From positions 17,006-79,565 of the forward strand of contig CAYLVY010000003.1 of the NCBI GenBank assembly GCA_964387205.1: 62,560 nucleotides of DNA. The letters are read 5' to 3'. Source of the stretch: an uncultured Draconibacterium sp. (GTDB lineage: Bacteria; Bacteroidota; Bacteroidia; Bacteroidales; FEN-979). Position numbers and translations under genes: made by a program. The notes below the pieces were generated by a model that did no database searches, was not told the DNA's origin, and worked only from the letters and a program-made list of their open reading frames with translations. Shown here piece by piece: positions 1 to 62,560 of the stretch; within the stretch, counting starts at the first letter, position 1, and every line of letters starts with the position of its first letter.

Positions 1-8
1 TATATTTG
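1..8 (+). promoter_or_regulatory. Candidate Bacteroidetes -7 promoter box (TATATTTG) for the polysaccharide locus
   Basis: Exact match to TAnnTTTG, 27 nt upstream of the wza ATG at 35. The window edge prevents checking for a -33 element. Confidence 0.35.
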
Positions 9-34
9 TTCCACACTAACCTGAAAACTGACCT

Positions 35-844
35 ATGACAGCCCGTTTCACAACATCCGGCTATCCTTTCAAGCTGCCGCTGATGATCGTGGCCGTCGCT
101 ACGGCACTGCTCTCCTCCTGTATTCCACAGAAGAACCTCCTGCTGATGCAGTATGACAAGCTGATTGACAGCACCTATGCCACCACTTTCATGGGCAGGA
201 CCTTCACCGATTCGGTGTACAGGCTTCAACCCAACGACTATGTATATATCAGCGTGCTGTCGGTCGAAAAACCGATCACGCAGATTGTGGAACCACTCGC
301 CGGTGTGAATTATCTCAACAATGAAAACCAGGCGCTGGTCGGATATCATGTGTATGATGACGGGACGATCTATTTTCCCTATATGGGCCCGATCCACATC
401 AGCGGTCTGACCATACGGGAAGCGAGGGATACCCTCAGGGCACAGATTTCCAAGCTTGTCGGGCGTTGCCGGGTGGAGATATTTCTGATCAATAACACCA
501 TCTTTATGCTGGGTGAGTTCAATAAACAGGGAGTATATAACATGACCCGGAACAAATTGGGGATTTACGAAGCCATTACTCTTGCCTCGGGGCTTACCGA
601 TTATGCGAAACGAAGGGCCATCAAGGTTCTCCGCATCGAGAACGGAGTCAGGAAGATGTATGTGGTGGATGTTAAAAGCGGAGACCAGATCGGCAGGAAC
701 ATGTTTTTCGTCTATCCGAATGATGTGATCTATGCCGAACCCATGAAAGCGAAATCGATAGGCATCACGCCGACTTTTTCGCTTGCGGTTCTCTCCACTA
801 TCGTCTCCTTTGCTTTGCTGGTCGCTACTTTATCAAAACAATAG
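35..844 (+). CDS. wza: Outer-membrane polysaccharide export lipoprotein (Wza/OPX family)
   Basis: 269-aa ORF with a signal peptide and lipobox (LLSSC). Poly_export-type motif YRLQPNDYVYISV. A Wzc-like gene follows immediately. Confidence 0.8.
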   Translation: MTARFTTSGYPFKLPLMIVAVATALLSSCIPQKNLLLMQYDKLIDSTYATTFMGRTFTDSVYRLQPNDYVYISVLSVEKPITQIVEPLAGVNYLNNENQALVGYHVYDDGTIYFPYMGPIHISGLTIREARDTLRAQISKLVGRCRVEIFLINNTIFMLGEFNKQGVYNMTRNKLGIYEAITLASGLTDYAKRRAIKVLRIENGVRKMYVVDVKSGDQIGRNMFFVYPNDVIYAEPMKAKSIGITPTFSLAVLSTIVSFALLVATLSKQ

Positions 845-847
845 CAC

Positions 848-3217
848 GTGGGAAAAGCAAGTTCACACCTGGCCGGGGGGATCGATTTCAGGCGGATACT
901 CACCAAGTACCTTAAGAACTGGTATCTTTTCGCGATTGCCATGGGCGCTGCCTACTGGTATGCAACGGTGCAGAACCGGTATGTAGTTCCGGTATACAGC
1001 CTGTCCACTTCGGTACTGATCGAAGACAAGAGCAATAAGTCGGTGCTCGACCAGCGCGGCTCTATTTCTGCCGATCCTTTGTTTCTGAACACCAAACTGA
1101 TCGATAACCAGATAGCCCTGCTCAAGTCGTTTGCCCAGATCAGGCTGATTATTGAAAACCTCGATTTCGAGGTCTCCTATTTTGCCAAAGGGAAGTATAT
1201 CTGGGAGGAAATTTATAAGCGTTCCCCTTTTGAAGTGAAGACCGACTCAGGTCATGCGCAGATCCGGTCGGCCCGGTTCAACGTTCAGATACTGGACGGT
1301 GAAAAGTTCAGGATCTGGTCGGAAAAGATCGGAGCCTTCAGCAATCCCCGGACATTGCGGTTCGGCGAACAGGTTGCGGGAAAGGATTATTCTTTCACCC
1401 TCAGGCTGAAAGAGGGGATCAACGCGGCTGATTATGCGGCTCAGGAATATGGCTTTGAGATCAATGACATATCGCAGTTAACCAGCCAGTACCGGAACAA
1501 GACCAACATATCTTCGGAAAAGGGCACTTCGGTGGTGATCATCTCCTCTTCGGGCCCCAACAAGGATAAAGAGAAAGACTACCTGAACGAACTGACGCGC
1601 ATGTTCCTGATCACCAACCTGGAGAAAAAGAACCGGATACTGACCAGTACCATCCGCTTTATCGATAAACAGATCGCCGAGATGGGGACGGAACTGGATT
1701 CTGCGGAATCAAAGTTGGAGGATTTTCGCAAAGACAACAAGTTCATGCAGTTATCAGCCAAGGCAGCCATGTTGTTGAATGAACTCAGGGATCTTTCCAA
1801 AGAGAAATCGAACCTGATCGCCGACCGGAAATATTACGAGTATCTGCTCGATTATCTGAAAACCCACGATTCTTTCGAAGATGTTGTGATGCCATCAACG
1901 GTCGGTCTTAGTCTGCCCCTCTTTTCCGACCTGGTGCTGAAACTCTCGACCGTATCGCTGGAGCGCGAAGACCTGATCGCCAATTCATCGCGCCAAAATC
2001 CTTACATCCAGGTTCTGGAAGAGCAGATATCGAATATGAAGACCGCGCTTATCGAGAACATGAACAGTATCATCAGTACGACAACCCTGAAGATCGAAGA
2101 CCTGGAGGAGAGAATCCTGCAGAAGGAGGCCGATTTCGCGCTCCTGCCGGGGATAGAACGCCAGTACCTCGAGATAGAGCGGAAATACAATGTGTTCAAC
2201 AATCTTTATGATTTTCTGTTGCGCAGGAAGTCGGAAGTGGAGATCCAGCGGGCGGGCAACACCTCCGACCATGAGATCGTGGATTTCGCAGGCAGCACGG
2301 GGATCAGCAAGGTGTCGGCCAGCCCTACCACGGCCTATGTCAATGCCATGATCTGGGCGATCCTGATCCCTGCAGTGTTTCTCTTTCTGGTGGTGATCCT
2401 CAACAACCGGATCATGTCGCGGGACGATATCGAATCGCTGACCGACCTGCCTGTCGTGGGGGCACTGATAAGGAATACCGACAAGCGGGGCGGCAAGTTG
2501 CTGCTCAGCGCGAACTCTTTATTCAATGAGACCCTTCGCATTATCAAGATAAAACTCAACCTCGACCCCCGGAAAGGGGAGCAGGTGGTGTTGGTCACAT
2601 CAGCCAGTGCGGAGGATGGGAAAACATTCGTGGCAAAGAACCTTGCTTCGGTTTACGCGATGGCAGGTAAACGCACGCTTTTGCTTGATTTCGACCTTCA
2701 GCATCCCGGGATCGCGGAACATTTCGGGCTGGATGATAATGCCGGGGTGACCAATTTCCTGATCAATGATATCGGGGTAGAGGACGTGATCCGCAGGACC
2801 TTCACCAAAAACCTTGACCTCCTGACATCGGGGCCCATTCCTCCCAACCCGGATGAACTGATCGAATCGGAGAAGACCCATCAGTTGTTTGCCCATTTAA
2901 GGCGCCGGTATGAATACATCATCATGGATACACCCCCTATCGGTTTTGTGGGAGATGCCTACCTGCTCGACCGATATTCCGACACTACCCTCTTTGTGGT
3001 GCGGTATAACCATACCACCAAGAAACACTTTGCCGCCGCCCTGTCGGAAGCCACCGAAAACCACATGAAAAAGGTCAATATTGTATTTACCGATGTGCGA
3101 CAAAAGATCAGGATCGGCGATGTCGCTACAGTGACGGAAGGCAAAAAAATTGCTGCTCCCCTGCGCGCTGCCATAGCGGTGAGGAGATCCCTGATCAACA
3201 TGATCCGAAAATTCTGA
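848..3217 (+). CDS. wzc: Polysaccharide co-polymerase / BY-kinase-like protein (Wzc/GumC family) without a C-terminal Tyr cluster
   Basis: GTG start 3 nt after the wza stop. Two TM segments flank a long coiled-coil periplasmic domain. The C-terminal P-loop domain has Walker A SASAEDGKT, A' LLLDFDLQHP and B YIIMDTPP. The tail contains no tyrosines. Confidence 0.8.
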   Translation: MGKASSHLAGGIDFRRILTKYLKNWYLFAIAMGAAYWYATVQNRYVVPVYSLSTSVLIEDKSNKSVLDQRGSISADPLFLNTKLIDNQIALLKSFAQIRLIIENLDFEVSYFAKGKYIWEEIYKRSPFEVKTDSGHAQIRSARFNVQILDGEKFRIWSEKIGAFSNPRTLRFGEQVAGKDYSFTLRLKEGINAADYAAQEYGFEINDISQLTSQYRNKTNISSEKGTSVVIISSSGPNKDKEKDYLNELTRMFLITNLEKKNRILTSTIRFIDKQIAEMGTELDSAESKLEDFRKDNKFMQLSAKAAMLLNELRDLSKEKSNLIADRKYYEYLLDYLKTHDSFEDVVMPSTVGLSLPLFSDLVLKLSTVSLEREDLIANSSRQNPYIQVLEEQISNMKTALIENMNSIISTTTLKIEDLEERILQKEADFALLPGIERQYLEIERKYNVFNNLYDFLLRRKSEVEIQRAGNTSDHEIVDFAGSTGISKVSASPTTAYVNAMIWAILIPAVFLFLVVILNNRIMSRDDIESLTDLPVVGALIRNTDKRGGKLLLSANSLFNETLRIIKIKLNLDPRKGEQVVLVTSASAEDGKTFVAKNLASVYAMAGKRTLLLDFDLQHPGIAEHFGLDDNAGVTNFLINDIGVEDVIRRTFTKNLDLLTSGPIPPNPDELIESEKTHQLFAHLRRRYEYIIMDTPPIGFVGDAYLLDRYSDTTLFVVRYNHTTKKHFAAALSEATENHMKKVNIVFTDVRQKIRIGDVATVTEGKKIAAPLRAAIAVRRSLINMIRKF

Positions 3218-3249
3218 ATTTATGAACCAAAACCAATAACCCCGCTGCT

Positions 3250-4365
3250 ATGAGTAAAGTTGCCTTAATCACCGGAGTCACAGGTCAGGATGGCGCCTAC
3301 CTGTCGGAGTATCTGCTCAAACTGGGCTACATTGTCCATGGAGTGAAGCGCAGGGCATCCCTGTTCAACACCGACCGGATCGATCATCTCTACCAGGATC
3401 CTTTTACAGCCAACAAGAATTTCTATCTCCATTACGGAGATATGACCGATTCCACCAACCTGATCCGGATCGTGCAGGAGACACAGCCCGATGAAATATA
3501 CAACATTGCGGCCATGTCGCATGTACAGGTCAGTTTTGAAACGGCGGAATATACCGCCAATGCCGATGCCATCGGCACGCTGCGGTTGCTGGAGGCGATC
3601 CGTTTACTGAAGATGGGCGGGAAGACAAAATTCTACCAGGCTTCTACCAGTGAGCTTTACGGCAAGGTACAGGAGATTCCCCAGTCAGAAAAAACTCCAT
3701 TTTACCCCCGTTCCCCTTATGCGGTGGCAAAGCTTTACGGATACTGGATCGTGGTCAATTACCGCGAGGCATATGACATCTTTGCCTGCAACGGGATCCT
3801 GTTCAACCACGAATCGCCCATCCGCGGAGAGACCTTCGTAACGCGCAAGATCACCAGGGCTGTGGCAAAAATCGCCCTGGGTCTCCAGGATACGCTTTAC
3901 CTGGGCAATTTATCGGCCAAACGCGACTGGGGCCATGCCAAGGATTATGTCAAGGCGATGTATCTCATTCTGCAGCAGGAAAAGCCTGATGATTATGTCA
4001 TCGCTACCGGGGTGACAACCGAGGTGCGTGATTTTGTCAGGCTTGCCTTTGCCGAGCTGGGCATTGTGGTTGATTTTGAAGGGGAAGGAGTGAACGAGAC
4101 AGGCGTGGTAAGGGAGTGTCAGCATCCCGATTTCCGGCTTCCCAAAGGGAAAGTAGTGGTAAGGGTAGATGCCCGTTATTTCCGGCCCACCGAAGTGGAA
4201 CTGCTGATCGGGGATGCCACGAAGGCCCGTCAGCAGCTTGGATGGATCCCGAAGCACGATCTCAACTCGCTGGTGAAGGATATGGTGAAAAACGACCTGT
4301 TGCTTATGCAGCGGGACAAGTATTTAAAAGAGGGTGGTTTTTCAATAAAGAATTATTATGAATAA
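3250..4365 (+). CDS. gmd: GDP-mannose 4,6-dehydratase
   Basis: 371 aa. N-terminal [19 protein letters not shown] Rossmann motif, a YAVAKLY catalytic motif, and [21 protein letters not shown] typical of Gmd. Confidence 0.93.
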
Positions 4366-5323
4366 ACGCGACAATGTGTTGATCCTGGGCGCTGCCGGAA
4401 TGGTTGGCAGCGCAATCCTGAGGAACCTGCTCAGCCAGGGATTTGAGCATATAATGGGGACCGATTACCGTTCGGTGCAGGCAAAATTTGAAGGGGTCAC
4501 CTACCGGCAGGTTGATTTGATGGATCCGGTGGCCACCAAAGCCCTTTACACGGAGGCGGCACCGGATTACGTGTTCGTCGCCGCAGCCAAAGTGGGAGGG
4601 ATCGTGGCCAACAACACGTACAGGGCCCAGTTCCTTTATGAAAACCTGCTGATCCAGAACAATGTGATCCACCAGGCTTATCTTTCCGGGGTAAAAAAGT
4701 TGCTTTTTCTGGGAAGCTCCTGTATTTATCCCAAAAATGCGCCGCAGCCCATCCGGGAGGAATACCTGCTCACGGGAACACTGGAATATACCAACGAACC
4801 TTATGCCATAGCAAAGATCGCAGGGCTGAAGATGTGTGAAAATTATAATCTGCAATACGGTACCAACTTCATAGCGGTGATGCCGACCAATATGTATGGC
4901 CCCAACGATAACTATGACCTGCAGAACTCCCATGTACTGCCCGCGCTCATCCGGAAATGCCATGAAGCCAAAGTGGCGGGAGCCCCGACGGTTACCATCT
5001 GGGGTACCGGCTCCCCGATGCGGGAGTTTATGCATGTGGACGACCTGGCCGCCGCCGTGGTTTTCCTGATGAACACATACAACGGAAACCGTTTTCTCAA
5101 CATCGGCTGGGGAAAGGACATCTCCATCAAAGACCTCGCTTACCTGATAAAGGAGGTTACCGGATTTAACGGTGAACTGGTATTCGACACCTCCAAACCC
5201 GATGGCACGCCGCGAAAACTGCTCGATGTTTCTCTTTTGACATCGCTCGGTTTCACTCCCTCCATCCCGCTTCGGGAAGGAATTGAACGTACCTATGCCG
5301 ATTTTCTGGCCAAACATGTCTGA
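4358..5323 (+). CDS. fcl: GDP-L-fucose synthase (GDP-4-keto-6-deoxymannose 3,5-epimerase/4-reductase)
   Basis: 321 aa. Motifs [27 protein letters not shown] and [11 protein letters not shown] match the Fcl/WcaG family. Overlaps the gmd stop by 8 nt. Confidence 0.92.
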
Positions 5324-6224
5324 TCAAACCTCTATTCCAACCTTTATGAACACGAGTCAAACCGGATCTCCCGCCAACAGACTGCCCGATGAATGGACGA
5401 TGATCCTGCGTCCGAGAAGGAGCCTGTTCGATGTCAACCTGAAGGAACTCTGGCAATACCGCGACCTGATCGGAATGTTCGTCAGGCGCGATTTTGTATC
5501 CAAATTCAAACAAACCATCCTGGGGCCGCTCTGGTTCATCATCCAACCATTGCTCACCACCATCATGTTCACCATTATCTTTGGAAACATTGCCGGCATA
5601 CCTACCGACGGGATTCCTAAAATTCTCTTCTATATGTCGGGAATCGTTGGCTGGACCTATTTTTCAACCTGTCTGAACGACACCTCCCAAACCTTTATCA
5701 AAAATGCCTCCATATTCGGCAAGGTCTATTTTCCACGGCTTGCCCTCCCGATCTCCGTGGTGATATCCAATCTGGTGAGCTTCATCATTCAGTTTGTTTT
5801 TCTATGCTGTTTTCTGGCCTATTTCATGATCCGCGGAGCCGATGTGGCACCCAACATCCTGATTCTCTGGCTTCCGTTCCTGGTACTGCTGCTCGCCGGA
5901 CTTGGGCTGGGATTCGGCATCATCATCTCCTCCCTCACTACCAAATACAGGGATCTGACCCATCTGGTCACCTTCGGTGTGACCCTTTGGATGTACGCCA
6001 CCCCGATCATCTATCCCCTGTCGGAAATTCCGGAAAAATACCGTTTCCTGGTTGTGGCCAACCCCATGACCCCGGTGGTGGAGACCTTCCGCACCGCCCT
6101 GCTTGGGGTCGGAGAGATCAATTACCAGCACCTCCTCTACAGTTTTGCCTTTACCATCGTGTTGCTGGCCATTGGAATCGTGATCTTCAACAAAGTGGAA
6201 AAGACCTTTATGGATACGGTCTGA
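5316..6224 (+). CDS. wzm: ABC-2 type polysaccharide export permease (Wzm-like)
   Basis: Six predicted TM helices and ABC-2 motifs (FVRRDFVSKFKQTILGPLWFIIQP). The start is refined to the ATG at 5316, which overlaps the fcl stop (ATGTCTGA). The ORF track begins at 5283. Confidence 0.85.
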   Translation: MSDQTSIPTFMNTSQTGSPANRLPDEWTMILRPRRSLFDVNLKELWQYRDLIGMFVRRDFVSKFKQTILGPLWFIIQPLLTTIMFTIIFGNIAGIPTDGIPKILFYMSGIVGWTYFSTCLNDTSQTFIKNASIFGKVYFPRLALPISVVISNLVSFIIQFVFLCCFLAYFMIRGADVAPNILILWLPFLVLLLAGLGLGFGIIISSLTTKYRDLTHLVTFGVTLWMYATPIIYPLSEIPEKYRFLVVANPMTPVVETFRTALLGVGEINYQHLLYSFAFTIVLLAIGIVIFNKVEKTFMDTV

Positions 6225-6274
6225 GACCGTACGATGATTTGTTCTGAATATAAATCAACTGAAAATATAGTTCC

Positions 6275-7531
6275 ATGTCGAATGTTGTCATCAAACTCGA
6301 AAATGTTTCCAAGCAGTACCGGCTTGGCAGCGTGGGAACCGGTACCCTTAGCCACGACCTGAACCGGATGGTTGCAAGGATAAGGGGCAAAGAGGATCCG
6401 ACTGCAAAAGTGGGGGTTGCCAACCGCCTTGATACAGTGGATGGACGGTATGTGTGGGCCCTTCGCGACATCAACCTGGAGATCTGCGACGGGGAGGTGC
6501 TGGGAATTGTGGGCAAAAACGGCGCCGGCAAATCAACACTGCTTAAACTGATGTCGCGGGTTACAGCCCCAACCACCGGGAATATCAAAATCAAAGGGCG
6601 AATCGCCAGTTTGCTGGAGGTGGGTACGGGATTCCACCCCGAACTGACAGGCCGGGAGAATATATTTCTGAATGGCGCCATCCTGGGGATGACCAAACGG
6701 GAGATCAGCTCGAAATTTGACGAGATCGTGGAGTTTTCAGGGGTGAAGAAATATGTCGACACACCGGTCAAACGATATTCATCGGGCATGTATGTAAGGC
6801 TTGCATTCGCAGTGGCGGCACACCTGGAGCCTGAAATCCTTATCGTGGATGAAGTGCTTGCAGTGGGTGATGCGGAGTTCCAGAAAAAAGCGATCGGCAA
6901 GATGCAATCGGTTTCCCAGAGCGGCCGGACCGTTCTGTTCGTCAGCCACAACCTAACCGCGGTGGAACAGTTATGTACCAAAGGCATCCTGATCCAAAGC
7001 GGAAACCTGAAAATGGAGGGGAAGGTGCATGACATTACTTCGGCATACAAACAGATGACGGTGGATGAAAATGAACTGCGCCGCAGCGGGTCAAGAAACT
7101 TCGAATTTCTGGAATATCGCCTGACCAATATGGACGGAGCTGTCATTGATGAACTTTTTCTCGGAGATCATTTCAAAGTAGTGGCCACTGCCAGGGCCAA
7201 CGATCATATCGACTTTACCGATATGACCCTCGACATCAGGAACGATTCCAACGAATTTATCGGTCATGTCACCAACGCCGACGACGGATTTGAAATCAAA
7301 AAAAGCAGGAAGGGAGACAATATCACCGTAGAGGTGGTGGTGAAAAACATCTGCTTTGCACCGGCAACATACTATATATCACTCTGGCTTGGTAACTCAT
7401 ACGGCACATTTGATTATATCGAGAACTGTATCCGTTTCACCATCAAACAGGGCGATACCTTCATCCTGCGTCCATACCCCTTCGACAAAAGGGCCAAAAC
7501 CGTCCTTCAATCATCATGGAGTTTTAAATGA
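6275..7531 (+). CDS. wzt: Polysaccharide ABC exporter ATP-binding protein (Wzt-like) with a C-terminal extension
   Basis: Walker A GKNGAGKST, signature YSSGMYVRL and Walker B ILIVDEVL. About 150 extra C-terminal residues resemble Wzt_C carbohydrate-binding domains. Confidence 0.88.
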   Translation: MSNVVIKLENVSKQYRLGSVGTGTLSHDLNRMVARIRGKEDPTAKVGVANRLDTVDGRYVWALRDINLEICDGEVLGIVGKNGAGKSTLLKLMSRVTAPTTGNIKIKGRIASLLEVGTGFHPELTGRENIFLNGAILGMTKREISSKFDEIVEFSGVKKYVDTPVKRYSSGMYVRLAFAVAAHLEPEILIVDEVLAVGDAEFQKKAIGKMQSVSQSGRTVLFVSHNLTAVEQLCTKGILIQSGNLKMEGKVHDITSAYKQMTVDENELRRSGSRNFEFLEYRLTNMDGAVIDELFLGDHFKVVATARANDHIDFTDMTLDIRNDSNEFIGHVTNADDGFEIKKSRKGDNITVEVVVKNICFAPATYYISLWLGNSYGTFDYIENCIRFTIKQGDTFILRPYPFDKRAKTVLQSSWSFK

Positions 7532-8565
7532 GGATTATGGAAAAGCGACCTCTGTTGAGCGTACTTATGCCTGTTTACAACGGGAGAGCCTTCCTGAAGC
7601 CTGCCATGGACAGTATTCTGTCGCAGAATTTCGATAACTTCGAGTTGGTGATCATCAACGATGGTTCGACAGATGACAGCCAGCAAATCATCGATTCTTA
7701 TAAAGATCCCCGCATCGTGCCGGTTGTACAGAAAAACCAGGGGGTGGCCCGCTCGCTTAATAACGGATTGGATATTTGCCGGGGGAAATATGTCAGGCGG
7801 CACGATGCCGATGATGTATCGTTGCCCGGTGCATTTGAGATGCAGATCAAATTCCTCGAATCGAACCCGGAATATGTCATGGTATGCAACCAGGCGGCGT
7901 TCATGACAGAGAGAGGCAAACCGGCCTGGAAATACCGTTTGCCCAGGAACGATTTTTTCAGCGGGGGGAAACGGGTTGACCTTGGATTCGACCACTTCCG
8001 TGCGGACAGCACCACCCCGGTGATCCATGGAACAGCCTGTTACCGTAGGGAGGAGATCATCTCCATCGGAAAGTACAGAACCGCATTCATCGTATCGGAA
8101 GACAACGATCTCTGGATCCGGCTGATTGAAAAATACAAAATTGCCATCCTAGGAGAATGCACTTATCTGATCCGACTACACGGCACATCAGCCACGCGGA
8201 GGCATGCAGGAAAGATCCGCCATTTCAGGCAGCTTTTGCTGGATTATTCAAAGGAGCGCAGGGAGAAGGGCTCCGATCCGATCATGCGCGGTGAACCGTT
8301 GCCCCCGGCGCCACCCTCCGAAGCAGCGGAACCCGTCAGGAAAGAAGGAAAAGGAAAGGATTACAGGGAAGACCTGCAATACATATACGGATTGGTGGTC
8401 AATGCCGGTGACTGGACCGAGATCCGCAAATATAGTACCGAGATCATTCGTGATGGCTGGAAAGACCGCCGCACATGGAAAATGCTCACTTTTCCGATTT
8501 TAAGCGAACGATTGATCAAAACGGGTGTCTCACTGAAATCCTTCCTTAGGGGCAATAATCAATAA
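7528..8565 (+). CDS. Glycosyltransferase family 2
   Basis: N-terminal LSVLMPVYNG...VIINDGSTDDS and a DADD motif. ATGA overlap with wzt. An alternative ATG lies at 7537. Confidence 0.85.
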   Translation: MRIMEKRPLLSVLMPVYNGRAFLKPAMDSILSQNFDNFELVIINDGSTDDSQQIIDSYKDPRIVPVVQKNQGVARSLNNGLDICRGKYVRRHDADDVSLPGAFEMQIKFLESNPEYVMVCNQAAFMTERGKPAWKYRLPRNDFFSGGKRVDLGFDHFRADSTTPVIHGTACYRREEIISIGKYRTAFIVSEDNDLWIRLIEKYKIAILGECTYLIRLHGTSATRRHAGKIRHFRQLLLDYSKERREKGSDPIMRGEPLPPAPPSEAAEPVRKEGKGKDYREDLQYIYGLVVNAGDWTEIRKYSTEIIRDGWKDRRTWKMLTFPILSERLIKTGVSLKSFLRGNNQ

Positions 8566-8580
8566 TGGTGCTGAACAACT

Positions 8581-9615
8581 ATGGCTGCCTATACACCGCT
8601 CATATCCGTCATTATCCCCAATTTCAACCGGGGAGACCTGCTGTGTGAAACCCTGAAGTCGTTACAGGAACAATCGTACCGGAACTGGGAGGCATGGGTG
8701 GTTGACGACGGGTCGGAGGATGACAGCGCCGAAGTGGTACAGTCCATGACCACTGCCGATCCGAGGATACACTACATCCGGCGGAACAGGGAGCCACGCG
8801 GGGCACCGGTGTGCCGGAATATCGGGATAAACGTTTCGCGCGGGGATTTCCTTATCTTTCTCGATTCCGATGACCTGTTGGCCCCCCACGCCATGCTTCA
8901 GCGTACACAGGCCATACTGCAGCACCCCGATCATGATTTCTGGGTTTTTCCCATCCTGATGTTCAGGAACCGGCCCGAAGACGGGAAAATGCTTTGGAAT
9001 ATCGACAATGGTAAACCCGATCTCCACCGGTTTCTGATACTGGATGCTCCATGGCAAACTTCCGGGCCGATCTGGCGTAGAAGTGCAGTGGATAAAACCG
9101 GTGGATTTACCGAGGGCCTTGCCTGCTGGCAGGATGTCGATTTTCACCTTAAAGCCTTAATTGCCGGATTGAAGGGATTGAAATGCTACGATCTTCCCCC
9201 CGATGTCTGGTACCGGCAACATGAGACCGGAAGCATCAGCCAGGGAGAGATCAGTTCCCCGGCCAAACTAAAAAGCCGGTTCGACATTTTCCGGAGCCAC
9301 ACATTGGCCCTCACCGCGGAAAGCAGGCCGCCTGATCCCGGATTTATCATGGATGATCTTCGCCTGCTGGGCGGAAACATTGCCATTGGTGCCGCCAGGA
9401 CACTTCAGGGATCTATTTGCCGGGAGGTCATTGATTTCGGGGTCAATTATGGAGTATTCCTGCCCCCGCATACAGCGCAACTTATTCGTATCCTGCGGTT
9501 TTATCAGTTACGACTGAACCGTATCCCGTTCATGGACCGGCGTATCCGGCAAATCACCCGCCAGTACCGGCAGGATTCCAATATTGGTCGTCACCCTTAC
9601 CAAAAACCAGCCTGA
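8581..9615 (+). CDS. Glycosyltransferase family 2
   Basis: ISVIIPNFNR...VVDDGSEDDS and a LDSDD motif. Confidence 0.85.
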   Translation: MAAYTPLISVIIPNFNRGDLLCETLKSLQEQSYRNWEAWVVDDGSEDDSAEVVQSMTTADPRIHYIRRNREPRGAPVCRNIGINVSRGDFLIFLDSDDLLAPHAMLQRTQAILQHPDHDFWVFPILMFRNRPEDGKMLWNIDNGKPDLHRFLILDAPWQTSGPIWRRSAVDKTGGFTEGLACWQDVDFHLKALIAGLKGLKCYDLPPDVWYRQHETGSISQGEISSPAKLKSRFDIFRSHTLALTAESRPPDPGFIMDDLRLLGGNIAIGAARTLQGSICREVIDFGVNYGVFLPPHTAQLIRILRFYQLRLNRIPFMDRRIRQITRQYRQDSNIGRHPYQKPA

Positions 9616-10599
9616 ATGGAAACTGACGCCACCAATCCCAGAATATCCGTGATCATACCGGTAAAAAACGGCGCCGATACCATCCGTGCCTGCCTTGAGG
9701 GGATATTTTCGCAAACCCTTCGTGATCATCTGGAGGTGATCGTGATCGACTCCGGTTCTTCCGATGGCACGATGCAAATCCTGCAGGAATACCCGGTCAG
9801 GGTACACCAGATTCCACCCGGAGAGTTCAACCATGGAGATACCCGGAACCTGGGGGTTAAGCTGTCCCGCGGGGAGCTGGTGGTCATGACGGTGCAGGAT
9901 GCCACTGCCACCTCCCCGGAATGGCTGGCCATGATGGCCGGACACTTCGCCGATCCCACAATAGCCGGCGTATGCGGTCAACAAATCGTAAGGCACGATC
10001 CCGATAAAAATCCACTCCAATGGTTCATCCCGGCATCGGAGGCCCGGCCGGAACGGATCCATTTCCCCGATCCTGACTTGTTCCGGAAACTGCCCGGCAG
10101 GCAACAGCACCCATACTGCAACTGGGATGATGTAAATGCCATGTACCGCAAGACAGCGCTGGAAGAACTTCCTTTCCGCCGGCTCATGTTTTCGGAAGAT
10201 ACACTCTGGGCGCGGGATGCCCTGTCCAGGGGAATGACCCTGGTGTATGACTACCGGGCACGGGTATACCACTACCACCATCAGCCATTCAAATTTTATT
10301 TCAAACGAACCTACATCATTCTTTATCAGAATTATAAATTCTATAATTACATCCGTTACCCGAAAAATCCCCTGACCCATATTCCGCTGATTATCATCAG
10401 ACTTATGAGGAAGAAACTACGCTTTCGGGAGAAGGGGCGATGGATCGGGTACAACCTCTCCCTGGTCGGAGCCTCCTGGTCAGCCGCCCTGTTGTTTGCA
10501 CTGAATGCATACCTCCGGGGAATAAAAGGTGTGGAGTCGTCACAACAGTATTTTGTCGGATATCCCCCGCAGGGGGGACAAATGAAACCCAAAAAATGA
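9616..10599 (+). CDS. Glycosyltransferase family 2
   Basis: ISVIIPVKNG...VIDSGSSDGT. The start codon directly abuts the preceding stop. Confidence 0.8.
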   Translation: METDATNPRISVIIPVKNGADTIRACLEGIFSQTLRDHLEVIVIDSGSSDGTMQILQEYPVRVHQIPPGEFNHGDTRNLGVKLSRGELVVMTVQDATATSPEWLAMMAGHFADPTIAGVCGQQIVRHDPDKNPLQWFIPASEARPERIHFPDPDLFRKLPGRQQHPYCNWDDVNAMYRKTALEELPFRRLMFSEDTLWARDALSRGMTLVYDYRARVYHYHHQPFKFYFKRTYIILYQNYKFYNYIRYPKNPLTHIPLIIIRLMRKKLRFREKGRWIGYNLSLVGASWSAALLFALNAYLRGIKGVESSQQYFVGYPPQGGQMKPKK

Positions 10600-10603
10600 T
10601 CGT

Positions 10604-11494
10604 ATGACCGAAACAGCATCTCCAATGGTGAGCGTCCTGATGACGACATATAACCGCGAAAAGTACCTGGAACAGGCGGTCAGGAGTGTTCTGGCATCTA
10701 CATTCAAAGATTTTGAACTGATCATCGTGGATGATCAGTCAAAAGACCGGAGCCTCTCAATGGCAAGGGAACTCGCCGCCGAAGATTCCCGCATACGCGT
10801 GATCCTCAATGAGAAAAACCTCGGGGATTATCCCAACCGCAACAAAGCTGCCAGCCTCGCCCGGGGAAAATACCTGAAATACGTGGATGCCGATGACCTG
10901 ATCTATCCGACAGGCCTGCAGGTACTCGTGGATGGTATGGAAAGGTTTCCTGAGGCAGGTTACGGCTTGGGGTCGCTCCCGCAGGATAAATTCCAGATCT
11001 TTCCTTTCATGCTCTCGCCCTGCGAAGCTTACCAACGGCACTATTTTCAGGAACAATTGTTCCACAAGGCTCCGTTGTCAGCTATCATCAAAAAAGATGC
11101 TTTCGATGCAGTGGGGGGATTTTCCGGACGGAGGTATCTCGGTGATTTTGAAATGTGGCATATGCTGTCGGCACGGTTCCCGGTGGTGCTGATGCCCCAT
11201 GGCGTGGTATGGTACCGCGAACATGAGGAACAGGAGATGCAGCACAACCGCACCGATCTTACCGTTCCTTTCAAATACCTGCAATGTTCCGAAGAGATGA
11301 TCAAAAGTTCCGGATGCCCGTTGCCGGAAGAAGACCGGAACCGCGCCCTGCAGAAAATACAATGGAACATGGCCCGGTACATCCTCGGCGTCGGGAAAAA
11401 CCATTCACGCAAGATCATGCACGAACTGAGGAAACAAACCCCGTTCTCCTATCTGACCCTGGTCATCCTTGCCCGAAATAAACCCCCGTTTTAA
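10604..11494 (+). CDS. Glycosyltransferase family 2
   Basis: [14 protein letters not shown]...[10 protein letters not shown] and a VDADD motif. Confidence 0.85.
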
Positions 11495-11504
11495 TTTTAC
11501 GGTT

Positions 11505-12284
11505 ATGAAAACCTTTGTTAACATTATCAGTCTCAAACTAATGTACTTCCGGTACCTTGGGGTCAGGTTTGCCCGCTTTCTGTACTGGAACCTGCGCCTG
11601 GCCCGGTCGGAAATGGGAAAAGGAGTCAATATCCACTTCCCGGTAATCGTGGAGGGAAGCGGAAAACTGACCATTGGTCCGGGAGTGGAGCTGATGAAAC
11701 GCTGCTCCATCGGACTGTCACCCGGCAGCCGGGTCATCCTAGGCGAAGGATCTCGGATCCATCCGGAAGCCAATATTCACGCTGGTAAAGATGCCACCAT
11801 CAGCCTGGGCAAAAAGTGCGCTATCCTCACCCGTGCCATCGTCAGGAATGGCCGAGGGGTGGAGATGGCGGACGGAAGTTCCGTTTCATCCTACTGCAAT
11901 ATTTTCCCAAGGGAACCAGGGTACGATGGACGGTTGATCATCGGGAAAGGCAGCAATATCGGGGATAACACCATCATCGACACCAGCGACGATGTAATCA
12001 TCGGAGAACAGGTGGCCCTGGGGCCATTCGATATCGTCTACACCCATGACCACGATTACCGGGCCGACAGCTTTGCCGCCTGGAAAGGCGGCGTCCATAC
12101 CGGAAAAGTGGTCGTGGAGGATGGCGCATGGGTCGGGGCGCGCGTCACGCTGCTCCCTGGTGTCACCATCGGAAAACGTGCCATCGTGGCAGCCGGTTCA
12201 GTAGTTACCAAAGACGTGGCCCCCGGCGATATCGTGGGAGGTATTCCTGCGAAGTCATTATTAAAAAAGGAGAGGCATGAGTAA
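11505..12284 (+). CDS. Hexapeptide-repeat (LbH) O-acetyltransferase
   Basis: C-terminal [41 protein letters not shown] is typical of WcaF/LacA-type transferases. The start is refined to the ATG at 11505. The ORF track begins at 11469, inside the previous gene. Confidence 0.8.
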
Positions 12285-13263
12285 TCCCCGACCTTTGGTA
12301 TCGGTGGTAATCCCGGCCTACAAGGCGGAATCGCTCATCGCGGAAACCCTCGCCTCGGTGAGGGACCAGCAGCATGAGCCGCTGGAGGTTTTCGTGATCG
12401 ACGATGGTTCCCCTGACCAGACGGCAAAGGTTGCCCGGGGATTCGTTTCCGGTTCCATCCGGGTGATCGAACAGAAAAACAGCGGTGCCTGCGTGGCCCG
12501 GAATCTGGGACTCTCGCTCAGCAAGGGCAAATACATACAGTTTCTCGACGCCGATGATGTGCTGAGCCCCGATAAGATCGCGTCACAGGTTGATGTGCTG
12601 GAGCATAACCCGGGCTGCCTGGGCGTCTCGCCAACGGTTCATTTCATGCACGGAGAAGAGTACCTCAAAATGTCGCCGCGGGATGAATCATTCTGGATCC
12701 ACGACTCCGATGATCCGGTCGGTTTCCTCGTCAGGTTATACGGCGGCAATGGTCCGCGGTGGATGGTTCAAACCAGCGCCTGGCTTACCCCGAAATCGAT
12801 CACCGATACCATCGGCCCCTGGAATGAAAAGCTGCTTCTTGATCAGGATGGTGAGTATTTTGCACGGGCTGTCCTCGCTTCACGCGGGATCAGGACCACG
12901 GGAGGTATCAACTATTACCGGCGGTTTTTCCATGGAGGCAGCATCTCAGGCAAAGCCAACCGGAAGGAAAACCTCGAAAGCGCCCTGCTCGCCCTGAACC
13001 TGAAGGGGGGATACCTGGGACAACATACCCAATCGGAGCAGTACCGTAAGGCAATGGCTACCCTTTATATGGAGATCGCTGTCAATGCCTATCCCCGGTT
13101 TCCCGACCTGGTCAGGATCTGCGAGGAAGCTGTTGCCCGTACCGGTAAAAAGCCGGAAATTCCGGTATTGGGAGGTTCCATAATCGAAATGACCAGAAAA
13201 ATGTTCGGATGGAAAAGGGCCAAGGATTTCCGGCGGCTGATCCATACGCTGGTCAAACGTTAA
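12277..13263 (+). CDS. Glycosyltransferase family 2
   Basis: [11 protein letters not shown]...[10 protein letters not shown] and an LDADD motif. Overlaps the previous gene by 8 nt. Confidence 0.85.
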
Positions 13264-13270
13264 TATTAAC

Positions 13271-14512
13271 ATGAGAAAAAAAATATGTATCCTCACCCAA
13301 AGTCATCTCTGCCGCAATCCGCGCGTGGTCAAGGAGGCACTTGCCCTCAGCCGGGCCGGACATGAGGTGGTGGTCCTGACTACATTCACCTATCCCGACC
13401 TTTTGGAACAGGATCAACGTTTACTGGATGGATCGGGGGTTACCCTGAAAGGGGTGGTGAATATGATCCCTGCACAGGCAGGCGCCGCCTACCGTTTCAG
13501 GGAGCGACTGATCCGCCGTCTGGCCGGGGAGGCTATCGCCAGGTTTTCCCGGGAAAATGTCTATGCCCTTGGATACGATTACCGGCGCAACCTGAAAGCT
13601 GCCCTGGCGGAAAAGGCCGACCTCTATACCTGCCATCAGGAGATCAGCACAGTAATCGGATGCCGGCTGATCCGAAAAGGGAAAACTGTGGCTTTTGATT
13701 TTGAAGACTGGTATTCCCACGACCTCCTACCGGCGGCCAACCGGACACGTCCGCTGAAATTGCTTGAAAAACATGAAAAGATCGCCTTGCGGGAAGGAGT
13801 ACTCTCCTACACTACTTCCTGTTCCATGGGGGAGGCATTGGGCAAATTCGCCGGCGTACCGCCACCGAAGGTTTTACTGAACGCCTTTCCTTTTTCCGAC
13901 CGCGACCAACTCGACCACCGGTTTACCGACAGGGAAGACCAGGAATTGCCCTCCATTCACTGGTATTCACAAACCATCGGCCCGGGCAGGGGGATCGAAT
14001 TCCTGACCGATTGCCTCGGGGATGTCATCACACCGGTTGAACTTCATCTTCGGGGGAACCTGTTTGGGGATTTTCGCGAGGAGATCGTCCGGAGATTTCC
14101 GGCCGGGCGTGGGCACCGGCTATACTTTCATCCGCTGGTTTCGCCGGGAGAGTTGCTTTCCCGCATTGCGGAACACGATATCGGACTTGCAACCGAAGAG
14201 TACACCCCCGACAGCCGGAACCTTACCATCACCAACAAAATTCTGCAATACCTGCAGGCAGGGATCGCGGTGGTGGCCACCGATACCTCGGGACAAAAGG
14301 AGGTGGCGCAGAAGGCCCCGGATGCTGTGTTTGTTTACCGAAACGGCGACCGGAACGGACTTGCCAATGCCCTGAACCACCTGCTGAACGACCGTGATAA
14401 ACTTCAGCAAGCCAAAGCTGCCGCATTGACGGCTGCCCGGGAAATCTTCTGTTGGGAAACACAGGAACCTTTACTGGTAAAATGGATTGATCATATTTTG
14501 AAAAAAGGATGA
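13271..14512 (+). CDS. GT-B fold glycosyltransferase (GT4-like)
   Basis: 413 aa. The C-terminal half has an E-x7-E-like region (EEYTPDSRNLTITNKILQYLQAGIAVVATD). Confidence 0.7.
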   Translation: MRKKICILTQSHLCRNPRVVKEALALSRAGHEVVVLTTFTYPDLLEQDQRLLDGSGVTLKGVVNMIPAQAGAAYRFRERLIRRLAGEAIARFSRENVYALGYDYRRNLKAALAEKADLYTCHQEISTVIGCRLIRKGKTVAFDFEDWYSHDLLPAANRTRPLKLLEKHEKIALREGVLSYTTSCSMGEALGKFAGVPPPKVLLNAFPFSDRDQLDHRFTDREDQELPSIHWYSQTIGPGRGIEFLTDCLGDVITPVELHLRGNLFGDFREEIVRRFPAGRGHRLYFHPLVSPGELLSRIAEHDIGLATEEYTPDSRNLTITNKILQYLQAGIAVVATDTSGQKEVAQKAPDAVFVYRNGDRNGLANALNHLLNDRDKLQQAKAAALTAAREIFCWETQEPLLVKWIDHILKKG

Positions 14513-15807
14513 CCATGAAACATCTCCTGATCATCTCCCCTAATTTTCCGCCTATCAATGCTGCCGATATGCACCGTGTCAGGCAGAGCCTTCCCTATTT
14601 TCCTGAAATGGGGTGGAAAGCGACCGTGGTGGCTGTGGAACCCGGATTTGTTGAGATGAGTGAAGATCCGTTGCTGCTGAAAACCCTGCCCGGTGACACG
14701 GAAATTATCCGCATCCCTGCCTGGAAACCGGAAAAGACCCGGAAGTTCGGGTTGGGAAACCTGGGCTACCGTTCCCTTTACTCCTATTGCAAAACCTGCA
14801 GCGAACTGATCCGCCGGAACCGCTATGACCTGATCTATTTCTCCACCACGGCCTTTCCCGTCATGGTGCTGGGAAGGTATTGGAAACAGCGTTTTGGTAT
14901 CCCTTTTATTATCGACATGCAGGATCCCTGGCGGAATGACTTTTATCTCGACAAACCCAGGAACGAGCGCCCACCCAAGTTCCGGATCGCCTACACGATG
15001 GATAAATACATGGAGCGTTATGCCATGCAGAAGGTGGATGGCATCGTGTCGGTTTCCGCGGGTTATCCGAAAACCCTTTCAGAACGTTATCCGCGCATCC
15101 GCCCGGAGATGTGCACCGTGATCCCTTTTGGCGGGGCTTCCGTTGACTTTGACATCCTGGATACTACAACGATCGACAATCCCCTGTTCCGTAAAAATGA
15201 AAAAAACATCAATATCGCTTACATAGGCAGGGGCGGACACGACATGGCCCTCGCCACCGGCAGTATGTTTCGGGCGGTCCGGGAGGGGCTTGACAGGGAA
15301 CCGGGGCTTTTTTCCCGGTTGCAGTTCTTTTTTGTCGGCACCAGTTACGCCGCCGATGGCATGGGACAAAAAACCATTGAGCCGGTCGCGGAAAAATGGG
15401 GCGTTGCCGGTCAGGTGACGGAGATCACCGACAGGCTCCCCTATTTTACTGCCTTACAGGTACTGAGGGATGCTGATATGCTCTTTATTCCGGGGTCGAC
15501 CGATGCCCAGTACACCGCATCCAAACTCTATCCCTATATTCTTGCCTCAAAACCACTTATCGCTGTTTTCAATGAAAACAGCAGCGTGGTGGAGATCCTG
15601 GCCAGAACCCGAGCCGGCGCCTGTGTCACATTCACCAACGAAGAGACACCGGAAATGATAGCGCCCCGCGTCAGGGAGGCCCTCGGGGAGATAGCCGGGA
15701 GGCTGCCATTCACTCCGGCTACCGACTGGCAGGAATTCGAACCCTATTCCGCCAGAGAGGCGACACGACGGCAGGTAGAATTTTTCAACAAAATTACCGG
15801 ATCATGA
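14509..15807 (+). CDS. GT-B fold glycosyltransferase (GT4-like)
   Basis: 432 aa with GT-B architecture (LFIPGSTDAQYTASKLYPYILASKPLIAV). ATGA overlap with the upstream gene. Confidence 0.65.
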   Translation: MTMKHLLIISPNFPPINAADMHRVRQSLPYFPEMGWKATVVAVEPGFVEMSEDPLLLKTLPGDTEIIRIPAWKPEKTRKFGLGNLGYRSLYSYCKTCSELIRRNRYDLIYFSTTAFPVMVLGRYWKQRFGIPFIIDMQDPWRNDFYLDKPRNERPPKFRIAYTMDKYMERYAMQKVDGIVSVSAGYPKTLSERYPRIRPEMCTVIPFGGASVDFDILDTTTIDNPLFRKNEKNINIAYIGRGGHDMALATGSMFRAVREGLDREPGLFSRLQFFFVGTSYAADGMGQKTIEPVAEKWGVAGQVTEITDRLPYFTALQVLRDADMLFIPGSTDAQYTASKLYPYILASKPLIAVFNENSSVVEILARTRAGACVTFTNEETPEMIAPRVREALGEIAGRLPFTPATDWQEFEPYSAREATRRQVEFFNKITGS

Positions 15808-16970
15808 AACGAAAACTGGCTATCATCTCCTCCCATCCGATCCAGTACAACGCGCCGATGTTCGCCCTGTTGAACACCGACAAAGAATTGGATATCAGGG
15901 TTTATTACACTTGGAGTCAGAGCCGGGAATCATTATTCGATAAGGATTTCGGGAGGGTCATCGAGTGGGATATTCCATTGCTGGAAGGTTATCCATACGA
16001 GTTCATCGAAAATGTTTCCAAAACACCCGGCCCCGGATCCTATAAAGGGATTGTGTGCCCGGAACTCAACCGGCGCATCTCCTCGTGGGGCGCGGAGGCT
16101 TTGCTGGTTTACGGATGGAATTACCATGCCCACTACAATGCCATGAAGAATTTCAAGGGGAAGATCCCGGTATTTTTCCGGGGCGACTCCACCCTGCTGG
16201 ACGAAACGGGAGGCATCAAACAGGCGGCCCGGCGTGCCGTACTCCGGTATATTTACCGCAGCGCGGATTATGCATTTTATGTCGGGGAAAACAACCGTCA
16301 GTATTATCTCACCCATGGTTTTTCTCCCGAAAGGCTCTTTTTCGCCCCGCATGCCATTGACAACGAGCGTTTCAGCGACCCTGACGGCACCAAAGCAGCG
16401 GAAGCAGCCGCATGGCGGCATCAACTGGGCATCGGAGAACATGAACCGGTCGTTTTGTTCGTTGGCAAATTTGAGCCGAAAAAAAATCCCGACATCCTCC
16501 TCAGGGCGGCCGCGATGCTTACCGGGAACAACATACATTTTATCTTCGCAGGAAACGGCCTGCTGGAAAAAGAGATGAAGGAGCAGGCAGCCGGGCACAC
16601 CGGGATCCATTTCATCCCCTTTCAAAACCAAAGCAAAATGCCTGTGGTGTACCGTCTGTGCGATATACTCGCGCTTCCGTCAGCGGGGCCCGGCGAGACA
16701 TGGGGACTGGCGGTGAATGAAGCCATGGCCTGCGGCAAAGCAATTCTGGTCAGCAACAAATGCGGTTGCGCTGTCGATCTCGTGGTCCCCGGCCAAAACG
16801 GTTATATCATGGATGCCGGTAATCTCCAACAGTGCGCGGAATATATCGGTCAGATGACCCGTTCGAAAGATAGCCTGCGTGAAATGGGGGCATTTTCAAC
16901 CTCACATATTGCTTCCTGGTCGTTCGGTGAAGTGTGCAACAGTTTCCGCGACAATATTTTAAAGCACTGA
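15804..16970 (+). CDS. Glycosyltransferase family 4 (group 1)
   Basis: LALPSAGPGETWGLAVNEAMACGKAILVS is a classic GT4 EX7E region. ATGA overlap with the upstream gene. Confidence 0.85.
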   Translation: MKRKLAIISSHPIQYNAPMFALLNTDKELDIRVYYTWSQSRESLFDKDFGRVIEWDIPLLEGYPYEFIENVSKTPGPGSYKGIVCPELNRRISSWGAEALLVYGWNYHAHYNAMKNFKGKIPVFFRGDSTLLDETGGIKQAARRAVLRYIYRSADYAFYVGENNRQYYLTHGFSPERLFFAPHAIDNERFSDPDGTKAAEAAAWRHQLGIGEHEPVVLFVGKFEPKKNPDILLRAAAMLTGNNIHFIFAGNGLLEKEMKEQAAGHTGIHFIPFQNQSKMPVVYRLCDILALPSAGPGETWGLAVNEAMACGKAILVSNKCGCAVDLVVPGQNGYIMDAGNLQQCAEYIGQMTRSKDSLREMGAFSTSHIASWSFGEVCNSFRDNILKH

Positions 16971-16979
16971 AATCATACC

Positions 16980-18389
16980 ATGTATATCTCCCATCGAAGT
17001 ATCCGTCTGGTAGCGATTGGCCTGGGAGTTTTCGCCTTTTTCGAACTCTTTACCGGCCTCTATTTCATGTCGGGAATCGGCGTAGGGCTCTTTGCCGCTA
17101 CGGCTGTGAAATTCTTCGAAGATCTTGGCAAACGGATCGAGATCCGTGATCTCATTGCTTTTATGTCGATACTTCAATGGGTGCTGGGGCCGGTACTGGC
17201 CTACAATGTACTGCCTTATGATGAACTCTATTACATGGCCGTTCCGGAAGCGCAGTATATGAACTACATCGTCCCCTTCTGTTTTATGATGATCCTGGGG
17301 CTCTATTATCCCCTGAAAAATGAGAGGATCATTGACGATGAAGATGTGGACAGGGTAAAAGTATATCTGGCCGCTCACCCCTGGCTGGGTTATATTTTTA
17401 TCGGCATCGGCCTCACGGCCGGATTTATCAGCAAGAGCCTGCCATCGAGCCTCACTTTCCTGATGTTTCTGGTCACCAACCTTCAGTATGTCGGAATTTA
17501 CATGGTATTGTTCGGTACGGCGAAATTCAAGTGGCTAATCTTCGGAGGTGTCATGGGAATGGCCACATTCGCCGCTGTTCTGCAAGGGATGTTCGGGGAA
17601 CTGGTGCAATGGTTTACACTCTCCTTCCTCGTCATTGCCATGGTGGTCAAAATCCCCATGTGGGGAAAAATCACCCTGATGGGGATCGGGATGTTCCTCA
17701 TCCTGCTGGTACAATCGACCAAAGAGGAATACCGCATGGCCACCTGGTATGCCACCAGTGATAAAACCAACGACCAGATCTACCGTGAGATCATCCAGGA
17801 AAGGTTGGCTTCTCCGGGGATGCTGCTGGAATCCAATGTCACCCAGAATATGGGGGCCCGTCTGAACCAGGGGTGGATCATTGCCCGCATCCTTAATTAC
17901 ATGCCCGAAAAGCAACCATTTGTAAGGGGCGAGACCATCAGTACCGCCCTGAGCGCCGCGCTGCTCCCCCGCATCCTTGCACCCGGCAAAATCAAAGCCG
18001 GCGGCAGGGCCAATTTTGAACGATTTACCGGTACCCCCCTGCCCGAAACTACCAGCATGGACATCTCCCTGGCCGGCGAGGGGTATGCCAATTTCGGCAC
18101 CATGGGAGGAATGGCCTTCATTTTTCTGGTCTCACTTTTTTATAACTGGGTAATAATCAATGTAATATCTCTTTCTAAAAAACATCCCACCCTGATCCTC
18201 TGGATACCATTTCTGTTTTTCCAGGTCATGAAAGCGGAGACCGATTTTGCCACTGTGATCAACTACCTGACTAAATCGGCGCTGGTCGCTTTCATGGTTT
18301 TTTACATCACCGGGGTGATCATGAACTGGAATAAAAAGCGAAAGTTTATCAGCGCCGCCCAAACCGATCCGGTCGGGAGCAACCCATGA
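16980..18389 (+). CDS. Polytopic membrane protein, Wzy-polymerase / O-antigen-ligase-like
   Basis: 469 aa with at least 10 hydrophobic helices. A large loop of about 100 aa (RLNQGW...SLAGEGYANFG) sits between the late helices, as in Wzy/WaaL-type proteins. No catalytic motif is assignable by eye. Confidence 0.55.
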   Translation: MYISHRSIRLVAIGLGVFAFFELFTGLYFMSGIGVGLFAATAVKFFEDLGKRIEIRDLIAFMSILQWVLGPVLAYNVLPYDELYYMAVPEAQYMNYIVPFCFMMILGLYYPLKNERIIDDEDVDRVKVYLAAHPWLGYIFIGIGLTAGFISKSLPSSLTFLMFLVTNLQYVGIYMVLFGTAKFKWLIFGGVMGMATFAAVLQGMFGELVQWFTLSFLVIAMVVKIPMWGKITLMGIGMFLILLVQSTKEEYRMATWYATSDKTNDQIYREIIQERLASPGMLLESNVTQNMGARLNQGWIIARILNYMPEKQPFVRGETISTALSAALLPRILAPGKIKAGGRANFERFTGTPLPETTSMDISLAGEGYANFGTMGGMAFIFLVSLFYNWVIINVISLSKKHPTLILWIPFLFFQVMKAETDFATVINYLTKSALVAFMVFYITGVIMNWNKKRKFISAAQTDPVGSNP

Positions 18390-19240
18390 CAGCGATCAGG
18401 CACGATAACCCGCACCTGATCGTCCTTCCGGCCTTCAACGAAGCGCAACAGATCGGGAAGCTGCTGGAAAAACTGATCGGCTTCCGTGACCATGTGCTGG
18501 TCGTGGATGATGGCAGTACCGATCGCACCCCGGAAATCATCCGAATGGCAGGATTCCGTTATTGCACCCATAATTCCCGGAAAGGGTTGCAGGCTGTATA
18601 TCTCACCGCGGAATCTTATGCCGCGGAACACGGGTATGCACGCATTGTGTCGATGGATGCCGACGGACAACATGATCCGGCTTTTCTGGATGGTTTTATT
18701 CATGGATACGTTAGTGATTATATGATCATCGGGAACCGCTTCCGCCATCCCGAAACGGTTCCTCCGTCCAAACTCGCTTCCAACCTCTTTGCCGTGCTGC
18801 TTTTCAGAGAGAAGCTCAACATCCGATTACCCGATGTAGCCTGCGGTTTCCGAAGCTGGCCGGCGGGAACCATCACGGCTATGACCCGCAAGGCAGATGA
18901 AGGATTCAGCGCATTTGAGATCATCTACCGGATGATCGTCAGCCACGCCATGGCGGGGAAAGGATTCGGAAATGTAGAAATTCCCGCCACCTATCTGCCC
19001 GGTCAGCCATTAACCACCCGGGCCACCGAGATCAAAGGGCTGCTCAGGAGTATCCCGGACTTTGAAAATGATGGTGACATTCCCGGAATCCTCGAATGTC
19101 TGGAACATCACCATGATTTTACCATATCTTTGCAGGGTTTTCACTTTATCGCCGGCCAGGCAGGTAATGACACCTGGCTTTTTCAGACCGATACGGAGAA
19201 GGCCATTGAATTTTTCCGCTTTGCGGGAACTGCAAAATAG
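18386..19240 (+). CDS. GT2 polyprenyl-phosphate glycosyltransferase-like (Dpm1/GtrB-like, soluble form)
   Basis: LPAFNEAQQIGKLL...VVDDGSTDRT...MDADGQHDP pattern. ATGA overlap with the upstream membrane protein. Confidence 0.7.
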   Translation: MTAIRHDNPHLIVLPAFNEAQQIGKLLEKLIGFRDHVLVVDDGSTDRTPEIIRMAGFRYCTHNSRKGLQAVYLTAESYAAEHGYARIVSMDADGQHDPAFLDGFIHGYVSDYMIIGNRFRHPETVPPSKLASNLFAVLLFREKLNIRLPDVACGFRSWPAGTITAMTRKADEGFSAFEIIYRMIVSHAMAGKGFGNVEIPATYLPGQPLTTRATEIKGLLRSIPDFENDGDIPGILECLEHHHDFTISLQGFHFIAGQAGNDTWLFQTDTEKAIEFFRFAGTAK

Positions 19241-19245
19241 AAGTC

Positions 19246-19932
19246 ATGTTTGAAAATATCGATAAACATCCTGCCGGTGAAACCATTCCATACCATGTGG
19301 GGATCATCCCCGACGGAGGACGGCGATGGGCAAAGGCACAGGGGGTTACCCTGGAGGAGGCTTACCTGCAAACCCGCCTGAGACTGCAGAAACTGACAGA
19401 GCGGTTGATTTACACTTCCGTGAAGGAGGTTTCGGTCTATCTCTCCAGTATTCAGAATTTCAGGCGCGGACCGGAAGATTTGATCCCTTATCTGAAATCG
19501 CTGGAATCATCATTCTCACAGGAGATCCCATTGATGGCCCTTCATCTTGACCTGAAAATAGTTATGGCCGGCGACCGGGACATCCTACCTTCCGGATTGA
19601 GACAATTGATCGAAAAGGTTGAAAATGAATCTGCAGGTCGTCAGAAAGCCCGGCTGAATCTTCTTATTGCCTACGACCCGTGGGAAGAACTCGCGGAAGC
19701 AATGAACCGCTGCCCGGACCCAACACGGCTCGCCGGTTATCTGCAGGTTTCCACCCCCGTGGACCTGATCATCCGGACCGGAGGGGCGCCGCTGCTCAGC
19801 AACTTTCTTCCCCTGCAATCGGGTTTTGCAAGGTTTTACTGCGTTGATAAACTTTTCAACGATTTCACCGCCGAAGATCTTCAGGACATACTCCATACCT
19901 TTTCCGGGTTGAACCGGCAGTTCGGAACGTGA
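19246..19932 (+). CDS. Divergent cis-prenyltransferase (undecaprenyl-diphosphate-synthase family paralog)
   Basis: HVGIIPDGGRRWA versus canonical HVAIIMDGNGRWA. SSIQNFRRGPEDL versus FSTENWxRPxxEV. IIRTGGAPLLSNFLPLQ versus IRTSGExRxSNFLxWQ. C-terminal NRQFG. Confidence 0.75.
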   Translation: MFENIDKHPAGETIPYHVGIIPDGGRRWAKAQGVTLEEAYLQTRLRLQKLTERLIYTSVKEVSVYLSSIQNFRRGPEDLIPYLKSLESSFSQEIPLMALHLDLKIVMAGDRDILPSGLRQLIEKVENESAGRQKARLNLLIAYDPWEELAEAMNRCPDPTRLAGYLQVSTPVDLIIRTGGAPLLSNFLPLQSGFARFYCVDKLFNDFTAEDLQDILHTFSGLNRQFGT

Positions 19933-19934
19933 GG

Positions 19935-20024
19935 CAGCCAGACCTTCCAGGTTTTGAAAACCCGGAAGGTCTTATTCCTCAGCCAGACCTTCCAGGTTTT
20001 GAAAACCTGGAAGGTCTTATTCCC
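19935..20024. repeat. Two tandem 45-bp units, each containing an 11-14 bp palindromic hairpin. Probable bidirectional terminator or REP-like element.
   Basis: The unit is CAGCCAGACCTTCCAGGTTTTGAAAACC[C/T]GGAAGGTCTTATTCC[T/C]. Copy 2 (stem 19986-19996 / 20006-20016) is a perfect palindrome; copy 1 has one stem mismatch. The repeat fills the 95-nt convergent gap between the prenyltransferase and the TonB receptor. Confidence 0.85.
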
Positions 20025-20027
20025 CGG

Positions 20028-22922
20028 TTAAAAGATCGAATAGCCAATCTTGAATTGAAAGCCGATACCCTGCGGAAGCCGGGTAAAATATTGGTCGGCT
20101 GCATTATACGACCTGAATACCGATTCTTTGGTGTCGTTCAGGATATTTTCGACTTTCAGCCCCAGCTGAAGCCTTTTTTTAGCACCGAAACTTTTTCCGG
20201 CATTGAAATGGAGGCTGTGGAACGGCATGGAGTATATATCCGGCCGGTCCACAATCCCTACATATTGAAGCGTGGCGCCCTGCATGTTGTAATAGAGCCC
20301 GGCCTCAAATCCTTCAAAAAAGCCCTTTTCAGCGCCATCATAAGACAGGCCGCAATTGATGATAAAGGGCGCCTGTCCGGCCATTTCACGGTATTCGCTG
20401 ACCTTCTGACCCGTTCTGGCGTTTTGCTGCCTTGACTCCAACTCGGTCGCGCTGAGTTTGATCCCGGAGCGTGTCCAGGTGAGATTGGCTGAAATACTGA
20501 AGGATTCCAGCGTCTTCCACAGGGGTTCCAGCCCCACCCTCAACTCAACCTCCGCACCCAGCACCTCGCCGTTTCCAACGTTCCTGGGCTGAAATGCGCC
20601 GGCAAGGGTGGCATACTGCACGATCTCAATAGGATTAATGAAATATTTGTAAAACCCGCTCACCGATATGGTTTGGGACGGGGCTGGGAACCACTCCCAC
20701 CGAAGGTCAAGATTGTGAATATCGGTACTCACCAACCGGCCGTTCCAATATTCAACGCCGGCCACGTCGTTGGCATCACGAAAAAGGCCGCCAATAAAGG
20801 TGCGACCGCTGATCGGGTCATAGATCTCGGCATAGGAAAGTTCCTTGAACGAAGGGCGGGCGATGGTCCTGGCATAGGAGAACCTTAGGTTTTGACGCTC
20901 CGTCAGCCCCAGGATCAGGTTAAGCGAAGGGAAAAATCCGGCATTGGAGAGTACTTTTTCGCCGTCCAGTACCCTCGTACCAAGCTGGTCCTGACCGGTG
21001 TACCGTTGCATATAATTTTCAAACCTAAGTCCGACAATTGTCTTCAGTATACGGAAGGGACTGAATTCCACCGATGCATAACCCGCCATGTTTTGGGTCA
21101 CCGCGTTGAACTGATTCGGGTTGACCGGGATAAAAGGGGCATCATAAGTAGTGCCCGTGGTGATATTCCCCCCTTTTGGCCAAAGGTTATCAGGGTTGAA
21201 CAATTCGTCCGGGTCGCCGGTCAGGGTCAGTTTCCGGATGTTGAAAGCGTAATTCAGGATGGAGAAATCCCGCTCCTTGTATGTATAGGCTGCGCCAAAT
21301 TTCAATTCCGATTTGCGTTTCAGCATTTGAAAAGATTTCCGGATATCGGCTGTTCCTGAGAGGTTGACCTCCCGCAGATCCCGCCAGATCCTTTCGGGAA
21401 ATCCCGACTCAGTATTGATCACATAGTTTCCGGGAACGCCGATATATCTGGTGAAGCGAATATCGGGATCCTTCATGGTGGAAAAGGTAGGCGACAATTT
21501 CCATTCGGCTTCCCAGGATGCACCGAAAGTATGTTTTCCTCCCAACAACAGGTTAGACAATGCCCTTTCGCTGTAATCGAGATTATGCTGAAAACCTGAA
21601 AAATCACTCCCCTGGTCGGATCCGGTGTAATCAAAGATACCGGCCCTGGATTCACCATTCTGAAGATGAAGCAAGTTGATCCTGTATTTTGAATGGGCCG
21701 TTTTCACTGCAAATCCGGCCAACCCGCTCCACAAGACACCAAGGGTACCATAGTCCCCCTTCTGAAACTCCCTCACATCCATCTCATAAACATTGGGATC
21801 GGAGGAGAGCCCGTATCGTCCATATTCGGCACCTGCGAAATACTCAGTCGATGATTTGTAAGATAAAGCAACATGGTAACCCACCGTCACTTTTTCGCCG
21901 GCGATCTGATTTCCCAGGGATAAACCGATCCCGTAATCCATGAAACTTGCCTGACGACGGGCCGACATGACCGGACTGAATCCGGCCAGGATCTTGCGGT
22001 AACGCAGCCCTTTAGCCCCGGAGGGGTTGCCCACTACTTCAGAAAAGAGAGGAATATCGGAAGTAGCCGGAATGGCGCGGGTTCCGTCATCAAAACCGAG
22101 AAAATCGGTTTTTCCCCCTTCATAGGATAGAAAATTGCTGTTGAAATGAAATTCGGGATTGTATCCGGCGCTGAACGAAATATTTCCCTGCTTTTTCTCG
22201 GGGAAATCTTTCAGCCCTATGTCGATCACACCTCCGGTGAAATCGGCAGGAAGTTCAGCCGTAAAAGATTTATAGACAATGATCTGATCTATGATGCTGG
22301 TGGGGAAAAGATCAAGCTGCAACGTATTCCGGTCGGGATCCAGTCCCGGAATATCCAGCCCGTTGAGAATTGTCTTGGTATAACGATCTCCCAAACCCCT
22401 GACATAGACATATTTACCTCCTTCTACCGACAAACCGGTTACCCGCTTCATCGAAGAGGCTGCATCGGAATCTCCGGTTTTCCTGAAGTTTCCGGCTGAA
22501 ATGCCATCCATCACATTGGCTGATTTTCTTTTCAGGGTGAGAATGGCATTCTCCGTATTTCTGACAGCCCGGGCGGTGATGGTCACCTCGCTCAGTTCAT
22601 AGGTTGTTTCCAGTAAAAACAGGTCATCGAGTACCAGAACCTCTCCGGCTTTTACCTTGATATCTGTTAATATCCGGGTTTCGTAAGAGATGAAGGAGGC
22701 TTTCAGGGTATAGGTTCCCGGATTGACCTTCAGGTTGAATTTTCCGTCAAGATCAGTAAGGGTTCCGATGGTGGTACCATTCAGGATGATGGTTACCCCG
22801 GGAAGATACTCCCCGGAACCCTTATCGAAAACCGCACCCCTGATGCTGCCTTGCTGGGCGTGCATCAGGGGAACGAAGGAAAAGTAAACCAACAGTAAGA
22901 GTAAGGTGTGTCGGGTGTGCAT
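20028..22922 (-). CDS. TonB-dependent outer-membrane receptor with an N-terminal CarboxypepD_reg domain
   Basis: 964 aa. Signal peptide, then GSIRGAVFDKGSGEYLPGVTIILNGT...GTYTLKASFISYE (Cna-B/CarboxypepD_reg), a plug region (MDGISAGNFRKTGDSDAASSMKRVTGL), a long beta-barrel, and a terminal ...GYSIF. Confidence 0.88.
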   Translation of the reverse strand: MHTRHTLLLLLVYFSFVPLMHAQQGSIRGAVFDKGSGEYLPGVTIILNGTTIGTLTDLDGKFNLKVNPGTYTLKASFISYETRILTDIKVKAGEVLVLDDLFLLETTYELSEVTITARAVRNTENAILTLKRKSANVMDGISAGNFRKTGDSDAASSMKRVTGLSVEGGKYVYVRGLGDRYTKTILNGLDIPGLDPDRNTLQLDLFPTSIIDQIIVYKSFTAELPADFTGGVIDIGLKDFPEKKQGNISFSAGYNPEFHFNSNFLSYEGGKTDFLGFDDGTRAIPATSDIPLFSEVVGNPSGAKGLRYRKILAGFSPVMSARRQASFMDYGIGLSLGNQIAGEKVTVGYHVALSYKSSTEYFAGAEYGRYGLSSDPNVYEMDVREFQKGDYGTLGVLWSGLAGFAVKTAHSKYRINLLHLQNGESRAGIFDYTGSDQGSDFSGFQHNLDYSERALSNLLLGGKHTFGASWEAEWKLSPTFSTMKDPDIRFTRYIGVPGNYVINTESGFPERIWRDLREVNLSGTADIRKSFQMLKRKSELKFGAAYTYKERDFSILNYAFNIRKLTLTGDPDELFNPDNLWPKGGNITTGTTYDAPFIPVNPNQFNAVTQNMAGYASVEFSPFRILKTIVGLRFENYMQRYTGQDQLGTRVLDGEKVLSNAGFFPSLNLILGLTERQNLRFSYARTIARPSFKELSYAEIYDPISGRTFIGGLFRDANDVAGVEYWNGRLVSTDIHNLDLRWEWFPAPSQTISVSGFYKYFINPIEIVQYATLAGAFQPRNVGNGEVLGAEVELRVGLEPLWKTLESFSISANLTWTRSGIKLSATELESRQQNARTGQKVSEYREMAGQAPFIINCGLSYDGAEKGFFEGFEAGLYYNMQGATLQYVGIVDRPDIYSMPFHSLHFNAGKSFGAKKRLQLGLKVENILNDTKESVFRSYNAADQYFTRLPQGIGFQFKIGYSIF

Positions 22923-22930
22923 GCGGTATA

Positions 22931-24091
22931 CTATTTGAAATCTGCCAGCTTACCGGAAACGGCAGCCCAACTCCATTGCTGGAAAGCGGACATGGTGGCC
23001 CCCACTGAATTCTGTTTTGCATTCACCAAGGTTACAAACTGGTCGCTTCCTGCTTTGAAAAATTCGGTCACCACGGTAGCATCGGGCAAAGTTGCCTGCA
23101 GTGACGAGGCGGTCAATCCGGCCGGGTTAAGGTCGAAATCCTGTCCTTTGGTAAGATTGAAGAAATAGATGCCGGTCATATTGACAATCGAATTGTCATC
23201 CAGGTCAACCAAACCTTCTGCATTGCCGGCCGATACCGATCCGTTTTTAATCACATGACCGGCGATGTATGAACCTTCCGGTCCGTCCAGTTCAAAACAT
23301 TCATCACCGGGGGTGATCACCAGGAAGTTGTCGAGGGTTCCGCTCCATGACTGGTCGGTATCAATGGCATCGTCGCCGGCATTCCATACCAACGCATTTT
23401 TCACATTCACGCTGCCTCCGAACCATTCGATACCGTCATCCTGATTGGCTACAATTTCCACGTTCTCGATCACGGTACCCGATCCCACCCCGCCAAGGGT
23501 AAGGCCGTTGATTTCATTTCCCTCGCCGATATTAGTTCCTCCGTGACGGATGGAGACATACCGGATTACGCCGGAGTTGTCGGCCTGATTATCACCGCCA
23601 TATAAACCATTCTGATCTGAAGGCGGGATCCCTTCGATCTGCACCGAAGGCGCATCGGCCGAAATCGGAGCATTGCCAAGGATGATCAATCCACCCCATA
23701 ACCCGCTAAGGTCGGGATCGAGGTTGGGGCTGGCCACCTGACCGGGGAGTATCTCATCGGCCACCGAAGTAAAGATAATAGGAGCGTCAGCGGTCCCTTC
23801 GGCCATGAGTTTACCTCCGCGGGCAATTAGGAGTGCCGTTGCATTGGCGCCGGTGCCCGCCTGGCCTTTTACGATAACACCGGGCTGAATGGTGAGTGTA
23901 ACCCCGGAGACCACAGCAATGCGGCTTTGCAGGGTATAGACCTTTCCGGTGACCCAGGTGGTGTTTTGGGTAATGTTAGCGTTCACCGCAACATTGTCAT
24001 CGACCGGCGGGGCCTGAGGTGTTTCTTCCTCTTTCTTACACGCTGTAAACAAGGCAATTAAAGCCAATCCCATCAAAAAAAATCGTTTCAT
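22931..24091 (-). CDS. Surface lipoprotein with beta-helix-like Gly/Asp/Asn-rich repeats, function unknown
   Basis: Signal peptide and lipobox (LFTAC). Repetitive GGxxNIGEGNEINGLTLGG...DDGIEWFGGSVNVKN...GDDAIDTD segments. Lies 8 nt upstream of the TonB receptor on the same strand. Confidence 0.6.
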   Translation of the reverse strand: MKRFFLMGLALIALFTACKKEEETPQAPPVDDNVAVNANITQNTTWVTGKVYTLQSRIAVVSGVTLTIQPGVIVKGQAGTGANATALLIARGGKLMAEGTADAPIIFTSVADEILPGQVASPNLDPDLSGLWGGLIILGNAPISADAPSVQIEGIPPSDQNGLYGGDNQADNSGVIRYVSIRHGGTNIGEGNEINGLTLGGVGSGTVIENVEIVANQDDGIEWFGGSVNVKNALVWNAGDDAIDTDQSWSGTLDNFLVITPGDECFELDGPEGSYIAGHVIKNGSVSAGNAEGLVDLDDNSIVNMTGIYFFNLTKGQDFDLNPAGLTASSLQATLPDATVVTEFFKAGSDQFVTLVNAKQNSVGATMSAFQQWSWAAVSGKLADFK

Positions 24092-24239
24092 AAGTGTGTC
24101 ATTTAAAATTTCTGCAAAGGAAAATATTGCCGCCCGAAACCACCTTAAATTATTATTAAGTTAAGATTAATTAAATGTTAACGAATTCCGGATGGAGCAT
24201 CTTTGATCCGAAAACCGTTACTTTGCAAAAAAGTCGGGA

Positions 24240-24851
24240 ATGATGTCGGCGTGTCTGAAAATCAATCTGTCGTTGCTGCTGTGGTTCCTCTCTCTTCAGG
24301 TTTCGGGGCAGGAGTGGAACTTCATCAAGGAAAAGGACGGAATAAAGATCTATACCAAAAAAGAAAAGGGAAATTCCCTGAAATCGTTCCGGGGTGTAAC
24401 CGATATTCGTGCTTCCATGGAGGAGGTGACCCACCTGATCGGGAATGTGAAAAATCTCGACTGGTGGGATAAAAATCTCCGGGAGATCAGGGTCCTTCGA
24501 TATGAACCTGATAAATACTCACAATACTACCTGGTTTATGATGCACCATGGCCGGTAAATGACCGTGATCTATGCGTGGAGGCTAAAATCACCGATGATC
24601 CCTTCAACGGGACGCGTACCATTATGTCCACCCCCATGACTGACATCATACCCGAGCAACCGGGCATCGTACGCATCACCAACTATTGGCAGCGTTGGAT
24701 CATGACACCTGGGCACCATGGCAAGGTACATGTAGTCCTGGAAGGATATGTGGATCCGGCCGGGAGTGTTCCCGACTGGATATACAACTTTGTAATTACC
24801 GAAACACCGCTCAAGATCATGCGCGGCATTAAGGAGAAACTTGAGCGTTGA
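24240..24851 (+). CDS. START / SRPBCC lipid-binding domain protein (secreted)
   Basis: Signal peptide, then a START-like pattern: W..IKEKDGIKIYTK..., NLDWWDKN, PWPVNDRDLCV, GIVRITNYWQRW and DPAGSVPDWIYN. Confidence 0.65.
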   Translation: MMSACLKINLSLLLWFLSLQVSGQEWNFIKEKDGIKIYTKKEKGNSLKSFRGVTDIRASMEEVTHLIGNVKNLDWWDKNLREIRVLRYEPDKYSQYYLVYDAPWPVNDRDLCVEAKITDDPFNGTRTIMSTPMTDIIPEQPGIVRITNYWQRWIMTPGHHGKVHVVLEGYVDPAGSVPDWIYNFVITETPLKIMRGIKEKLER

Positions 24852-26085
24852 TTAAGCCTGGATTGTCGGCTGTTTCGTTTTCCGGCTCCTCATCATCATC
24901 GTATTGCCGCCAGGTGCGGGGGTCGCGTTGTTTAACCAATTCTTCATACCGTTGATAAACCTCATCCACAATATCCTCCCATGGATGATGCAACGATTTA
25001 CGCGCCCCGACACCGGCATGGCGTATCCTGAGCGGATTATGGATCAGCGAGGTCAAAGCAGAAGCAAGCGCCTCCTGGTGGTTCTCCACCAGAAAACCAT
25101 TCACCCCGTCCTCAATTCCTTCGGCGGAGGAGGAACCCCTGACGACTACCGACGGTACATCATAGGCAGCGGCTTCCTGAATGACCAACGGAGAGTTATC
25201 ATAAACCGAAGGGAAGACAAAGAGATCAGACGCCGCGAATATCTGCTGCAATACCTTACGGTCGGTAATGACTCCCAGGAAGAGGACTTTATTCTCCATC
25301 TGATACAAATAGACCTTTTGTTTCATCTCCTCCATGGCATACCCTTCTCCTACAAAGACCATCCTGAATTGTTCACCATTTTCGTGAAGGATACGCAATG
25401 CCTCGATAATCATCATCACATTTTTCTCCAGGCGATGCTGTCCGACAAAAAGCATGACAAATTCATCGGGCAGGATTCCGGTCAGTGCCAGCCCTCCTGA
25501 CCGTTCATTCTGTAGTTGCAGTCGCCCCGGAACATCCATGTCGGTTCCGTTGCGCATGATCTCATAGTTGCCTTTATAACCATAAGCTTTGAGGGTTTCA
25601 CCCGTACTGCGGTTTGGTACCCAGACCTGGTCTGCTTTATTATAGAAATCAAGGGTAAGGTTTACCAGAAAGTCAACAAAATGGTCATTGGGAACAACTT
25701 TCCTGAAATCTTCCCGGTACTTGGTATGGAAGGTGGCCACCAGCGGAATATTATGTTTCCTGGCCATTTTCAATGCCAATTGCCCGCTGATGAAAGGACA
25801 ATGGGCATGAATCAAATCGATCCGCTCCTTTTTGAGTTTTTTCTTGAATTTTACATCTACCAGCGGTAAACCGATCCGGTACGGGTTCATCCCCGGAAGC
25901 AAGACCGACTTGAAACGGTAGACTTTGTAGTCGGCCAGATCTTCATACCCTTTGACTTTTGGCGCTACGACAAAACTTGGTCCGTATTTGTGGTTGAGAA
26001 AGCGGGCATAATTGTGGGCGGTCATTCCTACCCCATCCATGATGGGGAAATACGAGTCATTGAACTGGCCTGTGGTAATGGTCAT
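24829..26085 (-). CDS. Glycosyltransferase family 4 (glycolipid-synthase-like)
   Basis: N-terminal FNDSYFPIMDGVG, HAHCPFISG and LVATFHTKYRED resemble diacylglycerol glucosyltransferase-type GT4 enzymes. C-terminal FVFPSVYDNSPLVIQEAAAYDVPSVV. The 3' end overlaps the START gene by 23 nt. Confidence 0.8.
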   Translation of the reverse strand: MTITTGQFNDSYFPIMDGVGMTAHNYARFLNHKYGPSFVVAPKVKGYEDLADYKVYRFKSVLLPGMNPYRIGLPLVDVKFKKKLKKERIDLIHAHCPFISGQLALKMARKHNIPLVATFHTKYREDFRKVVPNDHFVDFLVNLTLDFYNKADQVWVPNRSTGETLKAYGYKGNYEIMRNGTDMDVPGRLQLQNERSGGLALTGILPDEFVMLFVGQHRLEKNVMMIIEALRILHENGEQFRMVFVGEGYAMEEMKQKVYLYQMENKVLFLGVITDRKVLQQIFAASDLFVFPSVYDNSPLVIQEAAAYDVPSVVVRGSSSAEGIEDGVNGFLVENHQEALASALTSLIHNPLRIRHAGVGARKSLHHPWEDIVDEVYQRYEELVKQRDPRTWRQYDDDEEPENETADNPGLINAQVSP

Positions 26086-26118
26086 CTTCTACCGGTGTTT
26101 TTGTCCGGTAAAAGTAAA

Positions 26119-26151
26119 AATGTTGTGTTACCAGGATGTTAACACAACATT
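26119..26151 (-). terminator. Perfect 12-bp hairpin (AATGTTGTGTTA / TAACACAACATT, 9-nt loop) followed by a T-rich tract on the minus strand
   Basis: Seen directly in the sequence. It lies 34 nt upstream of the GT4 start and downstream of the CBM48 gene. It could be a second terminator or a 5'-leader structure. Confidence 0.4.
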
Positions 26152-26190
26152 ACGAAATGGTTAAATATGAAAAGTCGGAAGGATGACAGA

Positions 26191-26229
26191 AAAATTCCGT
26201 ACTGAGCTATAAGCTCAGCACGGAATTTT
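26191..26229 (-). terminator. Rho-independent terminator overlapping the CBM48 stop codon
   Basis: An 18-bp stem (one G-U pair on the minus-strand RNA) with a 3-nt loop. The stem ends in UUUU followed by UCUGUC. The TAG stop (26207-26209) sits at the loop edge. Confidence 0.6.
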
Positions 26230-26512
26230 CGGAACCGAGGCCGCTGGGGATAAACCCATCAGCCTGAGGGTCGTTTTCCCAATTGTTCCCGTCGATCAGA
26301 TAACGAAACTGGTATTCTTTTCCTGATTCCAGGTCGAGGGTTACTGACCAGGCGCCGGTTTTTGCCTTTTTCAGGGGTGTTTCACCGATCTGCCATGCAT
26401 TAAAATCACCCACCAGGACTATGGATGTGGCATTGTTATAGTGTTCTCCTTCGAGGGAAAATTTCACTTTACAAACAGGTTTTGCCTTTAAAAATTTCTT
26501 TTCGATGCTCAT
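26207..26512 (-). CDS. Stand-alone CBM48 / AMPK-beta-type glycogen-binding domain protein
   Basis: 101 aa. VKFSLEGEHYNNATSIVLVGDFNAWQ...KEYQFRYLIDGNNWENDP matches the E-set/CBM48 pattern. Confidence 0.7.
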   Translation of the reverse strand: MSIEKKFLKAKPVCKVKFSLEGEHYNNATSIVLVGDFNAWQIGETPLKKAKTGAWSVTLDLESGKEYQFRYLIDGNNWENDPQADGFIPSGLGSENSVLSL

Positions 26513-26723
26513 AAGTAATTTGTTGATTAATACTAAAACGGGTGCAAAATTACAACTATTTTCACTTCCTGTGTGAATTTATGGTTAAATCGTTTACATA
26601 CAAAAAAGTCAATTGCATTTATCCTGTTTTGTAAATGCAACGGATTAACGATAATTTAACAATGGTTTAATCACAAAAACAAAATGTATATATAATTTTA
26701 TCGATGGCAAATACAATAAAAAA

Positions 26724-27563
26724 ATGAAAAACAAAGAGATAGGACAGTACTTATTTCTCTCCTACCGTAAGCGGTCAGCCTCCTTTGTCATGAATTTGTA
26801 TAAGTCGAGTCTTACAGCCGACAGCAAAGACATACACAGGGCCCGGCTGGATGCAAAGCGACTATTCGCCATTCTGGAGCTGCTTGAAATTATTGAAAAA
26901 GGAGAATTCAGTTTCAATAAAGCCAGAAAAGTATTCAGACCGGTTTATCAACAGGCGGGTAATCTGCGTGAAATACAGGTAAATTTTCTATTGATCAGCC
27001 AATACGAAAAACCTGAAGAACGTTTTCCCTCCTTAATGCAATGGCTTTCACAAAATGAAAAAAAGGCCATCAGGAAAATGGTGAGGATGGTCCACCATCT
27101 GGATCACTCAGCGATTGCTTCAATCGAAGAGGAGATAGGTACAATTTGCGAATCAACTTCCGCCTATCATCTTAATTCAAAAACCAGGCATTTTTACCGA
27201 AAGAAATTTCAACATATCGACAATCTTATCCGTTCCTCCCTTTCCATGAAAGAGCTGCATCAGGTCAGAAAAAACCTTAAAGCTGTCTCGACGATTGCAA
27301 CCCTGGTTTATCCGATGAAACCCGAAAAATGCCTGGAAAAACTGGTCGGGGCGCTCAACCGCACTGAGATGATCATTGGTGATTGGCACGATCTTACCGT
27401 ACTTAAGGCTACAATTTCGGAATTTCTGGAGAAAAGACCGGAGTTGACCAATTCACCCGAAGGAAATGAATTGAAGCAATTAAATAACTCCATCAGCGAA
27501 AAAATGGAAAACCTCGTGCAATATTTTGTGCCCGAGGTTCAACAGATTATAGAAATTAAATAG
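26724..27563 (+). CDS. CHAD domain protein
   Basis: 279 aa, helical. IHRARLDAKRLFAILELLE, GNLREIQV and IGDWHDLTVL fit the CHAD conserved-His/Arg pattern. Confidence 0.6.
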   Translation: MKNKEIGQYLFLSYRKRSASFVMNLYKSSLTADSKDIHRARLDAKRLFAILELLEIIEKGEFSFNKARKVFRPVYQQAGNLREIQVNFLLISQYEKPEERFPSLMQWLSQNEKKAIRKMVRMVHHLDHSAIASIEEEIGTICESTSAYHLNSKTRHFYRKKFQHIDNLIRSSLSMKELHQVRKNLKAVSTIATLVYPMKPEKCLEKLVGALNRTEMIIGDWHDLTVLKATISEFLEKRPELTNSPEGNELKQLNNSISEKMENLVQYFVPEVQQIIEIK

Positions 27564-27570
27564 TCAGAAA

Positions 27571-28038
27571 TCAGGGATAAGACTCCCTGCTAACCTCCTT
27601 ACCGGTTTCATCCCGGATTATCCAGGTACCTGACTTTTGTCCTTTCCGGTAAAACATCTCATAGCGCTTTATACCCTGATCATCCCATACCGACCATGCA
27701 CCATCTTTTTCACCGTCCATAAAAGATGCCTCTGCAGTTTGCCCGCCCGATTCATTCCAGGTTTTCCAAAGCCCGTGTTTTTTCCCTTCCCTGTATGAAC
27801 GTACCTCTTTTTTCAGGCCGGAGGCATAATAAAGAACCGTATTTCCGTCGAGGAATCCGTTTCTCACGGAGGTTTCAGACACTGGCCTTTTTGTAAGGGT
27901 ATCAAACTCGGTGAAAAGCCCTGTAAAGGGTTTTCCTGTTTCCCGTGTGTAATACCGGCCTTTTTTCAGGAAGACATCCTGAGCCTGGAGCGAGCAGGAA
28001 AGCAGGCCCAGAAACAACAACAGAAAAACTTTCCTCAT
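27571..28038 (-). CDS. Secreted MORN-variant repeat protein (YwqK-like)
   Basis: Signal peptide, then repeated G-x-G/W motifs (GKKHGLWKTWNESG, GEKDGAWSVWDDQG, GQKSGTWIIRDETG). Confidence 0.6.
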   Translation of the reverse strand: MRKVFLLLFLGLLSCSLQAQDVFLKKGRYYTRETGKPFTGLFTEFDTLTKRPVSETSVRNGFLDGNTVLYYASGLKKEVRSYREGKKHGLWKTWNESGGQTAEASFMDGEKDGAWSVWDDQGIKRYEMFYRKGQKSGTWIIRDETGKEVSRESYP

Positions 28039-28039
28039 G

Positions 28040-28441
28040 TTAAGGCATGATGGGATTCAGCTCAATGGAGAGCTTTTCCTTTTTCCCGCCGGGGATTTTC
28101 ACCGTGACCGTTTTGTCGCGGTAAGAAATGCAATTAACCTTTACCTCATAGGTGCCGGGGGCCACACCGGAGATCGAAAACTCGCCTTTTGAATTGGTAT
28201 AAACCTTTGTATCAGTATCGGCAAGCTGGATCAGCACGCCGGCCAGTTTTTCATTGGAGGCTTTATCTGTAATCACACCACTTATAGAAGCAGCATTGGC
28301 GGAATTGGCCGGTTTAGAATCCTTGCCGGGAACAAAAGCGCTCACGGAGGCCACCACAAACAGGGCTGCAAGGGTCATCATGATTCTGTTTTTCATAGTC
28401 TGTAATTTTGCCGCAAAGTTAGCCTGCGACAGCGGTTTCAA
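28040..28441 (-). CDS. Small secreted CarboxypepD_reg-like domain protein
   Basis: ISGVITDKASNEKLAGVLIQL...TNSKGEFSISGVAPGTYEVKVNCISY. The likely true start is Met16 (MKNRIMM, about 28396). Its stop lies 1 nt before the next gene. Confidence 0.65.
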   Translation of the reverse strand: MKPLSQANFAAKLQTMKNRIMMTLAALFVVASVSAFVPGKDSKPANSANAASISGVITDKASNEKLAGVLIQLADTDTKVYTNSKGEFSISGVAPGTYEVKVNCISYRDKTVTVKIPGGKKEKLSIELNPIMP

Positions 28442-28555
28442 TATTAAAGAATTGTTAACAAATCTTTAATTCCGGGTTAACAATCGATCCGAAAAGGTAA
28501 TCTATGAACATTACTTCGTTTTTTTTACATTTACAGTCTAAAGAAACTGAAAACC

Positions 28556-30937
28556 GTGTCGACCCGGTATTTTCTGCTTATTCTATTGATATTGTTCGGC
28601 TTAACCCAAAAGAGCTACGCACAGTCATATCCCTTCAACCTTTGCGTAGACGACACCGTGTGGAATCGTGGCAGCAGACAATCAACATCATTATCGCCGG
28701 TAAACCTGCAACTGCTGAATAGCGCCCGTGAAAGCCTCGACACCCTGCCCTCCCTGTCGCTGAAGATCATAGTAGGTTTATTAAAAACCGCCATTCAGGA
28801 TAGTGACATTTATACTAAATCACAGGTATATAATTTGCTGGGGGATTATCACTTCCGCTTCAGGCACTACATGCGTTCCCTGGAAAATTACCAGGCCGCA
28901 CTGAACAACTACAGGTTATGCCATGATACTTCCGGAATGATGGATGTTTATGAAAAATGCGGATTTCTAAACCTTGAGCTGAAACATTTCGAAACGGCAA
29001 CCGGTTTCTTTCAGTCGGCGCTTTATCTCGCAGGGCTTCAGGGAAATGATGTCTGGATAGGCAAACAATATCAAAACCTCGGGATCCTTTGCCAGATAAA
29101 AAAGGATCAGGCAGGTGCCCGGTATTACTTTGACCAGGCCATCGCCAGTTTCAGAAAGGCCCGGCACCGGAACGGGGAGTTCCATGTCCTTTCACAACAA
29201 GGGGTTGACCTCCTGGATAACCAGCAAACGGACGATGCCATTTCTTACTACAGCGATCTCGTAGCCCGCGCCAACAGCATCTCCCCGAGAATGCAGTCAA
29301 ACATCCTTACCAAACTTGGCCACTCCTGGTATTTGAAAAGGGAGTACGCCAGGTCTCTTGAATGCAACCGACATGCCTTGAATCTCAGAGTTTTGGCAGG
29401 ATATACCCAGGACATCAACAGTTCCTGCGTCAACCTGGCCGGTGATTTTTTCAAACTGGGGATGGCTGATTCTGCTTTTTACTACCTGGAAAAGGGAATG
29501 ACAAGTGCCGGGAAATATAATCAGATAAACCTGCTCATCAATGGATACAGACACTTGTCAGAATATCACAGCCAGAAAGGAAATTTCCTTGAGGCCCGGC
29601 TGAACTTTGAAAAACGGGCCAGGTTGGAGGAAGAACTGGCGGTTCAGCGCAACGTTTCCAGTTACAAAATCATCAAATTCAAACAGGAACTCTCCCAAAA
29701 GATCCAGAAAGGTGTCGGTCTTCAAAGGGAAAAACAAATACAATCCCTGCAAATTGCCAACGAAAAGTTTGCGTTGATCTTCACCGTAATCCTTACCGTA
29801 TTGACCGGCGCAATATTTCTGGTGTTTTTGTTTGTTTATCTGTACCGGAGGAAAATCCGTTCCGACAAGCAGGAGATCAACCGGAAATTAACTCTGGAGA
29901 TGTCCGAAAGGCAAGAAAAGGAGGTCAGGATCAGGGAGGAAGAACAGAAATTCAGGTTTTTATCCGAGAACAGTCTCGATCTCGTCGTACATAACAACAT
30001 TGATGGAGAGATCACTTACATTTCCCCTGCAGCCACCCGGTTTTTCAACCTCACCCCGAATGCAATGATCGGGAAATCTGTCCAGGATCTGATACATCCT
30101 GATTTTCGCAATTATGTCTTTTTCCATTACAGGGAGATGATTGAGTCCAGGCGGGAAACGAACTTTATCCTGATGGCCGTCAGGGGCAATGGTGATCCCT
30201 TCTGGTGCGAGGTGATCAGCAACTCAATATTTGATAATAAAAGTGGTACGGTGACCGGTATCGTCTCTGTTGTCCGCGATATTCATGAAAAAAAAATAAA
30301 AGAGTCAGAGATTATGGAAGGAACCAGACAAAAAGAGACCCTGCTGAAGGAGATTCATCACAGGGTGAAGAACAATTTCGCTATTCTGAACAGCCTGATC
30401 AACATGCAACTATACAATATCACGGACTCCGCATTCCGGGCATCCCTCACCAACCTCCAACTTCGGATAAGATCGATGGCACTGGTCCATGAAATGCTTT
30501 ATCGTTCCAGCGATTTTGAAAAAATCTCCATCCCCGATTACATCCGGTCCATGGCCTCGGTCGTCTCTGCGACCATGAATAAAAAAAATATAACCGCAAC
30601 ACTGAAGGTGGCCGGCGGGGTCATGAATATCGATACCGCGATTCCGGTTGGGCTGATCCTTACTGAATTGATAACCAATACTTATCTCCATGCATTCCCT
30701 CATGACCAGCCTGGAGAAATGACCATCGAAATGGAGCAGTCAAAGGAAGAGGATTTTTTCCGGTTAACGGTCAAAGACAACGGTATAGGCCTTCCACAGG
30801 ATTTTTCACCGGACGAAGCGCAAACCATGGGGTGGCAGATCATCGTCCTGCTTTGCAAACAACTGGAGGGTAAACTCAGATATTCATCCGGTCAGGGAAC
30901 CACGGTGGTCATCGAATTCGGATTAAAAAGAAATTAA
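28556..30937 (+). CDS. TPR-repeat / PAS sensor histidine kinase (HisKA_2 type)
   Basis: Signal-like N-terminus, a TPR-like region of about 350 aa, a TM helix (FALIFTVILTVLTGAIFLVFLFVYLY) and a PAS region. H-box LLKEIHHRVKNNFAILNSL. HATPase_c motifs (ELITNTYLHAF, VKDNGIGLP). GTG start. Confidence 0.85.
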   Translation: MSTRYFLLILLILFGLTQKSYAQSYPFNLCVDDTVWNRGSRQSTSLSPVNLQLLNSARESLDTLPSLSLKIIVGLLKTAIQDSDIYTKSQVYNLLGDYHFRFRHYMRSLENYQAALNNYRLCHDTSGMMDVYEKCGFLNLELKHFETATGFFQSALYLAGLQGNDVWIGKQYQNLGILCQIKKDQAGARYYFDQAIASFRKARHRNGEFHVLSQQGVDLLDNQQTDDAISYYSDLVARANSISPRMQSNILTKLGHSWYLKREYARSLECNRHALNLRVLAGYTQDINSSCVNLAGDFFKLGMADSAFYYLEKGMTSAGKYNQINLLINGYRHLSEYHSQKGNFLEARLNFEKRARLEEELAVQRNVSSYKIIKFKQELSQKIQKGVGLQREKQIQSLQIANEKFALIFTVILTVLTGAIFLVFLFVYLYRRKIRSDKQEINRKLTLEMSERQEKEVRIREEEQKFRFLSENSLDLVVHNNIDGEITYISPAATRFFNLTPNAMIGKSVQDLIHPDFRNYVFFHYREMIESRRETNFILMAVRGNGDPFWCEVISNSIFDNKSGTVTGIVSVVRDIHEKKIKESEIMEGTRQKETLLKEIHHRVKNNFAILNSLINMQLYNITDSAFRASLTNLQLRIRSMALVHEMLYRSSDFEKISIPDYIRSMASVVSATMNKKNITATLKVAGGVMNIDTAIPVGLILTELITNTYLHAFPHDQPGEMTIEMEQSKEEDFFRLTVKDNGIGLPQDFSPDEAQTMGWQIIVLLCKQLEGKLRYSSGQGTTVVIEFGLKRN

Positions 30938-30987
30938 ATGCGTTTTCCGTTGAATGCGGGAAATGGCGAATATTTGGTCGAATTCCC

Positions 30988-30995
30988 TATTTTTG
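30988..30995 (+). promoter_or_regulatory. Candidate -7 promoter box TATTTTTG
   Basis: Exact TAnnTTTG match, 38 nt upstream of the MFS ATG at 31033. Confidence 0.35.
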
Positions 30996-31032
30996 CGCTC
31001 CCGATCCCTTGATTTTCTCAATTCCAGGTAAC

Positions 31033-32376
31033 ATGAACAACTCCCTTCCATCTGAAAAACCCGACCATGGACGATATATTATCTCCATCTCCATCATCGG
31101 GATATTCTTCTTCATTTTCGGATTCGTTACCTGGCTGAATGGCATCCTGATCCCTTACCTGAAGATCGCCTGTGAATTGACCAATTTTCAGGCATTGTTT
31201 GTGGCTTTTGCTTTCTATATCTCCTATACCGTGATGGCCCTTCCCTCCGCCCGGGTACTGAAAATGACCGGATTCAAATCGGGGATGATGGTGGGACTTT
31301 GGGTCATGGCGCTGGGAACCCTTCTCTTTGTTCCTGCCGCCCTCACGCGTACCTTCTGGATATTCCTCCTGGGCCTTTTTGTTCTCGGAACGGGTCTGGC
31401 CATACTCCAGACCGCTTCCAATCCCTATATCACCATCATCGGCCCGCGGGAAACAGCAGCCCGCCGCATCAGCATCATGGGGATCTGCAATAAACTCGCC
31501 GGCGCCATCGCCCCGCTGATCCTTGCCTATTTCATACTGCATGATGGTGACGCCTTTGTACAACATCTTTCCACGCTGGATGAAGAGGCCCGTATACCGG
31601 CCCTGGATGGCCTGGCACGGCGTGTTATCAATCCTTACCTGGTGATGACCGCCATTCTGTTCCTGCTGGGACTCCTCATCCGAAAAGCCCCTTTGCCCGA
31701 AATAGAATCGGAACAGGATGATGATGTGCACAATGACTACGCGGAGAGCCGCCGCTCCATTTTCGGATTCCCGCATCTGATCCTTGGAGTGATCACCCTC
31801 TTTTTCTACGTCGGGGTTGAGGTCATTGCCGGGGATACGATCATCCGCTACGGACAGGCGATCGGCGTGCCGCTGGAGTCGGCCAAAAACTTTACCTCCC
31901 TGGTACTGATCGCCATGGTGGCCGGATATATTACCGGCATTGTGCTGATCCCCAAAGTCATTTCCCAGCGCCTGGCACTGGCCGGTAGCGCCATATTGGG
32001 GATAATCTTTACTTTCCTCGCAGTGGGATTGCCGGAAAACTCAGGATTTACCATTCCCTTCATCGACCTGATGACATGGAAACCACTGGAACTGGTGCTG
32101 CCCTGGTCAGTATTTTTCGTCGGCATGCTTGGGCTGGCCAATGCCATGGTGTGGCCTGCCGTATGGCCCCTGGCCATCCACGACCTCGGAAGATTCATCA
32201 AAACCGGCTCGGCCCTGCTGATCATGGCTATTGCCGGTGGCGCCATCCTTCCGCTGATCTGGGGCTGGCTCTCCGATATCTGGTCGCCCCGGCAGGCCTA
32301 TTGGATCGCGCTGCCCTGCTATCTTTTTATACTCTATTTTGCACTTAGCGGTTATAAAAAAAGAAACTGGAAATGA
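31033..32376 (+). CDS. MFS sugar:H+ symporter (glucose/galactose-FucP family)
   Basis: Twelve predicted TM helices, with FFIFGFVTWLNGILIPYLK typical of the GluP/FucP family. The start is refined to the ATG at 31033. The ORF track uses the TTG at 31009. Confidence 0.8.
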   Translation: MNNSLPSEKPDHGRYIISISIIGIFFFIFGFVTWLNGILIPYLKIACELTNFQALFVAFAFYISYTVMALPSARVLKMTGFKSGMMVGLWVMALGTLLFVPAALTRTFWIFLLGLFVLGTGLAILQTASNPYITIIGPRETAARRISIMGICNKLAGAIAPLILAYFILHDGDAFVQHLSTLDEEARIPALDGLARRVINPYLVMTAILFLLGLLIRKAPLPEIESEQDDDVHNDYAESRRSIFGFPHLILGVITLFFYVGVEVIAGDTIIRYGQAIGVPLESAKNFTSLVLIAMVAGYITGIVLIPKVISQRLALAGSAILGIIFTFLAVGLPENSGFTIPFIDLMTWKPLELVLPWSVFFVGMLGLANAMVWPAVWPLAIHDLGRFIKTGSALLIMAIAGGAILPLIWGWLSDIWSPRQAYWIALPCYLFILYFALSGYKKRNWK

Positions 32377-33281
32377 AACCTACCCTCCTCATCCTTGCCG
32401 CCGGTATCGGCAGCCGTTATGGCGGCCTGAAACAACTCGACCGGATCGGCCCTTCCGGCGAGACCATCATCGATTATTCCATTTACGATGCCATCCGGGC
32501 CGGATTCGGAAAAGTGATCTTTATTATCAAGGAAACCATTGAAAATGACTTCAGGGAGGCTATCGGGAACCACCTGCAGCGCCAGATCGATGTGGATTAT
32601 GTTTTTCAGGAGATATGGAAAATCCCCGAAGGGATCACCATCCCGGAAAACCGTTCCAAACCATGGGGAACCGGTCATGCAGTACTGATGGCCGACGGCA
32701 TGATCGACACCCCGTTCGTGGTGATCAACGGCGACGACTTCTATGGCCGGGAAGCATTTCAGTCGCTGGCGTCCTATTATCAAAACTGGACCCCGGATCG
32801 GGACAACGACTTCTGCATGGCTGGTTACAGGGTCGGGAATACCCTTTCGGAATTCGGAGCGGTTTCACGCGGAGTTTGCCAGGCCGGGCCTGACTCCCTG
32901 CTCATCGATGTGATCGAAAGGACCCATATCGAAAGAAAAATATCCGGGGTGATGTACCGGGATGACAACGGCATCGACCAACCCCTGGATGAAAACACCA
33001 TCGTTTCCATGAATTTCTGGGGCTTTACCCCTTCCCTATTCTCTCACCTTCGCTCCGGTTTCGACCGTTTCATCCATGAAAGGTACAACGATCCGAAAGC
33101 CGAGTATTTCATACCCAGCGTGGTCAATTCATTGATCAAATCCGGTCAGGCAACGGTCAGGATACTGCCCTGCAATGCCCAATGGTTCGGAATGACCTAT
33201 CAGGAAGACCGTCCGGCAGTTGTCAGCAGCATCCTGAAGCTGGTGGCTGAAGGTGTTTATCCCGAAAAGTTGTGGGGGTAA
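32373..33281 (+). CDS. Sugar-phosphate nucleotidyltransferase family protein
   Basis: N-terminal LILAAGIGSRYGGLKQLD (NTP_transferase G-loop) and a WGTGHAV motif. ATGA overlap with the MFS gene. Confidence 0.7.
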   Translation: MKPTLLILAAGIGSRYGGLKQLDRIGPSGETIIDYSIYDAIRAGFGKVIFIIKETIENDFREAIGNHLQRQIDVDYVFQEIWKIPEGITIPENRSKPWGTGHAVLMADGMIDTPFVVINGDDFYGREAFQSLASYYQNWTPDRDNDFCMAGYRVGNTLSEFGAVSRGVCQAGPDSLLIDVIERTHIERKISGVMYRDDNGIDQPLDENTIVSMNFWGFTPSLFSHLRSGFDRFIHERYNDPKAEYFIPSVVNSLIKSGQATVRILPCNAQWFGMTYQEDRPAVVSSILKLVAEGVYPEKLWG

Positions 33282-33359
33282 TCCAATTTCATCCGGTTTT
33301 AACCGTTATGTCGTTATAAGACAAGGTCAATATCTGCATTAATACAAATATATATTACC

Positions 33360-34055
33360 ATGAAGCCTTATAGAAGCAAAATAATGATCCCTGCCGGCCT
33401 GATGTTCCTGGCTTTCTCTTTTGCCTTACCTGTTTCGAAAGGACAGGTTGTCAACGAAACCACGAGGAAAAAGGTGAGTATCGGGGTTGGCATGTTTACC
33501 GATATCTGGATGAACACACCGTCGGGGATGAAAACCCGGACCATCAACCAGGGTGTCATGGTCAACGGCAGTTACAACCTTCCGTTCGGCAAGAGCAATT
33601 TCAGTTTTGCCATCGGTTTGGGAATCACTGTTCACAACCTATACTGGAACCGGATGTTCAATGGCAAGACTGATTCTATCCAGTTTTCACCGGTACCGGC
33701 GGGCACCTCCTATAAACGGAGCAAGCTCACTTTACCGTACCTGGAACTGCCGGTGGAATTCAGGCTGAAAACGAAATACAAACTGGCCGTTGGGGTGGGT
33801 TTCAAAGCAGGATACATGATCTATGCCCATACCAAATGGGTGGGAGATGATTATCTTTACAAAACCCCTTCCACACTGAAAGTCTCCTTTAAGGATATAA
33901 AATTCATCGAAAAATTTACCTACGGGCCCACCCTGAGGATTGGCTACAAATGGTTTCACGTTTACGGCCATTACCAGATGTCCGGATTATTTGAAAGCGG
34001 AAAAGGGCCTGACATGTACCCGGTATCGGTGGGATTCCTGCTGATGCCTTTCTGA
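33360..34055 (+). CDS. Outer-membrane beta-barrel protein (porin-family / OMP_b-brl type)
   Basis: Signal peptide, alternating hydrophobic beta-strand pattern, and a C-terminal ...GFLLMPF. Confidence 0.65.
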   Translation: MKPYRSKIMIPAGLMFLAFSFALPVSKGQVVNETTRKKVSIGVGMFTDIWMNTPSGMKTRTINQGVMVNGSYNLPFGKSNFSFAIGLGITVHNLYWNRMFNGKTDSIQFSPVPAGTSYKRSKLTLPYLELPVEFRLKTKYKLAVGVGFKAGYMIYAHTKWVGDDYLYKTPSTLKVSFKDIKFIEKFTYGPTLRIGYKWFHVYGHYQMSGLFESGKGPDMYPVSVGFLLMPF

Positions 34056-34068
34056 CCGGATCTGGATC

Positions 34069-34680
34069 TCAGTACATGAGCATGACTATGGTCATGCATA
34101 CCATCCCGGTGCCAAAACCGCTGTAAACTTCCCTCGGAGTATGTTCTCCCGGCGCCAGTCTGGCATATCCGGTGATGCCTGCAATCAGGATTGCAATGAT
34201 CATTTCAGGTATTACGGGTAAACCCGGGTGGAGGGCAAGTCCATAAAACAACCCGCAGATACCGCCAATGCCGGTCATATGGAGGCTGATCCTGCTGAAG
34301 AGGCTGATGACTGCCGTTAATCCGGCCAACAGGGAGGCTCCGGGAAGAAAAAGGTTGAAGACAGGGGAAACCGGCACATCGCGGATAATATAATAGGTGG
34401 CATAGTAAAAGATCGCCATGATGATCAGCGGATAGGGCCGTTCTTCACGGCTCACCATTCGGAATGAGCGGATATAGCCAGTCCTCCTGAGTATCCAGAT
34501 AAAAAAAACGGGCAACAATAACGTTGTGAAGAGGACAACACCCGTCAGGACGAGTTTCAGCCGTAGCGGGACCTCCGCAAATTCATACCGGAACCCGAAT
34601 AACAGAAAAACCAGCAGGTAAAAAGGCAACAGGATGGGATGAAGGAAAACGGAGATCATCCCGGAAGTTTTCAATTCCAT
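34069..34680 (-). CDS. Polytopic membrane protein, possibly a degenerate PAP2-like phosphatase
   Basis: Six hydrophobic helices. Spaced REERPYP / SLHMTG / ARLAPGEHTPREV motifs loosely resemble the PAP2 KxxxxxxRP-SGH-SRxxxxxHxxxD signature. Confidence 0.4.
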   Translation of the reverse strand: MELKTSGMISVFLHPILLPFYLLVFLLFGFRYEFAEVPLRLKLVLTGVVLFTTLLLPVFFIWILRRTGYIRSFRMVSREERPYPLIIMAIFYYATYYIIRDVPVSPVFNLFLPGASLLAGLTAVISLFSRISLHMTGIGGICGLFYGLALHPGLPVIPEMIIAILIAGITGYARLAPGEHTPREVYSGFGTGMVCMTIVMLMY

Positions 34681-34689
34681 AGCCTTGAT

Positions 34690-36180
34690 TTAGAGTTCCT
34701 TTCTTAACCTGGCCACCGGGATATTCAACTGCATCCTGTATTTGGCAATGGTACGCCGGGCGATGTTATAACCTTTCGACCTCAGGATTTCCACCAACTC
34801 ATCATCCGTGAGCGGATTCGATTTGTCTTCCGCTTCTACAATATCAGAGAGGATCTTTTTGACCTCCCGGGTGGAGATCTCTTCGCCCTCCGTATTGAGC
34901 ATCGCTTCGCTGAAAAAACTTTTGAGGAGCATGGTCCCGTAGGGGGTCTGAACATATTTGCTGTTGGCGACCCTCGAGATGGTGCTGATATCCAGCGAAA
35001 CCATCCCGGCGATATCTTTCAGGATCATCGGGCGAAGTTTGGTCTCATCACCGGTCAGGAAATACTCCTTCTGATAGTCCATAATCGCCTGCATGGTGAC
35101 CAGCAAGGTCTGCTGTCGCTGTCGTATCGCCTCGATAAAGCCCCTGGCGGCATCAATTTTCTGCCGGATAAAGGTGAGCGCTTCATTTTCAGGTGACTTT
35201 TTTCTGGCACTGCCAAACTCATGCATCATGGAAAGATACTCCCTGTTCAGGGTCAGTTCCGGTGTATAACGGTTATTGAGGCTTAATTCGAGTTGACCGT
35301 CATGGTTGCCAATGATAAAATCGGGAACGATATAATGGTTATCCCTTGAAACCTCCGTGATGGCATTCCCCGGTTTGGGATTGAGTTTTTGTATCTCCGA
35401 GATCGTTTCCCGAAGTTCATCCCCGTTGATATTGGCCTTCTGCAATATTTTATCGTAATGTTTTTTACTGAACTCCTCAAAATAAAATCGGATCACCACT
35501 GCGGCCAGGTCGGTGGCATAACTCCTGTCGGCTTTATTATCAAGTTGGATCAGAAGGCACTCCTGAAGACTTCTTGCCGCAATACCGGGAGGATCAAAAG
35601 TTTGTACTATTTTAAGTACTTCGAGTATCTCCTGTTCCGTTGCTTCAATGGCCTGATTAAAAGCAAGATCGTTGCTCAGGGCCGGAATTTCTCGGACCAG
35701 ATATCCCGAATCATCCAGGTTTCCAATGATGGTGGTGGCAATAATATACTGTTTATCGGTGAATTTATGCAATCCGATCTGGCTGATCAGATAATCCTGA
35801 AAACTCACGGCAGATGCGATGGGTATTTCCCGCTGCTCTTCGTCCCTGCTGTAATTCCCGGCATGCAGCCTGTACTCCGGGATATCATCTTCATCAACAT
35901 AATCCTCAAATCCAAACTCATCATCGGGCGAACCCTTATCGGCATTGTCCAGAAAGCCATCTTCATCGGAGTCAATCGATTCGAGGGTTGGTTCATCCTC
36001 CGGTGTATCCATCTCATCACCATCTTCCCTCGAGATCTCCTCCAACGCGGGATTCTCCTCAATCTCCTGCTTGATCCGCTGATCGAGCGAGAGAACGGGT
36101 TCCTGTAAAAGGCGCATGACCAGCACCTGTTGCGGCGACAGTTTTTGTATTAACCGTTGCTGAAGTTTCTGACTTAACAT
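34690..36180 (-). CDS. rpoN: RNA polymerase sigma-54 factor
   Basis: N-terminal MLSQKLQQRLIQKLSPQQ, an acidic linker, a core-binding region, and the C-terminal RpoN box region (ARRTIAKYR). The start is refined to the ATG at 36180. The ORF track starts at 36198. Confidence 0.92.
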   Translation of the reverse strand: MLSQKLQQRLIQKLSPQQVLVMRLLQEPVLSLDQRIKQEIEENPALEEISREDGDEMDTPEDEPTLESIDSDEDGFLDNADKGSPDDEFGFEDYVDEDDIPEYRLHAGNYSRDEEQREIPIASAVSFQDYLISQIGLHKFTDKQYIIATTIIGNLDDSGYLVREIPALSNDLAFNQAIEATEQEILEVLKIVQTFDPPGIAARSLQECLLIQLDNKADRSYATDLAAVVIRFYFEEFSKKHYDKILQKANINGDELRETISEIQKLNPKPGNAITEVSRDNHYIVPDFIIGNHDGQLELSLNNRYTPELTLNREYLSMMHEFGSARKKSPENEALTFIRQKIDAARGFIEAIRQRQQTLLVTMQAIMDYQKEYFLTGDETKLRPMILKDIAGMVSLDISTISRVANSKYVQTPYGTMLLKSFFSEAMLNTEGEEISTREVKKILSDIVEAEDKSNPLTDDELVEILRSKGYNIARRTIAKYRMQLNIPVARLRKEL

Positions 36181-36186
36181 AGAGGA

Positions 36187-36194
36187 CAAATATA
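36187..36194 (-). promoter_or_regulatory. Candidate -7 box (TATATTTG on the minus strand) immediately upstream of rpoN
   Basis: The plus strand reads CAAATATA. It lies 7 nt upstream of the ATG at 36180 and inside the longer ORF-track start. Confidence 0.25.
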
Positions 36195-36339
36195 GCAATT
36201 TATTTTACTGACAGAATGGGCAATCGTTGAAAAATGAACTCCGGAGGGTAAAAACCGGCCAGTTGTCTATTTTTCGGAAAACCAAGGTGAAAATTGGTTA
36301 ATTTCGCCTTGGTTTCATTCCCCTGACACCTTTAAAAAC

Positions 36340-37353
36340 ATGAAATCCAGGCTGACGGTCATATCTATCCATCTGCTGACATGGCTTGCGCTGTTGATGA
36401 TACCGCTTCTCTTCATCGATGCCGGACAAGCCAGATGGCGGTTCTTCACGATGAGCTGGTTCGGTCAGCTTCTGATGGCATCCTACTTTTATTACAACTA
36501 CCTTTTCCTGATCCCGCGCTTTCTTCTTAAACGTAGATTGGTGCCCTATATTCTTCTGCTGCTGGCCGGACTGATCGTCATCTGCCTGGCCAATGTCGGT
36601 TACGTCAAGTTTACCTGGGATATGATGGGATGGAAATTCCCGTTCCGATTCTGGAAACATCTCTTTTTCCCCTTGTATCCCTCCTTTCTGGCCTGGGGGA
36701 TCAGCACCGCCATCAGGATCACCAACGAATGGTTCCGCAACGAACGCAGGAAAAAAGAACTTGAAGCCGAAAACCTTCAGTCGGAACTGGCCTTTCTGAA
36801 ATCCCAGATCAACCCGCACTTTCTTTTCAATACCCTGAACAACATATGTTCGCTTGCCAGAAAAAAATCGGATGAAACGGAAAACGCCATCATAACCCTG
36901 TCCGGAATCATGCGTTATATGCTTGAATATTCAGGAGACGAAAAGGTGCCCCTTACCAAAGAGGTGGAGTACCTGCAAAGTTATATAGAGCTGCAAAGGC
37001 TCAGGGTGCCGGAAACTATGACCATTCATTTCTCCGCCGGGGGAAATACCGAAAATGTCATGCTCGAACCGATGCTGCTGATCCCCTTCGTGGAAAATGC
37101 TTTCAAACATGGAATCCGCCTGGAATATCCTTCATCGATCGATATAAACCTCCGGGCCGACCGCCATTCACTGAATTTCTCGGTCATGAACCCCGTCAGC
37201 CCATTCCCTTTTGATACTGAGGCCGGAAGTGGCATCGGACTGAAAAATGTGGCCAGAAGGCTGGAACTTCTTTATCCCGACCGGCACAGCCTCACCATCG
37301 TGAATGATCAGAACCAGTACAAAGCCACCCTTACCCTAAAATTCAAGTCATGA
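36340..37353 (+). CDS. LytS/YehU-family sensor histidine kinase
   Basis: Four or five N-terminal TM helices. His_kinase motif LKSQINPHFLFNTLNNI. HATPase-like region LIPFVENAFKHG and GSGIGLKNV. Confidence 0.88.
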   Translation: MKSRLTVISIHLLTWLALLMIPLLFIDAGQARWRFFTMSWFGQLLMASYFYYNYLFLIPRFLLKRRLVPYILLLLAGLIVICLANVGYVKFTWDMMGWKFPFRFWKHLFFPLYPSFLAWGISTAIRITNEWFRNERRKKELEAENLQSELAFLKSQINPHFLFNTLNNICSLARKKSDETENAIITLSGIMRYMLEYSGDEKVPLTKEVEYLQSYIELQRLRVPETMTIHFSAGGNTENVMLEPMLLIPFVENAFKHGIRLEYPSSIDINLRADRHSLNFSVMNPVSPFPFDTEAGSGIGLKNVARRLELLYPDRHSLTIVNDQNQYKATLTLKFKS

Positions 37354-38087
37354 TCAGATGCATGGCCATTGACGATGAACAACTCGCGCTCGATCTGATC
37401 AGCGACAATATCAGGAAAGTTCCTTTCCTGCATCTGGAAGGATTATGTCATAATGCCATCGAAGCCTTCACTACCCTGCAGCAGAAACAGGTCGATCTGA
37501 TCTTTCTCGATATCCAGATGCCCGCTATCTCCGGATTGCAGTTTTTGAAAACTCTCGTTAACCGGCCCGCCGTGATTATCACCAGCGCTTACGCCAAATA
37601 TGCACTGGACGGATTCGACCTCGACGTGATCGATTACCTCCTGAAACCATACTCTTTCGAAAGGTTTCTTAAAGCTGTCAGCAAAGTCGCTGACCACCTT
37701 GCAGTAAAAGGCCTGACGGAAACGGGCCATCCGGTCAATGCCGGGCTGCCCCAGACATACATCTTTGTGAAATCCGATTACCGCCTGGTCAGGATCAATT
37801 TCGACGATATTCTTTACATCGAAGGGCTCAAGGATTATGTGAAATTTTTTCTTCCGGACCGCACGGTGGTGACCCAGATGAGCATCAAATCCCTGGAAGA
37901 AAAGTTGCCTTCAAGGCAATTTATCAGAATTCACCGCTCCTTTATTGTGGCCTTTAATAAAATCGAATCGATACGCAAACAAAGCATAACCTTGGCTAAC
38001 AGGGAGATACCGGTTGGCGACCAATATCGTGACAATCTCTTTAACCTCATCAGTTCCGATCAATCCCCAAATCCCTATGTTTCGTAA
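37350..38087 (+). CDS. LytTR-family response regulator
   Basis: Receiver domain (AIDDE...DLIFLDIQMP) plus a C-terminal LytTR domain (ILYIEGLKDYVKF...FIRIHRSFIV). ATGA overlap with the kinase gene. Confidence 0.9.
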   Translation: MIRCMAIDDEQLALDLISDNIRKVPFLHLEGLCHNAIEAFTTLQQKQVDLIFLDIQMPAISGLQFLKTLVNRPAVIITSAYAKYALDGFDLDVIDYLLKPYSFERFLKAVSKVADHLAVKGLTETGHPVNAGLPQTYIFVKSDYRLVRINFDDILYIEGLKDYVKFFLPDRTVVTQMSIKSLEEKLPSRQFIRIHRSFIVAFNKIESIRKQSITLANREIPVGDQYRDNLFNLISSDQSPNPYVS

Positions 38088-39417
38088 ACCGTTGTTATTA
38101 AGTATTTTGCTGTTGATATCCGGAATCACGGCCGCACAGACCCGGTTGTGGACTTTCCGCCAGTGCCTCGATACGGCCCTGGTCCGAAATATCACCATCA
38201 ACCAGACCCGGTACAGCAATGAACTCGACAAAGTCCAGCTTGCCCAAACCAAATCGGCACGCATCCCAAGTTTGAATGCCAGCGCGGGAGAGGCGCTGAA
38301 CCTTGGGAAAAATGTCGATCCCACCACCAACACGTTCGTGACTGAAGCCTATCACAGCACCAACATGGGCATCGCGAGCAGCCTCACCCTGTTCAACGGG
38401 TTACAGACCACCAATACGATCCGCCAGCAACGGTTGAATGTGGAAGCAGGGGAGTATGAGACCGGGAAGGTGAAGAATGATATAACCCTTAACATCACCA
38501 CAGGGTATCTCCAGGTATTATTTGCCAAAGAGATCCTGGCTTCGGCAAAAATTCAGGAAGAGGCTACTGCGGCACAGGAGGAGAGAACAGAAAAGTGGGT
38601 CAATGCTGGTAAGGTACCCGAAAACGACCTGCTGCAGATCAGGTCGCAACTTGCCTCCGACAGGCTGGCGGTCATCAATGCCGAAAATCAGCTTGACCTG
38701 TCAAAGGTAACCCTGATGCAACTGATGGAAATACCGGTGACAGCAGGATTTGATGTGGTAACGCCGGAACTTGAACTTTTAGTGGTTGAAGTGCCGCTGT
38801 CCAACGAACAGATATTTGAAAAATCGCTGACGGTCCAGCCACAGATCACGGGCGCCATGCTTCGTTCCAGTGCCTCAGATATGGCGCTGCGGGTTTCCGA
38901 AGGTGCCAGATGGCCCAGGGTTACTTTCGGGGCCAATCTCAATACCAATTTCGCCTCCGGCAGAAAAAAAAGCGCTGTCAATCCCGAAATGTATCCGTTT
39001 TTTGAACAAATATGGGATAATATCGGACAATCCTTCACCATGGGGCTGACTATTCCGGTTCACAGCAACCGTCAGATCAAAAGCAATATCGAGCGGGCAA
39101 AGATCAACCTGGCCACAACAAGGCTCAATGAAATGAACGTGCGGAACACATTGAGGAAAAATGTGGAACAAACCTGGGCCGATGTCAGGGCAGCCCAAAA
39201 AAAATACGATGCGGTCCGGCAGCAGGTTATCGCCATGGAAGCCTCATACCGCAATGCTGAAACGAAGTACGAGGTCGGTGTTATGCATGCCACCGATTTC
39301 CTGATCCAGAAAAACAATTATGAACAGGCAAAATCGAGCCTGATCCAGGCTAAATATGACTACATTTTCAAGCAGAAGATCCTCGGATTCTATCAGGGAA
39401 CTCCCATTGAATTCTGA
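38077..39417 (+). CDS. TolC-family outer-membrane efflux protein
   Basis: Signal peptide (MFRKPLLLSILLL), duplicated OEP repeat pattern and coiled coils. The start is refined to the ATG at 38077. The ORF track begins at 38014. Confidence 0.85.
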   Translation: MFRKPLLLSILLLISGITAAQTRLWTFRQCLDTALVRNITINQTRYSNELDKVQLAQTKSARIPSLNASAGEALNLGKNVDPTTNTFVTEAYHSTNMGIASSLTLFNGLQTTNTIRQQRLNVEAGEYETGKVKNDITLNITTGYLQVLFAKEILASAKIQEEATAAQEERTEKWVNAGKVPENDLLQIRSQLASDRLAVINAENQLDLSKVTLMQLMEIPVTAGFDVVTPELELLVVEVPLSNEQIFEKSLTVQPQITGAMLRSSASDMALRVSEGARWPRVTFGANLNTNFASGRKKSAVNPEMYPFFEQIWDNIGQSFTMGLTIPVHSNRQIKSNIERAKINLATTRLNEMNVRNTLRKNVEQTWADVRAAQKKYDAVRQQVIAMEASYRNAETKYEVGVMHATDFLIQKNNYEQAKSSLIQAKYDYIFKQKILGFYQGTPIEF

Positions 39418-39448
39418 CCGGGATAAATTGAAAAACAACAACTTACAG

Positions 39449-40753
39449 ATGAAAAAAAGAACTTGGATTATCATTGCGGTGACTGTTCTTGCAGTGGTGG
39501 CAGCCGGTGTCTGGTTTCTGGCCGGCGGTAAAAAGAAGGAAAACATTGAATGGCGTACGGCAAAAATCGAAAAAGGAGACCTTCAGGTAACCGTCAGGGC
39601 CAGTGGAACGCTGCAGGCCGTCACCACCGTGCAGGTGGGCACCCAGGTCTCAGGTATCATTGAGAATATTTTTGTCGACTTCAATTCAGAAGTCAGGGCA
39701 GGACAGGTGATCGCCCTGCTCGACACCACTTTGCTGGCCCAGGCGGTGGAAGATGCCCGTGCATCTTTGCGGCGCACCGAGATACAGCTGAACCAGGCGC
39801 GCCGGGAATATGAACGCACCAAAGTCCTGTTTGAACAAAAAGTCATGGCCCAATCCGATTACGACCTCGCGCTGACCAGTTACGAAACCGCCGAAACCAA
39901 TATGATCTCGGCACGTTCAACCCTGAACCGCGCCATGATCAATCTGAAATACGCCACCATCAGGGCTCCGATCTCCGGAGTGGTCGTTTCCCGTGCCGTG
40001 GATGTAGGCCAGACAGTAGCCGCGAGTTTCAGCACCCCCACCATGTTCACCATTGCCAACGACCTGACCAAAATGCAGGTAGAAGCCAACATCGACGAGG
40101 GAGATATCGGCAAGATCAGGATGGACCAGGAGGTCACCTTCACCGTGGACGCATATACAGAAACTACCTTCACCGGGACTGTCAGGCAAATCAGGCTCCT
40201 GCCGGTCGTAACCCAGAATGTCGTCAATTATACCGTTATCATCGATGTCCCTAATCCCGATCTGAAACTTTTACCGGGTATGACCGCCAATATTACCGTG
40301 ATGGTGGATGAGGTGAAAGATATTCTGAAAGTACCTGCCACTGCACTTCGGTTCTCTCCTCCGCAAGAGTATATTGATGCCTATGAGGCAGGATTGCCCG
40401 ATTCGGTTAAGAAAATGCGGGAGATGAGGTCTGGGGGAGGCCGGTCCGGGGTCACAGGAGCAGAGGGTTCTATGGGCGCTCCGGGTGGCATGTCCGGACA
40501 GGGAGGTATGAGAAGTTCGGGGATGAAACGTACCTTTGGTACCATATGGGTGAAAAATGGCGATTCCCTGATCCCCCACCGGGTCAGGACCGGTGCTACC
40601 GATGGCCTCAACACGGAGGTGAAAGGCAGAAAAATTCAGGAAGGCGATGAAGTGGTTCTGGGAATGACGACAGTTCAGGATGGTAAAACGGGCCAGCAGC
40701 AAACCAATCCGTTTGCCCCCCCGTCATCGAGAGGCTCAAGGGGAGGAAGGTAG
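39449..40753 (+). CDS. Efflux periplasmic adaptor (HlyD/MacA-like) with a Gly/Met-rich insertion
   Basis: N-terminal TM, then GTLQAVTTVQVGTQVSGII...AGQVIALLD (lipoyl/biotinyl-like hairpin) and IRAPISGVV. The start is refined to the ATG at 39449. Confidence 0.85.
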   Translation: MKKRTWIIIAVTVLAVVAAGVWFLAGGKKKENIEWRTAKIEKGDLQVTVRASGTLQAVTTVQVGTQVSGIIENIFVDFNSEVRAGQVIALLDTTLLAQAVEDARASLRRTEIQLNQARREYERTKVLFEQKVMAQSDYDLALTSYETAETNMISARSTLNRAMINLKYATIRAPISGVVVSRAVDVGQTVAASFSTPTMFTIANDLTKMQVEANIDEGDIGKIRMDQEVTFTVDAYTETTFTGTVRQIRLLPVVTQNVVNYTVIIDVPNPDLKLLPGMTANITVMVDEVKDILKVPATALRFSPPQEYIDAYEAGLPDSVKKMREMRSGGGRSGVTGAEGSMGAPGGMSGQGGMRSSGMKRTFGTIWVKNGDSLIPHRVRTGATDGLNTEVKGRKIQEGDEVVLGMTTVQDGKTGQQQTNPFAPPSSRGSRGGR

Positions 40754-40754
40754 G

Positions 40755-41510
40755 ATGGAAAATGTTGTTATTTCGGTTAAATCCCTGGTGAAAACCTACC
40801 ATATGGGTGATGTGGAGGTCCATGCCCTCCGGGGTGTCAGCCTCGATATCGGCAAAGATGATTTCGTGGCGATCATGGGAAAAAGCGGTTCAGGGAAATC
40901 GACCTTCATGAATATATTGGGCTGCCTTGATGTTCCGACGAAGGGAACATACCATCTCGATGGCGTGGATGTTTCAGCCCTGGGAAAGGATCAACTTGCC
41001 CTTCTTCGAAACCATAAGATCGGGTTTGTTTTTCAGTCGTTTAATTTATTGTCCCGTACCTCCGCCCTGGAAAATGTGGAACTTCCGCTGATGTATAATA
41101 AAAAGATCAGTACGCGGGAGATGAAAGAGCGCGCCATGAGTGCCCTGGAAGCGGTAGGACTCGCCGGCCGGGCGCACCATTTTCCCAACCAATTGTCGGG
41201 AGGTGAGCAGCAACGTGTCGCCATCGCCCGTTCCCTGGTCAACCAGCCCGTCGTGATCCTCGCCGATGAACCCACCGGAAACCTGGATTCCCGGACTTCG
41301 CTGGAGGTGATGGGAATTTTTCAACGATTGAACAACCAAGGCATTACGGTGGTCATTGTCACACATGAACCCGACATCGCCGCCTTTACCAAACGCAACG
41401 TAACCTTTCGCGACGGGAAGATCATCCGGCTTTTCGATGTAAAACAACCCCGTAAAGCCATGGAAGAACTGTCTTTGCTGCCTGTAACCGCTGAGGAGGA
41501 AGAAGAATGA
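40755..41510 (+). CDS. ABC transporter ATP-binding protein (MacB/LolD type)
   Basis: Walker [10 protein letters not shown], signature [15 protein letters not shown] and Walker [12 protein letters not shown]. The start is refined to the ATG at 40755. Confidence 0.9.
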
Positions 41511-42727
41511 AGATAAAAAACCTGCTCATCGCCGCGCTGAGATCGCTGGCCAAAAATAAGATGAGGACCTTTCTGACCATGCTGGGAATTATTATCGGTG
41601 TCGCCTCCGTCATCGCCATGCTCGCCATCGGCCAGGGATCGCGGCAAAGCATCCAGGCGCAGATATCGACCCTTGGGACCAATGTGCTGATGATCTGGCC
41701 GCAGGCAAGCAGTTCCGGAGGTGTGAGGATGGAAGCCGGTTCATCCCAGCGTATGAGCATTGAGGATGTAAACATCATCCGTGAACGGTGCCCTTCGGTG
41801 GCGATGATCACCCCTCAGGCAAGGACCAGCGGACAGCTTGTGAACGGGAATACCAACTGGCGCACTTCAGTGTATGGGGTTTATCCCGATTATTTCGAGA
41901 TCCGCAACCTCAAACTGATCAGCGGCAACATATTTACCATGCTCGACGACCGAAGCGCCACCAAGGTATGCGTGATCGGGCTGACCGTCGTGGAAAACCT
42001 CTTTGGTCAAAATGCAGATCCGGTGGGCGCTTTCATCCGCATCAATAAAATTCCTTTCAAAGTAATCGGTATTCTGGAAAAAAAAGGACAAAATGCCTAT
42101 GGTCAGGATCAGGATGATATTGTGATCGCTCCGTTTTCCACGGTACAAAAGCGGATGATGGCCATTACCCATGTGCAGAGCATGCTGGCCTCCGCAGCTT
42201 CCGAAGCCCTGATTCCGACTGCCACTTCCGAGATCACCGATGTGCTCAAGGCCAAAAGGAACCTGGGGCCCTCCGAGGATCCAGATTTCACCATACGGAC
42301 CCAGACCGACATTGCCAATACCGCCACGGCCACCTCAAAGATCATGACGGTACTGCTGGCCACCATCGCCAGTATCTCCCTGCTGGTGGGAGGGATCGGC
42401 ATCATGAACATCATGCTGGTCTCGGTAACCGAACGTACCCGCGAAATAGGGATCCGGATGAGTGTAGGGGCCAGGGGACGCGATGTCCTGCTCCAGTTTC
42501 TGATCGAAGCACTGTTGATCAGCTTTATAGGTGGTATGATCGGCGTACTTCTCGGAGTAGTGGTTTCCAATATCATTACCAGCGTACTTACCTGGCCGGT
42601 ATCCATTACCCTCCCTTCTATCCTGATGTCGTTCCTGTTCTCCTCGGTAATCGGGGTTTTCTTCGGATGGTACCCTGCAAGAAAGGCTGCCAGGCTGAAC
42701 CCGATCGAAGCGTTACGCTACGAATAA
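41507..42727 (+). CDS. ABC transporter permease (MacB_PCD + FtsX domains)
   Basis: 406 aa. One TM, a periplasmic domain of about 220 aa, then three TMs. FtsX motif GIGIMNIMLVSVTERTREIGIRMSVGA. ATGA overlap with the ATPase gene. Confidence 0.9.
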   Translation: MKIKNLLIAALRSLAKNKMRTFLTMLGIIIGVASVIAMLAIGQGSRQSIQAQISTLGTNVLMIWPQASSSGGVRMEAGSSQRMSIEDVNIIRERCPSVAMITPQARTSGQLVNGNTNWRTSVYGVYPDYFEIRNLKLISGNIFTMLDDRSATKVCVIGLTVVENLFGQNADPVGAFIRINKIPFKVIGILEKKGQNAYGQDQDDIVIAPFSTVQKRMMAITHVQSMLASAASEALIPTATSEITDVLKAKRNLGPSEDPDFTIRTQTDIANTATATSKIMTVLLATIASISLLVGGIGIMNIMLVSVTERTREIGIRMSVGARGRDVLLQFLIEALLISFIGGMIGVLLGVVVSNIITSVLTWPVSITLPSILMSFLFSSVIGVFFGWYPARKAARLNPIEALRYE

Positions 42728-42849
42728 GGTTATCGGGAATAGTAAATCAATGTATGACTGAAAGATAGCAACTTGTCCACCGTTGCTGTTGAAAACTATT
42801 GCAAAACCGTTGACGGGCTGATTTTTAAAAGTGTTAATTTGCGCCCGCT

Positions 42850-44832
42850 GTGGACTTTCTCTGGTTGCTCGCACCGGTAATTCTGACCTTGTTCATCCTG
42901 CTTTTATCCGACAGGTGGAGGTATTATTATACCCTGGGATTTCACCTGACCTTTGCCGCATATTCCACCTGGCTTGCCGTTCCGGTACTGACAGGTATGA
43001 TAACGGCCGCCCATCTGGTTTTCACGGGAAGTCCTGAAGGGACGCCGATATTCACACTGGACCCTCTGAGCGCTTTTTTTATCCTGCTGACCAATTTCAC
43101 CATTCTCACCGGGCTTCTTTTTGCTCGGGGGTACCTGGCCCCTTACCGCAGCCGGAAAGGCGAAACCCCCATGGCGCTCCATCTGTTCGCCTATACCTGG
43201 CTCTATCTGTCGATGCTCGCTGTGCTGACCCTCCGGGAAGGCAGTGCCTTTCTGATCGCCTGGGAGTTGATGGGGCTCTCCTCTTTCCTGCTTATCTTAT
43301 TTGAAGGAGAGGTGCGAACCACCCTGAAAACGGCCGTCAACTACCTGATCCAGATGCATATCGGCTTGGTTCTTATCCTTGTGGGATTTCTTATGGCAGA
43401 AAATACCACAGGACTTTTCGGGTTTGACGGCATTGCCCTTTACTTCACCACCAATCCCAACCTGCCCCTGTTTTTGATCCTCTTTGCCGGATTTGCTTTC
43501 AAAGCCGGTTTTATTCCTTTTCATACGTGGCTCCCCCTGGCACACCCGGCAGCCCCTTCCCACGTATCCGGGGTGATGTCGGGTGTGATGATCAAAATGG
43601 GGATCTTCGGGATCTACCGCCTGCTGATATCCCTTGAATCGCAGCAAACAGTCATCGGCATCATCCTCCTCACCATCGCTGCCGTCACCGGTCTTTACGG
43701 CATTTTACAAGCTTCTGCGCAACAGGACCTGAAAAAGATGCTGGCCTGTTCCACCATCGAAAATGTCGGTATTATCGGGATGGGCATGGGGGTCGGGACC
43801 ATCGGTCTCGGTACCGGCAATCTCCCCGTGACCATCCTTGGTTTCGGCGGCAGCCTGCTGCATACCCTTAACCACTCGTTTTTCAAATCCCTGTTATTCT
43901 ACGGTGCCGGTGCCGTTTATCATGCCACCCACACCCGCAACATGGACCTGATGGGAGGGCTGATCAAACATATGCCCCGGACCGCCACCCTGTTTCTGAC
44001 AGGATCTGCCGCCATTTGCGCCCTGCCGCCCCTCAACGGCTTTGTCTCCGAAGTGCTCATCTATTATGGCCTTTTCGCCGGCCTTCAATCCGGATCTTTT
44101 TATATCACGCTTCTGATGATGCTGGGCATCATCGCCCTCGCACTGATCGGCGGACTATCCATTTTCAGCTTTACCCGCACCTTCGGGACCGTTTTTCTGG
44201 GGTCGCCGCGAAGTGTTTATTCAGACGGGACCGTGCGTGACTACCCCGGGATGGTACTCCCCATGTCCCTCATCCTGATCCCCATATTGTTGATCGGTCT
44301 GGCCCCCGTTTGGTTCATTCCCTGGATCATGCCATATACCGGCAACCTGCTGGGCATTGATGCCGCATCGGTTGCAGTTCCCCTGGGGGAAGCCCTCACC
44401 CGCATCAGCCTGATCGGGGGAGTACTTGTATTAATGATCATCGCCATTCTGCTGCTCAGAAAAAGGGCAGGAATACAAAGAAAAACAGAAGAAGGCCCCG
44501 TTTGGGGATGCGGATACACCGCTCCGGGCCCACGACAACAGTACACCGCATCCTCCTTTGCGGCAAATATAACCGAACTCGCGCACCCCATCCTGCGCCC
44601 TTCCGATGAATTCACACCCGTGCAGGAAGAGGAGATTTTCCCCACCCCGCGCGCCTTCAAAAGAAAAACCCGGGATATTATCGACTCCCTGCTTACTGCC
44701 ATGGCCGTTTTTGGCAATAAGGCCTTGCGCAACGCAGCCCGGCTCCAGACCGGAAATATCCAGCACTATATACTCTATGCCTTCATTTTCATGCTCTTTC
44801 TTTTCACCCTTTTAGCATTGAACCTGATATGA
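42850..44832 (+). CDS. HyfB/NuoL/MrpA-like antiporter-type membrane subunit
   Basis: 660 aa. WELMGLSSFLLI, FKAGFIPFHTWLPLAHPAAPSHVSGVMSGVMIKMG and DLKKMLACSTIENVG. GTG start. Confidence 0.85.
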   Translation: MDFLWLLAPVILTLFILLLSDRWRYYYTLGFHLTFAAYSTWLAVPVLTGMITAAHLVFTGSPEGTPIFTLDPLSAFFILLTNFTILTGLLFARGYLAPYRSRKGETPMALHLFAYTWLYLSMLAVLTLREGSAFLIAWELMGLSSFLLILFEGEVRTTLKTAVNYLIQMHIGLVLILVGFLMAENTTGLFGFDGIALYFTTNPNLPLFLILFAGFAFKAGFIPFHTWLPLAHPAAPSHVSGVMSGVMIKMGIFGIYRLLISLESQQTVIGIILLTIAAVTGLYGILQASAQQDLKKMLACSTIENVGIIGMGMGVGTIGLGTGNLPVTILGFGGSLLHTLNHSFFKSLLFYGAGAVYHATHTRNMDLMGGLIKHMPRTATLFLTGSAAICALPPLNGFVSEVLIYYGLFAGLQSGSFYITLLMMLGIIALALIGGLSIFSFTRTFGTVFLGSPRSVYSDGTVRDYPGMVLPMSLILIPILLIGLAPVWFIPWIMPYTGNLLGIDAASVAVPLGEALTRISLIGGVLVLMIIAILLLRKRAGIQRKTEEGPVWGCGYTAPGPRQQYTASSFAANITELAHPILRPSDEFTPVQEEEIFPTPRAFKRKTRDIIDSLLTAMAVFGNKALRNAARLQTGNIQHYILYAFIFMLFLFTLLALNLI

Positions 44833-45818
44833 CCGGAACCTTGCTCGCCCTGATTACCGCTGTTTTTTTCCCGGGAGTGATCCTGCGGGTGAAAAGCCTG
44901 GCCAGCGGCAGGAAAGGCCCGGGAATTTTACAACCATGGAAAAATATCCTGCTGCTGCTGAGAAAAGGAAGTGTGATCAGTCCCGTCACCAGTTATGTTT
45001 TTCGCCTTGCCCCCGTCATCTGGCTATCCACCGTAGCTACGGCGCTGCTGCTGCTGCCCTTCCCGGGGATCTCATCCCCTTTTGGCTTTGAGGGCGATTT
45101 CGTCCTGATGGCTTACCTGCTCGCCCTTGGAAAATTTCTGTTTATTCTCGGCGCCCTCGATACAGGCAGTAGTTTTGAAGGCATGGGGGCAAATCGGGAA
45201 GCACTGTATTCGATGCTGGCCGAACCCGCCTTCTTCATCCTGTTCGGCACAATGGCCCTGCTGACAGGCCATACCTCCATGCAGTCGATCTTCGAATCAT
45301 TCCGTTTCGCCGGCCATAGTTCTTATATCATAGGATTCATCGCCGTTTACCTGCTGATGCAGATCGCCATGGTCGAGAACAGCCGTATGCCTGTCGATGA
45401 CCCCAAAACACACCTTGAACTGACCATGGTACACGAAGTCATGATCCTCGACCACAGTGGGTTCGACCTGGCGCTGATCCATATCGGTACGCACCTGAAA
45501 TTCGCGCTCTACGGGATGCTGATCGCCAACTTCCTGATCCCGGCCGAAGGGGTGACCATCATCCGCAACGCCGGGATGAACATCACCGGCGCCACCAGCG
45601 GTATTGTAAACCCGGGAACTACCGGCTGGATCATACTCTCTCAGATCCTGGCTTTCCTGACCATTCAGGTGATCTTCGCCTCCATGATCGGCTTTGCCGA
45701 ATCGTTCCGCGCCCGGAAAAAGATGTCCCGCAACCCGCAGTTTATCGTCACACTTGCCTCTGTTGCCCTGGTTGCTTTCGTTCTGGTTGTATTGATGACC
45801 TTTAACATGATCGGATAA
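44829..45818 (+). CDS. NuoH/HycD/HyfC-like membrane subunit
   Basis: About 8 TM helices. The loop RMPVDDPKTHLELTMVHEVMILDHSG corresponds to the RxPFDxxExExEL...EYSG loop of NuoH/HycD. ATGA overlap with the upstream gene. Confidence 0.8.
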   Translation: MTGTLLALITAVFFPGVILRVKSLASGRKGPGILQPWKNILLLLRKGSVISPVTSYVFRLAPVIWLSTVATALLLLPFPGISSPFGFEGDFVLMAYLLALGKFLFILGALDTGSSFEGMGANREALYSMLAEPAFFILFGTMALLTGHTSMQSIFESFRFAGHSSYIIGFIAVYLLMQIAMVENSRMPVDDPKTHLELTMVHEVMILDHSGFDLALIHIGTHLKFALYGMLIANFLIPAEGVTIIRNAGMNITGATSGIVNPGTTGWIILSQILAFLTIQVIFASMIGFAESFRARKKMSRNPQFIVTLASVALVAFVLVVLMTFNMIG

Positions 45819-45819
45819 T

Positions 45820-46437
45820 ATGGAAGTGCTGCTGATCATCACATTCGCCGTAACACTGATCTACCTCAGCATGACCGAGCGCTTCCCTATCTATGCCGGA
45901 TTGATCGGGTTTCAGGGAGTCCTCCTTTTTGCACTTTCATTTCTCGAACTGGATACCATTACCCCCGGAACTTTATTGTTTGTTGCATCTGAGACACTGG
46001 TTTTCAAGGTTTTAATCGTACCGTGGCTGCTGTTCCGGATCATCCGGAAAACCGGAGAAACCCGTGTCCATGAAAAAGCGCTGCCGGGATTTTATTCGCT
46101 GCTCTTTATATCCCTTGGGCTGCTGCTGAGCATCGTCATCAGTTATTCGATGAAAAGTTCCCCATCAAACATGATCTATTTCATCGTAGCCCTGTTTGCC
46201 GTCTTTACAGGTATGTTCATGATCATTTCACACCGTAAGATATTCTCCCACCTCGTCGGATTCCTCGTGATCGAAAATGCGGTACTCCTCCTGTCGATGG
46301 CCATCGGAAGCGAAATGCCCATGCTGATCAACGTAGGAATTTTGCTCGATATCTTTGTCAGTGTGCTGATCCTGGGAATATTCGTAATGAGACTGAAACA
46401 ACATGCCAGCGACCTGACCCTGCTGAAGGATGACTGA
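45820..46437 (+). CDS. HyfE-like small membrane subunit (NuoK-related)
   Basis: 205 aa with 6-7 hydrophobic helices. Its position matches hyfE in hyf-type operons. The start lies 1 nt after the preceding stop. Confidence 0.6.
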   Translation: MEVLLIITFAVTLIYLSMTERFPIYAGLIGFQGVLLFALSFLELDTITPGTLLFVASETLVFKVLIVPWLLFRIIRKTGETRVHEKALPGFYSLLFISLGLLLSIVISYSMKSSPSNMIYFIVALFAVFTGMFMIISHRKIFSHLVGFLVIENAVLLLSMAIGSEMPMLINVGILLDIFVSVLILGIFVMRLKQHASDLTLLKDD

Positions 46438-47887
46438 AGACCTGAAGACCATGAGCAACGATTTGATTCTGATCGGATTTTTCATTGTATCGGTGACATC
46501 CGCCGCCCTGGCGGGATTGATCCGATCCAAACCATGGGTCCGTGCGATTACCATTCTTTTCACCCTTTGCCATATCGCCTTTACACTTTTCGGATGGTAT
46601 CACCTGGAGGAGACATTCCTCTCCTATTTCACTTTCGACCCGCTGGGAATGTTGCTGTTGTCCATTCTTTCCATACTGACGGTCACCACCGTCTATCATG
46701 GCTTTCTTTATGTCAGGGATGATACTCCTGCCAACTATTCGGTGTATCACGCTGCGCTGATCGCCCTCGTAACAGCCATGTCGGGGGCCTATCTTGCCAA
46801 TGGGATGACTACCGTGTGGATATTTGTGGAAGCAACCACCCTGGCCGTCGCCGCCCTGATCTATCACGACCGTACATCCTATGCCCTCGAAGCAACCTGG
46901 AAATATATCTTTGTCTGCTCGGTTGGCATCGCCCTGGCCTATCTGGGTATTCTCTTCCTGGGATTTACCGTGCAGGATTCCAGGCTATTGCACCTCTCGT
47001 TTACCAGCATCAGCGAAATAGCCCGGCTGGCCAACCCGCTCTACCTTAAAATCGCCTTTATATTCGTGCTCACCGGTTATAGTACCAAAATGGGACTTTT
47101 TCCCATGCATACCGTTACAGTAGATGCCCATACCGTATCGCCTCCGCCCATCAGTGCTTTTATTTCCACTACCCTGATGAATGTCGGCTTCCTGGCCATT
47201 TTCCGTATCTATTCCCTGTTCTCGGCCACCTCCGCCCTCCCTTTCATGAACAACGTATTGCTGATCTCCGGCTCCCTCTCCCTGCTGGTTGCCACAGGCT
47301 ACATGCTTAAAGCCAGACACAATAAACGGATGCTTGCTTACTCCAGCCTGGAAAATATGGGTATAGTGGCCATCGCCCTCGGGGTGGGAGGAATCGGATA
47401 TTATGCCGCCATCCTCCACATTATCCTGCACTCATTTACCAAAGCGGGCCTCTTTTACCAGATCGGACAATCCTACAAAGTGATGGGGTCCTACCAACTT
47501 GAAAAATCGGGACATTACATGGCACTCTATCCGGCCGGCGCCATCGCAATGCTGTTCGGTTTTGTCTGCATCACGGCAATTCCCCCTTCCGGAATGTTCA
47601 TCTCCGAACTGCTTCTCTTCAAAGCCCTGGCCGGCGCAGGGAAATGGTGGCTCCTGGCCTTTATATTGCTGCTGCTGACCTTTGTGATCTATGCCCTCAT
47701 CACCCGTGCATTGCATATCCTCTTTTCCGCTCCGCGTGAAAAACCACTCCACGAACCACAGAGTGTCAACCCGTGGCAAACGGTTACCCAATACCTTCTT
47801 TTCGGAATGGTGGCCGCCATCTGCTTCTTTCAGCCTCCTGCGCTTCACCGCCTCATCGAATCAGTCATCCAAACCCTGGTACCATGA
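46430..47887 (+). CDS. HyfF/NuoN/MrpD-like antiporter-type membrane subunit
   Basis: 485 aa. KMGLFPMHTVTVDAHTVSPPPISAFISTTLMNVGFLAIFR and MLAYSSLENMG are proton-pumping-subunit motifs. 8-nt overlap with the upstream gene. Confidence 0.85.
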   Translation: MTEDLKTMSNDLILIGFFIVSVTSAALAGLIRSKPWVRAITILFTLCHIAFTLFGWYHLEETFLSYFTFDPLGMLLLSILSILTVTTVYHGFLYVRDDTPANYSVYHAALIALVTAMSGAYLANGMTTVWIFVEATTLAVAALIYHDRTSYALEATWKYIFVCSVGIALAYLGILFLGFTVQDSRLLHLSFTSISEIARLANPLYLKIAFIFVLTGYSTKMGLFPMHTVTVDAHTVSPPPISAFISTTLMNVGFLAIFRIYSLFSATSALPFMNNVLLISGSLSLLVATGYMLKARHNKRMLAYSSLENMGIVAIALGVGGIGYYAAILHIILHSFTKAGLFYQIGQSYKVMGSYQLEKSGHYMALYPAGAIAMLFGFVCITAIPPSGMFISELLLFKALAGAGKWWLLAFILLLLTFVIYALITRALHILFSAPREKPLHEPQSVNPWQTVTQYLLFGMVAAICFFQPPALHRLIESVIQTLVP

Positions 47888-49407
47888 CAGAAGCGGCACA
47901 CTACACAGAAATTCTGACCAATCCCGGTACTGTACCGCTGGCAGATATTCCCGTCCTCCCCTATGACGATTTCTGCGACTTCGCCGATCTGCTCATGCGG
48001 GAAGAGGGTACCCATTGCCTGACATACTTCGTTTTACATGAACCGGGCCATTTCCGCTTTATTTGCTGTATGGCGGCAGATGAAAATCATGCCGTGGTGC
48101 TCTTCTCCCACCTTCAGCCCGATGACCCGATCCCCGTACTGCCCTCCCTCACAGCCCGTCATTGCCAGTTTCACGGATTCGAAAGGGAGATCCATGAAAA
48201 ATTCGGGATTGGTTTTACCGGCCATCCATGGCTCAAACCAATCCGGTGGCCTTTCGACCGTGCCGGTATCATCCCTGACATGAACAATTATCCTTTCTGG
48301 AAATGCACGGGTGAAGAGCTGCACGAAGTCGGTGTGGGTCCTGTTCATGCCGGGATCATTGAACCGGGCCACTTCAGGTTTACCTGTTCCGGAGAACTGG
48401 TCCACCACCTCGAGATACACCTTGGGTACCAGCACCGCGGGGTGGAATCCCTCTTCAGCAGGTTTCCGAAAGTGATCCAACAAGCAGTTCTTTCGGAAAG
48501 TATTGCCGGTGATACCGCCATTGGTCATGCCCTTGCCTATGCCGGTATCGCCGAAGCCCTTGGGAAGATCAGGGTACCGGATGAACTGCAGTTGCAAAGG
48601 GCTGTTGCACTCGAACTGGAACGGATCGCCATTCATATCGGAGACACCGCCGCCCTATGCAATGATGTCGCCTACCAGTTGGGACAAGTGGTGTGTGAAG
48701 CGCTCCGCACCATCGTCATTAACACCACTCAGTTATGGTGCGGGAACCGGTTCGGTAAAGGAATGGTACGACCGGGAGGAAGCCATTATCCGCTGACCGG
48801 TTCCCTTGCCAGTGCCATACTGGAAAACCTGGAGGATGTCATCTCTCGGTATGAACAGATGACCGAACGGATATTTTCCCTTCCGAGTGTGCTGGGACGG
48901 TTTGAAGGAACCGGAAAAATTACCACGATGCAGGCCTCCCTGGCCGGCGCTGTGGGTATGGCTGCACGCAGTGCGGGCATGTACCGGGATATCCGCTGGT
49001 CGCATCCTTACGGTGCTTACCGTCAGTTTTCTTCGGAACCGGTGATTTTGCCCGGAGGGGATGTCCACGCGCGGGCTCTCCTGCGACAATTGGAAGCCGG
49101 TAACTCTTCCCGGCTGATCAAAACCATGCTGGGCTCACGAAATCCAAACGAAACCATCCCGGAACCCTGTTCCGGTATCTCTTTGCAACCTTCTACGCTG
49201 GCCATTTCCATGACGGAAGGATGGCGGGGAGAGATCTGTCACGCTGCTGTTACGGATGAAGCGGGACGGCTGAAACTATACAAGATAAAGGATCCGTCGT
49301 TCCACAACTGGCTGGCCCTGGCACTGGCCGTACGCCATCAGGAAATCTCTGATTTCCCGTTGTGCAATAAAAGTTTCAACCTCAGTTATTGCGGAAACGA
49401 CTTATGA
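47884..49407 (+). CDS. NuoC-NuoD fusion / HycE-HyfG-like large subunit lacking the NiFe cysteines
   Basis: NuoC-like N-domain (FHGFEREIHEKFGIGFTGHPWLKP). NuoD/large-subunit core (GPVHAGIIEPGHFRF...LGYQHRGVE). At the RxCGxCxxxH site it reads ESIAGDTAIGH; at the DPCxxCxxR site it reads SFNLSYCGNDL. The start is refined to the ATG at 47884 (ATGA overlap). Confidence 0.85.
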   Translation: MTEAAHYTEILTNPGTVPLADIPVLPYDDFCDFADLLMREEGTHCLTYFVLHEPGHFRFICCMAADENHAVVLFSHLQPDDPIPVLPSLTARHCQFHGFEREIHEKFGIGFTGHPWLKPIRWPFDRAGIIPDMNNYPFWKCTGEELHEVGVGPVHAGIIEPGHFRFTCSGELVHHLEIHLGYQHRGVESLFSRFPKVIQQAVLSESIAGDTAIGHALAYAGIAEALGKIRVPDELQLQRAVALELERIAIHIGDTAALCNDVAYQLGQVVCEALRTIVINTTQLWCGNRFGKGMVRPGGSHYPLTGSLASAILENLEDVISRYEQMTERIFSLPSVLGRFEGTGKITTMQASLAGAVGMAARSAGMYRDIRWSHPYGAYRQFSSEPVILPGGDVHARALLRQLEAGNSSRLIKTMLGSRNPNETIPEPCSGISLQPSTLAISMTEGWRGEICHAAVTDEAGRLKLYKIKDPSFHNWLALALAVRHQEISDFPLCNKSFNLSYCGNDL

Positions 49408-50171
49408 TGAAAGAATTTTCCATATGGCGACGGCACGGGAAACAATTCGTCCCTGATTTGCGCAATGCTGTCCTTCCCGATATTTTCCGCGGTCGTCCCG
49501 TAATCGCAGCCGACATTTCAGGGGAGGAGGCAAAAGCTGCAGCAGAATGCTGCCCGGTGGACGCTATCCGCACAAATCCATGCACCCTCGACCTGGGCCG
49601 GTGTGTTTTTTGCAGGGAATGTACCTTTCTCAGTGGCGAAAAAATAAAATTCACGCGCGATTTCCGGATGGCCACCAATAACCGCAACGATCTGATCATC
49701 AGACAGGGAGAAGACAAACCGATACGGATCGACGATGCGAAGGTAAGAAAAGAGGTCGGAACACTCTTTCGTCACGCACTCAAATTAAGACAGGTTTCAG
49801 CCGGCGGCGACAATTCGGCCGAGATGGAGCTCAATGCAGCCGGCAATGTCAATTTCGACATGGGAAGATATGGAATCGAATTTGTAGCCTCCCCCCGCCA
49901 TGCCGATGGTGTGGTGATCACCGGGCCTGTCTCCGCCAACATGTCAGAAGCGCTTGAAATCTGCTACCATTCCATTCCCATGCCCCGGATCATCATTCTT
50001 GCCGGTAGTGATGCCATCGGAGGAGGCCTTTTCCAGGAAAGCCCCGCCATAAACCGGCAATTTTTATCGCAATATCCTGTAGATCTTTTTGTTCCCGGAA
50101 ATCCTCCTCACCCTCTCACTTTCATAAACGGGATACTGGACCTCACACGCGGATCACTTTTTCCCAAGTAA
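49404..50171 (+). CDS. NuoB/HycG-HyfI-like small subunit lacking all four [4Fe-4S] cysteines, fused to an N-terminal ferredoxin-like remnant
   Basis: FVASPRHADGVVITGPV is conserved. Against E. coli HycG recalled from memory, CGGCNGCE reads AGGDNSAE, GACG reads GSDA and PGCPP reads PGNPP. The N-terminal part carries ECCPVDAI and CVFCREC. The start is refined to the ATG at 49404, overlapping the upstream stop. Confidence 0.85.
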   Translation: MMKEFSIWRRHGKQFVPDLRNAVLPDIFRGRPVIAADISGEEAKAAAECCPVDAIRTNPCTLDLGRCVFCRECTFLSGEKIKFTRDFRMATNNRNDLIIRQGEDKPIRIDDAKVRKEVGTLFRHALKLRQVSAGGDNSAEMELNAAGNVNFDMGRYGIEFVASPRHADGVVITGPVSANMSEALEICYHSIPMPRIIILAGSDAIGGGLFQESPAINRQFLSQYPVDLFVPGNPPHPLTFINGILDLTRGSLFPK

Positions 50172-52049
50172 AAGATAATGCCTCCAGTCGAACACCAGGC
50201 GAAATCCCCCGTACCAGATGCTTTTCACCGGCGGGAAAGGATCCCCTTCGTCCAGAATAACTTTTCGTTTACCCGGGATATCCAACCCTGCGTGCAACTG
50301 CAGTTTCATGTTGGCCCCCTGCCTGGCACCATAAATGCGTAAAAAACGGTATTCGACAACTGGAAACTCCAATTGCGTCGAATACATGGTGATCAGGGTT
50401 TGTTCATCCTGCACCCCTTTCTTTCCCAGGATCATATGATCAGGGCCCTCGCCGGTGCCATACATGCAAACTCCGACCTCGCGGCCAAGGATAAACTGAA
50501 ACCTCCCGATGGGTGTGGTAATGCCCGACTGCCATGGAAGTAACCCCCCGTTCCCGGCGGTAACGATCATTTTATTGAGGGTGGCAGGAGATGACAACAG
50601 CAGGACAGGGGCGGCCACGAGCAGATCGCCGGGAAGAAGGAAGAAAGGCAGTCTTAACCTCATATACCAGGCATCACGGCCGGGAATGGCAGTCATATAG
50701 GACCCAAACTGCTTCAGCTCCGGATCATCTTCGATGGAGATCGAACTGGAACTTTCAAGCCTCCAGCCCAGGTCCAGAAAGGCCAGTCCATCACCTGATT
50801 CGTTGACCACTCCGTCCATTCCAAGCCCGACACGCAGCGCCATTTCCAGACCCGGGATCACTCCGGTTGATCTTTGCCTTGTCCCGAAACCGCCGTCATG
50901 AAAATGAACATGCAAAGCCGGGGCGATGCCGATAAAGGGACCCAGTTCGGCATTGATGCGCGGAAGGGCACCCAGTCCGGTAGCCAGCCCCGGAGCAGGA
51001 GTGCCTGCAAGCACCTGGTTGCATCGGTAATCGATGGCCGGACTGACGAGGCGATAGATATGAACCTTGGCAAGACTGACATTAAGGGTATCCGGCATCA
51101 TAACGTCTACATCCTCCACGACATCTTCCTTCAGGTCATTTCCGGCAGCGGCGTCCAGCACCTGGGTTAGGCTGATCAGCACCGCATCAGCGGCTTCATC
51201 AATATCCTGAGGCCGGATATAGGCATCGCCGGTGAGGATGATCTTCCGGCCATTCCAGGTCGTCACCTGCAGGCCGGCTTCATTGTAATAATCGTGAGTC
51301 CCCTTGCGCTGGGAAGCGTCACCCCATATTCCGGCCACATGACCGGCGGCAAAATTATCCTCCAGGAAATGAAGGGCAAAAGCCTCATCGGCCAGCATGC
51401 TCAGGGCGATACTGCTTCGTTGCTCCGGGGTCAGACCGGGAGAAGCCAGGCGCTTTGCTTTGATCAACGCGCTGTTATGGAACCAGGTATAAATACCTAC
51501 GATGTTCAGGGGGGCGCCGGGTTTGCAACAGGAATCAAAGTAGGCAGCGGCACCAATATCTACATTGGGTAATGCCATCAGAAAATGGCCGAAATTATTG
51601 CCGGCCCGGGCAATATAATCGGGATCGGCACGCAGCAGCCGGATATCGGAATCCCTCAGACGATTGATCCGCTCACTCTCATTGCGGGCAGTGGCGATGC
51701 CCTCGCCAAGCTGGGCGCCGATCGAGGCCACTTTCATGATCCATTCCGAATGGAGAATGATCCGGAGCATGTCGTCGGGTGATGCCGAATGGTCACCGCC
51801 AATAGCCGGCCAGGTGACAAAATCAAGTTGTTCCGGATGTAATCCCTGTTGGTCTTCCATCACTCCGGGAAACAATCTGGCCTCATGGCCCTTTCGCGCT
51901 GCAGTCCATAGTGCATCCAGCAGCGCTCTGTGTTGCGGGTCAAGCCTTTCGACAGCAGTCCGGGTGATATCCCGGTGCTCGGGAAATACCCATGCATATC
52001 CATTCCAGCCGGCCAGCAGGAACGTCAGGATAAATAGAAACTTTTTCAT
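50154..52049 (-). CDS. Secreted 631-aa protein of unknown function, possibly with a zinc-dependent PLC / S1-P1-like N-terminal domain
   Basis: Signal peptide (cleavage near GYA-W). The N-terminal W-x5-H (WVFPEHRD), GGDHS, HFLEDNFAAGH and THDYYNE motifs loosely resemble PLC/P1-nuclease metal ligands. The C-terminal half of about 300 aa is beta-rich. The 3' end overlaps the Ehr operon end by 18 nt. Confidence 0.5.
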   Translation of the reverse strand: MKKFLFILTFLLAGWNGYAWVFPEHRDITRTAVERLDPQHRALLDALWTAARKGHEARLFPGVMEDQQGLHPEQLDFVTWPAIGGDHSASPDDMLRIILHSEWIMKVASIGAQLGEGIATARNESERINRLRDSDIRLLRADPDYIARAGNNFGHFLMALPNVDIGAAAYFDSCCKPGAPLNIVGIYTWFHNSALIKAKRLASPGLTPEQRSSIALSMLADEAFALHFLEDNFAAGHVAGIWGDASQRKGTHDYYNEAGLQVTTWNGRKIILTGDAYIRPQDIDEAADAVLISLTQVLDAAAGNDLKEDVVEDVDVMMPDTLNVSLAKVHIYRLVSPAIDYRCNQVLAGTPAPGLATGLGALPRINAELGPFIGIAPALHVHFHDGGFGTRQRSTGVIPGLEMALRVGLGMDGVVNESGDGLAFLDLGWRLESSSSISIEDDPELKQFGSYMTAIPGRDAWYMRLRLPFFLLPGDLLVAAPVLLLSSPATLNKMIVTAGNGGLLPWQSGITTPIGRFQFILGREVGVCMYGTGEGPDHMILGKKGVQDEQTLITMYSTQLEFPVVEYRFLRIYGARQGANMKLQLHAGLDIPGKRKVILDEGDPFPPVKSIWYGGFRLVFDWRHYLLLGKK

Positions 52050-52064
52050 GGCCTTCAGGATCAG

Positions 52065-52439
52065 TTAGTTGTTTGGGGCTCCGGCGTCAATCCACTTTTT
52101 GATACGGCTAAGATCGCATCCGGGTAATTTCGACAATCCTTCCGGCATGGGACGATAGCCGGGTTCATGGTTTACCGAACCCCAGAGTTTTCCGTTCCGG
52201 ACCAAAACCTGTAAGCCGGCATAGGTATCGGTGATCCATCCCCCATTCGCACCGGCTCCGGAATGACAATCATTGCAGGAAGTCTTCATCAATGGAGCGA
52301 CTGTCAGAAGATAAGTGACGCCGGTGGGGTCACAGTCCGACGGGATGGCGATATCCTGCAGGTTGTCGCTGGCACAAGAAAACAGGAATGCCATTAAAAT
52401 CAACACAATAAAAGCCTTTTTCAGCATTTTTCCAATCAT
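52065..52439 (-). CDS. Lipoprotein with a single heme-c motif (PSCyt1-like cytochrome c domain)
   Basis: MIGKMLKKAFIVLILMAFLFSC lipobox, CNDCH heme-binding motif, and C-terminal LSRIKKWIDAGAP typical of PSCyt1-type domains. The start is refined to Met25/Met29 of the ORF-track protein. Confidence 0.65.
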   Translation of the reverse strand: MIGKMLKKAFIVLILMAFLFSCASDNLQDIAIPSDCDPTGVTYLLTVAPLMKTSCNDCHSGAGANGGWITDTYAGLQVLVRNGKLWGSVNHEPGYRPMPEGLSKLPGCDLSRIKKWIDAGAPNN

Positions 52440-52733
52440 ACGGGATGAAATATTTAAATATCGTTCAGACAAATATAGTGATTTTAAAACAGGGCCGCAT
52501 CTCTTTACCACTAAATGCCATTTCTTAACTAAAGGTATTTCCAGGCATGTTACCTCCTACTGTTAAACAAAAACATGTTTATTTTACACTTATTTGGTAT
52601 TTTAAATTATTATTTTTATTCTTCAGTAAGAATTATTCTTTTTTAATAAATTTACTATCAGTCAGTTATAAGGAAATCTTGTTTCATTCAACTAATTTGT
52701 TACCAAAGTGTTGCAAACAAATACCAAATGACC

Positions 52734-52741
52734 TATATTTG
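52734..52741 (+). promoter_or_regulatory. Candidate -7 promoter box TATATTTG in an AT-rich divergent intergenic region
   Basis: Exact TAnnTTTG match, 38 nt upstream of the ATG at 52779. Confidence 0.4.
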
Positions 52742-52778
52742 TGAATGCATTCACATTCAATTTTCTTAACCTGATGAT

Positions 52779-53696
52779 ATGAAAAACTTTATGCTCTTTC
52801 TGTTGTGCCTGGGACTGGGCACGGCAACGTTGTCTGCCCAGGAGGTGATTGTCACCGATGATCCCGCTTACACCACACCGGCATCCGGTTCCGTACTGGA
52901 TGTGAAATCAACGACAAAAGGGATGATTATCCCACGGATGACGACCGCCCAGCGTACCACCCTGGGAAGTACCACCCCGGCCGACGGCGTGGTGGTCTAT
53001 GATACCGATCTGGCCTCGTTTTACTACTGGGACCACACCGAATGGAAACAAATTGCGGCTTCAGGGCTCAACCTGACCAACTACAAATTCGGGGACGGCA
53101 CCAATTATTCAACATTTGAAGCCGATGGCACCCTCGTTTTTTACGGCGATGCCACTGTTTGGGATGACATCATGATCCCGGGATTCTCGACCAGAAGCAG
53201 TACAAATTCCCCTGACTTTGCAGTTTTTGTTAACGGGACCTATCTGAATTACTTTGCTGATGCAGGTTCCAACAGTGAAAACCAGGTCTTCTTCACGGCC
53301 CAGTTCCCGCATGCATGGGATGGCGGGGAGATCCGGCCCCACATCCACTGGTCGCCGGAAACCGATCCCGGTACAGCCGCCGTTGTCCGGTGGGGGCTGG
53401 AATATACCTGGGCAGAGTATAATCCCACTACACCGGAAACATTTCCGGCCACCACCACCATTTATACCAACGCCTCAACTCCTGCCGGCAGCCAGAAAAA
53501 ACACCTGATCGCTTCCTTTTCCCCCATCACACCTTCCTCCACTCAGGATGGCATCAGCAGCATGATGGTGTGCCGGCTCTTCCGGAACTCGAGCGATGCT
53601 GCTGATACATATAACAGCAAGAGAGCAGGGTTTCTTCAGTTCGACATCCATTACAAGAGAAATACTGAAGGCAGCCGTACCGAATTTATAAAATAA
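52779..53696 (+). CDS. Secreted protein of unknown function
   Basis: Signal peptide (TLSAQE). N-terminal module LDVKSTTKGMIIPRMTTAQRTTL...GVVVYDTDLASFYYWDHTEWKQI. The C-terminal half of about 190 aa is beta-rich. Confidence 0.7.
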   Translation: MKNFMLFLLCLGLGTATLSAQEVIVTDDPAYTTPASGSVLDVKSTTKGMIIPRMTTAQRTTLGSTTPADGVVVYDTDLASFYYWDHTEWKQIAASGLNLTNYKFGDGTNYSTFEADGTLVFYGDATVWDDIMIPGFSTRSSTNSPDFAVFVNGTYLNYFADAGSNSENQVFFTAQFPHAWDGGEIRPHIHWSPETDPGTAAVVRWGLEYTWAEYNPTTPETFPATTTIYTNASTPAGSQKKHLIASFSPITPSSTQDGISSMMVCRLFRNSSDAADTYNSKRAGFLQFDIHYKRNTEGSRTEFIK

Positions 53697-53699
53697 CCT

Positions 53700-55166
53700 A
53701 TGAAACGTTCAGCGCTCTTACTTGTATTATATTTCCCGGCCATCCTCGTCATGGCTCAGGGAATCATTATCCGGCCGGGGGCTTATATGACAATCGGTAC
53801 CGATGCCTATGTGAAAACGACCGGTACCGCGGGCCTCACCCTGGAGTCGAACCCGGACGGAACCGCCTCACTTCTTGATGAAGACGGGAACCTGACAGTG
53901 TCGGGAGATCTTGTTTCGCAACTATATATTGCCAAAAATGCATGGCATATCGTATCTCCCAATACTTCCGGGGTTACGGCGCTTGACTTTTACTGGAACG
54001 ACGATCCGCAATGCTGGCTCACCTATCATCAGGAGAGTGACAACACCTGGCATTACAACACCAACCTCTCCACCAGCATGCCATTGGGACAGGGTTGGAT
54101 GGTTTGGCTGGACAATGCATACAGCGGTGCAGGGGCCACCGTGGAGATGTCGGGCGCACTTCGCTCCGATGATCTCTCTCCTGCCATCTCATACGGCGGC
54201 AGCAGCTGGAACCTGACCGGAAATCCATACCCCTGTGCACTCGACTGGGGTGATGCAGGCTGGACAAGGAGCAACGTGGAAGGGACAGTATGGATCTGGG
54301 ACAATCCATCAAACAACTATCTGTACCGCACTACGGCAGGGGGAGGTACCATGAGCAACGGGATCATCCCCCAGGGGCAGGGCTTTTTTATCAAATCCAC
54401 CGGCAGTTCACCGGTACTTACCATTCCGGCCCAGGCCAGGCAGCACAGCAATCAGGATTTCTATAAAAACACGGAATCAGTGAATGGTTATGCAGATTAC
54501 CTGGTGCTCAGGGTCAGCCAGGGAATACAGGCCGATGCCGTTTGGGTCAGTTTCGGTGAAAACGGATCCGAGGGATTTGAAAACGGATGGGACGCTACCA
54601 AGCTCCGCGGAGGTGAATCGGCCCCGCAACTCTATCTGCCGGAACAGGGAAGGCAACAAAGCATCAACCATCTCTATCTGCTTTCCGGGGAAGAAGAGCG
54701 TATCGTTCCGCTGAATTTTAAAGCCGGTACCAACGGGGAGCATATTTTAAAGGCAGATGCGTCCCGCTTTACCGGAAAAACCATCATCCTGGATGATCTG
54801 CAAACCGGTCAGTCACAATACCTGACTGAGAATCCTGTCTATGCGTTTCAGGGAAATGTAAACGATCCTGCCGACCGGTTCCGTTTGAGGTTCCGAAAAG
54901 CGCTGGGCGTGCCTTCATCAGAAAATACGGCTGCTTTTGTTTACACTTTCGGAGGAGAAGGGACTGTCCATGTCCGACTGGGAAACGCTGCGCCACAAAA
55001 GGTGACAATGGCAAGGGTTTACTCCGTTCAGGGGGCTTTAGTGGGAGAGTGTCCGGTTTATCCGGGTTCCGACAATATCCTGAACATCCCACATGCCAGG
55101 GGATGCCTGATCGTAAAGGTAACCGGAGCAGACTGGCAACACATCAGTAAAGTTATCGTCAAATAG
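53700..55166 (+). CDS. Secreted protein with a T9SS C-terminal sorting domain
   Basis: Signal peptide. The last ~75 aa (ARVYSVQGALVGE...GCLIVKVTGADWQHISKVIVK) fit the Por/T9SS CTD pattern. Starts 3 nt after the upstream stop. Confidence 0.7.
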   Translation: MKRSALLLVLYFPAILVMAQGIIIRPGAYMTIGTDAYVKTTGTAGLTLESNPDGTASLLDEDGNLTVSGDLVSQLYIAKNAWHIVSPNTSGVTALDFYWNDDPQCWLTYHQESDNTWHYNTNLSTSMPLGQGWMVWLDNAYSGAGATVEMSGALRSDDLSPAISYGGSSWNLTGNPYPCALDWGDAGWTRSNVEGTVWIWDNPSNNYLYRTTAGGGTMSNGIIPQGQGFFIKSTGSSPVLTIPAQARQHSNQDFYKNTESVNGYADYLVLRVSQGIQADAVWVSFGENGSEGFENGWDATKLRGGESAPQLYLPEQGRQQSINHLYLLSGEEERIVPLNFKAGTNGEHILKADASRFTGKTIILDDLQTGQSQYLTENPVYAFQGNVNDPADRFRLRFRKALGVPSSENTAAFVYTFGGEGTVHVRLGNAAPQKVTMARVYSVQGALVGECPVYPGSDNILNIPHARGCLIVKVTGADWQHISKVIVK

Positions 55167-55173
55167 CAACCTC

Positions 55174-55449
55174 ATGAAATACCTGATCCGCACATTATCG
55201 AAGATGCTCTTCCCAATCCTTTTCGCTTTCCTAACTATACAGGTAATGGCTGAAGATCCGCCCCCACCCCCGCCGGGAGGCAGTGTGGGCGACGGATCCG
55301 GTAAAGGGGGAGACGTCAATGTCAGGAACGGAGCCACCGGCGCCCCTATCGATCGTAATACCAGCGCCCTGATCGCCGTTCTGATCATTTCAGCCGGATT
55401 TGGCAGTTACCTGCTCCTGAAGAAAGAGAAGGCCACGGATGGTGCCTGA
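55174..55449 (+). CDS. Small pre-protein: signal peptide, 34-aa Pro/Gly-rich segment, C-terminal TM helix, basic tail
   Basis: 91 aa. Residues 1-26 are a signal peptide (..IQVMA). EDPPPPPPGGSVGDGSGKGGDVNVRNGATGAPID follows, then ALIAVLIISAGFGSYLLL and KKEK. Overlaps the downstream exosortase-like gene by 11 nt. Confidence 0.6.
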   Translation: MKYLIRTLSKMLFPILFAFLTIQVMAEDPPPPPPGGSVGDGSGKGGDVNVRNGATGAPIDRNTSALIAVLIISAGFGSYLLLKKEKATDGA

Positions 55450-56062
55450 TTCCCTGATCCGGCGCCTGACGCCTGAATCATCATTTTTCAAAAGAAACAG
55501 GACCGTCATCAGGTTTCTGGTAAGATTGGTGACAGCCCTGTTGATCTATTTTGTCCTCATCACCCTGATCAAATCCAACCCTGCCTGGGATCGGTACTTT
55601 AAAACTTCAGGACCTGTCTACGCCCTTTCAGCAGCCTCCGCCCATACTACCCGTGAGGCCCTGAACCTGTCAGGCTATGAAGCCGAAGTCCATTATTCCT
55701 ATGCCTATACCGACGTGATCGGCCAGGGAGTTTTTGTGGTCAATATACCCGGCAGCGACGGAATATGGATAGGAGGCCATTGCCTTGGACTAAAATTGCT
55801 GGGAATTTTCGTCATTCTGATTGCAGCCTTCCCGGGCCGGTTGCGAAGAAAAATCTGGTTCATCGCCGGCGGGATAACCCTTATCGAAGCGATCTATATT
55901 TGGCGACTGGCCTACCTTGTGGTAGTCAGCAAAAAAGTCGCCGAAAGCGGGGCAGACTTCAACATGGCAGCTTTTTCGGGTCAGGTTCACGACTATCTCA
56001 ACCTGGGATTGTATATCCTGATCATTATCCTTTTCTTTCTTTACGCCCGTTTTGTAGCCTGA
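55439..56062 (+). CDS. Exosortase/archaeosortase-family-like membrane protein
   Basis: 207 aa with 4 TM helices. GGHCLGLKLLGIFVILIAAFPG (Cys115), IEAIYIWRLAYL (Arg156) and VHDY (His184) have XrtF-like order and spacing. Confidence 0.55.
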   Translation: MVPDSLIRRLTPESSFFKRNRTVIRFLVRLVTALLIYFVLITLIKSNPAWDRYFKTSGPVYALSAASAHTTREALNLSGYEAEVHYSYAYTDVIGQGVFVVNIPGSDGIWIGGHCLGLKLLGIFVILIAAFPGRLRRKIWFIAGGITLIEAIYIWRLAYLVVVSKKVAESGADFNMAAFSGQVHDYLNLGLYILIIILFFLYARFVA

Positions 56063-56241
56063 ACCGGGAAGTAAAACGCAATGGAACATTCATCTGTTGC
56101 GTACCAAACCCCTATTCCGTCAAAGAAGTTAAAAGATATTCACAATATTTTTTCAGGTACTTCTTGACAGAAGGAAAAAATTGTTGTATCATTGCAGAAT
56201 TATTTTAATATTATTTTAATATCTTTTTAAAAAGTAAAATT

Positions 56242-57111
56242 ATGGAACGTATTAAAGAAAAATCAACCATGTCGGGCTATATTGCCATCCTGGTTAGCCT
56301 GTTGATGATCGCCCTTGGGGTATGCGGGATGGTCTGGTTCAACCATCTGGTTTCGGGAATTGTGGTCTCGTTGCTCCTGATCCTTGCGGGCGTGTTTATT
56401 ACCGGAGGATTGCTGGTGGTCAACCCGAACGAATCCTCGGTACTGGTGCTGTTTGGCGCTTACAAAGGTACAATCCGCCAAAACGGATTTTTCTGGGTGA
56501 ATCCTTTCTATCACCGGAAGAAAATCTCCCTGAGGGCCCGCAACCTGAACCGTGAACCTATCAAAGTAAATGACAGACTGGGGAACCCGATCATGATCGG
56601 CATCGTGCTGGTATGGCGTGTGGAGGAGACCTTCAAAGCCGCCTTTGAGGTAGATGATTACAGCCATTTTGTGGATATTCAAAGTGAATCGGCCACGCGA
56701 AAACTTGCAGGGCATTATGCTTACGACAACTTCGACGATGAGCAGCAGGAGATCACCCTTCGCTCAGGCGGAGAGGAGGTCAACCACGCCCTGGAGACTG
56801 AATTGTCAGAGCGGCTGGCGATGGCCGGGATCAAGGTGCTCGAAGCGCGGATCAGTTATCTGGCATATGCTTCCGAGATCGCAGGGGCGATGTTGCGCCG
56901 TCAGCAAGCGACTGCGGTAGTAGCGGCCCGTACCAAGATCGTGGAAGGAGCGGTTAGTATGGTAGAACTTGCACTGGATCAGCTCAGTAAAAAGAAAGTG
57001 GTGGCGTTGGACGAAGACAAAAAAGCGACGATGGTAAGCAACCTGATGGTGGTGTTGTGCTCCGACAAGGACACCACTCCGGTGGTGAATACCGGAACCC
57101 TGCATCAATAA
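56242..57111 (+). CDS. SPFH/band-7 (stomatin-prohibitin) domain membrane protein
   Basis: Two N-terminal TM helices, then an SPFH-like core (VNPNESSVLVLFGAYKGTIRQNGFFWVNPF...) and a coiled-coil tail. Confidence 0.75.
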   Translation: MERIKEKSTMSGYIAILVSLLMIALGVCGMVWFNHLVSGIVVSLLLILAGVFITGGLLVVNPNESSVLVLFGAYKGTIRQNGFFWVNPFYHRKKISLRARNLNREPIKVNDRLGNPIMIGIVLVWRVEETFKAAFEVDDYSHFVDIQSESATRKLAGHYAYDNFDDEQQEITLRSGGEEVNHALETELSERLAMAGIKVLEARISYLAYASEIAGAMLRRQQATAVVAARTKIVEGAVSMVELALDQLSKKKVVALDEDKKATMVSNLMVVLCSDKDTTPVVNTGTLHQ

Positions 57112-57116
57112 AGGAT

Positions 57117-57299
57117 ATGGCGGGGAAGAAAGTATTTATGCTGAGGGTCAACCCTGAGGTTTATGAAGCCCTGGAGAAGTGGGCAGCGGATGAATTCAGG
57201 TCGGTCAATGGTCAGATCGAATGGATCCTGGATTCGGCATTGAAACAACACAGGAGGACACCCGGCGAAAAAACAGAAGAGGAGGAGACAAAGCCCTGA
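57117..57299 (+). CDS. Arc/MetJ-type ribbon-helix-helix protein
   Basis: 60 aa. KKVFMLRVNPEVYEALEKWAADEFRSVNGQIEWIL fits an RHH fold. The start is refined to the ATG at 57117. Confidence 0.6.
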   Translation: MAGKKVFMLRVNPEVYEALEKWAADEFRSVNGQIEWILDSALKQHRRTPGEKTEEEETKP

Positions 57300-57323
57300 A
57301 CCGATCGGTTCCCGGCTCAGTGT

Positions 57324-57593
57324 TTACGCTTTGCCAAAGAGGCGCTGTAGGAAGGTCCTGTTCTTTCTGGCTGATTCCTTATCGTCGGAATAATAGCCAT
57401 AGCCATAACCGTAGCCGTAACCCGATCCGTAGCCGTAACCGTAGCCATAGCCATAACCGTAGCCATAACCGTAGCCGTAGCCGTAGGAACTTCTGTCGAG
57501 CCGCACGTCGTTGATGAGGATAGCCAGGTGGGGGAGTCCCCGTGTCTCCATATCGTAGATAATCGAATCGAATATCTGCTTATTGGTATATCC
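57324..57593 (-). pseudogene. C-terminal segment of the second Wzc-like kinase (last kinase strand plus the (YG)n Tyr cluster), cut off by an in-frame TAG
   Basis: It is in the same frame as 57594-59810. It reads GYTNKQIFDSIIYDMETRGLPHLAILINDVRLDRSS(YG)10SG(YG)4YYSDD..., the expected continuation of a BY-kinase after ...LFLAR. Confidence 0.75.
57390..57485 (-). repeat. Imperfect 6-bp microsatellite (TAYGGN)n encoding (YG)10-SG-(YG)4-YY
   Basis: A direct codon-by-codon reading gives 16 Tyr within 32 residues. Confidence 0.9.
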
Positions 57594-59810
57594 CTACCGG
57601 GCGAGGAAGAGCGATGCATCCGCGAGCTTCATCAGCAAAAATGCATCGGTAACCAACCCAACCGGGGGTGTATCGATGATGATGTAATCATATCGCTTCT
57701 TGAGTTCCGTAAACATTTCAACACACCTTTCCGAGGCGATCAGTTCGGCGGGGTTTGGCGGGATGGGTCCCGATACAAGGATATCGAACTGATCCACACC
57801 GGAAGGGAAGATGATATCCTCCAACTTGCTTTTTCCGATGAGATACGAACTGATCCCTTCGGCATTGCTCAGGTCAAAATCCTTATGCAACTTCGGTTTT
57901 CGGAGGTCAAATCCCATCAGCAGGGTCTTTTTGCCGTACATGGCGAAAATGGAGGCCAGGTTGGTCGAGATAAAAGTCTTTCCTGCGCCCACCATATCAG
58001 CAGTGATCAGGATAGTTTGCTGTTCTTTTCCCTGCAGGAGGTAATTCAGGTTGGTACGCACCGAACGGAAGGATTCGGCGAGGGTTGACTTCGGATAATC
58101 CATCACCACCACCTTTCCTTCTTTATCGTTATGGATCACATGTCCGACAATGGGAAGCGGTGTGATTTTTTCAATGTCTTCACGGGCAATGATCTTGTCG
58201 TTAAAATAGTCTTTGCCGAAGATGTAAACCACCGGGATGATCAATCCGAGGATCAGCGCGATGATATAGTTCAGGCTCTTTTTGGGGAATACCGGGGTTT
58301 GACCTTTGATTGTGGCTTCATCCACCACTTCATTGTCGGACAGATTGGCGGCCAGGGTGATCTGTGCTTCCGAACGCTTCTGAAGAAGATAGGTATAAAT
58401 GGCGTCGGTAAGTTTGAATTTTCGTTCGATCCCAAACAGTACCCTTTGGGTTTCCGGCAAGTTATTGATGCGAAGGTTCACCATCTGCACCCGGTTGTTA
58501 ACCTCTTTCAGGGCTATATTATTGGTATTGATAGCGCTTTTGACATTTTCATACAGTGCGTTCTTGGTAGTGGCGATCTGCAGGTCAAGGGAGATCAGCC
58601 CGGGATTTTTCTCCTTGGAGTATTGCGCCATATCGGTGCGTTTCATGTACAACTCCGTCAGTTTCCGGGTAAGGTCATTCAGGATAACATTATCGATTCC
58701 CATGGTAGCCGGCACGATCAGTTCGTCCAGTTTCTGGTTTTGCTCAATGTACTCCTTCATGTTCTGGAGGTACTTCGACCTAACCATCAGGGTAGCCTTT
58801 TCATCCTGCAGCTCCATCATCTTTTCGAATACCGAACGTGCTTCGTCATCAAGGTTCATGATCTCTTTATTAGTCCTGAACTGCATCAGGGCCCTCTCGG
58901 AAGCATCGAGTGAATCGGAAATGCCCTGCAACTCTCCATCGATAAAGCTGATCGTACGGGTAGCCACCAGGTTCTTTTTTTCCAGGCCTTTGGCCATATA
59001 TTCGCGGCAGAGGGTATTCAGAAAGTCGGCCAGTTTATGGACATTACCACCTTTAAGTTTGATCTCCACGATAGAGGCTTCACGGTTGATGGGTTCTACG
59101 GTGAAAGCCTTATACTGGGATGCTAGCGCATCATAATCGTTCAAAATGAAATAGAATGTCTGGTTCAGGTCCTCCTCAGGGTTAAAATTTTCGTTCAGCA
59201 ACAGGGTAAAACGGTATCCGCCCGATTGAACAACCTGCCCGAATTTAAAGGTTTCATTGATCTGAATCTTGGCTTTTTTACCCTCAGGGGCCTTCTTCTC
59301 ATTGAAAATGTAGAAACCCACCTCCTCTCCGTCGGCAGTCAGTGAGTAGTGGTCACGTGAGAGGATGGTCAGGTAAAACCGCAAGCCTACCGGCTGAGGG
59401 AATGAACTGTCGAACGAAACGACAAAAGGGCAGTCTTTATATAGTTCCGAGGTGACAAAATTCGACTCCCGGAAATAACTGACTTCAAATCCCAGTTTTG
59501 TGACCGTACGATAGGTCAGTGCCTGAGAGGTAAGGATCCCGATCTCGTTTTGCAGGTTCTGCTGATTGTTCATCAGGCCGATCCCCAGAAGGGCGGACGG
59601 GTCGAGTTTATTTTCAGACTTATCCTTGACCAGGAGCGTGGCTTTAACCTCGTAGACCGGTTTGGTATATTTGTTGAACACAAAGGCGAGAACCAGCGCT
59701 ATGAAAATGGTGATGGCAAAGAAATACCAGTAACGGTATATTTTAAAAAGCAGCACTTTATAATCAATGGACTGATCCTGCTGATTGAAATCCTGAAGAT
59801 GGTCGTTCAC
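57594..59810 (-). CDS. wzc: Wzc/GumC-family polysaccharide co-polymerase / BY-kinase (truncated at an in-frame TAG)
   Basis: 738 aa. Two TM helices and a coiled-coil periplasmic domain. Walker A ADMVGAGKT, A' LLMGFDLRKP and B IIIDTPPVG. Ends ...ADASLFLAR-TAG (57594-57596). Confidence 0.85.
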   Translation of the reverse strand: MNDHLQDFNQQDQSIDYKVLLFKIYRYWYFFAITIFIALVLAFVFNKYTKPVYEVKATLLVKDKSENKLDPSALLGIGLMNNQQNLQNEIGILTSQALTYRTVTKLGFEVSYFRESNFVTSELYKDCPFVVSFDSSFPQPVGLRFYLTILSRDHYSLTADGEEVGFYIFNEKKAPEGKKAKIQINETFKFGQVVQSGGYRFTLLLNENFNPEEDLNQTFYFILNDYDALASQYKAFTVEPINREASIVEIKLKGGNVHKLADFLNTLCREYMAKGLEKKNLVATRTISFIDGELQGISDSLDASERALMQFRTNKEIMNLDDEARSVFEKMMELQDEKATLMVRSKYLQNMKEYIEQNQKLDELIVPATMGIDNVILNDLTRKLTELYMKRTDMAQYSKEKNPGLISLDLQIATTKNALYENVKSAINTNNIALKEVNNRVQMVNLRINNLPETQRVLFGIERKFKLTDAIYTYLLQKRSEAQITLAANLSDNEVVDEATIKGQTPVFPKKSLNYIIALILGLIIPVVYIFGKDYFNDKIIAREDIEKITPLPIVGHVIHNDKEGKVVVMDYPKSTLAESFRSVRTNLNYLLQGKEQQTILITADMVGAGKTFISTNLASIFAMYGKKTLLMGFDLRKPKLHKDFDLSNAEGISSYLIGKSKLEDIIFPSGVDQFDILVSGPIPPNPAELIASERCVEMFTELKKRYDYIIIDTPPVGLVTDAFLLMKLADASLFLAR

Positions 59811-59818
59811 GGGAGAAT

Positions 59819-60607
59819 CTATTTGAAATAATTAATGAGCAGTAGTGTGGTGGAAACGGAGGACAATACGATAGCCCATGGGAAGGTGGATCCCAGCCCC
59901 CAGCGTTTGTACCCCAATGGGGGAACATAGAGGATATCATTGGGCTGCAGATAGTAATAGGGGGAATAGAGGATTTCATGCCGGTTAAGGTCAAGGTTGA
60001 TTACAACGGAACCCTCTTTGGTCTTCCTCACCAGCGCCACTTTACCACGGTTGGCAAATTCACTCATATCACCGGCCTGGGCAATCGCCTGGAAAATGTT
60101 GACCTGATTCTGATAAAAGGTCAGTTCCCCGGGCCGTCCAACCTCCCCCATCACGGTTACCTTGAAATTGACCAGTTTCACCACCACCGCAACCTCTTTC
60201 ATATATTCACTTACCAGTTTTTGGATCAATTCATTGACCTCACCAATGGTCTTTCCTGCAACCAACACTTTCCCGATGATCGGAAACTCGATATGGCCAT
60301 TATCATCCACCGAATAACTGTTGAGATAAATGGAGGCATCATTGGCATAGTCGTTGTATGACCCGCCTGAAACACTTTGCTTGTTGAAATACAAAGATGC
60401 ATTGGGGTCCAGAGAGTAGACCCGGATATATAAATTATCCCTGACCTGGATGATATAATTCTTGTCATTCTGAAGCGATGGGGCAAGGGTGGTATCCCCT
60501 GCCACCTGTTTCTGAAGGTATTTGATCTTTTTTTGCGGAACACAGGAAGAAAACACAACCAGTCCAGTCATGAGAAGTAGTGCCAGCCTGAGCATCAGAT
60601 ATTTCAT
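59819..60607 (-). CDS. wza: Outer-membrane polysaccharide export lipoprotein (Wza/OPX family), second copy
   Basis: Lipobox VVFSSC. YIIQVRDNLYIRVYS Poly_export motif and an SLBB-like region. The start is refined to the ATG at 60607. The ORF track begins at 60694. Confidence 0.8.
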   Translation of the reverse strand: MKYLMLRLALLLMTGLVVFSSCVPQKKIKYLQKQVAGDTTLAPSLQNDKNYIIQVRDNLYIRVYSLDPNASLYFNKQSVSGGSYNDYANDASIYLNSYSVDDNGHIEFPIIGKVLVAGKTIGEVNELIQKLVSEYMKEVAVVVKLVNFKVTVMGEVGRPGELTFYQNQVNIFQAIAQAGDMSEFANRGKVALVRKTKEGSVVINLDLNRHEILYSPYYYLQPNDILYVPPLGYKRWGLGSTFPWAIVLSSVSTTLLLINYFK

Positions 60608-60626
60608 AGTGGTTGAAATTGAGGGG

Positions 60627-60634
60627 CAAAGGTA
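60627..60634 (-). promoter_or_regulatory. Candidate -7 box (TACCTTTG on the minus strand) upstream of the second wza
   Basis: The plus strand reads CAAAGGTA, an exact TAnnTTTG on the minus strand. It lies 20 nt upstream of the ATG at 60607. Confidence 0.35.
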
Positions 60635-60911
60635 CGAAAAAACTCTTGTGAAAGGATTTACCGGGACAACATAAACCATCTTATTGATTTTCAATTTATC
60701 TCATTTGACAACCCGCTGTTTTTCTGTAGTTTAGAATAGCACAGAATCACCATGTTCATGCAGATCACGTGAATACCAGGGTGATCACTTTCTGATTTTT
60801 TTGGATACATTAAAGTCGTGAACCTGACATTACTCATCAGAACCCCGGTGCATTCCAGACAGTCCATCGGCCATTGTTTGTCTCACGGCAAAACAGGTCC
60901 GATTGTCAGGA

Positions 60912-61136
60912 TCAGTGCTGCTTTTTAATCTCAGCATAGATATCGGTAATCGTCTTACGGTAAAAGGCGGGCGCTTCGAGATAGCCCCAGCCGAACTCCA
61001 TTTCCATAATACCACCAAGGGCGGTATCATCCGAGGTGACGATCCCATGCGGAATGCCGCGGTCGGTCAGGATCTCTGCGAGCAATCCTGCCTCAAATTC
61101 GTTGCTCAGTACCAGTATTTTTTCGTAGTTTTCCAT
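60912..61136 (-). CDS. Small DUF2007-like (putative signal-transducing) protein
   Basis: 74 aa. EKILVLSNEFEAGLLAEILTDRGIPH resembles the DUF2007 pattern. The start is refined to the ATG at 61136. Confidence 0.45.
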   Translation of the reverse strand: MENYEKILVLSNEFEAGLLAEILTDRGIPHGIVTSDDTALGGIMEMEFGWGYLEAPAFYRKTITDIYAEIKKQH

Positions 61137-61181
61137 GTCGCTTAATTTTTGTCTAATATACAACGATTTCCCATAAGTACC

Positions 61182-61787
61182 TCATGATTTCACGGTTTTC
61201 TGAAAGGGATTGAGCATGGAGAAGATTGATTTATGGCTACGGTCGAAATAACCGCCGCTGACAACTTTCACTTCATCAATAGTATAGAATGCAGCAGGGT
61301 TATGTTCTTTAATGATGTCAATCACATGCTGAACCTCTTTCCTCCGGATGGTGGTAAACAACATTTTGGTAGGCCCCAGCATTCCGTCCACCGGCACCAC
61401 TGTAACCCCAAAATTTTCGGCCCTCAGGTGTGCAATCAGTTCGGTGGTGTCCTTTTGTGGAATAACCCTGATCACCACGGTTCCTATCGACAGTTTCTCT
61501 TCGAGCAGGATGCCGAAATAGTTTCCGGCGGCATATCCGCCGGCGTAGGCGATATAACAGAAAATATTGTCAAGATGCTGCATGATCTGACCTATCGCTA
61601 TCAGCCAGATAAAAGATTCGAAAAAGGCAAAAAGTGGCGCCAGGCGTTTCATTCCCTTGGCCGCGAAGATCAGTCGCAGTGTTCCGATCGACTGGTCGAC
61701 GATCCTGAAGGTAAATATCAGCAATGGCAGTACGATGAAAGTGAAGGTATCGCTGTCGACCAGCGTTGCAAAGTAATTGAAATTCAT
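61182..61787 (-). CDS. UPF0316 / DUF2179 family membrane protein
   Basis: Three N-terminal TM helices (RIVDQSIGTLRLIFAAKG motif) plus a C-terminal DUF2179-like soluble domain (VIRVIPQKD...TTIRRKEV...FYTIDEV). Confidence 0.75.
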   Translation of the reverse strand: MNFNYFATLVDSDTFTFIVLPLLIFTFRIVDQSIGTLRLIFAAKGMKRLAPLFAFFESFIWLIAIGQIMQHLDNIFCYIAYAGGYAAGNYFGILLEEKLSIGTVVIRVIPQKDTTELIAHLRAENFGVTVVPVDGMLGPTKMLFTTIRRKEVQHVIDIIKEHNPAAFYTIDEVKVVSGGYFDRSHKSIFSMLNPFQKTVKS

Positions 61788-61805
61788 ATGATTAATGATT
61801 AGTGA

Positions 61806-62129
61806 TTATCCGGATGAAAGTTTTAGACCAACAATCCCTGCGACGATGAGGGTAGCGGAAAGTATCCGGAAGAACCCTGCGGGATCATGAAACCAAAGGA
61901 TGCCAACTCCGAATGCTCCGACCGCTCCTATACCGGTCCAGATGGCATAGGCTGTTCCCATCGGGATGCTTTTTTGTGCCAGCCACAGAAAATACCCGCT
62001 CAGGGCCATACTGGCCACTGAAAAGAGCAGCCACCAGAAACGGGAACCCGGATGGTTCTGCGACAATTTCATGCCGAGCGGCCATCCGATTTCGAAAACA
62101 CCCGCGATGATCAGAAATATCCAGGACAT
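61806..62129 (-). CDS. sugE: SMR-family small multidrug/guanidinium exporter (SugE/Gdx-like)
   Basis: 107 aa with 4 TM helices. MSWIFLIIAGVFEIGWPLGMK contains the conserved membrane Glu. GTAYAIWTGIGAVG. Confidence 0.88.
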   Translation of the reverse strand: MSWIFLIIAGVFEIGWPLGMKLSQNHPGSRFWWLLFSVASMALSGYFLWLAQKSIPMGTAYAIWTGIGAVGAFGVGILWFHDPAGFFRILSATLIVAGIVGLKLSSG

Positions 62130-62180
62130 AGGTTACATTCCGGCGTAGAAAAGGCCTCCGGAATGCAAAGGTAGTAAAAA

Positions 62181-62450
62181 TCAGTGGTCATTGTGCCTGA
62201 CCGGCCGGGCGGCAAAGGTGAAATACCGGCGGAGACGGTTGATGAACTGAACCGTGACATAACCGGAAAGGAAGACTACCACTCCCATTGTAAGGCCCGG
62301 ATGAGAGGTGACCATTTTTTCTGCATACTCAGAAAAAATATTGAAAACCAGATGAAAAGAGTGAAGGAGAGGATCAGTGATCATGGGAAGCGCAGCAATA
62401 AGGACCTGAAAAATATCAAAGGAAGCAAGGATATTTGAAATTGTTTCCAT
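62181..62450 (-). CDS. Small hypothetical membrane protein
   Basis: 89-aa ORF with two hydrophobic segments, on the same strand upstream of sugE. No recognisable motif. Confidence 0.4.
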   Translation of the reverse strand: METISNILASFDIFQVLIAALPMITDPLLHSFHLVFNIFSEYAEKMVTSHPGLTMGVVVFLSGYVTVQFINRLRRYFTFAARPVRHNDH

Positions 62451-62560
62451 GGGGATGAATTTTGATCAAAAATAGTGCGGAACAGACCGGGTGTAAATTT
62501 CTTTTCGACGAATCACCGAAAAGAGGGGGTGAACAGCGATAACATGAAGACAGAATCGAA

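Follow-up and report, generated by a model that had tools for sequence, protein, structure and literature searches.

A dedicated exosortase-substrate gene pair predicted within a T9SS cargo operon of an uncultured Bacteroidota

The DNA analysed here (the window, 62,560 nucleotides from an uncultured Draconibacterium sp.) carries a compact run of four co-directional genes, whose products are referred to as proteins 1 to 4 in gene order. Public names for them are absent or read "hypothetical protein". The genes and the features recognised in and around them are as follows.

52400-52778, plus strand: AT-rich intergenic stretch carrying a -7 box of the Bacteroidota type, the presumed operon promoter (function inferred)
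52779-53696, plus strand: protein 1 ORF, 305 aa
53700-55166, plus strand: protein 2 ORF, 488 aa
54933-55166, plus strand: predicted T9SS type-A C-terminal domain (CTD) of protein 2, from homologs and a structural match
55174-55449, plus strand: protein 3 ORF, 91 aa
55339-55431, plus strand: predicted tripartite C-terminal sorting signal of protein 3, from sequence and hydropathy
55439-56062, plus strand: protein 4 ORF, 207 aa
55781-55783, plus strand: Cys115 (TGC) of the protein 4 triad
55904-55906, plus strand: Arg156 of the protein 4 triad
55988-55990, plus strand: His184 of the protein 4 triad

Successive ORFs are separated by 3 nt and 7 nt, and those for proteins 3 and 4 overlap by 11 nt; no intrinsic terminator was found within the operon. 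Re-reading the ORF coordinates returned the same lengths and spacings as the earlier sequence-only reading of this DNA. Its description of the upstream region as AT-rich with an exact -7 box was also borne out: GC is 0.275 at 52400-52799 compared with about 0.52-0.55 within genes, and TATATTTG, which matches TAnnTTTG, occupies 52734-52741 with the ATG 37 nt further on. The motif is not enriched across the window (34 occurrences, where 28.3 +/- 5.1 would be expected), so it is the position of the box, not motif frequency, that is suggestive of a promoter role. From their arrangement and predicted products, the four genes are best read as one operon encoding a cell-envelope module of an uncultured Bacteroidota, probably a member of the Bacteroidales.

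Proteins 1, 2 and 3 each begin with a signal-like segment in hydropathy calculations, in agreement with the previous description of the 305-aa protein as secreted. Behind its signal peptide, protein 1 appears to combine a putative N-terminal PTL_trimer domain (PF26696) with a C-terminal beta-jelly-roll or lectin-like domain. Precomputed PF26696 assignments are present on a 100%-identical entry (P0187) and on most of the listed homologs, and the AlphaFold model (pLDDT 89.2) gives weak, generic fold matches to CBM36, legume lectins and a tailspike C-terminal domain. A direct Pfam scan of protein 1 gave no PF26696 match at E<=1, presumably for want of that model in the copy scanned. Neither a T9SS CTD nor a membrane anchor was found on protein 1. 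Sequence searches of proteins 1 and 2 against PDB and PHROGs returned nothing usable, and a phage origin of protein 1 was rejected, the sole PHROG match being weak (E=0.0012) and of unknown function.

Protein 2 consists of a signal peptide, an all-beta body some 390 aa long and, at its C-terminus (about aa 412-488), a region with the character of a T9SS type-A CTD. The TIGR04183 model scores 14.4 bits (E=0.027) on protein 2 itself, below its cut-off of 23, and is matched by 16 of 20 aligned family members with a best E-value of 7.8e-9; the annotation of homologs likewise names a T9SS type A sorting domain. The C-terminus of the predicted structure (pLDDT 82.5) superposes on the NucA CTD (8glk_D; TMt 0.76, rmsd 2.7 A over 78 columns, 23% identity) and only weakly on the RgpB CTD (5ag8; TMt 0.37, rmsd 17.3 A). 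The family matches and the model thus support the claim that protein 2 ends in a T9SS type-A CTD. Relative to known type-A cargo (TIGR04183 / PF18962), the C-terminal ~77 residues align and superpose, whereas the score stays under the curated cut-off and the large body is specific to the family. The body domain also forms the end of many very large T9SS proteins, which reach 3770 aa.

The small protein 3 begins with a signal peptide (residues 1-26), continues with DPPPPPPGGS and a Gly-rich stretch, and ends in what looks like a sorting signal: GAPID-R at residues 56-61, a transmembrane (TM) helix at 64-82 and the basic cluster KKEK at 83-86 of 91. The C-terminal anchor signal first noted on this protein is therefore present, and orthologs at four further loci (L001, L004, L005 and L006) retain G-x-PID-[RK], the helix and the basic cluster. 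The search for similar motif-TM-KKEK tails that had been proposed for the genome returned protein 3 alone within the 62.5-kb window; further substrates or exosortases may be encoded beyond it. The natural reference for such a tail is the PID-CTERM sorting domain (NCBIfam NF046080 / Pfam PF28310; cut-off 26 bits), yet NF046080 gives no match even at E<=10 on the small proteins of the window, L004 and L005. It does match at sister loci (36.6 bits at L013, 31.9 at L012 and 27.5 at L014). On an HMM of our own built from canonical PID tails, the protein 3 tail scores 3.7 bits, and its TM segment lacks the canonical GGL.ILLALGAAYG.KK pattern. Homology between the window and sister-locus small proteins extends along the whole chain, with PPPPP, Gly-rich and RNGAPID elements in common. 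Judged by sequence, the tail is a diverged version of the PID-CTERM signal known from the curated databases. Its design is that of a standard C-terminal sorting signal, and protein 3 is a candidate substrate of the adjoining exosortase, as the sequence-only reading had proposed for the product encoded directly upstream of the enzyme.

Protein 4 matches the exosortase/archaeosortase signature TIGR04178 over residues 111-206 with 34.1 bits against a cut-off of 23, which answers the HMM search suggested for it. Among subfamily models, XrtX (NF046081) scores 65.3 bits, XrtY 35 and XrtF (TIGR04128) 25.7. Protein 4 cannot be assigned to any named subfamily, XrtX coming closest at 65.3 of 170 bits; membership of XrtF is ruled out at 25.7 of 90 bits, and XrtF, which had served as the reference subfamily, gives way to XrtX as the nearest one. 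All 22 aligned relatives match the XrtX, XrtY and TIGR04178 models and 21 of them the XrtF model. Ten other XrtX-like relatives score 60-117 bits on the XrtX model; since all of these too fall below 170, the model appears to be narrow. The suspected catalytic triad of exosortases is Cys/Arg/His (10.1101/2023.06.07.544157), and the three residues of protein 4 lie exactly where they had been placed. In an alignment of 22 homologs that reaches down to about 21% identity, Cys115 and Arg156 never vary and His184 is conserved to at least 90%; within the close clade of six sequences the triad and 62 other columns are invariant. Hydropathy calculation gives four hydrophobic segments (26-44, 115-133, 145-163 and 189-207), so that the reported four-TM protein with exosortase-like residue order and topology is upheld by hydropathy together with TIGR04178. 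By a positive-inside charge count on these segments, Cys115, His184 and the PID motif of the substrate share one membrane face. Protein 4 is accordingly predicted, as expected of the family, to be polytopic, its active site lying on the periplasmic side of the cytoplasmic membrane. The family is rare, with three representatives at E<1e-30 among 1.84 billion, and no relatives turned up when the close-clade alignment was scanned against GTDB genomes and JGI metagenomes.

The four-gene cassette is kept at loci whose identity to the window ranges from 85-100% (L001 and L094) through 63% (L004) to 50% (L005), and at 48% (L006) the small gene and the exosortase are retained. It recurs in at least four diverged lineages, and the survey of exosortase orthologs found gene order preserved at 85%, 63% and 50% enzyme identity; with its gene set and gene order recurring in diverged relatives, the arrangement goes beyond chance. 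Flanking genes, including the downstream SPFH gene and those upstream, differ among relatives, and the neighbourhood is therefore fluid; SPFH was considered as a member of the module and set aside, as it is not kept in L004; the L005 contig stops short of an identifiable downstream gene. The junction between substrate and enzyme genes, an overlap in the window, measures 2 nt in L005, and translational coupling of the two genes looks tight in three lineages. Around the more distant exosortases P0007, P0009, P0010 and P0018 the cassette is absent. Two of these, P0009 and P0010, lie in polysaccharide loci.

The sister loci show a different arrangement. At L012 and L013, protein 2 is 43-50% identical and the small protein has a canonical PID-CTERM tail, but the exosortase is not adjacent; thus, the diverged tail occurs together with a diverged enzyme encoded next to it. 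A PID-like small ORF comes after the protein-2-family gene in 51 of 95 cases. Over 1.26 Mb of GTDB loci, 50 such ORFs stand behind protein-2 homologs, and the single exosortase homolog there is not adjacent. With the small ORF so regularly behind protein-2 homologs and the exosortase nearly absent, the primary partner of the small protein would seem to be the T9SS cargo, and its tail might serve solely to anchor it in the membrane. An exosortase gene adjoining its putative substrate gene has been seen only in the window clade.

Short exosortases are common in Bacteroidota. XrtX is presumably the cognate enzyme of PID-CTERM, to judge by their consecutive NCBIfam accessions. Like XrtX, protein 4 is a short exosortase (about 170-210 aa) with a Cys/Arg/His triad, and like PID-CTERM the protein 3 tail joins P-I-D, a TM helix and a basic cluster. 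The window differs in its motif and helix (PID-[RK] and another helix sequence, where the canonical form is PIDGGL..LLALGAAYG.KK) and in that its enzyme gene overlaps a single substrate gene. XrtF of the Flavobacteriia is likewise a short Bacteroidota exosortase, for which a separate partner protein and unknown substrates have been reported (PMC10936215), as the sequence-only reading had stated. The window, in contrast, encodes an explicit candidate substrate alongside the enzyme. The exosortase F system-associated protein had no match at E<=1 in any of seven proteins scanned at the locus (the four operon products and three neighbouring genes), consistent with the supposed absence of an XrtF-type partner. 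With the PEP-CTERM/XrtA (EpsH) and PGF-CTERM/ArtA systems the locus has in common the TIGR04178 signature and a tripartite C-terminal signal. These systems cleave at the inner membrane, and the product is proposed to be passed on to a new moiety at its C-terminus; by analogy, the window enzyme may act likewise. EpsH-type enzymes have about 8 TM segments and protein 4, much shorter, a predicted 4. Where PEP-CTERM and PGF-CTERM substrates are many and dispersed, the window has one adjoining substrate, with a mature peptide of about 35 residues, in an operon common with T9SS cargo. A literature search for XrtX, XrtY and PID-CTERM found no relevant paper. The idea that two sorting systems in one operon are undescribed thus holds for the searched literature; it fails for curated family databases, because PID-CTERM is already curated there and the anchor signal is a diverged version of it.

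Taken together, these observations make it reasonably probable that the operon holds a dedicated, co-diverged exosortase-substrate pair embedded in a T9SS cargo module. Under such a scheme, proteins 1, 2 and 3 would all be exported by Sec, and protein 2 would then cross the outer membrane via T9SS using its type-A CTD. The 91-aa preprotein would be held in the inner membrane by its C-terminal helix, with KKEK cytoplasmic and GAPID-R at the periplasmic face. Protein 4, as a dedicated short exosortase related to XrtX, would have Cys115 and His184 where TM2 and TM4 meet the periplasm, with Arg156 inside TM3, and would recognise the protein 3 tail and cut at or near PID. The mature peptide, rich in Pro and Gly and about 35 residues long, could then be handed to an acceptor in the manner of sortase A or archaeosortase A. 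Both the cleavage and the peptide transfer are proposed by analogy with these enzymes. Starting from the curated XrtX/PID-CTERM pair, enzyme and signal may have co-diverged, the enzyme gene becoming translationally coupled to the single substrate gene in the window clade only. A further step, in which the peptide would be physically linked to proteins 1 and 2, can be imagined; that it is functionally or covalently coupled to the upstream T9SS cargo is, in our estimate, quite doubtful.

The locus could instead be an ordinary diverged member of the curated XrtX/PID-CTERM system whose odd scores reflect narrow model cut-offs, a reading that we consider possible but somewhat unlikely. XrtX is the top subfamily match of protein 4, its other relatives also miss the XrtX cut-off, and at the sister loci bona fide PID_CTERM tails sit on small proteins homologous to protein 3 from end to end, through the proline run, the Gly-rich stretch and RNGAPID. 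Ordinary membership accounts less readily for an enzyme at 65 of 170 bits, a window tail without any NF046080 match or the canonical helix pattern, the fusion of enzyme and substrate into one operon in the window clade only, and a pairing with a T9SS cargo family that is absent from the searched literature.

Alternatively, protein 3 might stay uncleaved, as a permanent bitopic inner-membrane partner or tether of protein 2; the exosortase would then act on proteins encoded elsewhere, or employ protein 3 as an accessory subunit in the way XrtF employs its partner. The frequent succession of protein-2 homologs and PID-like small ORFs with no exosortase nearby fits this account, as do the conserved, Gly-zipper-like helix of the canonical tail, which could be structural, and the need of XrtF for a separate associated protein (PMC10936215). 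We nonetheless hold it to be unlikely, given the complete three-part design at the very end of the protein, the tight coupling to the enzyme gene in three lineages, the lack of any further such tail in the window and the decision of curators to class the PID-CTERM family as a protein-sorting domain. Protein 3, in which a signal peptide precedes a mature part of low complexity, moreover looks like a substrate and unlike a multi-pass partner. That the adjacency is functionally meaningless, or the 207-aa ORF an inactive relic, is highly improbable: the fluid neighbourhood might suggest a chance association, but the four genes keep their order and spacing at 50-85% protein identity even where the flanks differ, and the invariant triad with its 62 companion columns speaks against decay.

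If the preferred reading of a dedicated pair is correct, the locus offers a concrete and testable candidate substrate for Bacteroidota exosortases whose targets are unknown. It would also be a minimal system, in which four genes and three point mutants could serve to probe cleavage, the attached moiety and cross-talk with T9SS. The locus further shows that a co-diverged lineage escapes the curated XrtX and PID-CTERM models. PID-like small proteins, in addition, systematically accompany one family of T9SS cargo domains. Were the coupling to cargo also true, an inner-membrane exosortase pathway and outer-membrane T9SS would cooperate on one surface structure, and the widespread pair of protein-2 domain and PID-like protein, seen in Bacteroidales MAGs at 51 of 95 genes, would represent a general, unrecognised two-component surface module. 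In Flavobacterium johnsoniae, xrtF and T9SS mutants share defects in surface colonisation, biofilm and zorb formation (PMC10936215). Beyond the operon, Wzc/Wza genes lie 1.3 kb downstream in the window; in the PEP-CTERM/XrtA and PGF-CTERM/ArtA systems, linkage to exopolysaccharide loci is frequent.

The four genes lie in tandem on the plus strand, at the places assigned to them by the sequence-only reading, and recomputing the spacing gave the same values (3 nt, 7 nt and an 11-nt overlap, in order).

Genes of the cassette (ORF calls, window coordinates)
52779-53696, + strand, protein 1, 305 aa
53700-55166, + strand, protein 2, 488 aa
55174-55449, + strand, protein 3, 91 aa
55439-56062, + strand, protein 4, 207 aa

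No terminator-like site of note was found inside the operon. The stretch before it is AT-rich, as had been claimed, with a GC content of 0.275 (52400-52799) versus ~0.52-0.55 within the genes. The proposed -7 box, TATATTTG (TAnnTTTG type), is present at 52734-52741 with the start codon 37 nt further on; the motif itself is not enriched across the window (34 observed against 28.3 +/- 5.1 expected), so the box counts by position alone. A survey of ortholog neighborhoods demonstrates that the arrangement, as judged from gene order and spacing, is operon-like and conserved, order being kept at 85%, 63% and 50% exosortase identity while the flanking genes vary.

Cassette loci elsewhere
L094-L097: full cassette, same order, similarly tight spacing; exosortase from the same species
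L001-L003: full cassette, same order, similarly tight spacing; exosortase 85% identical to the window's
L004: full cassette, same order, similarly tight spacing; exosortase 63% identical
L005: full cassette, same order, similarly tight spacing; exosortase 50% identical
L006: small gene followed by exosortase retained; exosortase 48% identical

The 207-aa protein passes TIGR04178, the curated exosortase/archaeosortase signature model (34.1 bits, cut-off 23). On the features testable here it belongs to the exosortase superfamily, with its triad intact. [quoted passage not shown] Hydropathy calculation agrees with the claimed four-TM topology (segments 26-44, 115-133, 145-163 and 189-207). Charge counts assign the N-terminus and the 134-144 loop to the cytoplasm, which would place Cys115 and His184 at the periplasmic ends of TM2 and TM4, and Arg156 within TM3.

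Scores against the named subfamilies are 65.3 bits for XrtX (NF046081; cut-off 170), 35.4 for XrtY (160), 25.7 for XrtF (90) and 23.3 for XrtH (86), and membership of XrtX or XrtF was rejected on these curated scores. This is a rare family: among 5.8 billion proteins a word-indexed search returned five relatives, and full HMMER against 1.84 billion cluster representatives returned 172 at E<=1e-3, falling to 12 at E<=1e-10 and to 3 at E<=1e-30. XrtX is the best match for 22/22 aligned relatives and none reaches its cut-off; they form a cloud of short XrtX-like enzymes beyond the curated models. More distant members of this cloud, at 26-27% identity, occur in a different context (L010, 1190-2713; L011, 1757-3686), where the gene immediately before the exosortase encodes a polysaccharide deacetylase (Polysacc_deac_1 + DUF3473) or an epimerase and no small substrate gene is near.

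The 91-aa protein begins with a signal peptide (1-26), followed by DPPPPPPGGS and a Gly-rich stretch, and ends in RNGATGAPID-R, a helix at 64-82 (hydropathy calculation) and KKEK. This bears out the anchor-type signal read from the sequence: motif, helix and basic cluster are the standard tripartite layout of C-terminal sorting signals (10.1101/2023.06.07.544157). It is the sole such tail within the window, charge counts put its motif and the catalytic Cys and His of the 207-aa protein at one face of the membrane, and G-x-PID-[RK], helix and basic cluster are retained in the orthologs of L001, L004, L005 and L006. Small proteins of the sister loci L012-L014 share its PPPPP, Gly-rich, RNGAPID body, pass NF046080, the PID-CTERM protein-sorting domain (cut-off 26; L013 36.6, L012 31.9, L014 27.5 bits), and carry Pfam PF28310 in precomputed annotation. 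In L012 and L013, protein 2 is 43-50% identical and is accompanied by PTL_trimer and a canonical PID-CTERM protein, and the exosortase is absent. These comparisons, drawn from the surroundings of more distant protein-2 homologs, show that the 91-aa protein derives from PID-CTERM proteins.

PID-CTERM membership of the window tail was rejected on curated score, as NF046080 gave no match to the window, L004 or L005 tails. An HMM built from 20 canonical PID-CTERM tails scored the window and L004 tails below 4 bits and the L005 tail below 1 bit, and the helix in all three is without the canonical GGL.ILLALGAAYG.KK pattern. PID_CTERM (NF046080) and XrtX (NF046081) have consecutive accessions and are presumably a curated cognate pair. 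A literature search found no mention of either.

Proteins 1, 2 and 3 have N-terminal signal-like segments by hydropathy. A T9SS type-A C-terminal domain on protein 2 is shown by its homologs, which carry the annotation T9SS type A sorting protein, by TIGR04183 matches in 16/20 aligned family members (best E-value 7.8e-9) and by superposition of the C-terminus of a confident structure model (pLDDT 82.5) on the NucA CTD of the T9SS complex (8glk_D; TMt 0.76, rmsd 2.7 A). The claimed domain thus holds through homologs and fold; protein 2 itself scores below the TIGR04183 cut-off (14.4 versus 23 bits). Its all-beta body (~390 aa) had no informative match in sequence or fold searches. Protein 1 combines a signal peptide and a predicted N-terminal PTL_trimer (PF26696, precomputed annotation of an identical protein) with a modeled C-terminal jelly-roll giving at most generic CBM/lectin/tailspike-like matches. 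A Pfam scan of protein 1 itself returned no PF26696 match, presumably for want of that model in the release scanned. Fusion of PTL_trimer to Lcl_C or Fib_succ_major domains in other loci suggests a trimeric stalk with exchangeable binding heads.

Scanning GTDB with the alignment of protein 2 yielded 78 loci covering 1.26 Mb, all from MAGs of Bacteroidales, Lentimicrobiaceae, and other Bacteroidota or 'Chlorobiota', in which the domain frequently serves as C-terminal module in very large T9SS proteins (<=3770 aa). A PID-like ORF of 70-110 aa lies within 700 nt after 51/95 protein-2-domain genes, 50/54 PID-like ORFs follow such a gene, and the one exosortase homolog (L092) is 4.7 kb distant with other genes between. 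It follows that T9SS cargo and a PID-like small protein generally go together; the window's clade is set apart by two traits at once, an exosortase that is adjacent and overlapping and a PID-R tail that has diverged. The small ORFs of these loci (L016-L093; for example L045 11369-11617, L076 11762-12004, L022 5527-5784), 'hypothetical' in public records, encode a signal peptide, then PPPPP and Gly-rich sequence, and end in a GGAPI[DG][GS]GL.ILL.LGAAYG.KK tail, with G replacing the D of 'PID' in many.

By likeness to sortase A, ArtA and XrtA, we infer that the 91-aa protein would be exported by Sec and retained in the inner membrane, where the 207-aa enzyme would cut at or near PID via Cys115 and pass the Pro/Gly-rich peptide of ~35 residues to an acceptor; protein 2 would exit via T9SS. 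The case for the 91-aa protein as substrate rests mainly on the joint divergence of tail and enzyme and on the translational coupling between them. The chief rival reading, which we consider improbable, is a tail that is an anchor only, on a small protein permanently partnered with the T9SS cargo; it would fit the frequency of PID-like small proteins without a nearby exosortase. A rival on classification, somewhat less improbable though still unlikely, is that the system is just a diverged XrtX/PID-CTERM pair.

The sequence-only reading had described XrtF as paired with a separate small membrane partner and lacking a known substrate, in agreement with PMC10936215, which describes XrtF phenotypes in common with T9SS mutants. 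Its view that the co-occurrence of two sorting systems looks undescribed stands for the literature searched and fails for curated family databases. Exosortases with dedicated C-terminal signals are well known as a system type, and a signal of the PID type has been curated before. Three things appear new: a lineage that the XrtX and PID-CTERM models miss, an operon in which enzyme and single substrate are fused to a T9SS cargo gene, and PID-like small proteins being paired systematically with a single family of T9SS cargo domains.

Wzc/Wza-type polysaccharide export genes lie 1.3 kb from the cassette, and a second polysaccharide locus with many co-directional ORFs occupies 1-20000.

Genes of the second polysaccharide locus
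848-3217, 789-aa AAA_31 (Wzc-like) protein
6275-7531, Wzt-type ABC transporter ATPase
13271-14512, GT1 glycosyltransferase

These loci fit the known exosortase-EPS association; the linkage is not clearly conserved in the other lineages, L004 having a glycosyltransferase nearby and the L005 contig being short. An in-frame TAG interrupts the Wzc-like tyrosine-kinase gene (Wzz/GNVR/AAA_31) at 57594-57596 (- strand; related, 57324-57551, - strand) where L094, from another sample of the same species, and L001, an 85% relative, have CAG. The product is 738 aa versus 828 aa, losing a Tyr-rich YGYGYG... C-terminal tail; either the gene has a nonsense mutation or is a pseudogene, or the assembly is in error. 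Upstream of the operon, a divergent pair (50154-52049 and 52065-52511, - strand) encodes a 631-aa protein with no family match and a 148-aa protein that matches cytochrome c weakly and contains SCNDCH, a CxxCH-like motif; it adjoins the cassette in L001 and L094, not in L004. Downstream, an SPFH/Band 7 gene (56242-57111) is followed by a small ribbon-helix-helix-like ORF (57057-57299, + strand), its RHH_5 assignment being a weak match on the 60-aa call in relatives. Both are kept in L001 and L094 and do not belong to the cassette in L004; the L005 contig is too short to show this.

Follow-up and report, generated by a model that had tools for sequence, protein, structure and literature searches.

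Exosortases and archaeosortases are polytopic membrane cysteine proteases of one superfamily, e.g., XrtA (EpsH) of the PEP-CTERM system and ArtA of the PGF-CTERM system. The signals of both systems are tripartite and consist of a short motif, a hydrophobic helix, and a basic cluster. Their substrates are many, unrelated to one another, and mostly large, and the systems are found in a polysaccharide export neighborhood. The catalytic triad proposed for exosortases is made up of Cys, Arg, and His, and ArtA substrates become lipid-anchored (bioRxiv 10.1101/2023.06.07.544157). In the dedicated one-to-one systems of Haft, the enzyme and its target are encoded by consecutive genes, which is the published criterion for such a system (bioRxiv 10.1101/2023.06.07.544157).

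The PID-CTERM proteins of Bacteroidota are catalogued as NF046080 and PF28310. The small exosortases of this phylum include XrtX (NF046081), XrtY, and XrtF, which are about 200 aa in length and have conserved Cys, Arg, and His residues. By the naming of the database entries, XrtX and PID-CTERM may be an enzyme-substrate pair. To our knowledge, the substrates of XrtF, XrtX, and XrtY have not been shown experimentally. A functional study of Flavobacterium johnsoniae states that the exosortase substrates of this organism remain to be identified (PMC10936215). We found no paper on the family in the literature on PID-CTERM, XrtX, and XrtY.

The cargos of the T9SS include surface proteins of type A and type B. 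RemA, RemZ, and NucA are type-A substrates, and RemA is a gliding adhesin (PMC10994853). Type-B cargos are encoded directly upstream of a small cognate partner gene, e.g., the sprB-sprF pair, where the partner is a PorP/SprF outer-membrane beta-barrel (PMC12618676).

The locus described here resembles an exosortase/C-terminal-signal system. Its mini-protein is homologous to the PID-CTERM mini-proteins, and the locus fails the cut-offs of both NF046080 and NF046081. The PID-CTERM family is already known; what is new is a divergent branch of it, with changed residues after PID, a change at a near-invariant position of the enzyme, and a cassette that includes a cargo gene.

The mini-protein and its layout

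The window is the whole stretch of 62,560 nucleotides analyzed here, taken from an uncultured Draconibacterium sp. (GenBank assembly GCA_964387205.1, contig CAYLVY010000003.1). The features of the locus are collected in Table 1.

Table 1. Positions of the mini-gene, its predicted segments, and the adjoining genes in the window.
Feature	Position	Strand	Remarks
Secreted protein, 305 aa	52779..53696	+	First gene of the clade-specific four-gene cassette; orthologs carry Pfam PF26696 (PTL_trimer)
RemA-like T9SS cargo, 488 aa	53700..55166	+	Signal peptide, module of about 390 aa, type-A C-terminal secretion domain; assigned by family profile
Mini-protein ORF, 91 aa	55174..55449	+	ATG 55174 to TGA 55449; belongs to a divergent branch of the PID-CTERM-type family
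Predicted Sec signal peptide, residues 1-26	55174..55251	+	Cleavage after V-M-A, as read from the sequence
Pro/Gly-rich 34-residue peptide E27-D60, predicted exported part	55252..55353	+	P29-P34 at 55258-55275; RNGAxGAPID nearly invariant
P58-I59-D60 signature motif	55345..55353	+	Proposed recognition and cleavage site; clade-invariant; aligns with the PID of NF046080-positive proteins
Predicted C-terminal transmembrane helix A65-L82	55366..55419	+	Hydropathy peak 2.32; L66, L70, G77, Y79, L81 invariant
Basic cluster K83-K84-E85-K86	55420..55431	+	Predicted cytoplasmic stop-transfer end of the tripartite signal; KxYxxRK in relatives
Exosortase-family membrane cysteine protease, 207 aa, XrtX-like, unnamed subfamily	55439..56062	+	TIGR04178 match; proposed Cys/Arg/His
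Proposed catalytic residues of the exosortase	Cys115 55781-55783; Arg156 55904-55906; His184 55988-55990	+	Assigned by conservation

An earlier note on this DNA had described the small ORF as a signal peptide, a Pro/Gly-rich stretch, a hydrophobic helix, and a KKEK cluster, and this architecture matches the ORF as we read it. The signal peptide has a basic n-region (K2, R6, and K10), a hydrophobic core, and small residues at -1 and -3 of the VMA-ED junction. In 80 relatives, the aligned signal-peptide end is A or S, followed by (D/E)DPPPP. The segment E27-D60 holds 7 Pro and 9 Gly among its 34 residues. By hydropathy, the 18 residues A65-L82 are the only strongly hydrophobic segment of the mini-protein besides the signal peptide, and the basic cluster lies near the extreme C-terminus, as the protein ends at residue 91. 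The signal-peptide cleavage and membrane topology given here are a reading of the sequence.

In the alignment of the clade to which the window belongs, the pattern GGS.G.G.G.GG....RNGA.GAPID is invariant (G35, G36, S37, G39, G41, G43, G45, G46, R51, N52, G53, A54, G56, A57, P58, I59, and D60). It is followed by R or K, the helix, and the basic tail. All 80 canonical relatives keep the polyPro run unchanged.

The ORF is a conserved gene

The ORF at 55174-55449 is a real gene. Orthologs of its product, with 45-77% identity, occupy the same position in loci L001-L006 and are 91 aa long in L001-L003, 88 aa in L004, and 93 aa in L005, while the copy in L006 is partial. A word-based search returned one protein of 77% identity. 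Between the mini-genes of the window and L001, the first, second, and third codon positions show 17, 6, and 40 differences, respectively, and dN/dS is 0.14. A chance ORF, arising from a GC-rich run of Pro/Gly codons and left untranslated, could be suspected because a 116-aa antisense ORF overlaps 55174-55449 and one gene caller took the antisense frame in L005. This reading is effectively refuted by the low dN/dS with its third-position excess, by a reading frame that is kept in six contigs and about 200 relatives, and by antisense frames that are interrupted in orthologs, no single one of these frames being open in all of them.

Within the window, the C-terminal signal was found in this ORF only. 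A motif screen of the window and L001-L012 detected such a signal only here and in the L001-L005 orthologs; the screen is specific to the non-glycine helix and does not pick up the canonical GG-type mini-proteins of L007-L012. The mini-protein HMMs match this ORF alone in the window, and neither approach returned another window protein with the same signal.

Pro/Gly-rich mini-proteins are easily mis-annotated, as the public record of L005 illustrates. At 7607-7918 of this locus, the conserved 93-aa mini-protein is missing from the public gene call, which has a 77-aa antisense ORF in its place and shortens the exosortase to 160 aa. The public names of these mini-proteins are hypothetical only.

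A divergent branch of the PID-CTERM family

A search with a profile of five orthologs brought up about 90 proteins that are built in the same way and are 57-108 aa long, many of which carry Pfam PF28310, named PID_CTERM. NCBIfam NF046080, "PID-CTERM protein-sorting domain-containing protein", is matched by 63 of 80 relatives. The canonical design is a signal peptide, (D/E)DPPPPPP, a Gly-rich stretch, and GAPIDGGLGILLALGAxYGGxKLYxxRK, and the window mini-protein has the same succession of signal peptide, polyPro, Gly-rich stretch, GAPID, transmembrane helix with [FY]G, and basic tail. Both forms occur in Bacteroidota, and a RemA-like gene usually precedes the mini-gene. Comparison of the window clade with the 80 canonical mini-proteins by hhalign gives a probability of 99.35% (E 6.6e-21), and the match covers nearly the entire protein, from the signal peptide through polyPro, GAPID, and the helix to the basic tail. 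With an HMM of the 80 canonical mini-proteins, the window ORF reaches 47 bits (E 6e-14). The proteins P0010-P0014 bridge the two forms: they have a GGSSGGGSGTGG...RNGA stretch in common with the window clade and APIGGGL in common with the canonical form. By these comparisons, the ORF product is a divergent member of the PID-CTERM mini-protein family catalogued under NF046080 and PF28310.

The family link is owed to the profile search, as direct searches of the window ORF against NCBIfam and Pfam returned nothing, even at E 10. With NF046080 (cut-off 26 bits), neither the whole window protein nor its C-terminal 36 residues gave a match at E 10; on the same model, relatives score 33-39 bits and the intermediates 20-24 bits. 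Precomputed PF28310 matches are absent for P0001, P0002, P0008, and P0009. No NCBIfam match of any kind was obtained for the window mini-protein at E 10, and no PEP or LPXTG motif is present. It does possess the P-I-D signature before a transmembrane helix and a C-terminal basic cluster. The glycine-rich helix GGLxILLxLGAxYGG that follows the motif is absent, and the window protein instead has RNTSALIAVLIISAGFGSY, which keeps only the [FY]G.Y part. In other words, what comes after PID is R or K, then polar residues and a helix rich in Ala, Ile, and Leu, whereas canonical members have GGLGILLALGA, and the window mini-protein falls below both curated models (NF046080 and PF28310). An entire branch of the family escapes the curated PID-CTERM and XrtX models.

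The earlier note had pointed to a GAPID-RNTS motif different from those of PEP, PGF, and LPXTG signals. The motif does differ from these; it is not new, being the P-I-D of the catalogued PID-CTERM domain. The mini-proteins of a sister clade (L134 46-372, L135 4548-4910, and L136 4512-4799) have a Cys right before the motif (GTGCPIDR) and more Cys in the helix. The window-clade mini-proteins have GAPID and no Cys.

The adjacent exosortase

The 207-aa product of the next gene passes the exosortase/archaeosortase signature TIGR04178 with 34.1 bits (cut-off 23). Its best subtype is XrtX (NF046081), at 65.3 bits, far below the cut-off of 170. Within the clade, C115, R156, and H184 do not vary, and the first two are also unchanged in 30 distant relatives. 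No more than 174 relatives at E below 1e-3 came out of an exhaustive profile search. Of 21 relatives scanned against the XrtX model (19 database proteins plus the enzymes of L029 and L062), P0188 alone reaches the cut-off, and none of the nearest relatives does so. These results place the enzyme within the XrtX/XrtY/XrtF radiation, in a part that has no name. When the species-representative genomes were scanned with clade-specific exosortase peptides, no relative turned up, and the window clade is thus absent from this set.

The AlphaFold model of the exosortase is a helical bundle with a pLDDT of 79. A PDB sequence search and a fold search with this model gave chance matches only, there being no solved exosortase to compare. 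Judged by charge and hydropathy, the RLRRK loop is probably cytoplasmic, with Cys115, Arg156, and His184 at periplasmic helix ends, where they would face the PID side of the mini-protein.

The window enzyme differs from XrtX at a near-invariant position. Tyr153 (55895-55897), three residues before the catalytic Arg, is Asn in at least 90% of 30 relatives. Tyr is found at this position in the window clade and the sister clade (L133-L136 compared), and both have mini-proteins with PID-R/K. Enzymes near PID-GG mini-proteins keep Asn. This apparent covariation of Asn/Tyr with GG versus R/K, in a small sample, is the pattern that would be expected if enzyme and substrate co-evolve.

Mini-genes beside exosortase genes

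In each of the five window-clade loci, the small ORF immediately precedes the orthologous exosortase gene. In the sister clade (L134, L135, and L136, found by a metagenome scan), the exosortase is 46-48% identical, the gene order is RemA-like gene, small ORF, exosortase, and the motif of the mini-protein is GCPIDR. One canonical locus, L062, encodes a 57-aa mini-protein (39.5 bits on PID_CTERM) directly before an XrtX-like enzyme of 99 bits. In total, the mini-gene adjoins the exosortase gene in L001-L006, L134-L136, and L062. The association does not extend to all related exosortases: a small ORF beside every one of them was considered and rejected, as a clade of 35% identity (L137-L139) has none.

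Canonical mini-genes behave differently. An exosortase gene lies within 8 kb of the mini-gene in 3 of about 120 cases among the matches listed, while mini-genes of the window branch are always directly beside one. That canonical mini-genes almost never adjoin an exosortase gene speaks against the exosortase pairing. PID-CTERM was found solely on homologous mini-proteins and never on unrelated larger proteins. By the published criteria, such confinement is atypical of a general sorting signal and fits the exception of a dedicated system (bioRxiv 10.1101/2023.06.07.544157).

Two points raised by the earlier note bear on this pairing. It had named the ORF product as a candidate substrate of the adjacent exosortase-family enzyme, and this proposal gains support from the sequence: the enzyme passes the signature model, Cys115, Arg156, and His184 are kept, and the putative substrate carries a PID motif. 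It had also suggested looking for the small ORF next to orthologous enzymes, where we find it in eight loci of two clades with PID kept. The exosortase ORF starts at ATG 55439, which confirms the noted 11-nt overlap with the mini-gene. The stoichiometric co-expression read into this overlap is not supported, as the overlap is confined to the window and L001-L003; L004 has a 2-nt gap, and the sister clade a spacing of about 100-220 nt. The overlap suggests co-transcription, perhaps translational coupling, and not stoichiometry.

RemA-like cargo genes as the common partner

The gene upstream of the mini-gene, which ends 8 nt before it, was overlooked in the earlier note and encodes a RemA-like T9SS cargo, the more universal partner of the family. 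Taken alone, the 488-aa protein of the window has no PDB match and no family match at E<=0.01 in either NCBIfam or Pfam. Combined with six homologs into a profile, it matches F. johnsoniae RemA 939-1436 (E 4.9e-32), RemZ (E 3.6e-30), and the NucA CTD (E 8e-4), so that the relation to RemA holds at the family-profile level. Homologs precede the mini-gene in L001, L004, L005, L007, L009, and L011. The window protein is 27-42% identical over about 465 aa to the upstream genes of the unrelated loci L007, L009, and L011.

The species-representative genomes were scanned with the pattern GAPIDGGLxI[LIVM], which gave at least 120 loci (L013-L132); by our estimate, only a few chance matches are expected. 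Nearly all of the matches listed come from MAGs of Bacteroidales, Prolixibacteraceae, and Lentimicrobiaceae, several to a genome, and every one of them sits in a small ORF (median 81 aa). A RemA-like gene is directly upstream in 100 of the 115 evaluable canonical mini-genes listed, with a median gap of 37 nt, e.g., L019 98-1789 and L113 1337-7793. One MAG has at least 5 RemA-like/mini-gene pairs; in L113, two such pairs stand in tandem, and L063 carries two consecutive mini-genes. The mini-family is primarily associated with RemA-like cargo genes, and in some cases it is linked to an exosortase as well. No paper describing this pairing was found in the literature.

The cassette and its surroundings

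The window clade has one cassette that comprises the cargo gene, the mini-gene, and a dedicated exosortase gene. As in the one-to-one systems of Haft, enzyme and target come from consecutive genes. The locus differs from those systems in that the cassette includes a T9SS cargo gene and in that the mini-family is elsewhere dispersed, with several copies per genome. It differs from the PEP-CTERM/XrtA and PGF-CTERM/ArtA systems in its motif and in having a conserved mini-protein as the candidate substrate. The succession of a surface-protein gene and a small partner gene recalls the type-B cargo and PorP/SprF pairs; here, however, the cargo has a type-A RemA-like CTD, the partner is a peptide of ~80-90 aa predicted to be anchored in the inner membrane, and there is no homology.

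The gene for the 305-aa protein stands before the RemA-like gene throughout the window clade, e.g., in L001, L004, and L005. A homolog is found in only 4 of the 120 canonical loci listed (L062, L039, L050, and L104), and a PTL_trimer-like gene as a general partner of the mini-proteins is rejected. In L062, where an exosortase gene abuts the mini-gene, the homolog is a minus-strand ORF at 3678-4556 on the reverse-complement axis.

The cassette is followed, at 56242-57299 of the window, by a Band_7/SPFH gene, which is conserved in L001-L003 but not in L005, and by a small gene of the ribbon-helix-helix type. On the opposite strand, at 57594-60694, lie Wzc-like and Wza-like polysaccharide export genes, the usual exosortase neighborhood and one that is common to the PEP-CTERM/XrtA and PGF-CTERM/ArtA systems. 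The Wzc-like tyrosine autokinase gene (minus strand) has an in-frame TAG at 57594-57596, where the L001 ortholog has CAG (Gln) and continues for 90 residues with a (Gly-Tyr)n tail and a long Tyr run. This tail survives in the window as a separate 75-aa ORF at 57324-57551 (minus strand). The TAG is either a nonsense mutation that makes the gene a pseudogene or a sequencing error. Upstream of the cassette, a 631-aa secreted protein is encoded at 50154-52049 (minus strand), with a gene of the same length and strand at the matching position of L001. This protein has no family match at E<=0.01 in Pfam or NCBIfam.

Proposed mechanism and alternatives

Our preferred reading, to which we give a probability of about 0.6, is that the peptide is exported by Sec, anchored at its C-terminus, cleaved at PID by the adjacent exosortase, and acts with the RemA-like adhesin. 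Beyond the observed gene, family, synteny, and conserved catalytic residues, we infer the topology, the cleavage, and the steps after it as follows. The mini-protein would be exported by Sec and lose its 26-residue signal peptide. Its C-terminal helix would tether it in the inner membrane with KKEK in the cytoplasm, which would bring the RNGAxGAPID-R segment to the periplasmic side of the membrane surface. The adjacent enzyme, if it acts as other exosortases and archaeosortases do, would recognize this segment and cut at or next to PID via Cys115. The cut would remove the helix, and the Pro/Gly-rich peptide of ~34 residues may then be released or transferred to another molecule. Genomic association suggests that the peptide works with the RemA-like type-A T9SS surface protein. 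A role for the 34-residue product as a lipid tag, a glycan tag, or a primer, as the earlier note had imagined, is speculation. The exosortase reading is weakened by a mini-protein that the curated models do not recognize and by an enzyme far below the XrtX cut-off.

As the main alternative, the mini-protein may stay uncleaved and serve as an inner-membrane-anchored accessory of the RemA-like cargo, e.g., a periplasmic escort or tether, with the exosortase acting elsewhere or having only a regulatory role. The universal neighbor of the family is indeed the RemA-like gene and not the exosortase, conservation covers the whole mini-protein and not just its C-terminal signal, and T9SS type-B cargos have a cognate partner gene directly downstream (PMC12618676). 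We nevertheless consider an accessory role unlikely. With its tripartite C-terminus and a strongly conserved motif where it meets the membrane, the mini-protein looks like an exosortase substrate (bioRxiv 10.1101/2023.06.07.544157), the mini-gene abuts an exosortase gene in three independent lineages, and the Asn/Tyr difference of the enzyme tracks GG versus R/K in the substrate. That the product is the precursor of a secreted glycine-rich bacteriocin-like or signaling peptide is hardly credible: it is small and Gly-rich, and one relative weakly matches a class IIb bacteriocin model (E 0.008), but the leader is of the Sec type and not a double-glycine leader, the cassette lacks an ABC transporter for processing and export as well as an immunity gene, and a conserved C-terminal membrane anchor does not fit.

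A further possibility keeps the exosortase and gives its product a specific fate. The T9SS sortase PorU would attach the RemA-like adhesin, once freed of its CTD, to the processed peptide, which would serve as anchor or acceptor in place of anionic LPS. The mini-genes are paired with genes for type-A CTD cargos, and in Porphyromonas gingivalis and Tannerella forsythia the cargo C-terminus is joined to a serine- or glycine-bearing linking sugar (PMC7468200). Moreover, xrtF mutants of F. johnsoniae share colonization, biofilm, and zorb phenotypes with porU and porZ mutants (PMC10936215). Set against this, the idea is purely inferential, the peptide would start in the inner membrane with no known route to the surface, and L135 and L136 have several RemA-like genes per mini-gene, so that the pairing is not strictly one to one; we regard a role as PorU acceptor as highly doubtful. 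From the same cargo pairing, linking-sugar finding (PMC7468200), and shared mutant phenotypes (PMC10936215) comes the broader proposal that PID-type mini-proteins link the exosortases of Bacteroidota to the T9SS, the Pro/Gly peptide, perhaps joined to a lipid or glycan, being the anchor dedicated to the adhesin or its acceptor in transpeptidation. This proposal is quite improbable as well.

Significance

If the anchor or acceptor reading were true, the peptide would be a peptide-based alternative to A-LPS anchoring and would explain why xrtF mutants of F. johnsoniae have the phenotype of porU and porZ mutants. The cassette is short, is conserved in two clades, and unites a candidate substrate, its enzyme, and a RemA-like T9SS adhesin. 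It makes the substrates of Bacteroidota exosortases and their relation to T9SS adhesins directly testable, and the locus gives a handle on the surface handling of a class of type-A T9SS adhesins.

Follow-up and report, generated by a model that had tools for sequence, protein, structure and literature searches.

The closest described relatives of the locus studied here are the BY-kinases of polysaccharide export. E. coli Wzc, a PCP-2a protein (PDB 7NHR, 3LA6, 9R62), combines Wzz/GNVR segments with a C-terminal P-loop kinase that carries Walker A, A' and B motifs and a Tyr cluster, and its gene directly follows wza. Polymerisation requires that the tail be autophosphorylated, and the same tail keeps the Wzc octamer together (PMC8285477). 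The S. aureus enzyme CapA/CapB (PDB 2VED, 3BFV, 4JLV) is a natural two-protein BY-kinase in which the membrane activator is split from a complete kinase domain. Capsule loss is known to arise through premature stops and frameshifts in wzc (PMC9376106).

The window analysed here, a stretch of 62,560 nt from an uncultured Draconibacterium sp. (GCA_964387205.1, CAYLVY010000003.1 positions 17,006 to 79,565), contains a gene of this kind, wzc2, on its minus strand. An earlier, sequence-only reading had reported that an in-frame TAG cuts this gene, and the minus-strand ORF and its translation confirm the report: the frame runs ...DASLFLAR, TAG (57594-57596), GYTNKQIFDSIIYDMETRGLPHLAILINDVRLDRSS(YG)n...FGKA, TAA (57324-57326). 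The gene, its parts and its neighbour are as follows.

59819..60694, minus strand: wza2, outer-membrane polysaccharide export (Poly_export + SLBB), directly upstream of wzc2; called as 286 aa in conspecific contigs
57594..59810, minus strand: wzc2 5' ORF, GTG start at 59810, 738 codons, TAG end; Wzz/PCP periplasmic part, GNVR, two TM segments, kinase domain to ...LFLAR
57975..57992, minus strand: Walker A, VGAGKT, residues 607-612
57894..57923, minus strand: Walker A', LLMGFDLRKP, residues 630-639
57663..57686, minus strand: Walker B, YIIIDTPP, residues 709-716
57594..57596, minus strand: in-frame TAG, codon 739; ancestral CAG (Gln), from conspecific contigs and orthologs
57530..57596, minus strand: nine-substitution tract, 67 nt; substitutions private to this record
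57324..57593, minus strand: wzc2 in-frame remainder, 89 codons plus TAA; last helix, beta strand LPHLAILINDV, Tyr-rich tail
57324..57551, minus strand: 75-codon ORF from an internal ATG (codon 754); hypothetical trans-acting tail peptide
57390..57486, minus strand: (TAYGGY)n tandem repeat encoding the (YG)n tail; 16 Tyr between residues 771 and 828

The gene shows the features of a Wzc-type (PCP-2a) BY-kinase, with Wzz and GNVR at the N-terminus, Walker A, A' and B motifs and a linked OPX (wza) gene. Pfam searches with the read-through protein returned Wzz (1.9e-7), GNVR (3.3e-12) and AAA_31 (2.1e-11), and the kinase domain matches the CapB, Etk and Wzc structures with E values of 1e-45 to 1e-35. 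The 89 codons that follow the TAG encode the final helix and strand and the 16-tyrosine (YG)n tail, and this segment aligns with the corresponding helix, strand and Tyr cluster at the C-terminus of the CapB, Etk and Wzc structures and of ~150 orthologs. Thus, as the sequence-only reading had proposed, the stretch truly continues the gene and is no open frame that arose by chance; the length of ~827 aa given there for the read-through product is corrected to 828 aa. The Tyr cluster lies beyond the TAG in this record and belongs to the same polypeptide in the 828-aa conspecific genes. By its sequence, wzc2 is an ordinary member of the conserved Wzc-type (PCP-2a) BY-kinase genes, lesioned in this one record. 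The paralog at 848..3217 has a Tyr at the equivalent position (VVRYNHT) and zero tyrosine among its last 60 residues.

Conspecific comparators were contigs from five runs (SRR31774764, SRR35833634, SRR35833627, SRR27676566 and SRR27676563), fetched via identical neighbouring proteins. They match the window at 99.5-99.9% identity over about 42 kb, positions 1-19,990 being without a conspecific comparator. In all five runs codon 739 is CAG and the gene encodes an intact 828-aa Wzc. The runs are mutually identical within the tract, and over the whole gene the record differs from them at the nine tract sites and, beyond these, by at most one SNP peculiar to the contig (codon 130 or 813). This finding comes near to the re-sequencing to a sense codon that the sequence-only reading had named as what would refute its claim. 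The comparison with orthologs that it had also proposed was run on 152 loci: codon 739 is Gln in 148, His in three, Ala in one and a stop in none, and a single intact wzc ORF is found in 79/80 GTDB species representatives and ~71/74 metagenome loci (~97% overall). Downstream of the TAG all 24 near-invariant tail positions are retained in the record, and since this frame is undecayed the lesion is probably recent. The record therefore has the makings of a recent pseudogene, with a disabling change relative to intact conspecifics and orthologs in a gene that is otherwise undecayed. Relaxed constraint on the kinase domain was considered and rejected: the seven upstream deviations from near-invariant columns also occur in the intact conspecific gene, and are thus species traits, not decay.

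The TAG is one of nine substitutions crowded into 67 nt. A recent nonsense mutation, among the four explanations that the sequence-only reading listed and did not choose between, survives as an option, but not as a single point mutation. Relative to the conspecifics, the substituted sites are 57530, 57536, 57544, 57557, 57567, 57568, 57578, 57584 and 57596, and the protein changes are Q739*, H743N, K745Q, A748D (2 nt), H752Y, K756T, I759L and N761H; an example of a derived k-mer of the tract haplotype is ACCAATAAGCAGATATTCGATTCGATTATCTAC. The changes comprise A>C (four), C>A (two), G>T (one) and C>T (two), without indels; most of them hit the first or second base of a codon, close to the 3' end of the gene. 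Ancestral adenines are present at just 4/9 sites, the other 5/9 being non-A, and the ancestral state equals the ortholog consensus at all of them. The tract lies ~45 nt from the (TAYGGY)n repeat (here taken as 57394-57486), in which a public short-read (Logan) contig, L162, ends at 57474.

The tract differs sharply from the natural background. Differences between window and conspecifics outside it are mostly synonymous transitions, with a single 1-nt indel over ~42 kb, and their density predicts ~0.18 per 67 nt compared to the nine seen (Poisson P about 5e-13). The ratio of transitions to transversions is 2:7 in the tract and 45:19 in the background (p = 0.008), while that of synonymous to nonsynonymous codon changes is 0:8 and 41:18, respectively (p = 2.4e-4). 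A selection filter on the derived residues was also considered and rejected, as 5/7 of them occur in some ortholog compared to ~4.3 expected by chance and the matches are not enriched at variable columns. Clustered, all-nonsynonymous and transversion-rich against this background, the tract looks like one unselected local event, either a complex mutation or a record error. Moreover, because the TAG stands among nine crowded changes private to the record and the conspecific genes are intact, a broken allele or an assembly error is indicated rather than a coding trick.

Searches for a source or a second copy of the derived haplotype gave no match in other public sequences. The derived 36-mer had 0 matches in viral contigs and 180 fetched loci, a degenerate DNA pattern around the TAG had 0 matches in metagenome contigs, and exact look-ups of the 738-aa and 75-aa products found neither on record. 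Within the window no other 67-mer matches at 36/67 positions or more on either strand, and none of the orthologs shares more than three of the nine derived alleles. A protein search with the derived peptide, a weak test, gave one candidate at 63% identity. A hidden overlapping gene was rejected as well: the nine changes alter four residues of the antisense ORF 57528..58088 and are silent in no frame. The third codon positions of that ORF lie opposite the first positions of wzc2.

The explanation we favour, with a rough probability of about 0.47, is a private, unselected lesion in which one local event replaced nine bases in 67 bp and created the TAG. Such an event would have changed the 3' part of the kinase domain and turned the CAG of the invariant Gln-739 into TAG. 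If the bases are real, translation would end at codon 739 to give a 738-aa product that retains the periplasmic and TM part and Walker A, A' and B, and would be without the last helix, the last P-loop beta strand and the entire Tyr-rich tail. The lost tail is where phosphorylation takes place and is also the strap of the octamer; the allele is therefore predicted to support no kinase cycling, which would leave the wza2-wzc2 export pair of this strain switched off. Several observations weigh against a real mutation: nine substitutions in 67 bp without an indel are extreme for documented bacterial mutational processes, the derived haplotype is matched nowhere else in public sequences, and the substitution spectrum, the short span of the tract and its closeness to the repeat, taken up below, point the same way. 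No other split genes were found in the window, where neighbouring ORFs in the same frame are complete genes of their own or lack a Pfam match; look-ups of the window genes 14509-15804 and 37350-38084 returned nothing.

A strong contender, though one we hold at somewhat under even odds, is that the 67-nt tract is a sequencing, assembly or polishing error and that the organism has an intact 828-aa gene. The sequence-only reading had named a sequencing or assembly error among its options, and with CAG in the conspecific contigs from five runs this is one of the two that survive. All conspecific contigs carry the ancestral tract. The changes seem to bear no mark of selection, and among them is a stop in a gene left unbroken at ~97% of the 152 orthologous loci. 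The spectrum of the tract, rich in transversions, resembles typical short-read (Illumina) substitution errors, its 67-nt span is shorter than one short read, and it adjoins the (TAYGGY)n repeat where the Logan contig terminates. However, the contig is at least 62.5 kb long and otherwise clean, the remaining differences over ~42 kb being natural in signature with one 1-nt indel. Assemblers would usually be expected to drop single-read error paths at adequate coverage, and the absence of indels runs counter to raw long-read error.

It is unlikely that the tract was imported from a diverged copy, for example a decayed wzc fragment elsewhere in the genome or in another strain, whether by short-tract recombination or by gene conversion. 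Identity between window and conspecifics is a mosaic, 99.9% in 50-62 kb and 99.6% in 27-42 kb, and further SNP clusters are present at 45020-45072, 35368-35400 and 39117-39123, which suggests that short imports or complex substitutions do occur in the population; a neutrally decaying donor would also account for the stop and the absent synonymous bias. Nevertheless, no donor was found in the window, the orthologs, the 180 loci or the viral contigs. A functional donor allele is excluded by the 0:8 ratio of synonymous to nonsynonymous changes, and a decayed donor is expected to be transition-rich like the background, not 2:7.

We consider it very unlikely that the gene functions despite the stop, either by UAG readthrough, which nothing here requires, or as a split kinase with the last strand and the Tyr tail supplied in trans by a 75-aa peptide reinitiated at the ATG at 57551, which is codon 754 of wzc2. 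The downstream frame is intact, this in-frame ATG lies 14 codons past the TAG, and Firmicute BY-kinases act as two polypeptides (CapA/CapB). Near-cognate insertion of Gln at the UAG would restore the ancestral residue. Yet a conserved stop, as in programmed recoding, was found neither among the 152 orthologs nor in the conspecifics, and the sequence-only reading was right that TAG is a genuine stop elsewhere: it ends 9/55 long ORFs in the window, including 35..844 and 26207..26512, and no other window gene has an in-frame, sense TAG. A search for tRNA genes in the 62.5-kb window found none, and the seven missense changes beside the stop are unexpected for a tuned recoding site. The proposal of a split kinase with its Tyr tail supplied in trans finds no support as an evolved arrangement, as the stop occurs in 0/152 orthologs, the P-loop fold itself is interrupted, past the strand that comes after Walker B and not at the CapA/CapB modulator/kinase boundary, and codon 754 is no start of its own newly gained with the break, the Met there being ancestral (Met/Ile/Leu in orthologs).

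Targeted hypermutation, whether DGR-like or driven by some other enzyme that diversifies the last kinase helix, shares the dense, all-nonsynonymous substitutions, mostly at first and second positions near the 3' end of the gene, and is the least probable explanation, as only 4/9 ancestral bases are adenine, no template repeat was found in the window and no reverse transcriptase among the Pfam-annotated genes of the conspecific contigs covering 20-62 kb and beyond, the tract is identical in the five conspecific runs, and its positions are conserved across 152 orthologs. It is likewise highly improbable that real, recurrent local hypermutation, through error-prone synthesis set off beside the (TAYGGY)n repeat or through an enzyme, rewrites several codons of the last helix at once and could thereby switch wza2-wzc2 off; if true, polysaccharide export in Bacteroidales would have a new means of diversifying or of switching on and off. 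The analysis thus lends no support to recoding, to a split kinase that evolved as such, to DGR-type diversification or to the import of a functional allele.

In this record a conserved polysaccharide co-polymerase/tyrosine kinase gene, intact in the species, is either broken or mis-assembled, and in annotation this copy of wzc2 should be marked as a pseudogene or a suspect region. The practical lesson is that an in-frame stop with a conserved continuation can be resolved through conspecific contigs. If the tract is real, its nine linked, unselected, transversion-rich substitutions in 67 bp would be a complex mutation of unusual density for a wild bacterium.

Comparison with known systems places the locus as follows. 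DGR variable regions share with the tract a short 3' location and dense nonsynonymous substitutions, and the design of DGR codons avoids the creation of stops; the tract differs in its non-adenine sites, the stop it created and its lack of hypervariability among strains and species, and neither a template repeat nor a reverse transcriptase was found. CapA/CapB is the best solved-structure match to the wzc2 kinase (E about 1e-45), but the break in wzc2 lies within the kinase fold, is not conserved and comes with seven missense changes. E. coli Wzc has a tail with 5-7 Tyr compared to the long, regular (YG)n tail of wzc2 with 16 Tyr, and the wzc2 ORF of this record stops short at codon 739, ahead of the last helix, strand and tail. 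Among the orthologs themselves, the downstream frame is intact in three disrupted cases: L001/L034 (GCA_023229525.1), with a frameshift at codon 708, L002 (ERZ27250208), with a TAG at codon 705, and L003, with a frameshift at ~codon 700. Like that of wzc2, these lesions are each private to one assembly and fall in the same part of the kinase domain, whereas their positions and types differ. The contig of L001 has 1.5x coverage, many genes are split in the assembly of L003, and disrupted loci make up ~3% overall. Recurrent or programmed disruption was considered, since L001, L002 and L003 are all broken within 40 codons of the TAG, and rejected as selection bias, given that 79/80 and ~71/74 loci are intact. 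Finally, spontaneous wzc null alleles (premature stop or frameshift) that inactivate the capsule in Klebsiella evolution experiments (PMC9376106) share with wzc2 a premature stop within a strain whose relatives are intact; those alleles arose from single mutations or IS insertions, whereas the wzc2 stop sits in a cluster of nine substitutions. The wzc2 lesion is ordinary biology with one odd detail.

The second Wzc-type BY-kinase gene of the window, wzc2, is interrupted by a TAG, and both its 5' open reading frame and the same-frame continuation claimed in the sequence-only reading were recovered. Beyond the TAG the frame encodes GYTNKQIFDSIIYDMETRGLPHLAILINDVRLDRSS, followed by 16 tyrosines in a (YG)n stretch and the ending ...FGKA. 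The read-through protein would be 828 aa long and carries Wzz, GNVR and AAA_31 domains, and a wza gene (Poly_export/SLBB) adjoins wzc2 on the upstream side.

GTG 59810 to TAG 57594-57596, minus strand: wzc2 5' open reading frame, 738 codons
after the TAG to TAA 57324-57326, minus strand: in-frame remainder, 89 codons
residues 607-612: BY-kinase motif VGAGKT
residues 630-639: BY-kinase motif LLMGFDLRKP
residues 709-716: BY-kinase motif YIIIDTPP

A look-up of the exact 738-aa product found no record anywhere; the flanking Band_7 and DUF5698 proteins were found without a single residue changed on Logan contigs of several public runs. Comparison over window positions 19,991-62,560 gives 99.5-99.9% identity between these contigs and the window, which places them in the same species. 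All five runs covering the TAG site (SRR31774764, SRR35833634, SRR35833627, SRR27676566 and SRR27676563) have CAG there, and the conspecific gene, where complete, is called as 828 aa. Across the 2,487 nt of wzc2, the window differs from the conspecific contigs by nine substitutions, all inside a 67-nt tract (57530-57596), with some conspecific contigs adding at most one SNP of their own (codon 130 or 813). The nonsense mutation and the sequencing error proposed from the sequence alone are thus both retained, but not as a lone change to TAG. The ortholog consensus equals the conspecific base at all nine sites, and the window state is therefore derived. The changes are given as read on the strand of the gene, from the ancestral to the window base.

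57530, 57536, 57544, 57557, 57567, 57568, 57578, 57584 and 57596: substitution sites in the minus-strand gene wzc2
C>T: Q739*
C>A: H743N
A>C: K745Q
CG>AT: A748D
C>T: H752Y
A>C: K756T
A>C: I759L
A>C: N761H

As background we used the 64 shared sites outside the tract at which the window differs from all overlapping conspecific contigs. The ratio of transitions to transversions was 2:7 in the tract and 45:19 in the background (Fisher p = 0.008), that of synonymous to nonsynonymous codon changes 0:8 and 41:18 (p = 2.4e-4), and the density 9 and about 0.18 differences per 67 nt (Poisson P about 5e-13); short clusters, largely of silent changes, occur in the background too. Chance alone would account for the derived residues, with five of seven present in some ortholog (about 4.3 expected) and D748 and Y752 absent from all orthologs. 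Downstream of the tract there is no decay, all 24 near-invariant tail positions being kept. Because its signature is unlike the background, its residues are random-like and the downstream sequence is undecayed, the tract has the look of a single local event, recent and unselected.

Elsewhere, window-private clusters at 39117-39123 (5 changes within 7 nt), 35368-35400, 45020-45072, 46907/46909 and 39797/39799 are mostly synonymous or conservative, unlike the wzc2 tract, and fit what is expected of recombination imports or natural multi-nucleotide changes. Divergence from the conspecifics is about 0.35% in 27-42 kb and, once the tract is set aside, close to nil in 50-62 kb; such a mosaic (26.6-42.4 kb against 50.2-62.6 kb) is what a recombining population typically shows. 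The only indel in the roughly 42 kb compared is a single extra T at 52625 relative to several conspecific contigs, intergenic between 52511 and 52779. The conspecific contigs all end at the same three positions (19991, about 26,590 and about 42,400). For the EPS locus at 1-19,990 no conspecific contig came up, and no record was found for the exact product of 14509-15804, which hints at either an EPS locus that varies between strains or repeats at the junctions. A small RHH_5-like (ribbon-helix-helix) reading frame (57057-57299, plus strand) converges on the wzc2 3' end directly after a Band_7/SPFH gene (56242-57111), and is called as 60 aa in conspecific contigs.

Full-length relatives from a protein search are 803-863 aa long, with about 60% identity, and read ...L(V/A)RQ(N/G)(F/Y)T(H/N)KK... 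over the TAG site. The sequence-only reading had left room for orthologs that end naturally at this position; none of 152 orthologous loci has a stop at codon 739 (Gln 148, His 3, Ala 1, with CAG the most frequent codon), and their sequence continues past it. The locus is a single intact reading frame in 79 of 80 GTDB species representatives (exception L034), clear breaks occur only in L144 and L155 among 74 JGI metagenome loci, and the base rate of disrupted wzc copies is about 3%. The three closest truncated matches examined are broken internally a few codons upstream of the TAG site, with their tails intact.

L001/L034 (one contig, GCA_023229525.1, 1.5x coverage): frameshift at codon 708
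L002 (ERZ27250208): TAG at codon 705, locus 8113-8115
L003 (assembly with many split genes): frameshift at about codon 700

Each of these lesions is assembly-private and leaves the downstream frame intact, and all fall within one 40-codon section of the kinase domain shared with the wzc2 TAG; either errors or null alleles of independent origin may explain them. Recurrent disruption at the wzc2 site was rejected, as the systematic count gave about 3% broken copies and the first truncated matches reflected selection bias.

We favor a real private null allele in wzc2, at a probability of about 0.47. Apart from the tract the long window contig is clean and differs from the conspecifics with a natural signature, and the tract contains no indels, all of which count against an error in the record. 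Such an artefact is nonetheless a credible, if tentative, alternative: the changes are unselected, with many A>C and C>A or G>T substitutions of the kind typical of short-read miscalls, the tract is shorter than one read and lies about 45 nt from a tandem repeat (57394-57486) at which a public contig stops, and the derived haplotype was found nowhere else. For either a null allele or an artefact the verdict is alike: the TAG is a lesion private to this record, and the Wzc-type gene that holds it is otherwise standard and conserved. Nor is it an evolved form of the split kinase proposed earlier. Readthrough, likewise proposed, is unsupported, since the stop is not conserved, no other gene in the window is interrupted, the window has no tRNA gene, and TAG is, as had been stated, a genuine stop elsewhere, terminating 9 of 55 long window reading frames, both cited examples among them; the wzc2 TAG is not a recoding signal.

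Searches for a donor found no other 67-mer in the window matching at 36/67 or better on either strand, no ortholog with more than three of the nine derived alleles, no match to the derived 36-mer in 180 fetched loci or in viral contigs, and none to a degenerate DNA pattern in metagenome contigs; a peptide search, a weak test, returned nothing relevant. A functional allele cannot have been imported, given the 0:8 ratio and the stop; DGR-type mutagenesis fails on every count (no template repeat found, no reverse transcriptase among annotated neighbours, five of nine changes at non-adenine sites, tract codons without hypervariability), and no alternative frame makes the substitutions silent.

If the bases are real, the TAG allele is predicted to be null, because the 738-aa product, without the last strand and tail, should not be able to cycle. 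In alignments with CapB, Etk and Wzc, the sequence beyond the TAG corresponds to their final helix, final beta strand and Tyr cluster. The Tyr-rich tail of E. coli Wzc enters the adjacent subunit's active site and ties the octamer together, and polymerisation requires its autophosphorylation (PMC8285477). There is no same-direction gene downstream of wzc2, so polarity is not an issue.

The first Wzc paralog (848-3217, plus strand; wza1 at 35-844) stands at the head of a large glycosyltransferase-rich EPS locus and has Walker A, A' and B-like motifs. It has no tyrosine in its final 60 residues and hence no Tyr cluster, so that wzc2 may be the sole autophosphorylating copy within the window. The wzc2 kinase domain departs at seven columns whose conservation across 79 orthologs is 90% or higher (I577L, I641L, G646D, Q668F, N674Q, M679V and V737A), all shared with the intact conspecific gene; residues 1-560 show one such departure.

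The kind of lesion seen in wzc2 is already known, capsule loss through wzc premature stops and frameshifts being documented in Klebsiella (PMC9376106), and the dense unselected nine-substitution tract is its sole unusual element. With its 16 Tyr, the tail forms a (YG)n repeat of unusual length and regularity; it is specified at the DNA level by 6-nt units in imperfect tandem array (57390-57486) and kept, with slightly differing length, across the aligned orthologs (L004-L157); E. coli Wzc or CapB, in contrast, have Tyr clusters of 5-7, and the wzc2 tail is much longer and more regular.
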